Below are positions 1 through 42,694 of a DNA stretch of 42,694 nt, one piece after another. The position numbers were made by a program, and so were the translations under genes. The first letter of the stretch is position 1, and every line of letters begins with the position of its first letter. The stretch comes from Gammaproteobacteria bacterium. Its GTDB lineage: Bacteria > Pseudomonadota > Gammaproteobacteria > QZLD01. The notes beneath the pieces were generated by a model. It saw only the letters and a program-made list of their open reading frames with translations, searched no databases and had not been told where the DNA came from. The stretch spans positions 1 through 42,694 of the forward strand of contig QZLD01000028.1 of NCBI GenBank assembly GCA_004796385.1, given 5' to 3'.

Positions 1-479
1 GGCTCCGGCAGCAAGAAGCTGTTTTACTATCTCCGGTTGCAGATATTCAACAGCATAGAACAGCGCAGTTTTTTTGGATGAATTACTGATTTTGTCAACA
101 ACAGCTCCATGTTTTAGTAGCAGTTTTGTTCCATCGGTAAAGTCAAGTTCAGCGGCAAGTTGCAGTGGGGTTTTATAGTCAGATGTTAATGCCTCGATAT
201 CTGTTCCCTGGCTAAGAAGATGCTGGTAATTTCGCTATGTTTTTGTTGTATCGCAATGTGTAGGGCAGTTAAACCATATTGAGAATTTGTGCCCATGCCT
301 TTGTGTTTATGGTAGGCATTGAGAATAAAATTAGGCATACCTTTGCTGACTCGTTTTACCTCTTCAATATTGTTTGATTTGATCGCGTCGATAAGCTACT
401 GATTTCAGTATTCGCAATACCAAAAGTTGCCAAAAACGCACAAAATTAAAGCGGGTATCATGTAAGTTATCTTTTTCAT
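1..479 (-). pseudogene. Ankyrin-repeat secreted protein; the gene runs off the window edge and is disrupted by about three single-base frameshifts
   Basis: The minus-strand ATG at 479..477 overlaps the TGA stop of the upstream hydrolase (ATGA). Frame 1 reads MKKITYMIPALILCVF.. and hits TGA at 407..405. A frame shift restores a signal-peptide-like ..LATFGIANTE. A second shift near 391-397 gives IDAIKSNNIEEVKR..GLTALHIAIQQKHSEITSI. A third near 205-215 gives LLSQGTDIEALTSDYKTPLQLAAELDFTDGTKLLLKHGAVVDKISNSSKKTALFYAVEYLQPEIVKQLLAAGA, which is classic ANK repeat consensus. The supplied track has no ORF of 60 aa or more here. Confidence 0.6.
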
Positions 480-1312
480 GGTTTGACTTTTTCTTGCAGC
501 CACAGATAAACATCTTTAGCGACTTTGTTCCAACCCGGTTCCAGCATCAGCATATGGGCGTGGTTATCATATTCTTTTAGTTCCATGTTGTGAAATTCGG
601 CGATCTTTCTCTGCATGGAGATAAGCGACATCATATCCTCTTTGCCTGCCAGTGCTAGCTTTGGAATATCAACCTTGGAAAGATCTGCTTTTATCTCTCC
701 CTTGAGTACCTCAATGCTTACCTTGGATGATTCAGGAACAAGTTTGTTGTGGAGTTCTTCCTGCTTGTCTTCCGGAATACAGTTGGCGACATAGTGTCTG
801 GTGGCTCTTAATACCGGACGCAGAGGATCTTTCCTGATGATTTTATAGAGCATTCCCAAACCAACGGCGAAGGCTTTTATCTTATAGCCAATTCCTGCCT
901 GTTTTGGTGCCTCCATCTTGATGCCGGCAGGTGGCGCGCTACCTGTGATAATAAGGGATGAGATATTGAATTTGCCGGAGAATGCAATTTCCTGACTTAT
1001 CAACCCTCCCATGGAGTGACCGAACAGAATGACCTCTTTATCAATGGCAGAGATTACCAATTCCACATCCGTAACATAATCACGGATGCTTAAAACTCCG
1101 AGATTATCAAGGTCGGGGTTGGGTTTGTGACCTCTTAGATTTATTGCATAACAGTTGTAACCATTTGCAGAAAAAAATCCCATAAAATCATGCCAGCACC
1201 ACGAGCCGCCACCGGCTCCATGTACAAAAATAATGGTTCCTTTAGCTGGTTGCGAGCATTCGCTGTATTCAACTATAAGGTCTTTAATTAACTGGTGTTT
1301 TATCTCTGCCAT
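476..1312 (-). CDS. Alpha/beta-fold hydrolase (lysophospholipase / monoacylglycerol-lipase-like)
   Basis: It has the nucleophile elbow GHSMGG and an HGAGGGSWCW oxyanion-region motif, with a late ..NHAHML.. His consistent with a Ser-Asp-His triad. The ORF extends to 1369, but the ATG at 1312 (MAEIKHQ..) is preceded by AAGGA at suitable spacing. Confidence 0.7.
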   Translation of the reverse strand: MAEIKHQLIKDLIVEYSECSQPAKGTIIFVHGAGGGSWCWHDFMGFFSANGYNCYAINLRGHKPNPDLDNLGVLSIRDYVTDVELVISAIDKEVILFGHSMGGLISQEIAFSGKFNISSLIITGSAPPAGIKMEAPKQAGIGYKIKAFAVGLGMLYKIIRKDPLRPVLRATRHYVANCIPEDKQEELHNKLVPESSKVSIEVLKGEIKADLSKVDIPKLALAGKEDMMSLISMQRKIAEFHNMELKEYDNHAHMLMLEPGWNKVAKDVYLWLQEKVKP

Positions 1313-1469
1313 TATCTTTCCTTCGCAACCTTTCTTCTGTAATACCATCGTGTTATATTCGGATGGCATTATAACTAATTAACAGAAATAAATATAAATT
1401 AAGCAGGCTTTTATTAAGAGTCTATATAATTTCAAGCTACCGTGTCATAACAATATCAGGGAGAAAATC

Positions 1470-4400
1470 ATGCTAAGGAAATTAGTTTTAGCCTTTTGTA
1501 TTATCACGACTTTTACCTCTATATCCAGTGCCGGAATTGTGGCCGATCATACTGCTGTAGAGCAGTTTGACCAGATTCCGGATTACTATATTAATGAGGT
1601 TAAAAAGATGTGGTTATCGGTTCCGGGTCAATCTCATAGTAGAGGATATCGCTGGGGTATAGAGTTGCTGGCAGCTCAGGACCCACGCTTTGCAGCGGTA
1701 GTTACCGAAGCAGGTGAGCCGGAGCTACCGACAACAGATCATCTGCGTATGTCGAATCTCTTCAGAACACCTGAAGGTGGTTGGGGTGGTACTGCCGGTG
1801 AGGAGATGTTCTGGACTACTCAGGGCGCAGTTGATTATATGAATAATCACCTTACCTATAGTAATAGTGTCGCTAATCCGGTTTCTGCCTTTGGTTTTGG
1901 TTGGTGCTGGGATATGACCTGGGATTATGGTCATAGTGAGCAGATTGATGAAGTGCATGGTGTTCGTTGGTATGGTACTGCCAATACTACAAATGGCTGG
2001 GGAACAAGTCAGAATTGGTGGGGAATAGATACTGCTGATAACTTTGATGGTAATCACCCGATAACACTGCAAAATTATCTTAATGCAATTGAGTATTACA
2101 ATACCCACAATCCACAGACAGTTACATTTTATACAACCGGGCCGGTTGATGGCGGTGGCAATACCGGGGAGCGAGGCTATCAGCGTTATATAAAACATCA
2201 GGCGATAAGAAACCACGTTTATGCGGGTGAAGAGCGGGTTCTATTTGATTACGCAGATATACTTACCCACAACAGTAGCGGCGAGCAGAATTTCAGAGAG
2301 TGGGATGGGCACACCTTTCCTTTTATACATGATGACAATGCAGATACATCTTCGCACGATCATATCAGTGATGAAGGCGCAGTTAGAATTGCCAAGGCGA
2401 TGTGGTGGATGCTGGCGCGTATAGCAGGCTGGGATGGAGTAGCTGAAGATAAGGTCGCAACACCAATTGTCTCTTTACCTACAGGAGATTACGAGGACAG
2501 TGTAACCATAACTATTACCGAGCCGACAGAAGATGCAGTAATTTATTATACTCTTGATGGCAGTGAACCAACCGAAGAGTCACAGCAATATAGCGAACCG
2601 CTTCTGTTGCAACAATCAACAACTTTGAAAGCTAAGGCTTTCAAGGATGGAATTGAATCGAGCGAAACTCTTACTGCTGTCTATAACATCATTATTGATG
2701 TTACTCCGCCGCAGATATCTTCTATAGAGGCGACATCGGCAACAGAAATCGTTATTGAATTTAATGAAGGCATGAACACCGATAGCCTTGCCGTTACAGA
2801 AAATTACACAATAAATAACGGCATCTCCGTTTTATCAGCAACTCCTTTTGCCGCGCCGTTTAATGGGGTGACGCTTCAGGTTACTGATATGGTTGAAGAT
2901 ACAACCTACACTGTCATCATCAATGGCGTAAGTGATGATCATAATAATCAGATTGCAGTAAACAGCAGTGCTGAATTTACCTATACAGTGGTGCACGCTC
3001 CGGAAAGCCTGCAACAGCACTGGAGTTTTGAAACAGCAGCTGATATTCAGGTGAACGGAGCAGTTCAGGTAGAAAATGGCAGATCAGGCAAGGCGTTTTA
3101 CTTCGATGGTGATGACTATCTTATTCTTGGCAATGCAACGCACAATATCGAGCAGACAAACGCCTTCACTATAGCAACATGGATAAAATATGAAGATGCG
3201 CTTTCTGGAGATATTATCTCTCGTGGACAGTATGTATTTCCTTACCGCATGACAACATCAGGAAGTTATATGCGAAGTGTTATCAGAACCGGCAGTACCA
3301 ATTATGTTCGGGGAACTCTTCCGCTGACAGAAGGTGTCTGGAATTATGTTGTTTTAACCTATAAAGATGGTGAGCGGGCCATGTATCTTAACGGAGAAGT
3401 TGATTACACGGATGCAATCTCCGGACAGTTAAATTTCAACGGTAGCCAGGATATCTTTATAGGGCAGGGGTTTAAAGGGACAATCGATGAGATTCAGATC
3501 TATAACGAGGCACTGGCTCCTGAACAAATACAGCTTTTGTATGCAGAAGATATCCCACAGTATGTGCAGAATCCGCAATTCTCCCCAATAGCCGGAACTT
3601 ACAATTCTACTGTCAATGTTACTCTTAGCAGCGATACTGAAGATGCGCTTATCTACTACACGCTGGATGGTAGCGAACCGGATCAGGAATCTACGCTTTA
3701 TACGGCTCCGTTTGCGGTCTCTGCATCTACCTCTGTAAAGGCAAAGGCGTATAAGAATGATATGGTTGCCAGTGCCACAGTTATGGCAGATTACATCATA
3801 GAGCTGGATGAGATTCCTCCGCAAATAACAGGTGTAGAGACAGTATCTGAAACAGAGCTTATCATCCGCTTTAGCGAAGAGATTGAACACAACAGTCTCA
3901 CCAATTCTGCCAACTATTCAATATCTGGGGTTTCAATAGATTTTGTTAGTGCGTATAGTGGTAGCGCAGCAATTATACATACATCCGGTTTTACAGCTAA
4001 TACTCCGTATCTGGTTGGCGTAAACAATATCGAAGATCAGGCAGGGAATACTATAGCAGCGGGAACCATTGCTGAATTTACCTATGTGACCACAGAACCA
4101 CCGCAAGGACTACAGCAATATTGGGATTTTGAAAGCAGCGACGGCATTACAGTAGTCGGAGCAACTCATGTCGATAATGGTAAATCCGGCAAGGCATTCT
4201 ATTTTGACGGAGTTGATGACAGACTGGAGTTGGGAACAGATATATATGGCATAACCGATACCAATGAATTTACCATTTCTGCCTGGATAAATTATGAGAG
4301 TTCTCTCTCAGGAAATATCATTGCCAGAGGACGTTATGTTTATCCATACTGCATGACCACATCGGGTAGTTATATGCGAAGCATTATTCGTACGGATAGA

Positions 4401-5807
4401 ACAAACTACATCAGAGGCACACTTGCACTTGCCGGCGAAGAGTGGCATCACGTTGTTCTTACCTATCGCGATGGTGAAAGGGTAATGTATGTTGATGGAG
4501 AGATCGACCATCAGAGCGAAGTCACTGGAACACTCAATGCTATCAACGATTCTCAGATAATAACGGTAGGGCAGGGGTTTCATGGTCTGATTGACGAGAT
4601 CAAAATCTACAATAGCGTGCTTACTCCGGCACAAGTTACAGAGCTCTACAACGAAAATATTATTCCACAGGTGGCAGTTCCACAGATTGATCCTGCTGCC
4701 GGAACATACAATCAGGCAATAGAGGTTATCATCAGTAGTACAACAGCAGATGCGACAATCTACTATACAACTGATGGTAGTGAACCGGGTGATAGTGCAA
4801 CCCTTTACCAGGGGGTATTCATTCTCTCTGAAAATGCAACAGTAAAGGCCATTGCCTATAAAGACGGAATGGAAACCAGCGAGATAGTTTCCGTAAGCTA
4901 TCAATTTGAAATAGATAGTACAGCTCCGCAGGTTAGTGTCGTAACAGTAAATAATGCTACCACGCTAACAGTCGAGTTTAATGAGGAACTTGATTTGACA
5001 ACAGCTCAAGACAGCACAAATTACACTATAGCATCCGGTCTTATTGTTAGTTCTGCGCGGCTGGATGCGGATGGTAAGACAGTTGTCCTGACAACCATGC
5101 CGTTGCCGGAAAATATAGAGCAAATCCTGCAAATAAGCGGAGTTGCCGATATTAATGGTAATGTCATTACAGCTCCTGTGACTGCAGCAATAACCTATGT
5201 TCCGGTTTCAGTTGATGACAGCGTTACAGGTTACTGGAGTTTTGACGCAGTAGCAGATAACGAAGTCCCTGATCTATCCGGAAATAGCAACAACGGCACA
5301 ATAAATGGCACAGAGATTATTGCAGAGGGAATGTCTGGTTCGGCAATATCATTTAATGGCGAAAACAGTGTTGATCTTGGAGTCTCACGTTTCGGAATCG
5401 AAGAGACATCCGAATACTCAATCTCAATCTGGTTCAAGCCGGAGCAGACCTTTGCCGGACATTTGATAAGAAGAGGCCCGTATGTTTACCCTTATAGAAT
5501 TTACGCCAATGCAGGTAGAGTTTCATCAACAGTCAGAACAACCGGTACAAACTACCTTCACGCAAATACATGGCCTGATGCAGAAACGTGGTATCACTGC
5601 CTTGTAACCTACAAAGACGGAGAGCATCGCATATACATAAACGGAGTTCTCGATAGTAGCGATGCAGATACAGGCGCACCAAACTTCTACGGCAACTACT
5701 CCACAATGTTGGGTGAAGGCTATAGCGGCTTGATTGATGAAGTGAAAATCTTCAATAAGTCACTCAATCAGGAGGAGGTAACGGCGGTTTACCAGCAAGT
5801 TCCATAA
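1470..5807 (+). CDS. Large secreted modular protein: signal peptide, ~300-aa N-terminal domain of unknown type, then 3 x (chitobiase/Fn3-associated-like + SbsA/Big_5-like Ig + LamG/concanavalin-like) modules
   Basis: A GGGAGA RBS precedes the start, and the signal peptide is MLRKLVLAFCIITTFTSISSA. The motif (I/L)YYT(L/T)DGSEP occurs three times. (T/I)(P/A)PQ(I/V).. Ig-like segments occur three times. LamG-like segments GKAFYFDG..IDE(I/V)(Q/K)I(Y/F)N..L also occur three times. Confidence 0.8.
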   Translation: MLRKLVLAFCIITTFTSISSAGIVADHTAVEQFDQIPDYYINEVKKMWLSVPGQSHSRGYRWGIELLAAQDPRFAAVVTEAGEPELPTTDHLRMSNLFRTPEGGWGGTAGEEMFWTTQGAVDYMNNHLTYSNSVANPVSAFGFGWCWDMTWDYGHSEQIDEVHGVRWYGTANTTNGWGTSQNWWGIDTADNFDGNHPITLQNYLNAIEYYNTHNPQTVTFYTTGPVDGGGNTGERGYQRYIKHQAIRNHVYAGEERVLFDYADILTHNSSGEQNFREWDGHTFPFIHDDNADTSSHDHISDEGAVRIAKAMWWMLARIAGWDGVAEDKVATPIVSLPTGDYEDSVTITITEPTEDAVIYYTLDGSEPTEESQQYSEPLLLQQSTTLKAKAFKDGIESSETLTAVYNIIIDVTPPQISSIEATSATEIVIEFNEGMNTDSLAVTENYTINNGISVLSATPFAAPFNGVTLQVTDMVEDTTYTVIINGVSDDHNNQIAVNSSAEFTYTVVHAPESLQQHWSFETAADIQVNGAVQVENGRSGKAFYFDGDDYLILGNATHNIEQTNAFTIATWIKYEDALSGDIISRGQYVFPYRMTTSGSYMRSVIRTGSTNYVRGTLPLTEGVWNYVVLTYKDGERAMYLNGEVDYTDAISGQLNFNGSQDIFIGQGFKGTIDEIQIYNEALAPEQIQLLYAEDIPQYVQNPQFSPIAGTYNSTVNVTLSSDTEDALIYYTLDGSEPDQESTLYTAPFAVSASTSVKAKAYKNDMVASATVMADYIIELDEIPPQITGVETVSETELIIRFSEEIEHNSLTNSANYSISGVSIDFVSAYSGSAAIIHTSGFTANTPYLVGVNNIEDQAGNTIAAGTIAEFTYVTTEPPQGLQQYWDFESSDGITVVGATHVDNGKSGKAFYFDGVDDRLELGTDIYGITDTNEFTISAWINYESSLSGNIIARGRYVYPYCMTTSGSYMRSIIRTDRTNYIRGTLALAGEEWHHVVLTYRDGERVMYVDGEIDHQSEVTGTLNAINDSQIITVGQGFHGLIDEIKIYNSVLTPAQVTELYNENIIPQVAVPQIDPAAGTYNQAIEVIISSTTADATIYYTTDGSEPGDSATLYQGVFILSENATVKAIAYKDGMETSEIVSVSYQFEIDSTAPQVSVVTVNNATTLTVEFNEELDLTTAQDSTNYTIASGLIVSSARLDADGKTVVLTTMPLPENIEQILQISGVADINGNVITAPVTAAITYVPVSVDDSVTGYWSFDAVADNEVPDLSGNSNNGTINGTEIIAEGMSGSAISFNGENSVDLGVSRFGIEETSEYSISIWFKPEQTFAGHLIRRGPYVYPYRIYANAGRVSSTVRTTGTNYLHANTWPDAETWYHCLVTYKDGEHRIYINGVLDSSDADTGAPNFYGNYSTMLGEGYSGLIDEVKIFNKSLNQEEVTAVYQQVP
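2454..5804 (+). repeat. Three tandem ~1.1-kb intragenic module repeats (approx 2454..3560, 3561..4670, 4671..5804)
   Basis: The unit boundaries align at aa ~329, ~698 and ~1068 (..VATPIVSLPTGDY / IPQYVQNPQFSPIAGTY / IPQVAVPQIDPAAGTY). Units 1 and 2 are clearly closer to each other than to unit 3 (RGQYVFPYRMTTSGSYMRSVIRTGSTNYVRGTL vs RGRYVYPYCMTTSGSYMRSIIRTDRTNYIRGTL). Confidence 0.8.
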
Positions 5808-5820
5808 ACAGAGTTTAAGG

Positions 5821-5856
5821 AAAGCAGGGCGGATAATGTTCGCTCTGCTTTTATGA
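5821..5856 (+). terminator. Rho-independent terminator after the LamG-repeat gene
   Basis: The stem aaagcagggcg / cgctctgcttt (one G-T wobble) has a 9-nt loop and is followed by a T-rich tail, 14 nt after the stop codon. Confidence 0.6.
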
Positions 5857-6437
5857 TTTTTTAATTTGAGCATCCATTTTATTTTGTCCGAATTCAAGTA
5901 ATAAGTGCATAATTATTTAATCTGTTTTTCTTGCATTTTCTTTGGGATACATACTGATGATTACACAATTAAATTCATGATAATTGTGATTGCAGAGATT
6001 AAAACACAAAAGACAACAAATGAAATTCAGTATATGAAATATTTCTTGCAGGATGGAGCAGCCAAGGCCGCAGCAGTGCAGGAAAAAGCAATGGGGAAAA
6101 GGCTGTTACATAGGTAAGAGAGATAGAGAGTCTTCTTGCTGAAAATATGAATATCAAGGCTTATGTAGCTCAGTAAAAACCTTCCAGCATAGAAATTCAC
6201 TCTTGCAGACAATTAATCAGATCTGTATAAGGTTTTTTATATCAATTAACAAGGAGGTTATTGCATTGTGTCAAAATTGAAACTTAGAGTTGTGTTATTT
6301 AAGTGACGATAAGGTTTTACTGCTTTTTGTACAGGCTGAGTTTTTGGTATTAGGCGGTTAAGCATAAATTTATCAGGAAGAAATATCTGGGTGTTTACTA
6401 GCATCTATAAATGTTAATTTTTTAGAGGAAGTATGTT

Positions 6438-7625
6438 ATGAAGAAGGCGATATTGGGTTTTATCGGATGTTTAGCAGTATCAACATCTGTTACGGCAACA
6501 GATGTTAAACATGATTTTGGTGGTTATTGGCGTACAAGAGCTTATATTCAGGATAACTTTAGTGGTGATGACACTGGTTCAAGTGACAAAGAATTAATTG
6601 ATGCTCGTGCCAGAATTTACTATACAGCCCATGTTGATAATGCCTTTAAGTTTGTTAATAAATTTGAGATAGATACCGCATGGGGTGATGATACCGCCGG
6701 TGATATCGGTACCGATGGCAAGGCTATTTTTGAAGTGAAAAACTCCTATGTTGAATTTGCCATGAAAGATACGATTTTCAAGATCGGTCTTCAGGGTGGA
6801 GCCATAGGCCGAGGCTTCCTTTTTGATGATGATTTTGCTGGGCTTAATGTTAAGTTTAAGGCAGGAGATGCCACTATTCCTGTAACCTGGGTAAAGGCAG
6901 TAGATGATGATGCACAGGATGACGATCCTGAGAATAATAGAGTTGGAGATGACGATTACTTTGCGATAAATCCAACATTTAAACTAAATGATAAGACTTC
7001 GCTAACCCCTTATTTGCTTTTTGACTATTCAAATGATGATGAAAAGAGTGTTCTTTTTGTAGGTGCAGATCTGGATATGAAACTGGATAATTGGTCACTT
7101 TGGGGAACTGCAATAATTCAAACTGGTGATCTTGATGCAGATACAGATACAACGGCATTTTTGCTTGCTGCAGGTGCAAAATTCGGCAATATCCATGGGC
7201 AGTTTTTCTATGCAAGTGGCGATGATGACGATGCCGATTCCTCAAACGATGCTTTTGTAGGCGTTGATGGCCGATCATACTACTGGGCGGAAATAATGGG
7301 TTATGGAATATTTGATAATCAGGCATCAAATAATGCACCCGATGAAGAGATTGAAAATATCATGGCATTCAATATAGGGTTGAGTCATAGACTGAGCGAT
7401 GTTACTACATTACAGGCTGATCTTTGGTATGCCTCCTTGGCTGAAGGTGTTGATATTGATGGAGATGAAGAGAAAAATCTTGGTGTAGAAGTGGATCTGA
7501 AGCTATCACACAAAATAAATTCAGCAATAAAACTTGATCTGGTTATGGCATATTTAGCGGCAGGAGATGCTACAGGTGAAGAAGATCCTATAGAGGTTGG
7601 CACAAGATTGTCATTTGGTTTTTAA
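6438..7625 (+). CDS. Outer-membrane beta-barrel, porin-like protein
   Basis: It has a GAGGAAG RBS and the signal peptide MKKAILGFIGCLAVSTSVTA. Alternating beta-strand-like segments are separated by acidic Asp-rich loops, and the C-terminus RLSFGF has the aromatic terminal residue typical of BAM substrates. Confidence 0.6.
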   Translation: MKKAILGFIGCLAVSTSVTATDVKHDFGGYWRTRAYIQDNFSGDDTGSSDKELIDARARIYYTAHVDNAFKFVNKFEIDTAWGDDTAGDIGTDGKAIFEVKNSYVEFAMKDTIFKIGLQGGAIGRGFLFDDDFAGLNVKFKAGDATIPVTWVKAVDDDAQDDDPENNRVGDDDYFAINPTFKLNDKTSLTPYLLFDYSNDDEKSVLFVGADLDMKLDNWSLWGTAIIQTGDLDADTDTTAFLLAAGAKFGNIHGQFFYASGDDDDADSSNDAFVGVDGRSYYWAEIMGYGIFDNQASNNAPDEEIENIMAFNIGLSHRLSDVTTLQADLWYASLAEGVDIDGDEEKNLGVEVDLKLSHKINSAIKLDLVMAYLAAGDATGEEDPIEVGTRLSFGF

Positions 7626-7659
7626 AAACGTGTATTCTTGAAATATATTTTTTTCACTA

Positions 7660-7690
7660 ACCCGTGATATATATCGCGGGTTTTTTATTT
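7660..7690 (+). terminator. Rho-independent terminator after the porin-like gene
   Basis: The hairpin is cccgtgat-atat-atcgcggg (one wobble), followed by tttttt. Confidence 0.6.
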
Positions 7691-7773
7691 ATAAAATAGA
7701 ATTATAAACTGTGATTTTCAGGTTTATTCCTATAGCATTTATTCCCCCTGTAAAATAGAAGAGTGAAATTTAG

Positions 7774-9783
7774 ATGTTTAAAATGAACAAGGCTCAAAGC
7801 GAGGCAGTAAAAGGTATTGGAGTGCCAATGCTGGTTCTTGCCGGAGCCGGAAGCGGTAAGACCAGAGTTATTACAGAAAAGATAGCCTATCTTATTAATA
7901 AATGCGGCTATGCTCCGGATTCTATTACAGCGGTTACCTTTACCAACAAAGCAGCCCGTGAGATGAAACAGCGGGTTAATAAAACCTTGGGGGAAGAGTC
8001 ATCATCGGGGCTTAATGTCTCCACATTTCATACACTCGGATTAAGAATTATTTCATCAGAGATAGCCAGTCTGCCGTATCGTCGCGGATTTTCCATTTTT
8101 GATTCGGAGGACAGTATCAATCTGGTGAAAGAGATTCTCAAAGAGAAGAAACTTCCTATCGATTTTGCCGATAATCTCCGTTGGCAGATATCCAAATGGA
8201 AGAATGCCCTTGTGAATCACAAACAGGCATTGAAGATGGCTACCAGTACAGTTGAAAAGCAATTTGCCGAAGTCTTTGCAGATTACGACAAATATTTGCA
8301 GGTTTATAATGCTGTTGATTTTGATGACCTTATTTCAGCCCCTTGTTACCTTTTTAAAGAGAATCCTGAAATTCTGGACAGATGGCAGAACAAAATTCGT
8401 TATCTGCTTGTGGATGAATATCAGGACACCAATGGCTGTCAGTATCAGTTGGTAAAGATGCTGGTTGGAATAAGAGCTGCATTTACAGTGGTTGGAGATG
8501 ATGATCAGTCTATCTACTCATGGCGTGGGGCGCAGCCTGAGAATCTTCGTCTGTTATTACGTGATTTTCCATCACTGAAAGTTGTTAAACTTGAGCAGAA
8601 CTATCGCTCTTATGCCAGAATCCTGAAACTTGCAAATACTCTTATTGGTGAAAATCCTCATGTATTCGACAAAAAACTCTGGAGCGATCGTGGTTATGGA
8701 GATCCGGTTCAGGTTATCCGCTGTAAAGATCAGGATGATGAGGTTCTGCGTGTAGTAACCGAGATATCCAACAAAAAATTTCTGAAAAAGGCAAAAAACA
8801 GCGATTTTGCCATACTCTTCAGAAGTAACCACCAGATCAGATTATTTGAAAGGGCATTAAGAAGCCGGCAGTTACCATATAAACTCAGTGGCAGTTTTTC
8901 ATTCTTTGCTTTAGCGGAGGTGAAGGATCTTATGAGTTACCTTAAGCTGATAATAAATCGTAATGATGATTCATCCTTTACCAGAATTATAAATACACCA
9001 AGGCGGGAAATAGGTTTAAAAACCATCTCCGCAATAAGAGAATATGCCGCGAAGAGAAAAATAAGCTTCTTTAAGGCGATATCGGAACAGGCTATGCGAG
9101 ATACAGTTACCCCCAACGCAGCTTCAAAATTGGAACAGTTTAGCAGTTGGATTAATTCGATTGCAGAAAGGGCAAAAACAGCAAAGGGAGAGGTGATACT
9201 TAAAGATGTTATAAGTGAGACAGGTTATCACCGCTGGATTTCTGCTAATGCTAAAGACAAAGTGATGGCAGCCAGAAGAAGGGAAAACGTAAATGATCTG
9301 GTTGAATGGGTAGAAAGCATAAAAACTGAAACAGGAGATACCCTTGCCGACAAAGTTGCTCACTTGAGTCTTATGGATATGCTGGAAAAAAATGAGGATG
9401 AAGATAATAGCGATCGCATAAATCTTATGACGTTACATGCGTCTAAAGGTTTGGAGTTTTCTCATGTGTTTATGGTAGGAATGGAAGAGGGGATTCTGCC
9501 GCACCGGGCATCTATAGATGAAGATGAAAGTGTTGAAGAGGAAAGGCGTTTAGCGTATGTGGGGATTACTCGTGCTGAACACAATCTCACAATAACTTAT
9601 GCAGCCAGAAGGCGAATAGCAGGAGATATAATAGAGTGTATTCCCAGCCGGTTTCTGTTTGAACTGCCACAGGACGATTTGGAGTGGTTCGGAAAGGGCG
9701 GTAAAAAAGATCCTGCAGAATCAAAAGAGAAGGGTAGAGCGCATATCGCCGGGTTGATGAGTATGCTTAATGAAAAAAATTGA
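7774..9783 (+). CDS. rep: ATP-dependent DNA helicase Rep (UvrD/Rep superfamily 1)
   Basis: By eye it is collinear with E. coli Rep. Matching segments are LVLAGAGSGKTRVIT (Walker A), IRYLLVDEYQDTN, VVGDDDQSIYSWRGA, LEQNYRS, LMTLHASKGLEF, EERRLAYVGITRA and PSRFL.ELPQDDL. The length is ~669 aa. The start could be 7774 or 7783. Confidence 0.9.
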   Translation: MFKMNKAQSEAVKGIGVPMLVLAGAGSGKTRVITEKIAYLINKCGYAPDSITAVTFTNKAAREMKQRVNKTLGEESSSGLNVSTFHTLGLRIISSEIASLPYRRGFSIFDSEDSINLVKEILKEKKLPIDFADNLRWQISKWKNALVNHKQALKMATSTVEKQFAEVFADYDKYLQVYNAVDFDDLISAPCYLFKENPEILDRWQNKIRYLLVDEYQDTNGCQYQLVKMLVGIRAAFTVVGDDDQSIYSWRGAQPENLRLLLRDFPSLKVVKLEQNYRSYARILKLANTLIGENPHVFDKKLWSDRGYGDPVQVIRCKDQDDEVLRVVTEISNKKFLKKAKNSDFAILFRSNHQIRLFERALRSRQLPYKLSGSFSFFALAEVKDLMSYLKLIINRNDDSSFTRIINTPRREIGLKTISAIREYAAKRKISFFKAISEQAMRDTVTPNAASKLEQFSSWINSIAERAKTAKGEVILKDVISETGYHRWISANAKDKVMAARRRENVNDLVEWVESIKTETGDTLADKVAHLSLMDMLEKNEDEDNSDRINLMTLHASKGLEFSHVFMVGMEEGILPHRASIDEDESVEEERRLAYVGITRAEHNLTITYAARRRIAGDIIECIPSRFLFELPQDDLEWFGKGGKKDPAESKEKGRAHIAGLMSMLNEKN

Positions 9784-9874
9784 CATATTATTAGATATAA
9801 GGTGTTATTGGCTGGAAAGTTTCCTTTACTTAAGGGAAGTATGGAATCTTAATAACTGTATACAGAGGTTTAAA

Positions 9875-10330
9875 ATGAAACTAATTAAAATATTATTGTG
9901 TATTACTGTTGCATCCGTTTTAACTGTTGGCTGTTCAAAAGAGCCGGAAAAAAGCGTTGAAAAAACAGAAGAAGCTAAAACAGAGGCGAATGTTTCCGAA
10001 GATAAAGTTGAAGCTGCTAAAGCAACAACAAGTAGTGAAGGGTACGGAGCAGAACCAACAGAAGCAGAGATGCTGGAATCTGCCAGACGCATAATAAAAG
10101 CAGTTGAACAAAGTCAGGGAATTAAAATGGAGGTTCATTCGATTAAGAATTTTGGATGTAAAAAATACCTTGAAGTGCGTGGGGTTTTTGCCTGCGACAT
10201 AGAAATGGAAGTTTCTATGCCTAATATGGGAAAAGATAAAAAGCGAGATATTACCTATTTCAAAAAGATAGATGGCGTTTGGAAAGGCATGAATAAAGGT
10301 GAATTGAATCGCCTTAAAAAACAGCAGTAA
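9875..10330 (+). CDS. Lipoprotein, family unknown (paralog 1)
   Basis: An AGAGG RBS precedes the start, and the lipobox is LTVG-C in MKLIKILLCITVASVLTVGCSK. The track ORF start at 9770 overlaps rep and lacks a signal peptide, so I prefer the ATG at 9875. Confidence 0.65.
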   Translation: MKLIKILLCITVASVLTVGCSKEPEKSVEKTEEAKTEANVSEDKVEAAKATTSSEGYGAEPTEAEMLESARRIIKAVEQSQGIKMEVHSIKNFGCKKYLEVRGVFACDIEMEVSMPNMGKDKKRDITYFKKIDGVWKGMNKGELNRLKKQQ

Positions 10331-10358
10331 TCAATAATAAAGTCGGCAAGGGGGTAGT

Positions 10359-10835
10359 ATGAAATTATTAAATGTGAGTTTGTGTTTTGTAGTTACAGCT
10401 GCTCTTTTTGTCGGTTGTTCTAAAGGTTCAGGAAAAGAAAGCGTATTTAAGGGTAGTGTTTATAACAAGGAAGCAGGCCCTGGTGAGCATGATATGTTGA
10501 AAGCTGCAAAGTTCAGTATGAGAGCCTTTAAACAGAAAACATCGAATATTCCTCATTCCGATATCGCTAAAAAAATTAAAGCAAAGAAAGTTCATTCAGT
10601 AAAAAAATTTGGTTGCAAAGAACATTTATCGAATAACGATCTCTTTGAGTGTGATATAGAAGTTAAAATAGCAACGCAGGATTTAGTAAAAAGCAGAAGA
10701 CGAAAAAAGCCTAAGTTTAATTATGCTAAGCAGCGAGATATTACTTATTTTGTTAAAAATAATAATGGTTGGAAAATTATTAACGAGGCTGAAGTAGGTC
10801 TGCTTATTAAAAAAGAGATAAAAAAAACTGATTAA
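10359..10835 (+). CDS. Lipoprotein, family unknown (paralog 2)
   Basis: The lipobox is LFVG-C. It shares VHS(I/V)K.FGCK..L....F.CDIE...., K.RDITYF.K....W with the preceding gene, including two conserved Cys. Confidence 0.65.
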   Translation: MKLLNVSLCFVVTAALFVGCSKGSGKESVFKGSVYNKEAGPGEHDMLKAAKFSMRAFKQKTSNIPHSDIAKKIKAKKVHSVKKFGCKEHLSNNDLFECDIEVKIATQDLVKSRRRKKPKFNYAKQRDITYFVKNNNGWKIINEAEVGLLIKKEIKKTD

Positions 10836-10870
10836 TATGGTTCCGGCAGCAATTGAGCACCGGATTTTTT

Positions 10871-11755
10871 ATGAAAACCAGACAAATACTTCTAAAAACT
10901 ATTTTCTTATTACTTGTTGTACTGCAAGGGGTTAGCAATACCTGGGGAATAGAGAAACCGCTTGGTAGGTATTCCAGAATAATCTCTTTTGCCCCCAGTA
11001 TTACCGAAATACTTTTTGAACTGGGGGTTGGGGATAAAGTTGTTGGAGTAACCCGTTTTTGTGACTATCCGCAAGAGGCGCAAAAAAAACAGCGTATTGG
11101 AGATCATATAAATATAAATTACGAGGTTGTACTTGCTCTTAAGCCTGATTTGATAATCCACTTTCCGGAGAATAAAGAAGTTAGCAAATTTGCAAAAAAA
11201 TTCAATATAGATGCCGTTAGTGTCAAGCATGATTCAATTAAAGATATCAATAACTCAATAGAAATAATTGGAGAGAAAGCCGGAGTTTCCAAAAGAGCCG
11301 GAGAGATTAACCAGAGAATCAATAACGGAATCAGTCAGGCAGCAAAGATAGCAGATAACCAAAAAATTATAATTGTTTTCGGTAAAGATATTAGTGGTGA
11401 TAGGATCAACTCGGTTTATCTTGCAGGTAAAAATAATTTCTATAACGATATTATTAAAATTATCGGCGGAGAAAACGGTTATAAAGGTTCCGTTGCATAT
11501 CCTTCTGTTTCTGTTGAAGGGTTATTATATATTAATCCGGATATAATTATCGATATAGTAACAGGAGGTAAAAATGCTCCTGATTATAACCAGATAGAGA
11601 CACAATGGAAGCAGGTTTTTTCTTATCTTGGTAAGGAGCAGGCGAAGCAAAAAAAGATCATAGTTATAGATGATGATTATGCAGTTATTCCGGGGCCGCG
11701 TATATTAAAGTTGTTAGATAAGCTGTCGTGGGCGTTAAGTGCAAATGACAGATAA
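10871..11755 (+). CDS. ABC importer periplasmic substrate-binding protein, FecB/BtuF (iron-siderophore/cobalamin, cluster A) type
   Basis: The signal peptide is MKTRQILLKTIFLLLVVLQGVSNTWG. Other matches are RIISFAPSITEILFELGVGDKVVGVTRFCDYP, LKPDLII and a C-terminal ..IPGPRILK.., all typical of the Peripla_BP_2 family. The track start at 10853 is a TTG, so I prefer the ATG at 10871. Confidence 0.7.
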   Translation: MKTRQILLKTIFLLLVVLQGVSNTWGIEKPLGRYSRIISFAPSITEILFELGVGDKVVGVTRFCDYPQEAQKKQRIGDHININYEVVLALKPDLIIHFPENKEVSKFAKKFNIDAVSVKHDSIKDINNSIEIIGEKAGVSKRAGEINQRINNGISQAAKIADNQKIIIVFGKDISGDRINSVYLAGKNNFYNDIIKIIGGENGYKGSVAYPSVSVEGLLYINPDIIIDIVTGGKNAPDYNQIETQWKQVFSYLGKEQAKQKKIIVIDDDYAVIPGPRILKLLDKLSWALSANDR

Positions 11756-12536
11756 GATTATTGCAGCAACAGATATTTCCTATTCTTATAGCGGTAGTAT
11801 TGTTTTGGATAGGCTTTCATTCGATATTTACAAGGGGGATTTTTTAGCGGTAATCGGGCGTAATGGTGTTGGAAAAAGTACACTGCTGAAAATAATTAAT
11901 AGAGTTATTTCCGGTTATAAAGGGGCTATAGATATATATGATAGGCAGCATAATAGTTATTCTGCTAAAGAGTTGGCAAGAATAATAGCCTATGTGCCGC
12001 AGCAGTTTAATTCGGAGCAGCCTTTTACTGTGAAGGAATTTATTGAGATGAGTAGTTATCCTTACTCATCATTATGTGGTGGTTACAGATTTTATAGTAG
12101 TGAAATAGAGAATGCAGTTGCCATTACTGAAATCCAAGATCTTATGACGAGAAATATTGCAACCCTTAGTGGAGGGGAGAGGCAGACGGTTTTAATTGCT
12201 GCTGCAATTGCTCAAAATACCCCTGTGATAATGTTGGATGAACCTACATCATATCTTGATCCTACACATGTAGATCACATATGTAAAATTCTTCGTAACC
12301 TGAATAGCAAGTTTCAAAAGACCATCGTTTTAATTACACACGATATTAATCTGGCAACTCTCTATTCAGGTAGAATAATAGCCATGTTATCCGGGGCAAT
12401 TGTTTATGACGGTGATCCGCAGGAGATAATGAATAACATGTTGTTAAATCGGATATACGGTAAGGAATTTCTCTTTACAAATCATCCTGTTTCTAACGCT
12501 AAAATAATATTACCGGATCTGGTTCTCAATGATTAA
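11739..12536 (+). CDS. ABC importer ATP-binding protein (FecE/BtuD/HmuV-like)
   Basis: It carries Walker A GRNGVGKST, signature LSGGERQ, Walker B IMLDEPTSYLD and an H-loop ITHD. It overlaps the upstream gene by 17 nt. Confidence 0.85.
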   Translation: MQMTDKIIAATDISYSYSGSIVLDRLSFDIYKGDFLAVIGRNGVGKSTLLKIINRVISGYKGAIDIYDRQHNSYSAKELARIIAYVPQQFNSEQPFTVKEFIEMSSYPYSSLCGGYRFYSSEIENAVAITEIQDLMTRNIATLSGGERQTVLIAAAIAQNTPVIMLDEPTSYLDPTHVDHICKILRNLNSKFQKTIVLITHDINLATLYSGRIIAMLSGAIVYDGDPQEIMNNMLLNRIYGKEFLFTNHPVSNAKIILPDLVLND

Positions 12537-13521
12537 TAGAAAAAAAACTGCTGTTTTTGTATTAGCGTTAGTGTCGGTAATGGCTTTGATAGTAGCCCCT
12601 TTTTTTGGGGGGAGCGCAAATGCAATTGCGGATTCCAATGGGATTGCAAGCATTAATACCAAATTAATAATGCTGGAATTGAGATTGCCCAGAATTCTGC
12701 TTGCCTATATTGTCGGAGCAGCCTTAGCAGTTAGCGGTATGACATTTCAATCTCTTTTCAAAAACTCATTGGCGACACCATTTACCCTTGGTGTTGCCAG
12801 TGGAGCATCACTTGGTGTTGCGGTTACCACTGTTTTCGGAATTTCATTTTCTATGTTGTTTATTAGTTCGCAGGTGTTGTTTGCCTTTGTGGGGGCTTTG
12901 TTGGCGGTGGCTTTGGTATATATGCTCGGCAGGATTAACAGGGTAAATGGAGCCGCAACAACGTTGCTTTCCGGAGTTGCGGTAAGTTTTACATTTTCCA
13001 GTCTGATTTTGTGTATTCAGTATATAAGCGATAAAACAGACAGCTACAGGATAATTCGTTGGCTTATGGGTGGGTTGGCGACAGTTGGTTATTCAGAAGT
13101 TTTAACCTTATTGCCATTTGTTTTAACAGGGTTAGTTGTTGTTTTTATTTTCAGAAAAGAGTTGGATCTCTTCTCATTGGGCGATGAGTTTGCAATAAGT
13201 CGTGGTGTAGATGTAAGGCTGGTTCAGAGATTACTGTTTCTGGCAACCTCACTAATGATAGCAGGAGTGGTTTCTATTTGCGGGCCAATCGGTTTTGTCG
13301 GGATGATGGCGCCACATATTGTCAGAATGCTTATTGGAGCAGGACACACTTTACTATTCTGGGGGGTTTTAATGTTCGGTGGGGTATTTATGGTTTTCTG
13401 TGATTTCTGCTCCAGAGTGGTAATATTTCCGGTATTTATTCCTGTAGGAATAGTAACGGCCCTTCTGGGAGGGCCGTTTTTTGTATGGTTGACTGTAAGC
13501 AAAAGATCAAATTATTCTTGA
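12529..13521 (+). CDS. ABC importer permease, FecCD/BtuC family
   Basis: It is a polytopic membrane protein of about 9-10 TM segments. The motifs LRLPRILLAYIVGAALAVSG..FQ and GPIGFVGMMAPHIVR are typical of FecCD. It overlaps the ATPase gene by 8 nt. Confidence 0.85.
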   Translation: MINRKKTAVFVLALVSVMALIVAPFFGGSANAIADSNGIASINTKLIMLELRLPRILLAYIVGAALAVSGMTFQSLFKNSLATPFTLGVASGASLGVAVTTVFGISFSMLFISSQVLFAFVGALLAVALVYMLGRINRVNGAATTLLSGVAVSFTFSSLILCIQYISDKTDSYRIIRWLMGGLATVGYSEVLTLLPFVLTGLVVVFIFRKELDLFSLGDEFAISRGVDVRLVQRLLFLATSLMIAGVVSICGPIGFVGMMAPHIVRMLIGAGHTLLFWGVLMFGGVFMVFCDFCSRVVIFPVFIPVGIVTALLGGPFFVWLTVSKRSNYS

Positions 13522-14048
13522 TGATTCTTTGGTGTAATGTTTTTGCTGCGTTGAGCCATTGATCCGGATATTTTGCGTGACTTTTTAACTCTGGTATTTG
13601 GTTTTCTCGGGTGTCCTTTCATTTTTTCTTTAACAACCCCCCTGATTTCAGATTGTGTTTCAATGCAAAGGTCATAGCCAAGTTGAGCATTATCAAGCAT
13701 GCTGGAACTAAGTCCTTCTGCGAATTCACGTTGAGCCTTCATTGCTGCTTTAATGTCTTCCGCATCGCTAGATTCTTTTAGAAATTCGGTGCTGCTGTCT
13801 ATTGATAATTTAAGAAGGTCAAGCTGCTGTTGAGCCATTCTTTCGCCTTTTTTCATTACAATTTCAGTAATCTCTTTTATTCCTTTCATTTGGTCTGAGT
13901 TGCCGCCAAGTTGCATCATCTCCAGTTGTTGTTGAACCAACCTTTCAGTGTTTTTTGTTGTGATGTCCTGAAAACGTGAACATGAATCTACAGCGGCTTT
14001 GCTGATCGCTGAAAAATTCTCCAGAAATTTAAGTAAGTCTTTGTGCAT
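13512..14048 (-). CDS. Phasin-like helical protein with a basic C-terminal tail
   Basis: AGGAGA lies 5 nt upstream of the ATG at 14048. The sequence is all-helical and Gln/Glu/Leu-rich (..ERLVQQQLEMMQL.., ..RMAQQQLDLLKL..), resembling phasin-family proteins. The tail is HPRKPNTRVKKSRK. The family assignment is tentative. Confidence 0.35.
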   Translation of the reverse strand: MHKDLLKFLENFSAISKAAVDSCSRFQDITTKNTERLVQQQLEMMQLGGNSDQMKGIKEITEIVMKKGERMAQQQLDLLKLSIDSSTEFLKESSDAEDIKAAMKAQREFAEGLSSSMLDNAQLGYDLCIETQSEIRGVVKEKMKGHPRKPNTRVKKSRKISGSMAQRSKNITPKNHQE

Positions 14049-14250
14049 CACAATCTCCTGAATAGTTCTAAAAGAAGTTTCCGTTCTGTGAGTGATAAAA
14101 GATTTCAGTCAGAGCCTTTTAATACTAATTCTGAAATAGACTACCATGAAAATAAACCAAACAGTATCTGAGAATGCTATCATAAACAGTGCTTATTACG
14201 ATAGTTTTTTGTGTTCTTCTTTTAAAATTATCGTATTGTCTCTAAATGTA

Positions 14251-14284
14251 AAATAAAACGGCCTCCTTAATTGGAAGCCGTTTT
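14251..14284 (-). terminator. Rho-independent terminator downstream of the pilin gene
   Basis: On the minus strand, aaaacggcttcc-aattaa-ggaggccgtttt (one internal mismatch) is followed by attttacattt. Confidence 0.6.
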
Positions 14285-14306
14285 AAGTTGGATTTAAACT
14301 CAGTAT

Positions 14307-14939
14307 TTACATTTTCATGCACAGAGGGTTGTAATTAGAATCTATGTTGTAAGCGCCGGATGCGTTTTGCGAGATTATCGATCCGGTTCCTGCGTTGTCG
14401 TCATCACCTCTTGATTCCAGTACAGTGGCAACATCGCCGTCAATATTACCAAAGCATACCCAAATTCTGTTTCTGCCCATGGTTGTATAGTAAGGCGTAT
14501 GATAGCCGACTATGCCAAGTCTGCCTCCATAGGCGTGTGTTGGTTGCTGATAGCTCTCGTTATCATTGGTTACAGGGCCGGCAATGAGTCCGGCACCGCG
14601 TAGATGTTTCCATACTTTTCTTGATTCGTGAGAATTGGTTGAAGAGTTCCACTGGTAGTAAATCAGGCCGTTACCATCACCATTATCATTACCTGCATCC
14701 CATGTTCCTGAGAATCTGCTGGCAGCATTTGTGTCATCGCCCGGGATTTTGTTAAACCTGTCTTGGTAGGTATAAAATGCAGCAGAAACTCCGCGAAAAT
14801 CGCTTTCCAGCTTTTTAATTCTGGCGTTGGAAATCATTTCCTGTCCTTTGAGTACCCCGCCCAGAAGCAGGCCAATTATTACCAGTACTATGGCTATTTC
14901 TACAAGTGTGAAACCTGAATTTTTCTTTTTCATGTTCAT
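14307..14939 (-). CDS. Prepilin-type N-terminal cleavage/methylation domain protein (type IV pilin / pseudopilin-like), orphan
   Basis: The leader MNMKKKNSG is followed by FTLVEIAIVLVIIGLLLGG, giving G-1/F+1/E+5. A GGAGA RBS lies 7 nt upstream of the ATG. There are no pilus assembly genes in the window. Confidence 0.8.
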   Translation of the reverse strand: MNMKKKNSGFTLVEIAIVLVIIGLLLGGVLKGQEMISNARIKKLESDFRGVSAAFYTYQDRFNKIPGDDTNAASRFSGTWDAGNDNGDGNGLIYYQWNSSTNSHESRKVWKHLRGAGLIAGPVTNDNESYQQPTHAYGGRLGIVGYHTPYYTTMGRNRIWVCFGNIDGDVATVLESRGDDDNAGTGSIISQNASGAYNIDSNYNPLCMKM

Positions 14940-14993
14940 GGCAATTTCTCCGTTTGATTATTTGCACGCTAATGAATCTTCTGATTAAGGTTT

Positions 14994-15009
14994 TGCATTA
15001 AGTGTGCCA
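14994..15009 (-). promoter_or_regulatory. Candidate sigma-54 (RpoN) -24/-12 promoter for the pilin gene
   Basis: The minus strand reads TGGCACACTTAATGCA, against the consensus TGGCACG-N4-TTGCW. GG and GC have the canonical spacing, and the -12 element lies ~55 nt upstream of the pilin ATG. Confidence 0.55.
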
Positions 15010-15049
15010 ATAGTTTTTTATCCGTTTCTAACTATAACTGTAGAAAAAA

Positions 15050-15065
15050 CGTGAAGATCTTCACG
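15050..15065. promoter_or_regulatory. Perfect 16-bp palindrome, possibly an enhancer-binding-protein site or a hairpin
   Basis: The sequence cgtgaagatcttcacg is its own reverse complement. It lies ~40 bp upstream of the sigma-54-like element and ~100 bp downstream of the preceding minus-strand gene. Confidence 0.3.
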
Positions 15066-15167
15066 AACAATATCTTTAAATTGTCGACTGGTTATCTAAT
15101 TTTGCGGAAGTAGTCGAGGTTATGAAAAAATGGTTTTTTTAGCTGTTTGTATAACGACAACAGCTGT

Positions 15168-15881
15168 CTATTTTTCGACGTTTTCTTGCTGAAGGTCGCT
15201 AAGTTTTTCCAGAAGAAATATTCTCTCTTTTTCATCTCTTACTATATTGTCGTCAATAAGGAGTTTTAATACTCCGGCAGCTACTTCGTATTCTCCGAGA
15301 TCTTCTCTGATAAATACTTCGTGCTGTTTTGCCCATGCCGGAACAGTTTTGGATGTGGTTTTTTTTCTTACTGCTTCTGCATACTTTAGTGCCAGCTGCA
15401 TATCGTTCAGGCGATGTTGAGCGATAATCGCCGATTGAATCATCCATTTCCAGTATCGGTTCGGATGTTTAAGAAAATTTTTATATACATATTCCAGCAT
15501 GGATCTTTTTTTGGAATCATCTCTGGTCATTGAGTAAATCTGGCTTGCCATTAATATGGCATAGCTGCTTTTATAAGAAAGCCTCTGATAGCTATTCAGC
15601 CATTTCTGGACGACATCATAATCAAGTGCAGAATACGCATCACGTTTGCTGGTATTGTTGTCGGCGGATTGTAACCATAGCATTATTGCTGTTGCTGCAA
15701 AGTTTTTATCTCCAAGCGCCGATAGGGTAAGAATCTTATCCGATGGTGGGGGAGGGATGTCTGCATGGTTGTTTTTCCTGTTTAGAGAAAATAAACTAAA
15801 GGAAATTTGCAGCGCAATAGCTATAGTCAGAGCCGCCAATACTTTTTTGCTTACAGCCTTAATTGATCTCTGCTGAGCCAT
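15168..15881 (-). CDS. Hypothetical membrane-anchored helical-repeat protein
   Basis: It has an N-terminal TM anchor (VLAALTIAIALQISFSLFSL), then a PPPP linker and a helical, TPR-like-looking region. It starts 2 nt after the stop of the upstream ABC-2-like permease gene. Confidence 0.5.
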   Translation of the reverse strand: MAQQRSIKAVSKKVLAALTIAIALQISFSLFSLNRKNNHADIPPPPSDKILTLSALGDKNFAATAIMLWLQSADNNTSKRDAYSALDYDVVQKWLNSYQRLSYKSSYAILMASQIYSMTRDDSKKRSMLEYVYKNFLKHPNRYWKWMIQSAIIAQHRLNDMQLALKYAEAVRKKTTSKTVPAWAKQHEVFIREDLGEYEVAAGVLKLLIDDNIVRDEKERIFLLEKLSDLQQENVEK

Positions 15882-15883
15882 GA

Positions 15884-16654
15884 TCAGATATTCTTCCGGT
15901 TAAAATCAAACAGGGCTACCGTTAATAAAAGCGCAGAGTAGATAACTGTTTGTATGGCAAATGAGCCGATGTCCTGTTTTTCCACATTACCGCCTAATAG
16001 CCACTCTGTTTGACAGAAGCTATCCAGATTAGGTAATAGCAGGTAGATAAACTTCATAAAATAACCAGTAAACATATTAAAGAGAGAATCGCTTTTTTCT
16101 GCAGAGTGAGCGGCAATTTCAACTATTGTGCTAATTGAGCGTGATAGCATATAAAAACAGATTGCAGCGAATATTGAGAGAGTTGAGTTATTAATGATTA
16201 CTGCAAACAGAAGCGCGGTTGAGGCAATAATTACTGTTTCACAGAAAAGGGCCAACCCCCATAACATTGAGGTAGCTACAGGGTTAAAAATAAACATGGT
16301 AATGGAGGCGCAACATGAAAACAGTAGCGCCAGCATAATGTAACCGCCCAATTTTCCGATGAAAAAACTGGTTCTGGTAATTGATGTTGAGAGTATCATC
16401 TCGTGGTTTTTATCATTAAATTCGCGATTAATTGAGGTGATAATCATTAGTGATAACAGTATTGCAGCTCCGGTCCTTAGAAAAAAAGCCAGAACCGATA
16501 TCTGAAAAATATCTGCTTCAATAATTGCCATGCTGCCGGCAAAGATTGCCGCTCCTGCGGAGATTAAAATGAAGATGGCAATAGTAGCAATGAGTTTGTT
16601 GCGTAGTGATTCAATAAATGTGTAGGAGGCTATTACGGTTGTATATTGTTTCAT
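15884..16654 (-). CDS. ABC-2-type permease-like polytopic membrane protein, with no adjacent ATPase
   Basis: It has ~6 hydrophobic segments, and its N-terminus ..IASYTFIESLRNKL.. is typical of ABC-2/NosY-like permeases. The assignment is tentative. Confidence 0.45.
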   Translation of the reverse strand: MKQYTTVIASYTFIESLRNKLIATIAIFILISAGAAIFAGSMAIIEADIFQISVLAFFLRTGAAILLSLMIITSINREFNDKNHEMILSTSITRTSFFIGKLGGYIMLALLFSCCASITMFIFNPVATSMLWGLALFCETVIIASTALLFAVIINNSTLSIFAAICFYMLSRSISTIVEIAAHSAEKSDSLFNMFTGYFMKFIYLLLPNLDSFCQTEWLLGGNVEKQDIGSFAIQTVIYSALLLTVALFDFNRKNI

Positions 16655-16749
16655 ATTGGCTGCTATTATTTAGTTATAGTTAGTTTGATTTATGGTTAGA
16701 TTAATATAGTTACAATAATTTATTGATAGATAATGGATGCCGCATAAAT

Positions 16750-18426
16750 ATGGTAATGCCGACGACAGTTATTAAGGACAGACACAGATTTCGTTTGCTA
16801 TCTCTGCTATTAAGTATATTCCATCTTTCCGTCTGGTATAGTCCATCGGGAAAAATAATTCTGCCTTTAATGTTAATGCATTTAGGATTGTTTCTTTTTT
16901 GGCAACCGTTCTGGAATAGAAAGCAGGAGATAAACCCCGTTATTGCAGTTTTGTTTTTCGGAGTTATTTCTTTTGCTCTTACTATTGCACCTTTGTGGTT
17001 TCTTATATTGTGGGCGGCGTTGCTTATCGGTTTTTTGGAATCTGGTAGTGAAACCGGAAAAGGGAAACTGATTTATCTGTTTTCAATAATTTTTTTAATT
17101 AGCGAGATAATCTTTTTTGTGGCTCCTCGGCTGTTTAACATAGATATCTTTCCAAAGGAGTGGCAGTTTGCGTTATTTACTATTCCGTTTTTGATTACTG
17201 CGCCAATGTTGTTGGTGTCATCCGATGAAAAACTTATAAAAACAAATCATTTTGATATTTTTAGAGGGTTGTTTTTTTCATTTGGTGTGGTTGTACTGGT
17301 TTTTGGTGCTGTTCTAAGGCATAAGCTTTTTTCTACAGAATATATTGACTCTTTATTGCAGGGTTTTCTGATTATAGGGATTACCCTGCTTTTAGTTGGC
17401 TGGATCTGGAATCCCGGGCTTGGTTATAAAGGGTTGTTCTTCATCTGGAATAGTTATCTTAAAAAGGTAGAGATACCTATAGAAAAGTTTCTACTCGATC
17501 TAACAGAATCTGCAAAAATCATAGCGGAACCAGATGATTTTCTATCTTCTGCGCTTAATATACTGTTGCAGCAGGAGTGGCTTGATGGGGTACAGTGGCG
17601 TTCGGCATCATGTAATGGTGAGTTGGGAGAGTGTTGTGGTTCGGAGCTAAAGCTTAATCATGGGGATTTGCGTCTGAAGTTATATTCATCAAGACCAATA
17701 GGAGCATCTCTTCTTATACACGCTAAATTGTTGGTGCATATACTTGCATATTTTTACATAAGCAAAGAGCGCGAGAAAAAACTGTCGCAAAAGGCTCATA
17801 TGGAAGCGATTTATCAAACAGGCTCCCGTTTAACTCACGATATTAAAAATATGCTGCAATCTCTGAATAGTCTTACAGGTATAATCGAGCAATCGAAAAA
17901 GGATGATGCAGAAGATGTACTTGCTCTTGTAAGAAGGCAATTACCGGCAATAAATGAAAGGCTCTCTTCAACTATAGATAAAATGAGCGCTCCTCACCTG
18001 GAAAAGACAACACAGATTGCAGTTCATGATTGGTGGCAAAGTTTGCAGGATAGAAATATCGGCAGAAGGATAACCTTTACTGATAACTGTATCGTTGATG
18101 CAATGGTGATAAGGGAACTGTTTGATACTGTTGCTGATAATTTATTAGACAATGCTCGTGTTAAAAGGCTTCAGCAGAAAGACATAGATATAGAAATTGA
18201 GATAAGAAGCAGTAGGGAAAATATCTCTCTTTTTGTAATAGATACGGGGTGGGAAGTGCCTGAGAAAATATCTAATCTGCTTTTTAACGAGACCATTGAA
18301 TCTGCAAGTGGGATGGGAATTGGCCTTTATCAATCTGCAAAACAGGCAGAGAATAACGGGTATAAACTGAGGCTGGATGATAACCGTAATGGTTTTGTCT
18401 GTTTTGTCCTGGAACCGGATTTGTAA
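16750..18426 (+). CDS. Multi-TM sensor histidine kinase (H-box resembles PEP-CTERM-system PrsK-type kinases), orphan
   Basis: The N-terminal half has ~8 TM segments. The kinase motifs are H-box SRLTHDIKNMLQSL, N-box DNLLDNA, G1-like VIDTGWEV and G2 SGMGIGLYQS. The track start at 16723 is a TTG, and the first ATG is at 16750. Confidence 0.7.
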   Translation: MVMPTTVIKDRHRFRLLSLLLSIFHLSVWYSPSGKIILPLMLMHLGLFLFWQPFWNRKQEINPVIAVLFFGVISFALTIAPLWFLILWAALLIGFLESGSETGKGKLIYLFSIIFLISEIIFFVAPRLFNIDIFPKEWQFALFTIPFLITAPMLLVSSDEKLIKTNHFDIFRGLFFSFGVVVLVFGAVLRHKLFSTEYIDSLLQGFLIIGITLLLVGWIWNPGLGYKGLFFIWNSYLKKVEIPIEKFLLDLTESAKIIAEPDDFLSSALNILLQQEWLDGVQWRSASCNGELGECCGSELKLNHGDLRLKLYSSRPIGASLLIHAKLLVHILAYFYISKEREKKLSQKAHMEAIYQTGSRLTHDIKNMLQSLNSLTGIIEQSKKDDAEDVLALVRRQLPAINERLSSTIDKMSAPHLEKTTQIAVHDWWQSLQDRNIGRRITFTDNCIVDAMVIRELFDTVADNLLDNARVKRLQQKDIDIEIEIRSSRENISLFVIDTGWEVPEKISNLLFNETIESASGMGIGLYQSAKQAENNGYKLRLDDNRNGFVCFVLEPDL

Positions 18427-18723
18427 TTGTATTCACATGGGCAATAAAAAAGCCGCGCTCCGCGGGGTGATGTTGGTGAAGGAGGCGGAGCGGACTATAT
18501 ATGTGTCCCGGCGAAAGGACACAATTGGAGGTTACACAAAGCTGGTTGAATATTCAATCGCTTTTGTTAATTGAAGGATGGAAATAATTTCAATAAATAT
18601 TTTTGATAATCTTTTGGAGTAAGGAGGGTATCGTTAAAATATAGGAGCGTATACTGCTTTGTAAATAGAGGGGGATAATGTTAATCTCTTTTCTTTCTTA
18701 ATCTAGTCTCAATAAGGATAAAT

Positions 18724-19500
18724 ATGTTAGTTGATTCGCACTGTCACATAGACACTATGGGCGATAAGACACTTAAAAGCGCAGCTGAATATATAAAAAA
18801 TGCCCAAGCTGCCGGAGTTGGATATTTGCAATGTGTCTCAATAAATATTAAGGATTTTCCAAATGTACTGAAAGTTGCACAAGAGTTTGAAAATGTCTAT
18901 GCCTCGGTCGGTGTTCACCCTAATTGTCGGGCAGAACTGGATGCCGGTGCTGATGAACTTATTCGCTTGGCGCAAGACAAAGAGATAATCTCTATAGGAG
19001 AAACCGGTCTTGACTATTATCGCAGTAGTGGAGATTTGGATTGGCAGCGGGACAGGTTCAGAAAGCACATTACTGTTGCTCGAGAGGTAAAAAAGCCATT
19101 GGTTATTCATATAAGGGATGCCTTTGATGATGCTTATGAAATCATGTGTGATGATGGCGTTGCAGATATAGGCGGTGTGATTCACTGTTTTACAGGAACG
19201 CTGGAGCAGGCTAAAAAGGTGATTGATCTTGGTTTTCATATTGGTATTTCCGGAATAGTCACCTATAAAAAGGCGGAAGAGATCCATGAGGTAGCGACCA
19301 ATATTCCATTGGAAAAATTATTGGTTGAGACCGATTCTCCATACTTGGCGCCAGTGCCGTACAGAGGAAAAAAGAATCAGCCTGCTTATGTGACCTATGT
19401 AGCCGAACGAATTGCCAGGTTGCGGGGTATTGATAAAATAGAAGTGGCTAAAGCGACTACTGAAAACTTTTTTAAATGTTTTAACCTAGAAAAACCATAA
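18724..19500 (+). CDS. TatD-family metal-dependent hydrolase (YcfH-like)
   Basis: The N-terminus MLVDSHCHID, plus GETGLDY, PLVIHIRDA, IHCFTG and LVETDSPYLAPVPYRGK.NQPA, are all hallmark TatD motifs. Confidence 0.9.
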   Translation: MLVDSHCHIDTMGDKTLKSAAEYIKNAQAAGVGYLQCVSINIKDFPNVLKVAQEFENVYASVGVHPNCRAELDAGADELIRLAQDKEIISIGETGLDYYRSSGDLDWQRDRFRKHITVAREVKKPLVIHIRDAFDDAYEIMCDDGVADIGGVIHCFTGTLEQAKKVIDLGFHIGISGIVTYKKAEEIHEVATNIPLEKLLVETDSPYLAPVPYRGKKNQPAYVTYVAERIARLRGIDKIEVAKATTENFFKCFNLEKP

Positions 19501-19502
19501 AA

Positions 19503-20165
19503 ATGAAAAAAATAATCATAATACTATTAACTTGTTTTTGTTCTATGGCAGGGGCGATAGATGCTTCTGTTCAACTGAAGAAATTCTATGATCAAAACCA
19601 TTCGATAATTGCCGATTTTAAACAGAACTCTTATGACACTCAAGGAAAACTGATGCAGAACTCATCAGGAAAGATGGCAATTAAAAGACCGGGACTGTTT
19701 CGCTGGGATTATGCAGAGCCATTCGAGCAGCAGATAATTGCAGATGGAAAGGATATCTGGGTTTATGATAAAGATTTGGATCAAGTATCCGTTAGAGGCC
19801 AGAAAGAGGCATTGGGAGCAACTCCGTCAAGTGTTTTAATGGAAGGTTATAAGGTTGTTGAGGAACAGTTCAACCTTGAAGATCATGGAGAGATAAATGG
19901 CTACAACATTGTTATGTTAAAACCTAAAAAAGAAGAGTGCGAATATAAACTTATTGTTATAGCTTTTTTTGAGCAAAAGTTGACAATAATGGAGATAGAA
20001 GATCGTTTTGGACAGAAAACCACTTTTAGGTTTGTAAACATAAAGGGAAATCCTGAATTACCTGAAGACTATTTTACCTTTGTTGTTCCTGAAGGAGTGG
20101 ATGTTATTGGCCCAAAAGTTCAGGGAAAAGAAGAAAAACGACAAAAAAAGCCTGAAAAAAAATAG
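19503..20165 (+). CDS. lolA: Outer-membrane lipoprotein carrier protein LolA
   Basis: It has a signal peptide, and F.Q...D..G......G...IKRPGLFRWDY..P..Q.I.ADGK.IWVYD.DL.QV is collinear with E. coli LolA. It has an extra Lys-rich C-terminal tail, GKEEKRQKKPEKK. Confidence 0.85.
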   Translation: MKKIIIILLTCFCSMAGAIDASVQLKKFYDQNHSIIADFKQNSYDTQGKLMQNSSGKMAIKRPGLFRWDYAEPFEQQIIADGKDIWVYDKDLDQVSVRGQKEALGATPSSVLMEGYKVVEEQFNLEDHGEINGYNIVMLKPKKEECEYKLIVIAFFEQKLTIMEIEDRFGQKTTFRFVNIKGNPELPEDYFTFVVPEGVDVIGPKVQGKEEKRQKKPEKK

Positions 20166-20169
20166 ACTG

Positions 20170-21468
20170 ATGGAAAAATATGAGCCATTGGCGGCACGAA
20201 TGCGGCCACGCAATCTTGAAGAATACATAGGTCAGGAGCACATTCTTGCAAAAGGCACTCCCCTACGGGAAATGCTTGAATCTGGAGTTATTCACTCCAT
20301 GGTTTTTTGGGGGCCTCCGGGAACAGGTAAAACTACTCTTGCCAGAATAATTGCCACTGTTTGTGATGCAGATTTTATTACCGTTTCAGCAGTTATGTCT
20401 GGTGTTAAAGATATCAGGGCAGCAGTCGAAGCTGCTCGGCAAACCATGTTGGCGCAATCTCGCAGAACCATACTTTTCATTGACGAGGTCCATCGTTTTA
20501 ACAAATCACAACAAGATGCTTTTTTGCCATATGTAGAGGATGGGACAGTAACGTTTATTGGAGCTACAACTGAAAATCCGTCATTTGAACTTAACAATGC
20601 GCTGTTGTCTCGTGTTCGTGTTTATATACTTAAAGCACTTACTCAGGAAAACATAATAAAGATTATTAAAGTGGCGTTGGCAGATACCAGAGGTCTTAAT
20701 GAAAGGCAGATAGAGGTAGAGCCAAAAGCTATGGAATTGCTGGCAAAATCAGCTGACGGTGATGCCAGAAAATCATTAACACTTCTTGAGGCAGCGGCAG
20801 ACTTTGCAGAAGTAGATAGGAATAGCAAGCGCATAATTAAACAGGAGACCATTGCCGAGATTATTGCAGGAGGAGGGCGTCGTTTCGATAAAGGCGGGGA
20901 ATATTTTTATGATCAGATATCTGCTCTTCATAAATCTGTTAGAGGTTCTGCTCCTGATGCAGCGTTATACTGGCTCTTGCGAATGTTGGATGGAGGCGCA
21001 GATCCATACTATCTTGGGCGGAGAATTATCCGTATGGCGACCGAGGATATCGGTAATGCTGATCCGCGCGCATTGCAGTTGGCTTTGAATGCGTGGGAAA
21101 CATACGAAAAATTAGGAAGTCCGGAAGGGGATTTGGCATTGGCACAGGCAGTCATTTATCTCGCTTCTGCGCCTAAAAGCAATGCGGTATATGTTGCCTA
21201 TAACAAAGCTATAAAAGATATTAGAAAGGGTGGGAGTGCCGAGGTGCCTCTGCATTTAAGAAATTCGCCAACAAAATTGATGAAAGATATCGGTTATGGT
21301 AAAGAGTATCGTTATGCTCATGATGAGCCAGACGCTTATGCCGCTGGAGAGAATTATTTTCCGGAAGGGGTGGAAGGCAAAATATATTATCAGCCGGTAA
21401 ATCGGGGGTTGGAAATAAAGATTAAACAGAAGCTGCAAAGACTAAAAGAGTTGGATAAGAAAAAATAA
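20170..21468 (+). CDS. rarA: Replication-associated recombination protein A (AAA+ ATPase RarA/MgsA)
   Basis: Matching segments are PLAARMRPRNLEEYIGQEHIL, Walker A GPPGTGKTTLA, Walker B LFIDEVHRFNK and ..GATTENPSFE... The lolA-rarA adjacency is the same as in E. coli. The track ORF start at 20080 overlaps lolA, so I prefer the ATG at 20170 (MEKYEPL). Confidence 0.9.
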   Translation: MEKYEPLAARMRPRNLEEYIGQEHILAKGTPLREMLESGVIHSMVFWGPPGTGKTTLARIIATVCDADFITVSAVMSGVKDIRAAVEAARQTMLAQSRRTILFIDEVHRFNKSQQDAFLPYVEDGTVTFIGATTENPSFELNNALLSRVRVYILKALTQENIIKIIKVALADTRGLNERQIEVEPKAMELLAKSADGDARKSLTLLEAAADFAEVDRNSKRIIKQETIAEIIAGGGRRFDKGGEYFYDQISALHKSVRGSAPDAALYWLLRMLDGGADPYYLGRRIIRMATEDIGNADPRALQLALNAWETYEKLGSPEGDLALAQAVIYLASAPKSNAVYVAYNKAIKDIRKGGSAEVPLHLRNSPTKLMKDIGYGKEYRYAHDEPDAYAAGENYFPEGVEGKIYYQPVNRGLEIKIKQKLQRLKELDKKK

Positions 21469-21478
21469 ATGAAAATAA

Positions 21479-21507
21479 GGGATGTCTGTAAGCAGACATC
21501 CCTTTCT
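21479..21507. terminator. Hairpin terminator between the convergent genes rarA and the binding-protein gene
   Basis: It is a perfect 10-bp stem gggatgtctg-taag-cagacatccc, flanked by aaaataa on one side and tttct on the other. Confidence 0.7.
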
Positions 21508-21518
21508 AAACGTTAAAT

Positions 21519-22802
21519 TTAATTACTAATAAACGGGCACTCGCTCTCTTCAAGTGGGCGAAAGGCATCTTCTCCTGGAATAATGTCGATAAGTTTTAGG
21601 TAATCCCAGGCTTCAGTAGTTTCTTCTGGTGATTTTACCTCTACCAAATACATATCGTGAACCATTCTGCCATCAGTTCTTACATAGGCATTTCTGGCAA
21701 AAGGATCATTTTTATCAATAGGCAGGCTCTTCATCATACGAGCCACCTTTATTCCATCATCTGTACCGCTTCTCTTAACACTTCTAAGATAGTGAAAAAC
21801 TGAAGAGTACATGGCTGCCTGAGCAGAGCTTGGAGCAGAGCCGTGGCGGGCAAGGAATCTTTTTGAGAATTCTTTGGTGACATTGTCATAATTCCAGTAA
21901 AACGGAGATACAAATTGTAGGCCTCGGCTGGAATATAATCCTAATTGCCTGATATCCTGAAGTAATGTGAGCAGACTTACAATACTTCCCTCTTCAACAA
22001 AAAGTCCCGATTCATGAATTTGTCTAACGGCGGCAACAGATTCACTACCGGCATTAGCGATAGCAATTACAGTAGCCCCCATGTTTTTGGCTTTTTCAAT
22101 TTCGGGTTTAAAATTTGTTTTACCGCTTTTCCAAGGAAAGCCTTTAATGCCTAGAATTTTGCCTCCATTCGACTCTATAAATGGTTTTGCATCAGCAGCA
22201 GAAGGTTGCACAAAACCATCAAGTCCAATGAAATACCACTTGCCGCCATCTTTGTTGGAAGCAATAGCCTTGGTTAATCCTTTTGAAAGAGCGTAAGTGT
22301 CGAAAGACCAGTGAAAACCTGTTTTGCTGCAGTTCTTGTTTGTTAAGGATGAGCTGCCGGCACCAACAACAATGGTTACAATCTTTTTTCTGTTTGCATA
22401 TTTATAAATAGGAATAGCGGTGGAGGAGCCGGAAAGTTCGGTGATTACATCAAAGCCATCATCAATTAGCCTTTTAGCTAAAGCAGACGCCTCTTCTCCT
22501 TTTTTATGTTTATGGTCAATAAGTTGGATTTCAACTGCATAATCACCAACTTTACCGCCAATATCATCAAGAGCCATTTCGGCAGCAACCAGAGCTCCCT
22601 GGCCGACAGACTCAGACCAACTGCCTTCCACATCTGTGACAACCGCAATTCTAATTACATCATCGCTGAATTGATTGGGGGTATTGGTAGCATAGATATT
22701 AAACGCCAGAGATAGCGCTAAGATCGACATGAAAATCCTTTTAAATGTAATTCCCATCCTGGAAAGGCAGATATTATGCCTGTGGTTATTACCTGTTTTC
22801 AT
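21519..22802 (-). CDS. Periplasmic ABC substrate-binding protein, LivK/branched-chain amino-acid type, orphan
   Basis: It has a signal peptide (..FMSILALSLAFNIYA), followed by IRIAVVTDVEGSWSESVGQGALVAAEMALDDIGGKV.. typical of Peripla_BP_6. The true start is probably the internal Met at 22757. There are no permease or ATPase genes nearby. Confidence 0.7.
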   Translation of the reverse strand: MKTGNNHRHNICLSRMGITFKRIFMSILALSLAFNIYATNTPNQFSDDVIRIAVVTDVEGSWSESVGQGALVAAEMALDDIGGKVGDYAVEIQLIDHKHKKGEEASALAKRLIDDGFDVITELSGSSTAIPIYKYANRKKIVTIVVGAGSSSLTNKNCSKTGFHWSFDTYALSKGLTKAIASNKDGGKWYFIGLDGFVQPSAADAKPFIESNGGKILGIKGFPWKSGKTNFKPEIEKAKNMGATVIAIANAGSESVAAVRQIHESGLFVEEGSIVSLLTLLQDIRQLGLYSSRGLQFVSPFYWNYDNVTKEFSKRFLARHGSAPSSAQAAMYSSVFHYLRSVKRSGTDDGIKVARMMKSLPIDKNDPFARNAYVRTDGRMVHDMYLVEVKSPEETTEAWDYLKLIDIIPGEDAFRPLEESECPFISN

Positions 22803-23049
22803 GATTTCCGTCCTATATAGTTATTATTATTTTTATTGCCACGATTTGTTTCGCAGTCTTTTGATTGTGGATAACCGATATTATAGGAATATTAAATGTT
22901 GTCCACGTTTTAATTATTTTTTGATTTACTTTTTGTAGACCTGTTTCTTTGAACAGTTTATCAATTTTACAATAAAGAGCGAATTTTTTTGTGTGCTGTT
23001 TCACACTTTAGTTGTTGTGGCTTGATAGTAGGTGTACGCAGTTGAAAAT

Positions 23050-23093
23050 AAATACCATTAGGGGGAGATTCTTTCCTCCCCCTAATGGTATTT
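23050..23093 (-). terminator. Strong hairpin terminator downstream of the YcfJ-like gene
   Basis: It is a perfect 18-bp inverted repeat, aaataccattagggggag (23050..23067) and ctccccctaatggtattt (23076..23093), with an 8-nt loop. It lies 15 nt beyond the stop codon. Confidence 0.7.
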
Positions 23094-23107
23094 ATGATGC
23101 GTGATTT

Positions 23108-23890
23108 TTAATGAGAAATGCTGATTTTGATTCTATCGCCTGGATGAGTATCTGTTTCAGTGTGGTATATGTTTCCATCGAATGAGTACGATACATCATA
23201 GCCTGCAACTCTTTCTTCGTTATGGTATGTACTTACAGTATTGCATCTTTCTTCAATGGTTGTATAAGGGGTCTCTTTTGATTTCCCATTTCCTCCAATG
23301 GCTGCACCTATTATTGCTCCTGCTGCTATAGCTGCTTTTCTGCTATGTCCTTTTCCAACCCTGTTGCCAATAGCTCCACCAATTATACCACCTAATATCA
23401 TTCCACCGGCATTATCTGCTTGGTGAGTAACTTCTTCATTCCAGCATTCAGTTTGAGGAGTTGAAACTCTAACCATTTTAATTACAGGGGTTACCTCTAC
23501 AACATCTGCATAGTAATAACCCGGTTCATAGTAAGTCGCTGTTGAAACCATCGTGGTAGAGATAACTCGAGTATGAACTACATGGTTGCGGATTATGGGG
23601 GTTATTAAGATAGGTGTTATGAATGCCAGTCTGTGACGTTTATGATGTTTACGGTGTTTATGTTTATAAACTACGGGTTTGTGTTTGTAAACTTTGTGTT
23701 TATGGTGTCTGTGTTTGTAAGCTTTATGTTTATGGTGTCTGTGTTTGTAAGTCTTATGTTTATAGTACTCTTTTTTATATTCTGCTTTTTCTTTTGGCTC
23801 GTATCTATGATGTCTGGCATTAGCCGTTGTTGAAATGGCTAATATAATAATTCCGGTAAAAGCAATTATTGTTTTCTGTAGGGTTTTCAT
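23108..23890 (-). CDS. YcfJ-like glycine-zipper 2TM protein with an N-terminal His/Lys/Tyr-rich repeat extension
   Basis: The signal peptide is MKTLQKTIIAFTGIIILAISTTANA. The C-terminal ~130 aa are collinear with E. coli YcfJ (TP..EC....VTH, GG.IGG.IG...G.G...A...GA..GA.GG, Y....ERC.TV, GYDV.Y...G......D.PG..I). The N-terminal part is KHKTYKHRHHKHKAYKHRHHKHKVYKHK..KHKHRKHHKRHR. Confidence 0.75.
   Translation of the reverse strand: MKTLQKTIIAFTGIIILAISTTANARHHRYEPKEKAEYKKEYYKHKTYKHRHHKHKAYKHRHHKHKVYKHKPVVYKHKHRKHHKRHRLAFITPILITPIIRNHVVHTRVISTTMVSTATYYEPGYYYADVVEVTPVIKMVRVSTPQTECWNEEVTHQADNAGGMILGGIIGGAIGNRVGKGHSRKAAIAAGAIIGAAIGGNGKSKETPYTTIEERCNTVSTYHNEERVAGYDVSYSFDGNIYHTETDTHPGDRIKISISH
23641..23770 (-). 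repeat. Imperfect 30-bp tandem repeats encoding the (x)YKHRHHKHK decapeptide
   Basis: On the plus strand, 23697..23726 (tgtttatggtgtctgtgtttgtaagcttta) and 23727..23756 (tgtttatggtgtctgtgtttgtaagtctta) differ at 2 positions. More diverged copies flank them on both sides. Confidence 0.75.
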
Positions 23891-24221
23891 TTTTTTCTCC
23901 GAATCCGGTTATTTGTAAATAATCTAAATTAATAGTACTCCTGTAAAAATGAACCTAAACTTAATAGGTCTCTGTTGTGGAAAGAATTGATGCAAATATA
24001 GATTCAAGAACAAGCCATAAACAGGATAGCAAAGAATGGTTGCAATTAGTTGCTTTCTTATTGAAGAAATTATTTTAATCGTAATGATATTTGCGATTAA
24101 TATACGATGGATTTTTATAATAAATGCGCTAACTATTACTTAAGTTTTTGTATATTCAATAGTTATGTTGGTAAGGAGGAGGCAGAAGAGGTTTCAGATG
24201 TTATATTGTTGGGCAGTCAAT

Positions 24222-26048
24222 TTAGTACTCGTTTACATTTAATTCGCCAGAAATGAATTTTTCATCTAGGTCGTGTGAATTCAGTGGTTTACTGAAAAAG
24301 TATCCCTGTACTGTATTGCAGCCCATATCTCTTAATTGCCAGAATGTTTCTTCGGTTTCAACACCTTCAGCAACTATTTCCAGTCCAAGGTTGTGCCCCA
24401 TTTCAATAGTGGCATGAACAATCATCAGGTCGTCTTTATCTTCCAGCATATCCATTACAAAGGATTTGTCTATTTTCAATTCATCAAGAGGCAACTGTTT
24501 AAGATAAGTCAGAGATGAATAGCCGGTTCCGAAATCATCAACAGAAATTTTTACCCCTTTTTCATCCAGAGATTTAAGTATTTCGCTGGCTGCAGATTTT
24601 TCAATCATCATTGCTGTTTCTGTTAGTTCCAAAACTAACAGGTCATGCGGCAAACTGTAGCTTGCCAGAAGATTTATTATATAGTCGTCCAACCCTTTTT
24701 CCTGCAGGTTTAACGGAGATATATTTACACTCATTCTAAGAGGAGAGCCTCTCTCCAGAAACTCGGCGCATTTACTTAAGGCTCTGTTCAATACCCACCG
24801 GGAAAGAGGTTTTATTACTCCTGTTTGTTCTGCTAATGGAATAAATTCATCAGGAGGAATGTAGCCGTGACTTGGATGTTTCCAGCGTATGAGAGCTTCA
24901 AGACCAAGTACTCCGCCACTAAGTGTATCTATTTGCGGTTGGTAGAATAATTCCAGTTCGTCATTCTCCAGAGCATTTCGTAGCTCAGTCATTAAGGAAA
25001 GCCGACGGCTACTGTATGGGTCGATATCTGGCGCATATTCAGCGTAGTGATCAAGTGAATTAAAGGCCATTTCCATTGCTATTTGTGCATGTTGTATAAG
25101 AGTATCGTAGCAATCTCCATGTTCCGGATAGCTGGAAATCCCTACTAAGGCACCTATATCCAGCGACATTCCCTGAAATTCAAAAGGACGTTGCATTTCA
25201 TTTAGAATTTGCTCGGCAACCTTTCTTATTGGAATATTCAGTTTTTCTGCATTTATCAGCATGGCAAAACTTACCCCCTGAAGCAGAGCCAGCGATTTGT
25301 TCTCCTCAATATTTATTGAGAAGTCCAGTTTCTCTCCCATATCATTAAGTCTTACGGCTGCCTGCATTAAAAGTTTATCGCCATTTTGATATCCTAGAAC
25401 ATTGTTTATTTCATCGAAATGCTTTAAATAAATAATTAATGTATATACCGACGGGCATTCGTCAATCTCGATAATCTGAGAAAAACGATGTTGTAGCAGG
25501 AGCGAGTTGGGGAATCCTGTTCTTCTGTCATAAAGTGCAGCTTTAAGAATATCCTTTTCATAGCGGTAAACCAGGTCTGGTTTAACTACATCGTCTTTTG
25601 TGGATTCTTTCAGTTCTTCTTGTAGAAAGCTGATTTTGGCAATATTTTTAATTCTGGTAATAACATCCTCATTTATGAATGGTTTTTTAAGGAAATCGTC
25701 AATTGAATTATCTAGTCTATTTAGCAGCTTCCTATTTTTTTCATCCGGGATTGCGCTATTAAAAACAGCGACAACCAAAGGTTTTTCTGAACATATCGAA
25801 TTATTAATGTTGTATATGATTTTTTCACCGCTGATATCAGGCATATCCATATCGAGAATAATAATATCAGGGTCATAGGTGGGTATTAGGTCAGATGCTT
25901 TGTGAGGATCGTAAAGACTCAAAATGTTTTCATACCCGTTGGATGTGAGTATGTCTGAGAGAATCTCATGATTTATGGGCTGATCGTCAATAATCAGTAT
26001 TTTTCTGTTTTTATAGGCATCTTTGCCGGGCCGCATATTTTCTGCCAT
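24222..26048 (-). CDS. Response regulator: REC - degenerate GGDEF - EAL (predicted c-di-GMP phosphodiesterase)
   Basis: The REC domain shows ILIIDDQ, DIIILDMDMPDISG and LKKPF. The GGDEF-fold region has the signature replaced by QGVSF (..ALLQGVSFAMLIN). The EAL domain appears intact: ELFYQPQ, GLEALIRW, SVNISP, LELTE, ISVDDFGTGYSSL, KIDKSF, VAEGVETEE, QGYFFSKP. The ORF extends to a GTG at 26069, and the first ATG is at 26048. Confidence 0.85.
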   Translation of the reverse strand: MAENMRPGKDAYKNRKILIIDDQPINHEILSDILTSNGYENILSLYDPHKASDLIPTYDPDIIILDMDMPDISGEKIIYNINNSICSEKPLVVAVFNSAIPDEKNRKLLNRLDNSIDDFLKKPFINEDVITRIKNIAKISFLQEELKESTKDDVVKPDLVYRYEKDILKAALYDRRTGFPNSLLLQHRFSQIIEIDECPSVYTLIIYLKHFDEINNVLGYQNGDKLLMQAAVRLNDMGEKLDFSINIEENKSLALLQGVSFAMLINAEKLNIPIRKVAEQILNEMQRPFEFQGMSLDIGALVGISSYPEHGDCYDTLIQHAQIAMEMAFNSLDHYAEYAPDIDPYSSRRLSLMTELRNALENDELELFYQPQIDTLSGGVLGLEALIRWKHPSHGYIPPDEFIPLAEQTGVIKPLSRWVLNRALSKCAEFLERGSPLRMSVNISPLNLQEKGLDDYIINLLASYSLPHDLLVLELTETAMMIEKSAASEILKSLDEKGVKISVDDFGTGYSSLTYLKQLPLDELKIDKSFVMDMLEDKDDLMIVHATIEMGHNLGLEIVAEGVETEETFWQLRDMGCNTVQGYFFSKPLNSHDLDEKFISGELNVNEY

Positions 26049-26349
26049 ACCTTTGTAAATTGATAACACCTAAGCAGAGTTTAGTAAAAAACTGCAACAA
26101 TTCATGATATTTGTGTTTTTATTGGGGTATATCTTTTAGAAAAAGGTGAAAATGAGGACTATTTGACAGTTATCAGCGGTAAGGTATTCAAATTGCCATT
26201 TTGATTTGCATCAAAAAAGTTAAATACTTGAAATGTTTTTCAAAATATAGATACTGGCAGCATATTTATAAGTTTATTAGGGAGTTTTTCTGTATTTGCC
26301 AAGAAAACTTCTGCTTTACAAAGTTGCGTTATTGGAGAACATAGGGATT

Positions 26350-27288
26350 ATGCTCAGAATTATCACTGTTATTATTACGATGTTCATTTCGCTGGCCTTT
26401 GCGGAAGAGGTTGATTACTCAGATCTAAAAAAAGTGCCGGATATTGATACTGGTTTTTATATACCGGTAGAAGTTAAAGATGAAAGTGTTCCCTATATAA
26501 AAAATGTTTTCAGGAAGGTTTATTTCCCCAAAGGAGATATTTTTCAGCCTGTTGTAGCAGAAGTGAAAGAGCATCAGTTTTATATAAGTTTTAACCGTTT
26601 TGATACAAACTGGAATCTTGGGAATACCAATGGTGCCAATGTTGGGTTTGGGGAAAAGTTCGGAATTGTAAAGTGGCAGAAATTTAATAATGAGTGGCAG
26701 GTAAGTATAGTTGGGGGGTTATTTGCACAATTTAATCTTGAAGCACAGTCTCATGATCTTATTAATGCCGATTACAATATCGGGGTTAGTCTTTCCAGGC
26801 GTATAGATAATCTTGCTTACAGAACCAGGCTTTATCATCAGAGCACGCATCTTGGAGACGAGTATGTTCTTAAGGATCGTAACTGGTTGGACAGAAGAAA
26901 CTTTAACTATGAGGCTGTAGACTGTGCTGTATGTAAAGACTGGAGGCCATGGAAGATTTGTGGTGGTGGAGCTTATATTTTAAGGGTTTGGCCGGAAGAT
27001 TATGAAAGATTCTCCTTTAACATTGGTGGAGAGTATCGAGCCAATCGCAACCTTGATATGTTCGGTGTTTTTGGTCGTTATATCGCCGGAGTTCAAGTTA
27101 TAACCAATGAGCAGAATGATTGGAATATAAATACCAGTGTTAAAGGTGGAGTTGAATTTGGTGAAGGAGGAACCGGCAGGAGAAAAATGAGGTTTCTTCT
27201 GGAATTTTATGATGGTTATGTACCATATGGGCAGTTTTACGACAAAAAGATGAGGACAATAGGTATGGGGATTTATCTTGGTTTTTAG
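26350..27288 (+). CDS. Outer-membrane beta-barrel protein, family uncertain (possibly DUF1207-like)
   Basis: The signal peptide is MLRIITVIITMFISLAFA and the C-terminus is GMGIYLGF. There is a conserved-looking motif RLYHQSTHLGDEY. The track start at 26296 is a TTG, so I prefer the ATG at 26350. Confidence 0.5.
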   Translation: MLRIITVIITMFISLAFAEEVDYSDLKKVPDIDTGFYIPVEVKDESVPYIKNVFRKVYFPKGDIFQPVVAEVKEHQFYISFNRFDTNWNLGNTNGANVGFGEKFGIVKWQKFNNEWQVSIVGGLFAQFNLEAQSHDLINADYNIGVSLSRRIDNLAYRTRLYHQSTHLGDEYVLKDRNWLDRRNFNYEAVDCAVCKDWRPWKICGGGAYILRVWPEDYERFSFNIGGEYRANRNLDMFGVFGRYIAGVQVITNEQNDWNINTSVKGGVEFGEGGTGRRKMRFLLEFYDGYVPYGQFYDKKMRTIGMGIYLGF

Positions 27289-27293
27289 TATTA

Positions 27294-28214
27294 ATGTTTG
27301 AGTTAGCGCCTAACCTCATAGTAGTCGCAGGTCCTACCGCAACAGGTAAGACAAGGCTCGGAGTAGCCATTGCGAAAGAGCTGGGAAGCGAAATAATTTC
27401 AGCTGATTCCAGGCAGGTTTATCGAGGTATGGATATCGGTACCGGTAAAGACATTAGCGAATATGGATCGGTTCCGTACCACTTGATAGATATAATGGAG
27501 CCAACGGAAGAGTTCAATGTATACCGCTTTCAAAGGCTGTTTTACGATCTTTTTGAAGATATTGTCTTCAGATTAGGAGTTCCCCCCGTTTTAGTTGGTG
27601 GAACAGGGTTATATATAGATTCAGTTGTAAACCGTTATAGCTTTAAAGATGTTCCTAAAGATGAAAGTCTAAGAGAAGAGTTAAAGGAATACAGTAATGA
27701 ACAGCTTAAAGAACGGTTGCTGAAAACCGACATTAAACTGCATAACAGTACTGATACAACAAACAGGATAAGGATGGTTAGAGCAATAGAAATTGCTGAA
27801 ATGCCTATGGAAATATCTGAGCAAAAAAAGGATATTCCACATATTTTTCCGCTTATATTGGGTATTAGATTTGAAAGAGAGCAGTTGAGACAAAGAATAA
27901 CTGCAAGGCTGAAGCAGAGATTTCAGGAAGGTATGATTGAAGAGGTTAAAAGTCTGTATGAACAAGGAGTTACTTATGAAAAGCTGGATTTTTTCGGACT
28001 TGAATACAGAATGATTGGGCAGTATTTGCAGGGGAATATAAAAAGCAGAAATGACTTGTTTCAGAAATTAAATTCCGCAATACATCAATTTTCTAAAAGA
28101 CAAACAACATGGTTTAGAAAAATGGAACGAGAAGGAGCAGCAATAATCTGGCTAAATGGCAATAGCGAAAATATACTTCAGGAAGCCTTGTTGCATCTAC
28201 ATAAATCAAAATAG
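27294..28214 (+). CDS. miaA: tRNA dimethylallyltransferase (MiaA family)
   Basis: Matching segments are the P-loop VVAGPTATGKT, ..IISADSRQVYRGMDIGTGK, PYHLIDI, VLVGGTGLY, RMVRAIEI and KRQTTWFRK. It starts 5 nt after the stop of the upstream OMP gene. Confidence 0.8.
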   Translation: MFELAPNLIVVAGPTATGKTRLGVAIAKELGSEIISADSRQVYRGMDIGTGKDISEYGSVPYHLIDIMEPTEEFNVYRFQRLFYDLFEDIVFRLGVPPVLVGGTGLYIDSVVNRYSFKDVPKDESLREELKEYSNEQLKERLLKTDIKLHNSTDTTNRIRMVRAIEIAEMPMEISEQKKDIPHIFPLILGIRFEREQLRQRITARLKQRFQEGMIEEVKSLYEQGVTYEKLDFFGLEYRMIGQYLQGNIKSRNDLFQKLNSAIHQFSKRQTTWFRKMEREGAAIIWLNGNSENILQEALLHLHKSK

Positions 28215-28229
28215 TCTTAATATATAATA

Positions 28230-28258
28230 TTGACATAAAAGCAGTGCTGGCACAGAAT
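28230..28258 (+). promoter_or_regulatory. Candidate sigma-70 promoter for the NRPS-like gene
   Basis: TTGACA at 28230..28235 is followed by a 17-nt spacer and CAGAAT at 28253..28258 (4/6 match, including A2 and T6), ~55 nt upstream of the TTG start. Confidence 0.35.
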
Positions 28259-28313
28259 TGGTCGAGTTGTTTTATTGCACTTTTCTTACAAGAACAATAC
28301 AGGATTTTTATAA

Positions 28314-31300
28314 TTGGAGCCGATAGCTGCTATTTCCGAAGAAGTATCTGTTATTATTCAGCATAGTTCAGGTGTTGATAATAAGCTTATTAATTCAAAT
28401 ACAATTATTTCAGAACTAGAGATCGAATCAGTGGTTATGTTGCAGATTTCGTCTGAAGTAAATGAAAATTATGGGGTAAAAGTTCCTGTTAATTATTTTT
28501 TTGGTAAACATACCATAAATGATATTGCTTATCAGGTATTTAAAGCCAAAGGAAAAAGCAAAAGCGATAACAATGGCATTATGGAAAAAACGTTGGATTG
28601 CAATAATCCATTTCCTCTCAATGAAGTTCAACAGGCATTCTGGTTGGGAATGGAGGATGTTTTTCCTTTAGGTAGTATTCCTCCTCTTTTTTTTGTAGAA
28701 CTGGAAAAAAACAGTCTGAATATAGAAAAGCTGCAATATGCCTGGAATGAGTTAGTAAGGCGCCATGAGATGTTAAGGGCGGTAATTCTTTTAAGTGGTC
28801 AGCAGCAAATACTTGAAATTGTTCCTGAATACAGTTTTGATAAGATTGATTTTAGTATGATGAATCATGAAACTGCACTACAGGCAACAGAGGCAGAGAG
28901 AAAGAGCTTTATAAACCTGTCGTGTGAACCGGAAAAGTGGCCTTTGTTCAGAATTTCCGTAATAAAACTGCCAGAGGATAACTACAGAGTTTTTTTTAAA
29001 ATTGATCTGCTTATTGCCGATCTTCTTAGTTGTAGAATACTTATCCATGAATGGAGCAGCCTCTATTTTGGAAATGAGTTGGTTTTATTGCAAAAGCAGG
29101 GGCTTTTTAGAGGATATATTCTTAAAAGTATTGAGAATCAACGCAGCGAAAGATATAACAAAGCATTTGCATATTGGAAAGAAAGAATAGCAACTTTACC
29201 ATTACCTCCGCAGCTTCCTCTGGAAAAACGGCCGCAGGATCTGAAAAAACCATCTTTTAAAAGACTGTCTGGTTCAGTATCTGAGGCAAAATGGAAGTTA
29301 TTTAAACAGTTTTCTAAAGACAAAGGTGTTTCGGTATCCATGTTGGTTTGCACCTTATTCTCAAAAATAGTGGGAAGCTGGAGTAGTTCCGGTAGTTTTA
29401 CCCTCAACCTGATGTTATATCAGAGGCCTGCCATAGATGATGAAATCTACAACGTAGTTGGTGATTTTACCTCTAATTTATTGCTTCAGGTAGATGTGGA
29501 GAGCGCCGTAACCCTTATTGAAAATGCAGGAACATTACAAAATCAATTGTGGCAGGATATAGATAACAGCGAAGTTAGCGGTATAAAAGTTTTGCGTGAA
29601 ATGCACCATTTTCATGATAATAAACTCCTGACAATGCCTGTTCTTTTTTCCAGTAATTTGGGATTGGAGTCTTACGAAGAGAGAATATCGCATACCGGTA
29701 ACAGCATTTTTGGCAGACCTGTTTTTAGTGCCATGCAGTTGCCACAGGTGTGGTTAAATCATTCGATTATTGAAGAGAAAGGTGAATTAATATTTAGTTG
29801 GGACTACATAGCAGATCTTTTCCCTGAAGGTATGATAGAAGCTATGTTTAGTTGTTATTGCCGATTATTGGAGCAGGCAGTAACAACTCCGGAAATATGG
29901 GGTAGCCCATTTGATTTTTCAGAGGTATCTCCTTTAAAACAGAATTTGACTATTCCTGAGCTTAAAGAGAAACATGCAAGAAAAACATTGCAGCAAGCTA
30001 TAATAAAAAACCTTTCCGGTGAAGGAGTTGTTTTAGAAAGTAAAGATCAATTAATTACCAAGCAGGAGTTATTGTCCTCTGTTTTAGCAATAATGGAATT
30101 ATTGGATAATGATAGCGAGGCAGGGCGTATAGCCATATATTGTGAGAGCTTTAAACTGCAGGCGGCTGCGATACTGGCGACAATTCTTTCAGGAAAATCA
30201 GTTGTAGTAATTATGTCAGGTTCTCCGGCTAAAAGGATTAATCGAATAATAAGCTGCACTGACGCAGAACTTCTTATTACAGATATAAAGCTTAATGCTA
30301 TTAAATCTCCTCAGATATTTATTAGCGACATAGAGCCTTTAGTAACAAAGGATGCGGAGCAATTGGTATTATCAACAGAATCTGATCAGGAGATATTTGT
30401 GTATTGTGGAGCACTTTTTAATGAAGATCCTGAAATAATATCAATTTTCCAAAGAACACTGGAAGATAACTTTACCTTTTTGGGCGAATGTTGCGATATA
30501 GAATCAAAGCAACAACTAATATCTTTTTCAAAGAACGGGTCAGATGTTTTTGTTTACGATCTTCTTTTTGGGATCTATTTTGATAGGGCAATTATGCACA
30601 ACCCATCTGTTAGCGATGCGCATAACTCCTTGATTAAGTGTGACGATATCTACACAAACAACCTGAAATTGGTTCACTCTAAAGGTAATGAACTGATAAT
30701 TGGGGATAAAATATCTCTTAGCAGTGAACGAATTGAAAACCGATTAAGTTTGGTTGAATATGCGGTTGTTACCAATATTATCGGCACGCCCATAATAACC
30801 TCTTATGAAAAAAGAAGCGGAAGCGCAAAAGATAGAATTTTTAATGAGCAGATAAAAGCGATTACCCTTAATAATGATATGAAGCCGACTCCACCTATTG
30901 CAGTTGGCAATGTTTATTATAAAGGAGAAAACTTACCTCATTATCAAAACAGAAATCATGGCGAAATTGCAGAAGGAATGCTGTTTCCTACCAATAGAGT
31001 AGGAAGAATCTCTCATTCTGGAGAGATAACCTATGTGGTTGAAGAAAACGATATTATTCAAATTAATGGTATTCGGACAAATATTGCGGAAATCAGGGAA
31101 TTGCTTGTTGAACATCCGGCGATAGGCGATGCAGTGACCATTTACAATAGCGATGAGAATGGTCGTAATGAGCTTGTGGCATATGTATCTCCCATAATGG
31201 ATTTATCAAGAGTTCCTGTATCTATCCCCTGCACAGTGGAAAACGACTTTGGTGAAAAATACAGGACAGTAACCGTAAATATTTCTGGCAATAGTATTTC

Positions 31301-32279
31301 AATTAAAAGTGATTTGCTAACTTGGTCTATGAATCAACAGGTATGGGTAAGAATTGACCTTAAAGGCGTTAATAAAAACAAAAAACTTCCAGGATATATA
31401 AAATGGTATTCATCTGAAATAGCTAATATTTCTCTGGATATATCCAAAGAAGATTTTGCCAATATTCAAAAGGCGCTGAACAATCTTTTTCTAAGCTCTA
31501 AAGATTCTGCAGTAGGGGCTGATGATGCAGAAAACAGTTTGGAAGGAATAGATAGCAGAATAAGAGCGCCGTTTTATGAGCCTTGTCTTATTAAACTGCC
31601 AAGGCAGCGTGATCTTCTTGAAGTTAGTGCTCAGAATATCTCTAATAACGGGATAATGATTTCAGGAATAAAGGAGAGATGTATTCCTGATCAAAAGGTG
31701 AAAATCTGTCTGGTATTGCCAGAGCATGATGAAACTTTATGGGTAAATGGTTTTGTAGTTTGGCAATCAAAAGAGAACATGGGGATAAAATTTAATCTTG
31801 ATAATAGTGATTCCGCAATTATTTCTAATTCTGTAAATACTATTTTGCGTACTGAAAACAATAAATTTTCGTTATTTTCAATTTCAGATATTAAAACGTA
31901 TCTAATGGATTATTTGCCGGAAGATATTGTTCCGCAAAAGTATATACTTTTGGATGAAATTCCCAAAAACAATAGTGGAGGAGTTCAGTTTTCAGCTCTT
32001 CCCAACCCTGATTTAGGCTACTATCCAGAAGATGAAAGCGCTTATGAGCCCCCCAAAAGCGAACTTGAAAAAGAAATTATCTCCCTGTTTGAGCAAGTAT
32101 TGAATATTAAAAAAGCCGGAATGAATGATGACTTTTTTGAATGGGGAGGGGACTCATATAAAGCACTGAAATTTATAAATATGCTAAAAGAGAGAATAGG
32201 GAAAGAGGTAAAGCTGTCGCTTATATATAATGCACCTACAGCAGCAGGGTTATTTTCTGAATTATGTAAAAAAATATAA
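28314..32279 (+). CDS. NRPS-like single-module protein: carrier-like N-terminus - heterocyclization (Cy) domain - degenerate adenylation-like domain interrupted by two tandem PilZ-like domains - PCP
   Basis: Cy motifs are FPLNEVQQAFWLG (aa 100-113), DLLIADLLS (231-239; DxxxxDxxS in place of HHxxxDG; nt 29004..29030), LPLPPQLP (295-302), GDFTS (383-387) and PQVWLNH (477-483). A-like motifs are ITKQEL (581-586), ILSGKSVVVI, RINRIISCTDAELLITD, IIQINGIRTNIAEIRELL (914-931, A8-like) and IPKNNSGGVQFSAL (1216-1229, A10-like with the Lys missing). The PCP motif is FFEWGGDSYKAL, with its Ser codon at 32154..32156. The start is TTG, directly after an in-frame TAA; the first in-frame ATG is codon 42. 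Confidence 0.75.
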   Translation: MEPIAAISEEVSVIIQHSSGVDNKLINSNTIISELEIESVVMLQISSEVNENYGVKVPVNYFFGKHTINDIAYQVFKAKGKSKSDNNGIMEKTLDCNNPFPLNEVQQAFWLGMEDVFPLGSIPPLFFVELEKNSLNIEKLQYAWNELVRRHEMLRAVILLSGQQQILEIVPEYSFDKIDFSMMNHETALQATEAERKSFINLSCEPEKWPLFRISVIKLPEDNYRVFFKIDLLIADLLSCRILIHEWSSLYFGNELVLLQKQGLFRGYILKSIENQRSERYNKAFAYWKERIATLPLPPQLPLEKRPQDLKKPSFKRLSGSVSEAKWKLFKQFSKDKGVSVSMLVCTLFSKIVGSWSSSGSFTLNLMLYQRPAIDDEIYNVVGDFTSNLLLQVDVESAVTLIENAGTLQNQLWQDIDNSEVSGIKVLREMHHFHDNKLLTMPVLFSSNLGLESYEERISHTGNSIFGRPVFSAMQLPQVWLNHSIIEEKGELIFSWDYIADLFPEGMIEAMFSCYCRLLEQAVTTPEIWGSPFDFSEVSPLKQNLTIPELKEKHARKTLQQAIIKNLSGEGVVLESKDQLITKQELLSSVLAIMELLDNDSEAGRIAIYCESFKLQAAAILATILSGKSVVVIMSGSPAKRINRIISCTDAELLITDIKLNAIKSPQIFISDIEPLVTKDAEQLVLSTESDQEIFVYCGALFNEDPEIISIFQRTLEDNFTFLGECCDIESKQQLISFSKNGSDVFVYDLLFGIYFDRAIMHNPSVSDAHNSLIKCDDIYTNNLKLVHSKGNELIIGDKISLSSERIENRLSLVEYAVVTNIIGTPIITSYEKRSGSAKDRIFNEQIKAITLNNDMKPTPPIAVGNVYYKGENLPHYQNRNHGEIAEGMLFPTNRVGRISHSGEITYVVEENDIIQINGIRTNIAEIRELLVEHPAIGDAVTIYNSDENGRNELVAYVSPIMDLSRVPVSIPCTVENDFGEKYRTVTVNISGNSISIKSDLLTWSMNQQVWVRIDLKGVNKNKKLPGYIKWYSSEIANISLDISKEDFANIQKALNNLFLSSKDSAVGADDAENSLEGIDSRIRAPFYEPCLIKLPRQRDLLEVSAQNISNNGIMISGIKERCIPDQKVKICLVLPEHDETLWVNGFVVWQSKENMGIKFNLDNSDSAIISNSVNTILRTENNKFSLFSISDIKTYLMDYLPEDIVPQKYILLDEIPKNNSGGVQFSALPNPDLGYYPEDESAYEPPKSELEKEIISLFEQVLNIKKAGMNDDFFEWGGDSYKALKFINMLKERIGKEVKLSLIYNAPTAAGLFSELCKKI
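31200..31808 (+). other. Two tandem PilZ-like domains embedded in the C-terminal subdomain of the A-like domain (aa ~963-1058 and ~1079-1165)
   Basis: PilZ-like 1 reads SRVPVSIPCTVE..TVTVNISGNSISIKS..VWVRIDL..LPGYIKWYSSE..ISLDI. PilZ-like 2 reads SRIRAPFYEPCLIKL..LEVSAQNISNNGIMISG..KVKICLVLP..LWVNGFVVWQS..MGIKF. The (D/N)xSxxG motif is exact in domain 2 (NISNNG, nt 31635..31652). The RxxxR motif is degenerate in both. Confidence 0.55.
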
Positions 32280-32533
32280 ATGTTTGCCTATATTGATATA
32301 TAAACATATATTTAATTTTAAATAAAAGCTTGAAAGCATAGTGAAAAAGTGATCTAATTCGCATATTAAACTTTCGGTTTGTGTTTGGTTTCCGATGGTT
32401 GAAAGGGAGGAGTTTCCTCAAGTCGTGTAGCAAGGCAGAGGAATATAATAAAAACAAAACAGAATAATAATTTAAATTTAGCCTACGTATAACAAAAATG
32501 AGAAATATTGAATTTGGGCGGAGGTAGCTTAAT

Positions 32534-33184
32534 ATGCAAATGCTTTTACCAGTTTTAGTGGGGTTGTTGACCCTTGCCGTTGGCTTTATAGCCTTGGCGA
32601 ATACCGTATCAAAAGAAAAGAGCTTATCTTGGGGAGTGTTTGCCCTTATATGTCCACCTGTTTCACTCTTTTTTGCTCCTGTTTACTGGAGTAAAGCCAG
32701 ATTAAGCTTTTTCATAATGATTATTGGAGCAGGTTTTTTAGCAGCCAGTCTTTATTTTGGTGGCTATACCGAAGTAAAAAGACATCTTGAGATAAGAGGA
32801 ATAAAAACCAATATATCTTCATATGTTCTTGGTTATGAGATTGATCCGGAAATTGATCTCGCAGAAAATACAGAAAATATTGAGCAGAATATAGTTCCTA
32901 TAGAAGAGAAAGAGCCGAAAAGTAAAGCGCAGTTATCACATAATATGACCTATTCAGAAATAACGTATAACAGAATAGATCCTGAGTCAGCCAGAGGTTA
33001 TCTGGGAAGTAAAGTGGTTATGTCATTGAGTAATGGTAAAAAGGCATCAGGTGTTTTATTAAGCAGTCAAAATGGAAAGATTACTCTTAAGATAGCCAAG
33101 GATAGTGGTCATGTTTCATATATTATTCCAATAGCAAAGATTAGAAATATGAAAGTAGAACGAGTAGTAAGAAAATCTGTTTAG
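32534..33184 (+). CDS. Hypothetical membrane protein (3-4 N-terminal TM segments plus a small C-terminal beta-rich domain)
   Basis: A GGAGG RBS region precedes the start. The hydrophobic segments are LPVLVGLLTLAVGFIALA, FALICPPVSLFFAPVYW and FFIMIIGAGFLAASLYFGG. The C-terminus is ..KVVMSLSNGKKASGVLLSSQNGKITLKIAK.. Confidence 0.5.
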   Translation: MQMLLPVLVGLLTLAVGFIALANTVSKEKSLSWGVFALICPPVSLFFAPVYWSKARLSFFIMIIGAGFLAASLYFGGYTEVKRHLEIRGIKTNISSYVLGYEIDPEIDLAENTENIEQNIVPIEEKEPKSKAQLSHNMTYSEITYNRIDPESARGYLGSKVVMSLSNGKKASGVLLSSQNGKITLKIAKDSGHVSYIIPIAKIRNMKVERVVRKSV

Positions 33185-33205
33185 GGATTTTTAAGGAGAT
33201 AAAAC

Positions 33206-33241
33206 AAAAAAGAGGGCTGTATGTACGGCCCTCTTTTTTTG
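33206..33241 (+). terminator. Rho-independent terminator
   Basis: The stem aaaaagagggc ... gccctct is followed by a run of seven T, ~25 nt after the stop codon. Confidence 0.7.
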
Positions 33242-33446
33242 CATAGACTATTTACAATTGAGTCTATTATTGTTAGAAAATAGAAACAGAAAGGCCGTTG
33301 AGACTATAGTAGAAAAATTATCTCAACAGAAATTAAAAACAAAATGACAACAGTCTGAAAATAATAATTATTTACCCTATAATGAGATAAAAGCCATTAT
33401 TATTAAAGAGCATTATTACCAAGAGATAATCCCAAGGAGAAAAGAG

Positions 33447-34571
33447 ATGATAAAAAATACAGGGATAGCCGGATATATCTTTGCGGCTGCTTCATTTGTG
33501 CTGTTTTTTGCAGTTTCAGCAAGTGCAGCATTAATAAATAGCGCAACTTTTGTTACACAAACAGCACCATCAAAGATGATAGTTGGAGATAAGGCAACAG
33601 TTAAAGTTTCGTTTAAAAATTCAGGTAATGGTGAATGGTCCGCCGATTCCGGATATATGCTTAAATATGTTGGGTCAGAGAGTTCAATATGGGGGGTAGA
33701 TGATATTAAACCGATATCATCGAAAAGAGTCCTTCAGGGGGGATTTATAGATTTTCAGTTTCAGATAACTGCACCATCTAAGCCTGGGCGATATGTTTTA
33801 CAGTGGCAGGTTAGTGATTCTGAGGGTAATGTTTTTGGGCAGAAAAGTAAGGCAGTATCTGTAATGGTGGAAGATGATCAAATGCAGTCATCTTTTGTAT
33901 CCCAGCTTGTCTCAAATACAATGGAAATAAACAAGAGATATAATATAACCCTACAGTTTAAAAATATTGGTGTGGACATTTGGGAAAAAGGACGAGGTTT
34001 TGCTTTAAAGCCAACCTCGGATAGAATAGCAAAAACATGGGCTGTTAGCGCTGTACAGTTAAAGCAGGATGTGGCTCCTGGTGAGGTGGCAACATTTACT
34101 ATTCCGATTAGAACTCCCCGTCAGGCAGGAAGTTATCCTTTTCAGTGGAAGTTGGTACAGGGTAATTCATTTTTTGGAGAGGCTAGTCCGTGGATATCAA
34201 TTAGAGTTGAGTCAGGGGTTAGCGGCCATCAGGCAGAGTTGGTATACAGTAATGTTAAGCAGAAGATGGTTGCCGGAAAACAGTATAGTGTATCTGTAAT
34301 AATGAAAAATGTAGGTACTACCAACTGGTATTCAAGTTTTGTTTCTCTCGATTCCAGAAAACCTGATAGAAACCTCAACTGGTTTATTAATAGTGTTACT
34401 TTGCAGAGAGGTGAAGTAGTAAAGCCGGGAGAGATTCGGAATTTTAGTTTTACTGTTATGGCTCCTCTTGAGCCTGGAGTGTATCCGTTTAAATGGCAGA
34501 TGAGTGATAAAAAAACAGGTTGGTTTGGTGAAGCAACTCCAGAGTTACATATAAGGGTTGTTGCTCCTTAA
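33447..34571 (+). CDS. Secreted protein with three tandem NBR1-like Ig (N_BRCA1_IG-type) domains
   Basis: The signal peptide is ..FAAASFVLFFAVSASA. A three-fold pattern recurs: F(V)....P..M..G....V.(V/L).(F/M)KN.G...W ...... V.PGE...F.F.(I/V).AP..PG.Y.(L/F).WQ(V/L/M)......FG. Confidence 0.6.
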   Translation: MIKNTGIAGYIFAAASFVLFFAVSASAALINSATFVTQTAPSKMIVGDKATVKVSFKNSGNGEWSADSGYMLKYVGSESSIWGVDDIKPISSKRVLQGGFIDFQFQITAPSKPGRYVLQWQVSDSEGNVFGQKSKAVSVMVEDDQMQSSFVSQLVSNTMEINKRYNITLQFKNIGVDIWEKGRGFALKPTSDRIAKTWAVSAVQLKQDVAPGEVATFTIPIRTPRQAGSYPFQWKLVQGNSFFGEASPWISIRVESGVSGHQAELVYSNVKQKMVAGKQYSVSVIMKNVGTTNWYSSFVSLDSRKPDRNLNWFINSVTLQRGEVVKPGEIRNFSFTVMAPLEPGVYPFKWQMSDKKTGWFGEATPELHIRVVAP

Positions 34572-34597
34572 GTAAATTTTTATATCTTTAGTAAAAG

Positions 34598-34627
34598 ACG
34601 GCTCCGGTTGCGGGGCCGTTTCTTTTT
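34598..34627 (+). terminator. Rho-independent terminator
   Basis: The hairpin is acggctcc-ggttgc-ggggccgt (one wobble), followed by ttcttttt. Confidence 0.6.
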
Positions 34628-34640
34628 AGAGTGATTTGTT

Positions 34641-35582
34641 ATGGAAACTGTTAATGAAATTACCGATGAAAAGTTATATTTGATTTCTGAATCAATCAGG
34701 CAGGTTGTTATAGAAACTTTATCCGGTTGTGACAGTGGTCGGTTGAGTATTCATAAGGGTGATATGAAGGGGCATCATCTCGCAGATCAAAAGGTATATG
34801 AATCTATAAAAAGATTTGCTATGGATAAAAAAGTGGCATCAGTAATTTTTATTGAAGGAGAAGAGACTATATATACCGGAGCAGATTCGAATCTTGTGCT
34901 TTTAATTGATCCGGTTGATGGTTCAGTAAATAGAGATCTGAAAGTTGGTGATCCGGCTTTGTCTATTGCTTTTTCAGAAAAACGGTCTCCAAAATTTGAA
35001 GATATAATTGGTGGATATGTGTATTGTTTGCATTCTGGAAATGAATATTTTTCAATAAAAGGTAAAAGTTATTTCAGAGAGAGTAAGGATGCAGAGTTCG
35101 TGCAAATATTCTGTGACAGCAAAGTAGATAAGCTTGAGGATGCCATACTTTATTTTAATGATGGTTATGGTAAAGAGATGTCTAAAAGCGCATTTCTAAA
35201 AGCTGGAGCTCTTCCTTATTTTGTAAAGCACAGAAATGCGTTTGATAATAGTGCTGCTGAGATATGTCAAATGGCGAGGGGGGCGGCGCATATTCGAGTT
35301 GAAGCCAGATCGTATGAGAATCATAATGGTAGTGGAGGTTCTGATCACGCTAATATTTTGTCAGCATTTGCAATTGCAAAACCTGCAGGAATAAAAATAA
35401 CAGACCTCAGTGGGGAAAATATTTCCGGGTTAAAAATTGAAATGGATAAGCCTCAGGACTTTATTTGTGCGACAAGCAGAGAAATATTGCAGCAGGTTGT
35501 TGCAATAATTTCAGAAAATAGATCACTATTAAATAGCATTATTTCTGTAACTACTCTCCAAAAAAACAATAAAAAAGCTTGA
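34641..35582 (+). CDS. Inositol monophosphatase / FBPase-family phosphatase
   Basis: Metal-binding motifs are IEGEE and LLIDPVDGSVN (the W.IDP.DG(T/S).N type), with a later FDNSAAE resembling WD.AAG. Confidence 0.6.
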   Translation: METVNEITDEKLYLISESIRQVVIETLSGCDSGRLSIHKGDMKGHHLADQKVYESIKRFAMDKKVASVIFIEGEETIYTGADSNLVLLIDPVDGSVNRDLKVGDPALSIAFSEKRSPKFEDIIGGYVYCLHSGNEYFSIKGKSYFRESKDAEFVQIFCDSKVDKLEDAILYFNDGYGKEMSKSAFLKAGALPYFVKHRNAFDNSAAEICQMARGAAHIRVEARSYENHNGSGGSDHANILSAFAIAKPAGIKITDLSGENISGLKIEMDKPQDFICATSREILQQVVAIISENRSLLNSIISVTTLQKNNKKA

Positions 35583-35607
35583 TATTATTTGATGCGTTGG
35601 GCCTGAT

Positions 35608-36062
35608 TCAGTTTAAAAACCTTTCCAAAAAGCCATTAGAGCCTTGAATCATATTCGGCTTTAGTTCTTTATCTTCTGGAAAGGTATATCTTTTAGTATA
35701 TTCGAAGAAAACAACGTCGATTACATCTTCTTTTTTCCACTTCACAAGCCATACTAGACATAATGATTCCCTCCTTCCGTATCGTATCTCAAACTTTGCA
35801 GACACTTACCTTGCCCATTTTTTAAATATAAAAATATCTGCTTATTACTATAAGCTGAGAACGCTTTTCCGAGAGCTCCATTTGATGTAATCAATAGCTT
35901 ATCCTGAGATAAGCCTGCATCAAAAGTCGCACTTCCGCCAACTTGTGTATGACTGCAGCACCCTGAAACAATAAGTCAGGTGATGAAAATAAGTGCCGTG
36001 ATTATCTTTTGGTTTGTTATTAGGGCATATTTTGTTGGATAGTTTTGTTGGTGAATTCCCAT
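35608..36062 (-). pseudogene. Decayed lipoprotein gene (in-frame TGA within the signal peptide plus a downstream frame break)
   Basis: Reading the minus strand from the ATG at 36062..36060 gives MGIHQQNYPTKYALITNQKIITALIFIT*LIVSGCCSHTQVGGSATFDAGLSQDKLLITSNGALGKAFSAYSNKQIFLYLKNGQGKCLQSLRYDTEGGNHYV*. The internal TGA is at 35978..35976, and with Trp there the signal peptide plus lipobox (LIVSG-C) would be ideal. The 65-aa track ORF 35608..35805 continues in another frame. Confidence 0.5.
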
Positions 36063-36107
36063 GCACAGCGAGGTAACTAGAAAAGCTTTCCATTTAATGA
36101 GGTAAAT

Positions 36108-36686
36108 CTACTCACCCTTAAAGTCTTTTTCGTACTCTTCCATTATCATCTCCAGAATTGGTGGTAGATTGGTGGAGAGTTGGGTTTTGAGGCTTTTTTT
36201 GATGATCTTGGAGCTCTGTTCCAGTGCTTCGGATATGGCTGAATCTACTGCTGATTTAATCACCTCTTCCATTTGCATGCTTAGCTCTTTGCGGACGTCG
36301 CCTGAGATGTCGTCGATCAGATCGTCGATATCGTTTTTGAGTGATTCAAAGCGTTTTTTTAGTGACTGACCATTGTCGATTTTTTGTGTGATAGCTTTGG
36401 GGGCGGCAGTTGGTGCAGCTGGTTTTTTTTCGCTGGCTTTTTTTACTGTTGTCTTTGGTGCTGGTGCAATTTTTGGTTTTTCTGTTTTAGTGGAGCTTGC
36501 CTTTATCGGTTTTACAATGGCATTTTCGGTTTTTTGAATGTCTGGTTTATTTTTTTCTGTTGGGGCTTCAAAATCTTCATTGATCAATTCCGGAATTGAG
36601 TTTTGGTTGTCGTCGCAGATAAACTCTTCATTGTCATCTTCAAAGACAAATATGTCTGTTAGAATGGGGATATCCTTATCTGTCAT
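36108..36686 (-). CDS. Hypothetical acidic / Lys-Pro-Ala-rich low-complexity protein, translationally coupled to holC
   Basis: Its ATG lies 2 nt after the holC TAA, with a GGAGG 7 nt upstream inside the holC 3' end. It has an acidic N-terminus, a KPKIAPAPKTTVKKASEKKPAAPTAAPKA linker and an amphipathic helical C-terminus. Confidence 0.55.
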   Translation of the reverse strand: MTDKDIPILTDIFVFEDDNEEFICDDNQNSIPELINEDFEAPTEKNKPDIQKTENAIVKPIKASSTKTEKPKIAPAPKTTVKKASEKKPAAPTAAPKAITQKIDNGQSLKKRFESLKNDIDDLIDDISGDVRKELSMQMEEVIKSAVDSAISEALEQSSKIIKKSLKTQLSTNLPPILEMIMEEYEKDFKGE

Positions 36687-36688
36687 GG

Positions 36689-37123
36689 TTACACCTCCAG
36701 ATTGTGTGTATTTAGATGATAGCCGCGGTCTTTGTAGAATTTGTATCTTTCCCTTGCCTTGGCTTTACTGGTTTCGTTGTTGGGTACTATCTCGGCGACC
36801 CGTTCATAACTGCTGAAGAAATCGGTGATCTGTTCACTGAGGTTAATCATAACTTCCGATTTTATTGCTATTGGGTTTTGATCGCTGATTACTATCGGGT
36901 TGTTCTTGTGGGTTTCTGCTGAGTTTTGTATCTCATGTGGCAAAAAGCTGCCTTGGCGAAATGTCCAGAGCATACTGTCTATGACCTGTGACTGAGCAGT
37001 TTCTGCTGTGTAGATAAAAATTTCATGACCAGCCAGATATGCCTTTTCTGTAATTTTACACGCCAGAAGTTCTTTGTCGTTCTGGCGGTTATTGCTCAGT
37101 ATGTAAAAATCTATTCTGGTCAT
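36689..37123 (-). CDS. holC: DNA polymerase III chi subunit
   Basis: The N-terminus is MTRIDFYIL. The C-terminus ..AKARERYKFYKDRGYHLNTH.. is collinear with E. coli HolC (ARERYKAYRVAGFNLNT). It is 144 aa and sits immediately downstream of pepA, as in E. coli. Confidence 0.85.
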   Translation of the reverse strand: MTRIDFYILSNNRQNDKELLACKITEKAYLAGHEIFIYTAETAQSQVIDSMLWTFRQGSFLPHEIQNSAETHKNNPIVISDQNPIAIKSEVMINLSEQITDFFSSYERVAEIVPNNETSKAKARERYKFYKDRGYHLNTHNLEV

Positions 37124-37132
37124 GGGATTGAG

Positions 37133-38683
37133 TTACTTCTCTTCTTCTGCTTTTGTTTTTTTTGTTTCCGGTACGTTTTCATTTTTTGCAGCCAGATCAC
37201 ATAGCAGTTGTACCAGTAGTGGTACGGGGCGACCGGTTGCCCCTTTGGCTTTACCGCTTTTCCATGCGGTTCCGGCAATATCTATATGTGCCCATTTCTG
37301 CTCTTTGGTGAATTCTGAGAGGAAGCAGCCGGCTGTAATGGTTCCGGCATCACGCCCGCCAACATTAGCAAGATCGGCAAAATTGCTTTTAAGTAGATCA
37401 GCATATTCTTCGTCAAGTGGTAGTTCCCAGCCTCTGTCATCTGCTTTTTCGCCTGCACTGAGTATTGAGTCTACCAGCTCTTTATCATTACCCATCACAC
37501 CATGACGATATGCCCCCAGCGCGACAATGCAGGCACCGGTTAAAGTTGCAATGTCAATAATCAGTTGAGGTTTGTATTTTGCGGAGTAGGTGAGGGCATC
37601 GCAAAGGATTAACCTGCCTTCGGCATCTGTATTGAGGATTTCGATAGTTTTTCCAGCCATGCTGGTGACGATATCGCCCGGCTTGTTTGCCTTGCCATCC
37701 GGCAGGTTTTCACTGGATGGGACAACGGCTATTACATTGATCGGTAGTTGTAGTTCGGCACAGGCTGCAATTGTGCCGATTACACTTGCACCGCCACACA
37801 TATCGTATTTCATCTCGTCCATTGCGGCTGCTGGTTTCAGAGATATACCACCGGCATCAAAGGTTAGCCCTTTGCCCACAAGAACTATAGGCGCTACCGT
37901 TTTTTTAGCACCACTGTATTTTATGGCAATAAGTCGCGCTTCTTCTTCGCTGCCTTTGGATACTGAGAGCAGTGAGCCCATTTTCAGTTTTTCCATATCC
38001 TTTTCGTCAAGTATTTCGATGGATGTTTTTGCAAGCTTTTTGACTATCTTTTTTGCCTTTTCAGCAAGATCACTTGGTGTACAGTGGTTGCCGGGCAGGT
38101 TTGCGAGATCTTTGGCTATGGTCTGTCCGTTGGCAATAGCCTGACCTATGGCAACAGCATCTTTAAATTTTGCCAGTCCACTTTTTTGCGGAACTAAAAA
38201 TGTAACTTTGCTGAGTTTTGGCTGGTCTTCTTCTTTTACATCTGTTTTGAGTTGATTAAAACTGTATGGCTGATTAGCAAGTATCTGTGTGCCTTTGCCA
38301 AGTTGCTCGCAGTAAAAATCTGTCTGGTCGGACTCTTCATCGGTTGTGACCAGCTGAATAGTAATATCTTCAAGCTTTTTGGGTGTGGCGGCTGCGGTAG
38401 TATCAAAAAATTTAATTATTTCTTTTTCTGCGAATTTTTCTTTTTTGCCACAGCCGACAATTAACAACCTTTTACAGAGAAGGTTGGTTGTATTTGGTAT
38501 AAGGAGTTTCTCACCTTTCTTTCCGGTTATGTCTCTACTTTCCAGAAGATTGGTTATCAGATTATTGCTAAGGCTGTTGATTTTTTCGATAGTTTCGTTT
38601 GTGGTTTCATCTTCAAATATGCCCAGAACCAGACAGGCTGTCTTCTGGTTCTCTGGTCTTGCTGTTTTTACTGAAAATTCCAT
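37133..38683 (-). CDS. pepA: Leucyl aminopeptidase (M17 family)
   Basis: It has the M17 signature NTDAEGRLILCDAL, plus VGKGLTFDAGGISLKP and MKYDMCGGA. It is divergent from lptF, as in enterobacteria. Confidence 0.9.
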   Translation of the reverse strand: MEFSVKTARPENQKTACLVLGIFEDETTNETIEKINSLSNNLITNLLESRDITGKKGEKLLIPNTTNLLCKRLLIVGCGKKEKFAEKEIIKFFDTTAAATPKKLEDITIQLVTTDEESDQTDFYCEQLGKGTQILANQPYSFNQLKTDVKEEDQPKLSKVTFLVPQKSGLAKFKDAVAIGQAIANGQTIAKDLANLPGNHCTPSDLAEKAKKIVKKLAKTSIEILDEKDMEKLKMGSLLSVSKGSEEEARLIAIKYSGAKKTVAPIVLVGKGLTFDAGGISLKPAAAMDEMKYDMCGGASVIGTIAACAELQLPINVIAVVPSSENLPDGKANKPGDIVTSMAGKTIEILNTDAEGRLILCDALTYSAKYKPQLIIDIATLTGACIVALGAYRHGVMGNDKELVDSILSAGEKADDRGWELPLDEEYADLLKSNFADLANVGGRDAGTITAGCFLSEFTKEQKWAHIDIAGTAWKSGKAKGATGRPVPLLVQLLCDLAAKNENVPETKKTKAEEEK

Positions 38684-38909
38684 TGCGTTACCTCTTGCTT
38701 TACTTTGAGTTTTGTGTTTCGTATCTATGCTCTTGCCTGTTGTGAACTGTATTCAATAGATCTTGCTGTTTGATTTCAGGCTGTATCCATAAGGCTTGTC
38801 TTAATGAGATGGAGCTTGCTTTTTAAAAAAATGACTATGCACCGGATTTTAGAGTAAAATGCGTTTTTTTTCATTATTAATTGTTTAGAGCTTTTAGCGG
38901 GAAGTCTGA

Positions 38910-40013
38910 GTGAAACCGAAGAAGATCGAGTTGTATATTGCAAAAGAGCTATTTTTGACGTGGTTTTCGGTCTCGTTTGTTTTGGTGGCTATTCTGCTTG
39001 TTAATCGTTTTATTAAGTTTCTTTCGCAGGCGGCAAATGGTGAGTTACCTGCAGATTTAGTTGCCGTTCTTCTTGCTTATAAAGCTATTGAATATTTTCC
39101 TTTGTTGCTGCCGTTTACGTTATTCATAGGGGCAATGCTGACCCTGGGTAGGTTAGGGCGTGATAACGAGATGACGGTAATGCTGTCATGTGGTATTGGT
39201 CCATCTGTATTGTACAGGGCGATTTCTTTTGTCGTAGTACCGTTGTTTGCCTTGGTTTTTTATCTGTCTGTGTATTTGTCTCCTTGGGCTGTTGGTGCTG
39301 GTACAGCTATTTCAGAAAATAGCAAAGTGAGCAATGATATCAGTGCAATAGAGGTGGGGCGGTTTACTAAGGGGGATAGCGGCAAAGAGGCATTCTATGC
39401 ACAGGAGAGGGATGCTGAAAATGATAATTTGAAGGATGTGTTTTTGCGTCACGGAAGAGATGGTCAAACAGTTGTGGTTTTGGCAGATAGTGCCAGCTAT
39501 GAAGAGAAGCATGATTCGCGTTATATGGTATTTCGCAAAGGTTATCGCTATGAAGGAATTATTGGTGAAAAACAGTGGAATATTACCAGCTTTGGAGTGC
39601 ATGGAGTAGATGCAGGTAAAGAGAAAAAAACTACTGTTGCCTCAGAATATAAGGCTAAGGAGATTGCAGAGCTATATAGCTCAAAAAGCAAAAGGGATAT
39701 TGCCGAGTTTCATTGGCGTTTGGCAATGCCGCTTATGCTGCTGCTTCTGGCATTTTCCGTTCTGCCTTTGGGTAAGGTTTCGCCCAGAGAGGGACGTTTT
39801 GGTAGGTTATTTGCGGCAATTCTTATCTATTTTGCATATCTTAAACTGTTAACTCTGGGGCGAGGGCTTATAGAGAAAGGTAGTATTCCTTCGTTTGCAG
39901 GGTTGTGGTGGGTGCATATTATCTTTATCGTTTTTGCAGTTTTTCTTTATTGGCGTACTTTTGGATTTGGAGAGACGGGGGGTAGAAAAGTTGGCAAAAG
40001 GAAATCTGCATGA
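38910..40013 (+). CDS. lptF: LPS export ABC transporter permease LptF
   Basis: It has a GTG start. By eye it is collinear with E. coli LptF (..G.LP...V..LL......Y...LLP..LF.G..L.LGRL..D.E..VM..CG). It overlaps lptG by 4 nt (ATGA). Confidence 0.85.
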   Translation: MKPKKIELYIAKELFLTWFSVSFVLVAILLVNRFIKFLSQAANGELPADLVAVLLAYKAIEYFPLLLPFTLFIGAMLTLGRLGRDNEMTVMLSCGIGPSVLYRAISFVVVPLFALVFYLSVYLSPWAVGAGTAISENSKVSNDISAIEVGRFTKGDSGKEAFYAQERDAENDNLKDVFLRHGRDGQTVVVLADSASYEEKHDSRYMVFRKGYRYEGIIGEKQWNITSFGVHGVDAGKEKKTTVASEYKAKEIAELYSSKSKRDIAEFHWRLAMPLMLLLLAFSVLPLGKVSPREGRFGRLFAAILIYFAYLKLLTLGRGLIEKGSIPSFAGLWWVHIIFIVFAVFLYWRTFGFGETGGRKVGKRKSA

Positions 40014-41074
40014 GAATTATTGACAGATATATCGCTGTTACAGTTGCCTGTTATGTTATTGCAGCGCTTTTTGTATTGGTGATATTGCAGATGGCATTTG
40101 GCTTTCTGGATGAAATGGGAGATGTCGGTAAAGGCAGCTATACAGCAGGAAAGGCAGCATATTATATAGCTATGACAACGCCAAACAGAGTTTATGAGAT
40201 GTTTCCTCTGGCAGCGCTTATTGGTAGCCTTTTAGGTTTGGGGGCAATGGCAGGAAGCAGCGAACTGACGATAATACGGGCATCCGGAGTATCTGTTTAC
40301 AGGATTGTATTTTCTGTTATCAAAATCGGAATTATTTTATCTGCGCTTACTTTCACTATAGGCGAGTGGTTATCTCCACCAATAAATAGTTTTGCCAGAA
40401 GCTATAGGGCGGATGCAATTTCAGAGAGGCTTTCAGTTACGGTTAACGGATCTTTTTGGCTGAAAGATGGTGATAGGGTTGTCAGTGTCAGGCAGGCAAT
40501 ATCCAAAGATGTACTTGCAGATATTGTTATTTATAGATATTCAAATGATAGGCAGTTACAGGCAATAATCTCAGCACCAAAGGCGCAGCATAGCGAGAGT
40601 GGTTGGGTTTTAGCTGATGCCGCAATTACCAGGTTTAACAGCAACGGGGTAACAGTTGATAAGGGGCAAGATTATATCTGGCATGGTGGTTTTCAGCCGG
40701 AAAATATTGAGGTTGTCAGTTCCAGACCGGACTATCTCTCTCTGAAAAAACTCTGGGAATATATCGGGTATCAGCAGAAAAACGGATTGGAATCTGCCAA
40801 ATATGAGTTGGCATTCTGGAATAAGCTGGCATCACCTTTTTCAACAATGGTGATGCTTATTATTTCTATTCCGTTTGTCTTTGGTTCGCTGCGATCCGTT
40901 GGGACAGGGCAAAGGTTGATGCTGGGTATAGTTCTTGGTATCGGCTACTTCCTGATTAGCCGCATACTTTCAACCAGTGGCGTGGTCTATGAGCTTAACC
41001 CTGTCTTTTGTGCCTTTTTTCCGCTGATGCTGTTTCTGTTTCCGGGGTTGTTTGCTATTTACAGGGTTGAGTAG
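40010..41074 (+). CDS. lptG: LPS export ABC transporter permease LptG
   Basis: The N-terminus is MRIIDRYI. It has YjgP/YjgQ family topology (3 TM segments, a periplasmic beta-jellyroll, 3 TM segments), and shows the lptF-lptG pairing. Confidence 0.85.
   Translation: MRIIDRYIAVTVACYVIAALFVLVILQMAFGFLDEMGDVGKGSYTAGKAAYYIAMTTPNRVYEMFPLAALIGSLLGLGAMAGSSELTIIRASGVSVYRIVFSVIKIGIILSALTFTIGEWLSPPINSFARSYRADAISERLSVTVNGSFWLKDGDRVVSVRQAISKDVLADIVIYRYSNDRQLQAIISAPKAQHSESGWVLADAAITRFNSNGVTVDKGQDYIWHGGFQPENIEVVSSRPDYLSLKKLWEYIGYQQKNGLESAKYELAFWNKLASPFSTMVMLIISIPFVFGSLRSVGTGQRLMLGIVLGIGYFLISRILSTSGVVYELNPVFCAFFPLMLFLFPGLFAIYRVE
40968..41074 (+). repeat. Direct repeat copy A (the functional 3' end of lptG)
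   Basis: The sequence is tttcaaccagtggcgtggtctatgagcttaaccctgtcttttgtgccttttttccgctgatgctgtttctgtttccggggttgtttgctatttacagggttgagtag. Confidence 0.85.
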
Positions 41075-41131
41075 GGATCTTTTGTCTGGCACCAAATATC
41101 CAAATATATAGTTACAAAGAGAGGAAAGCGA

Positions 41132-41809
41132 ATGTCCAAGAAGTCGATTTTTAAAGATAATACCAATAAAACTGTCAATGAAAATTATTATGCCTTTGCT
41201 TCCAAGGCGCGTAATTATTTTTTGAAAATAAATTTGTCCTTCTGGTTTTTGCTATTTGCTCTACTAATTTTTGGGATGCTTTATTCTATAAAATTGGTTT
41301 TTTCCGGGAGGGTTTTTGATGTTTTTGTGATGTTGTTTTTATGGTTTTCTATTGGGGGGTTGGCGTATTTTGTAGGGAAGTTCTGTTTGTTAAGAACATA
41401 TGAGCACTATAAGATTTTCAGCAATATACTATTTGTTTTAGAAAATAAAGAGTTGTGTGTTGGAGGGGCTGTGAATGGCAGTATTTATTTATCAAAAGCA
41501 TTTGACCAGTCGTTTATTACATTATATCTATGCAATTCGTCTTTCTTTTCTAGCAAAAAGAATGGTCTCGGTACTCATAGGGATCAAAAAGAGCCGGATG
41601 ATCCTGGTGTGAGGTTTGTGTTGCCAAAATCGTGTATGGTGGAAGTAGATGGATCAAGTATGAAACTGGATTTTTGGTTTGTTCTTGATGATCAGTTTAA
41701 TAGCGTGATTCAAGATTCTTCATGGTATATAGATGTTGTGGTAAGTGAATCCGGAAAATATATATATGAAAAGATAATGATTGGTATGGAGGATGATTCG
41801 ACTGATTAG
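41132..41809 (+). CDS. Hypothetical membrane protein (2 TM segments) in a segment bracketed by lptG 3'-end repeats
   Basis: A GAGAGGAAAG RBS region precedes the start. The two hydrophobic helices are FWFLLFALLIFGMLYSI and VFVMLFLWFSIGGLAYFV. I recognise no family. Confidence 0.5.
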   Translation: MSKKSIFKDNTNKTVNENYYAFASKARNYFLKINLSFWFLLFALLIFGMLYSIKLVFSGRVFDVFVMLFLWFSIGGLAYFVGKFCLLRTYEHYKIFSNILFVLENKELCVGGAVNGSIYLSKAFDQSFITLYLCNSSFFSSKKNGLGTHRDQKEPDDPGVRFVLPKSCMVEVDGSSMKLDFWFVLDDQFNSVIQDSSWYIDVVVSESGKYIYEKIMIGMEDDSTD

Positions 41810-41821
41810 CAGCCAGAATTT

Positions 41822-41922
41822 TTTCAACCAGTGGCGTGGTCTATGAGCTTACCCCTCTCTTTTGTGCCTTTTTTCCGCTGATGCTGTTTCCTGGGTTATG
41901 GGCGATTTACAAGGTGGAGTAG
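41822..41922 (+). repeat. Direct repeat copy B (orphan, diverged duplicate of the lptG 3' end, including the stop codon)
   Basis: It aligns to 40968..41074 with 2 substitutions in the first 68 nt, then a 6-nt deletion, then 7 substitutions in 33 nt (manual alignment). It retains an open frame FSTSGVVYELTPLFCAFFPLMLFPGLWAIYKVE*. Confidence 0.85.
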
Positions 41923-42105
41923 GCCATAATTGGAAATCCATAATCAATTATTTTCTTAAAAAAGTGCGTTATTTATCAAAAATGGATCTTAAATATACTG
42001 TTTTCTGTAGCCTGCCTATTAACCTACTATAATTAAAATGATTTTGGTTCATGACGTCTTTTGCTGCGTATATTTACGCACACAAATCTGTGTGAAGAGT
42101 TTTAT

Positions 42106-42694
42106 ATGATTAATATTTCGGACTTTTTGGTAGATAAAGTGATTTATCAATCACACAATACTGTTGTTTACCAAGGTAAAAGGCTTAGTGATAATGTTGC
42201 CGTTGTTATAAAAGCTTTAAATAACGAATACCCTGATAACTATCTTATTGAGCATTTTGAAAACGAGTATCAGCTACTTAAAGAGTTGGATTTTGATGGA
42301 ATTCCTCGTATATATTCTCTGGAAAAGTGCCAGAATGGTCTTGCCATTATTATGGAAGATTTCAATGGTGTTTCATTAAAGGATCTGCTTGGTTACTCAA
42401 AAACAGATATAAAAGAATTTCTCGATATTGCGATCCGGATAGTCGATGTCCTTGATTTTATACATAGTAAAAATATTATTCATAAAGACCTCAACTCTTC
42501 AAATATTTTGTTGAATAGGGAAGAGGGAGTTATAAAGGTAATAGATTTTGGCATCTCCGCAAAAATCTCGTCGGTAAAAGAGAGTCAGATAAACACTCGA
42601 TTAGACGGAACTTTGCCGTATATCTCTCCGGAACAGACCGGCAGAATGAATAAGTCTCTGGATTACCGAACAGATTTTTACTCTCTTGGGATTA
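42106..42694 (+). CDS. Ser/Thr protein kinase domain, N-terminal part of a gene that continues beyond the window
   Basis: From the ATG at 42106 the frame is open to the window end. The kinase motifs are VAVVIKAL (the VAIK-type Lys), HKDLNSSNILL (catalytic loop), VIDFGIS (DFG) and TLPYISPEQ (APE-like). This N-terminal kinase type commonly heads very large multidomain sensor proteins. Confidence 0.75.
   Translation, partial: MINISDFLVDKVIYQSHNTVVYQGKRLSDNVAVVIKALNNEYPDNYLIEHFENEYQLLKELDFDGIPRIYSLEKCQNGLAIIMEDFNGVSLKDLLGYSKTDIKEFLDIAIRIVDVLDFIHSKNIIHKDLNSSNILLNREEGVIKVIDFGISAKISSVKESQINTRLDGTLPYISPEQTGRMNKSLDYRTDFYSLGI

Follow-up and report, generated by a model that had tools for sequence, protein, structure and literature searches.

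The 42.7-kb window (the whole stretch of DNA that was analysed) contains, at 28314..32279 on the plus strand, an open reading frame for a protein of 1321 aa. By Pfam profiles and motif positions this protein consists of a carrier domain, a heterocyclization (Cy) domain, a degenerate adenylation (A) domain with two PilZ domains between its motifs a8 and a9, and a second carrier; all coordinates of its parts given below are on the same strand. The frame begins with TTG, with AGGA 8 nt upstream, and it stays open over its whole 3966 nt in DNA of 35-37% GC. Other metagenome contigs carry the same gene with the same neighbours at 99.8-100% nucleotide identity, including identical copies in several independent metagenomes, and no orthologs diverged beyond 99.8% identity were found. 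The six SNPs among these copies, four synonymous and two non-synonymous, are all the basis for purifying selection. The protein is a singleton, its nearest match among 1.8 billion representatives being only ~30% identical.

A previous sequence-only reading had described the gene as a Cy-A-PCP-type module with two PilZ barrels inside an A-like domain, and this is borne out by Pfam, alignment, structural model and PDB matches; all the motifs that it quoted are present at their positions. A Pfam search of the protein returned Condensation (PF00668, 131 bits), PP-binding (62 bits over two stretches) and PilZ (PF07238, 52 bits, E 9e-14, two stretches, cut-off 22.5), with AMP-binding below its cut-off. 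The domain list of that reading was right for the Cy, A-like, PilZ and terminal PCP domains, and it missed both the sub-threshold status of the A-like domain and an ACP-like carrier at the N-terminus (aa 7-79; 28332..28550). This carrier, which scores 31 bits against PP-binding when scanned alone and is also matched by NCBIfam acyl carrier protein models, has the phosphopantetheine-type serine Ser39 in ELEIES-V (nt 28428..28430). In the C-terminal PCP (aa 1245-1318; 32046..32267; 40.6 bits alone) the equivalent residue is Ser1281 of GGDS (nt 32154..32156). A PPTase gene was looked for in the 42.7-kb window and not found.

The Cy domain (aa 98-530; 28605..29903) was delimited by the Condensation match and by residue mapping to solved Cy domains. 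It matches the first Cy domain of HMWP2/Irp2 at 248 bits and those of BmdB (Cy2) and EpoB at 228 bits, keeps DxxxxD as DLLIAD (aa 231-236) in place of HHxxxDG, and retains N365, the equivalent of EpoB N335. Its earlier description as well conserved holds for the fold and DxxxxD, but not for the cyclodehydration Asp (BmdB D1226, EpoB D449, PchE D480), which is Asn482 (nt 29757..29759) within the PQVWLNH that had been quoted as conserved. N482 aligns with the Asp of EpoB and Irp2 and with D384 of chain 5t3e, which we take to be BmdB D1226 from its 30-residue spacing to T354. The neighbouring Thr and Gln are replaced as well, by Ser446 at the position of BmdB T1196 and by Ser484 after the catalytic Asp. 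In PchE, the corresponding change D480A nearly abolishes cyclization (PMC8807600). Both exchanges, Asp to Asn and Thr to Ser, look conservative, and some activity may persist.

The A domain is degenerate. In its core (aa 560-895; 29991..30998), alignment shows LSTESDQEIFVYCGALFNEDPEI in place of the a3 P-loop, a deletion of about 28 aa behind a4, and VVTNII for GATEAS at a5, with loss of the Glu. The N-terminal part of the C-terminal subdomain (aa 896-960; 30999..31193), recognised by alignments and by a match to positions 2-35 of AMP-binding_C, contains remnants of a7 (FPTNR for YRTGD, the Asp being lost) and a8 (VEENDIIQINGIRTNIAEIR for GRxDxQVKIxGxRIELGEIE) and ends in LVAYVSP. Behind the insert, alignments place an a9-a10 remnant (aa 1187-1230; 31872..32003), in which LPxYMxP reads LPEDIVP and NGKVDR reads SGGVQF, with Gly for the catalytic Lys. 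All A motif regular expressions fail, and all A-domain profiles stay below threshold: PF00501 at 14.6 bits (cut-off 29.9), PF13193 at 16.8 (24.5) and TIGR01733 at 40.8 (317). Most of the scanned PilZ-carrying relatives described below score 240-320 bits against AMP-binding (P0153: 110), as compared to 14.6 here. The identity of the window protein to these relatives, compared with that among the relatives themselves, is 20% vs 63% in the A core, 36% vs 56% in Cy and 29% vs 40% in the PCP. Collinearity and the overall fold are kept, and an A-PCP model, guided by alignment and with aa 767-845 below pLDDT 50, matches LgrA, EntF and DhbF at E ~1e-26. Given its profile scores and residues, this A domain is not expected to carry out adenylation, and thus no catalytic cycle of the A subdomains would be left for a ligand to gate.

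The insert begins directly after LVAYVSP and ends before LPEDIVP, that is, between a8 and a9. LVAYVSP fits the boundary strand L(V/A/I)(A/G)(Y/F)xxx of A domains interrupted between a8 and a9 (PMC8341866). The a8-a9 position is the standard site of interruption, and the nearest Cy-A-PCP relatives use it too: in 16 of 16 that were checked, an Ox or MT domain is found behind the a7-a8 block and ahead of a9. Placement of the insert at a late-motif hot-spot of the C-terminal subdomain was therefore correct, but its extent from a8 to a10 was not, since the a9 remnant follows it. The insert itself is a PilZ-PilZ pair without a match to any catalytic family.

PilZ unit 1 (aa 965-1060; 31206..31493; 30.1 bits) and PilZ unit 2 (aa 1084-1180; 31563..31853; 29.9 bits) each pass the threshold when scanned alone (~30 bits, E ~6e-7), so that the PilZ identity of the insert stands; unit 1 is also delimited by the family alignment. 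In an AlphaFold model, aa 900-1250 include two units that are each a six-stranded beta-barrel with a C-terminal helix; our AlphaFold models were built on shallow alignments of 11 and 21 rows. The best PDB matches of the modelled insert are the c-di-GMP receptors PlzA, MotI/DgrA, VCA0042, MrkH, YcgR, BcsA and Alg44. The c-di-GMP motifs are preserved only in part. The linker between the barrels (aa 1061-1083; 31494..31562; pLDDT < 50) is acidic (GADDAENSLEGIDS) where aligned relatives have DLRRxxxR, and RxxxR is absent from both units: unit 1 reads MDLSR, with a single Arg (R966) at this position, and unit 2 has IDSRIR in place of RRxxxR. The second motif is NISGNS in unit 1, with Ser for Gly, and an intact NISNNG in unit 2 (aa 1108-1113; nt 31635..31652), as had been read from the sequence. 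PilZ domains without these motifs fail to bind c-di-GMP (bioRxiv 10.1101/814665). With an acidic linker and no RxxxR in either unit, canonical c-di-GMP binding by the window protein is doubtful; non-canonical nucleotide binding may still occur, since R1082 and R1084 (RIR) lie at the RxxxR position and NISNNG is intact.

An exhaustive phmmer search with the insert alone as query retrieved 38 relatives (E from 4e-16 to 5e-4), none of them a demonstrably free-standing PilZ protein. At least 35 of the 38 belong to NRPS or PKS-NRPS modules and have between one and three PilZ units in this a8-a9 position, flanked by A or PCP segments; for 14 of them this was confirmed with Pfam. The relatives that carry names come from Microcoleus, Oscillatoria and Gammaproteobacteria; all of the group are annotated as adenylation proteins only. 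One member serves as the termination module in a real NRPS cluster that includes a PPTase. A motifs are intact in most members. Motif-intact relatives include P0125, with its PilZ insert at aa 505-709, and P0137, with its insert at aa 960-1161. The tandem of the window protein aligns collinearly with theirs at 23-28% identity. Across the family, [D/N]xSxxG occurs in about 52 of 60 PilZ units, and 13 of 18 tandems have RxxxR ahead of their second unit (the full RRxxxR in seven), which the window protein lacks. By alignment the window protein, whose homologous PilZ units interrupt an NRPS-type A domain between a8 and a9, is a member of this group. A literature search for PilZ within an A domain, or for these proteins, found no paper, and the wider group of PilZ-interrupted peptide synthetases is apparently undescribed. 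The earlier impression of an unfamiliar architecture thus agrees with the literature, but the architecture is not a one-off, being found in at least 35 database clusters, mostly with intact A domains; the combination of Condensation and PilZ domains is populated and, as far as the literature search showed, not characterised.

No partner biosynthetic genes were seen around the gene. The 42.7-kb window has no TE, reductase or partner NRPS gene, in line with the initial view of a stand-alone gene, and neither a trans-acting A domain nor a release enzyme is visible in it; the sole candidate is a distant alpha/beta hydrolase (476..1369). Two genes upstream there is a gene for a REC-GGDEF-EAL protein, and on the downstream side one for a kinase-GAF-GGDEF protein. 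The neighbouring GGDEF motif is degenerate, and the remaining neighbourhood consists of housekeeping genes.

With these data in mind, we consider it reasonably probable that this carrier-Cy-A*(PilZ-PilZ)-carrier protein descends from a PilZ-interrupted module, no longer adenylates, and has been kept as a trans-loaded or scaffolding protein. According to this reading, the ancestor would have been an NRPS module whose A domain was already interrupted between a8 and a9 by tandem PilZ domains. In the intact relatives, the first barrel would directly follow the LVAY strand, the linker would carry RRxxxR and the second barrel [D/N]xSxxG, and the insert would most likely bring the mobile A subdomain beside the PCP under the influence of c-di-GMP or of a PilZ partner. 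The window protein has selectively lost its adenylation chemistry (P-loop, a5 Glu, a7 Asp, a10 Lys and the core deletion); amino-acid activation would be gone and the protein would survive as a non-adenylating module. Its carriers may then be loaded in trans, with Cy only condensing, a variant without a partner in view, as no trans-acting A domain, PPTase or release enzyme can be seen in the 42.7 kb. Alternatively, it may be a scaffolding or adaptor protein, with PilZ barrels that contact other proteins instead of binding c-di-GMP canonically.

A related explanation takes the PilZ barrels here, and perhaps those of single-PilZ relatives without RxxxR, to be c-di-GMP-independent docking modules that tether the synthetase or carrier to a protein or a site in the cell. 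Xanthomonas PilZ, which binds FimX and PilB, is a model for such docking. Most single inserts retain just the last Arg of RxxxR, and a second lineage (P0150, P0153) has also kept Asub-PilZ-PilZ-PCP with a weakened A domain. Motif-less PilZ-related domains act through protein contacts (bioRxiv 10.1101/814665). However, the near-universal [D/N]xSxxG of the family argues for ligand binding and no partner was identified, so that we regard docking as rather unlikely. It is also unlikely that the gene is a non-functional relic, a decaying NRPS remnant in which a stop codon or frameshift is yet to come. Damage to catalytic or ligand residues in three domains (A, Cy and PilZ), the absence of partner biosynthetic genes from the 42.7-kb window and the singleton status of the protein would all fit a relic. 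Yet the decay is domain-specific rather than uniform: the reading frame, both carrier serines and DxxxxD are preserved, as are the PilZ folds, both of which score well. Moreover, a frame of 1321 codons in AT-rich DNA would not have remained open long enough for all A motifs to be erased, the start has a Shine-Dalgarno (SD)-like site and promoter-like hexamers in front of it, and the SNPs lean synonymous, 4 to 2. The model first proposed, an active stand-alone Cy-A-PCP module in which c-di-GMP on the PilZ pair gates the movements of A subdomain and PCP, can draw on genuine PilZ folds with an intact NISNNG, on the position of the insert in the mobile subdomain and on the flanking GGDEF genes, but is highly improbable given an A domain without P-loop, a5 Glu, a7 Asp and a10 Lys that scores below the Pfam cut-off, PilZ units without RxxxR (with NISGNS in the first) joined by an acidic linker, Asn for the catalytic Asp of Cy, and a degenerate GGDEF among otherwise housekeeping neighbours.

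Beyond the favoured reading of this one gene as a non-adenylating descendant, the PilZ-interrupted family is the more interesting lead, hinting that a second messenger may act directly on peptide synthetases. We tentatively suggest, as a possibility short of an even chance, that PilZ-interrupted A domains form a real, undescribed NRPS class in which c-di-GMP would bind a YcgR-like pair in the mobile A subdomain and switch the loading or release of the assembly line post-translationally, with the window protein as a derived carrier or scaffold that has given up catalysis.

Trans-loaded NRPS modules with an inactive A domain or none are represented by NRPS-0 of BlmIII (bleomycin) and by the A-less Cy modules of HMWP1 (yersiniabactin). 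Like these, the window protein is a Cy-containing module whose own A domain would be unable to load its PCP; they, however, lie in clusters beside a serving A domain and have no PilZ, whereas no such partner is visible here. The nearest sequence relatives, the Cy-A(Ox)-PCP and Cy-A(MT)-PCP modules of the EpoB/BmdB type, share its module order and insertion site, and the window protein differs from them in having PilZ for Ox or MT, Asn for Asp, no A motifs and an additional N-terminal ACP-like carrier. In A domains interrupted between a8 and a9, such as TioS (A8-M-A9, PDB 5WMM; Lundy et al. 2020, PMC8341866), a foreign domain likewise follows L(V/A/I)(A/G)(Y/F)xxx and precedes a9, and back-to-back double inserts are also known there; the TioS structure is itself among the fold matches of our A-PCP model. 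The known inserts at this site are catalytic tailoring domains, and a 2020 survey of interrupted A domains lists methyltransferases only (PMC8341866), whereas the insert described here is a non-catalytic, receptor-type pair of barrels in a host A domain that appears dead.

The best structural matches of the insert are the two-barrel c-di-GMP receptors YcgR, PlzA, MotI/DgrA, VCA0042/PlzD and MrkH. Receptors of the YcgR/PlzA/MotI type bind c-di-GMP at the inter-barrel linker, and the relatives of the insert share with them an RRxxxR in this linker and a second-barrel [D/N]xSxxG. In contrast to these free-standing receptors, the NRPS pair is spliced into an enzyme domain, its first barrel in the relatives also has a DxSxxG-like motif, and the linker arginines are missing from the window protein. 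That c-di-GMP can control a biosynthetic enzyme directly has a functional precedent in BcsA and Alg44, in which PilZ is covalently joined to a synthase and whose PilZ domains the modelled insert also matches in fold. Those proteins are polysaccharide synthases with a terminal PilZ domain, whereas the PilZ pair of the window protein is an insert inside a domain of the ANL superfamily.

The NRPS-like gene (28314..32279, + strand) is an uninterrupted frame of 1321 codons with a TTG start and an AGGA 8 nt upstream, and its product contains every motif quoted in the sequence-only reading, among them NISNNG at residues 1108-1113 (nt 31635..31652). That reading had described a stand-alone Cy-A-PCP module with two PilZ-type barrels inside its adenylation (A) domain and had suggested a Pfam scan, which now finds PilZ in two stretches (52 bits, E 9e-14, cut-off 22.5), together with Condensation (131 bits) and PP-binding (62 bits, two stretches); AMP-binding (14.6 bits) and AMP-binding_C (16.8 bits) fall under their cut-offs of 29.9 and 24.5. 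A separate scan detected an N-terminal carrier domain (31 bits), overlooked earlier, and both carriers retain their serines (Ser39 and Ser1281). Scanned singly, the PilZ units score ~30 bits each (E ~6e-7). An AlphaFold model of residues 900-1250 (mean pLDDT 72.9) predicts a pair of beta-barrels, each with a helix behind it, and a low-confidence linker between them; in the PDB it best matches two-barrel c-di-GMP receptors (PlzA, MotI/DgrA, VCA0042, MrkH and YcgR) and next the lone PilZ domains found in BcsA, Alg44 and MapZ. Profile scores, model and PDB matches thus bear out the two barrels, and the PilZ assignment is therefore no chance resemblance.

Four ordinary Cy-A-PCP synthetases, taken from the initial homology search, were aligned with the protein, which has ~225 additional residues (961-1186) between LVAYVSP, the strand closing the a8 region, and LPEDIVP, a remnant of a9 (LPxYMxP). 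The insertion is therefore of the a8-a9 type, and not between a8 and a10 as had been proposed. The same gap is filled by an Ox or MT insert in 16 of the 16 close relatives that carry such inserts, and the boundary in our protein fits L(V/A/I)(A/G)(Y/F)xxx, a motif described as common to every A domain interrupted between a8 and a9 (PMC8341866). An Ox, MT or KR identity for the insert itself was rejected, as no such family matches aa 961-1186 and these families are readily recognised in relatives.

As a whole the protein is a singleton: apart from near-identical copies, its best matches share ~31% identity in the Cy part only, PilZ is absent from all of its top 120 matches, and in a scan of GTDB species representatives with the whole protein every match was an ordinary Cy-A-PCP synthetase, with 25-29% identity. 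An exhaustive phmmer search with residues 955-1190 against 1.84 billion representatives (E up to 1e-3) retrieved 38 other proteins, most of them 1000-4000 residues long. When these were probed with domain segments, at least 35 of the 38 had A-domain and/or PCP segments on either side of the PilZ match, in the order A core, first half of the C-terminal subdomain (Asub), one, two or three PilZ units, a9-a10, PCP. The architecture, put forward earlier as an unknown one, is thus not unique, at least 35 relatives sharing the a8-a9 site, though we found no paper that places PilZ within an NRPS A domain (the literature searched was incomplete, and 'undescribed' here means not found there). Pfam scans of 14 relatives confirmed C-A(PilZ-PilZ)-PCP-TE among their architectures, besides A(PilZ)-PCP-reductase, multi-module NRPSs and one KS-AT-C-A(PilZ-PilZ)-PCP-TE hybrid; AMP-binding usually scored 240-320 bits, and the AMP-binding_C match was split, with positions 1-36 before PilZ and 43-76 after it. 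Members with a named source belong to Microcoleus sp. AT9_B5 and FACHB-831, Oscillatoria princeps RMCB-10 and one gammaproteobacterial MAG, where their sole annotation is 'amino acid adenylation domain-containing protein'; in O. princeps, the protein serves as the termination module in an NRPS cluster of several genes that includes a PPTase. Many of the relatives are termination or initiation modules, and those with intact motifs include P0125, P0137 and P0154, with inserts at aa 505-709, 960-1161 and 903-1092. In two Microcoleus-type NRPSs (P0122, aa 693-1137; P0124, aa 1946-2361) a cassette of LVAY strand, PilZ, a9 and a10 is tandemly duplicated, so that a9-a10 occurs twice, resembling the 'A8-M-A9-A10-M-A9' spacer arrangement of methyltransferase inserts in FrsG.

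Free-standing PilZ proteins are far more numerous than embedded ones, and still none of the 38 matches is demonstrably free-standing; the embedded units therefore form a group of their own. The tandem in our protein shares 23-28% identity with the other tandems in a collinear alignment, which points to a PilZ pair inherited together with the interrupted domain rather than freshly inserted.

For canonical c-di-GMP binding a PilZ domain requires RxxxR ahead of the barrel and [D/N]xSxxG inside it; domains that lack the motifs show no binding (bioRxiv 10.1101/814665). Among the relatives, [D/N]xSxxG occurs in ~52 of 60 PilZ units, and 13 of 18 tandems have RxxxR ahead of their second unit, seven of them as the full RRxxxR, typically within DLRRxxxRVP; first or single units retain only the final Arg. 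This is the motif layout of xPilZ-PilZ receptors, whose c-di-GMP site is the inter-domain linker. Our protein has MDLSR and NISGNS in unit 1, IDSRIR and NISNNG in unit 2, and an acidic inter-barrel linker (GADDAENSLEGID); of its four motif elements, a single one is intact. True PilZ folds are present, yet the RxxxR of a c-di-GMP receptor is missing, and canonical c-di-GMP binding by this pair appears unlikely.

The A domain itself is heavily altered. In the alignment with the four synthetases, a3 reads LSTESDQEIFVYCGALFNEDPEI instead of YTSGSTGxPKG, ~28 residues are absent after a4, a5 is VVTNII instead of GATEAS, a7 FPTNR instead of YRTGD, a8 VEENDIIQINGIRTNIAEIR instead of GRxDxQVKIxGxRIELGEIE, and a10 SGGVQF instead of NGKVDR, the catalytic Lys being replaced by Gly. 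Judged by its motifs, the domain is stripped of what adenylation needs, each catalytic feature being lost. A model of residues 545-1321 resembles the A-PCP structures of LgrA, EntF, DhbF and the interrupted TioS (E ~1e-26), with pLDDT < 50 at residues 767-845 around the deletion; because genuine A domains made up the alignment that guided the modelling, the match is a sign of fold compatibility rather than proof of the fold. As read from the alignment, the decay is selective and domain-specific: identity to the four relatives is 20% in the A core, 36% in Cy and 29% in the C-terminal PCP, as against 63%, 56% and 40% among the four themselves. A second lineage with a weakened or shortened A domain comprises P0150 (8096..9715 of contig L017) and P0153, with AMP-binding at 26 and 110 bits and, in P0150, a Ser in place of the a10 Lys; both retain Asub-PilZ-PilZ-PCP, followed by a thioesterase. 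P0150 comes after a 2339-residue protein that has no Pfam match, and may be part of a split gene.

The Cy domain scores 228-248 bits against the solved Cy domains of Irp2, BmdB and EpoB and retains DxxxxD and the equivalent of EpoB N335. Asn482 aligns with the Asp of BmdB, EpoB and Irp2, a position mapped to BmdB D1226 through its 30-residue spacing to Thr in chain 5t3e; the Gln that follows is replaced by Ser, and the equivalent of Thr1196 is Ser446. In PchE, the D480A exchange of the corresponding Asp almost abolished cyclization (PMC8807600). On these residues, condensation by the Cy domain may survive, and heterocyclization is doubtful.

The neighbours of the gene in the window are not biosynthetic, and the sole thioesterase-like protein there is an alpha/beta hydrolase 27 kb away. 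Two genes upstream lies a REC-GGDEF-EAL gene (24222..26069, - strand), followed by a DUF1207 gene and miaA before the NRPS-like gene; GG[DE]EF is absent and EALIR, DDFGTG and QGYFF are intact; the product is probably a c-di-GMP phosphodiesterase of the response-regulator type. Another gene related to c-di-GMP lies within 10 kb of the NRPS-like one (~42106..42694, + strand, continuing at 17466..20942 of contig L009) and encodes a 1695-residue Ser/Thr-kinase-AAA_16-GAF-GGDEF protein. Directly downstream, and adjoining the NRPS-like gene in all contigs, is a gene (32534..33184, + strand) for a putative membrane protein of 216 residues without a Pfam match, whose translation shows, by eye, hydrophobic, membrane-like segments near the N-terminus and a Lys-rich, beta-strand-like C-terminal tail. 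Further downstream are a secreted protein with three Ig-like domains, an inositol-monophosphatase-like protein and, at 36689..41074, pepA-holC divergent from lptF-lptG, as in E. coli; the best PDB matches of PepA are gammaproteobacterial PepA proteins. Gene arrangement and PepA matches suggest that the host is a gammaproteobacterium, with a GC content of ~38%. At 1470..5807 (+ strand) lies the gene of a 1445-residue protein with three CHB_HEX_C_1/Fn3_assoc, three Laminin_G_3 and one Big_5 domain, probably a large adhesin-like protein that is secreted or displayed on the surface. Neither Rfam nor a tRNA scan gave a match in the window, and a promoter/terminator scan gave nothing above chance. 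Recent acquisition of the gene is disfavoured by a GC content equal to that of its neighbours.

At least seven other contigs, from three sample sets, carry this gene among the same neighbours at 99.8-100% nucleotide identity; the sets include hypersaline-lagoon biofilms grown on plastics (PRJEB15404). Excluding ragged contig ends, treated as assembly noise (all other copies being at least 99.8% identical), the copies differ by four synonymous and two non-synonymous SNPs, which lean towards constraint, dN/dS resting on six SNPs only, too few for more. Five contigs from four samples (L010, L011, L012, L013 and L018) start or end in the decayed A core, at 30432..30781 (gene nt 2119-2468). L018 has its end and L011 its start in this stretch, both being of sample ERZ1644699, and the final ~30 nt of the one and first ~60 nt of the other diverge from the window, through either a segment that varies between strains or noise from assembly at low coverage. 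The main alternative to a functional protein is a plain relic, no longer in use; the long frame that is still open and the domain-specific decay speak against it and argue that the protein is still in use.

One may propose a mechanism for the family in which c-di-GMP at the linker would close both barrels, by analogy with YcgR-type proteins. Since both ends of the insert would be anchored in Asub beside the PCP, closure would alter either the alternation of Asub between adenylation and thiolation or the presentation of the PCP. In our protein, adenylation would be lost, the carriers would depend on loading in trans or stay unloaded, Cy would at most condense, and the PilZ pair would more likely serve protein contacts than canonical ligand binding. 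Its retention of Asub-PilZ-PilZ-PCP after the loss of adenylation suggests an independent role for this part.

The earlier interpretation is partly supported: PilZ inside the A domain stands and the a8-a10 site does not, and the protein lacks the adenylation motifs, the Cy Asp and RxxxR. By its sequence, the protein is a degenerate member of the PilZ-interrupted group, what remains once such a module loses adenylation, and is less valuable as a working c-di-GMP-gated enzyme than for exposing a recurrent, apparently unstudied and directly testable NRPS architecture. A receptor-type domain at this hinge-side site recurs in cyanobacterial and proteobacterial synthetases, many copies carrying canonical c-di-GMP motifs. 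If c-di-GMP does act there, this would be the first sign of a second messenger acting directly on an NRPS domain, and a natural template for ligand-switchable engineered synthetases. To our knowledge, the control described for non-ribosomal peptide synthesis is almost wholly transcriptional, and the inserts described in interrupted A domains are all tailoring enzymes. A survey of such domains describes methyltransferase inserts only (PMC8341866), and a survey of PilZ lists many architectures with no synthetase among them (bioRxiv 10.1101/814665). Our protein is built like, and would work like, the known a8-a9 interrupted A domains, and differs from them in that its insert is not catalytic.
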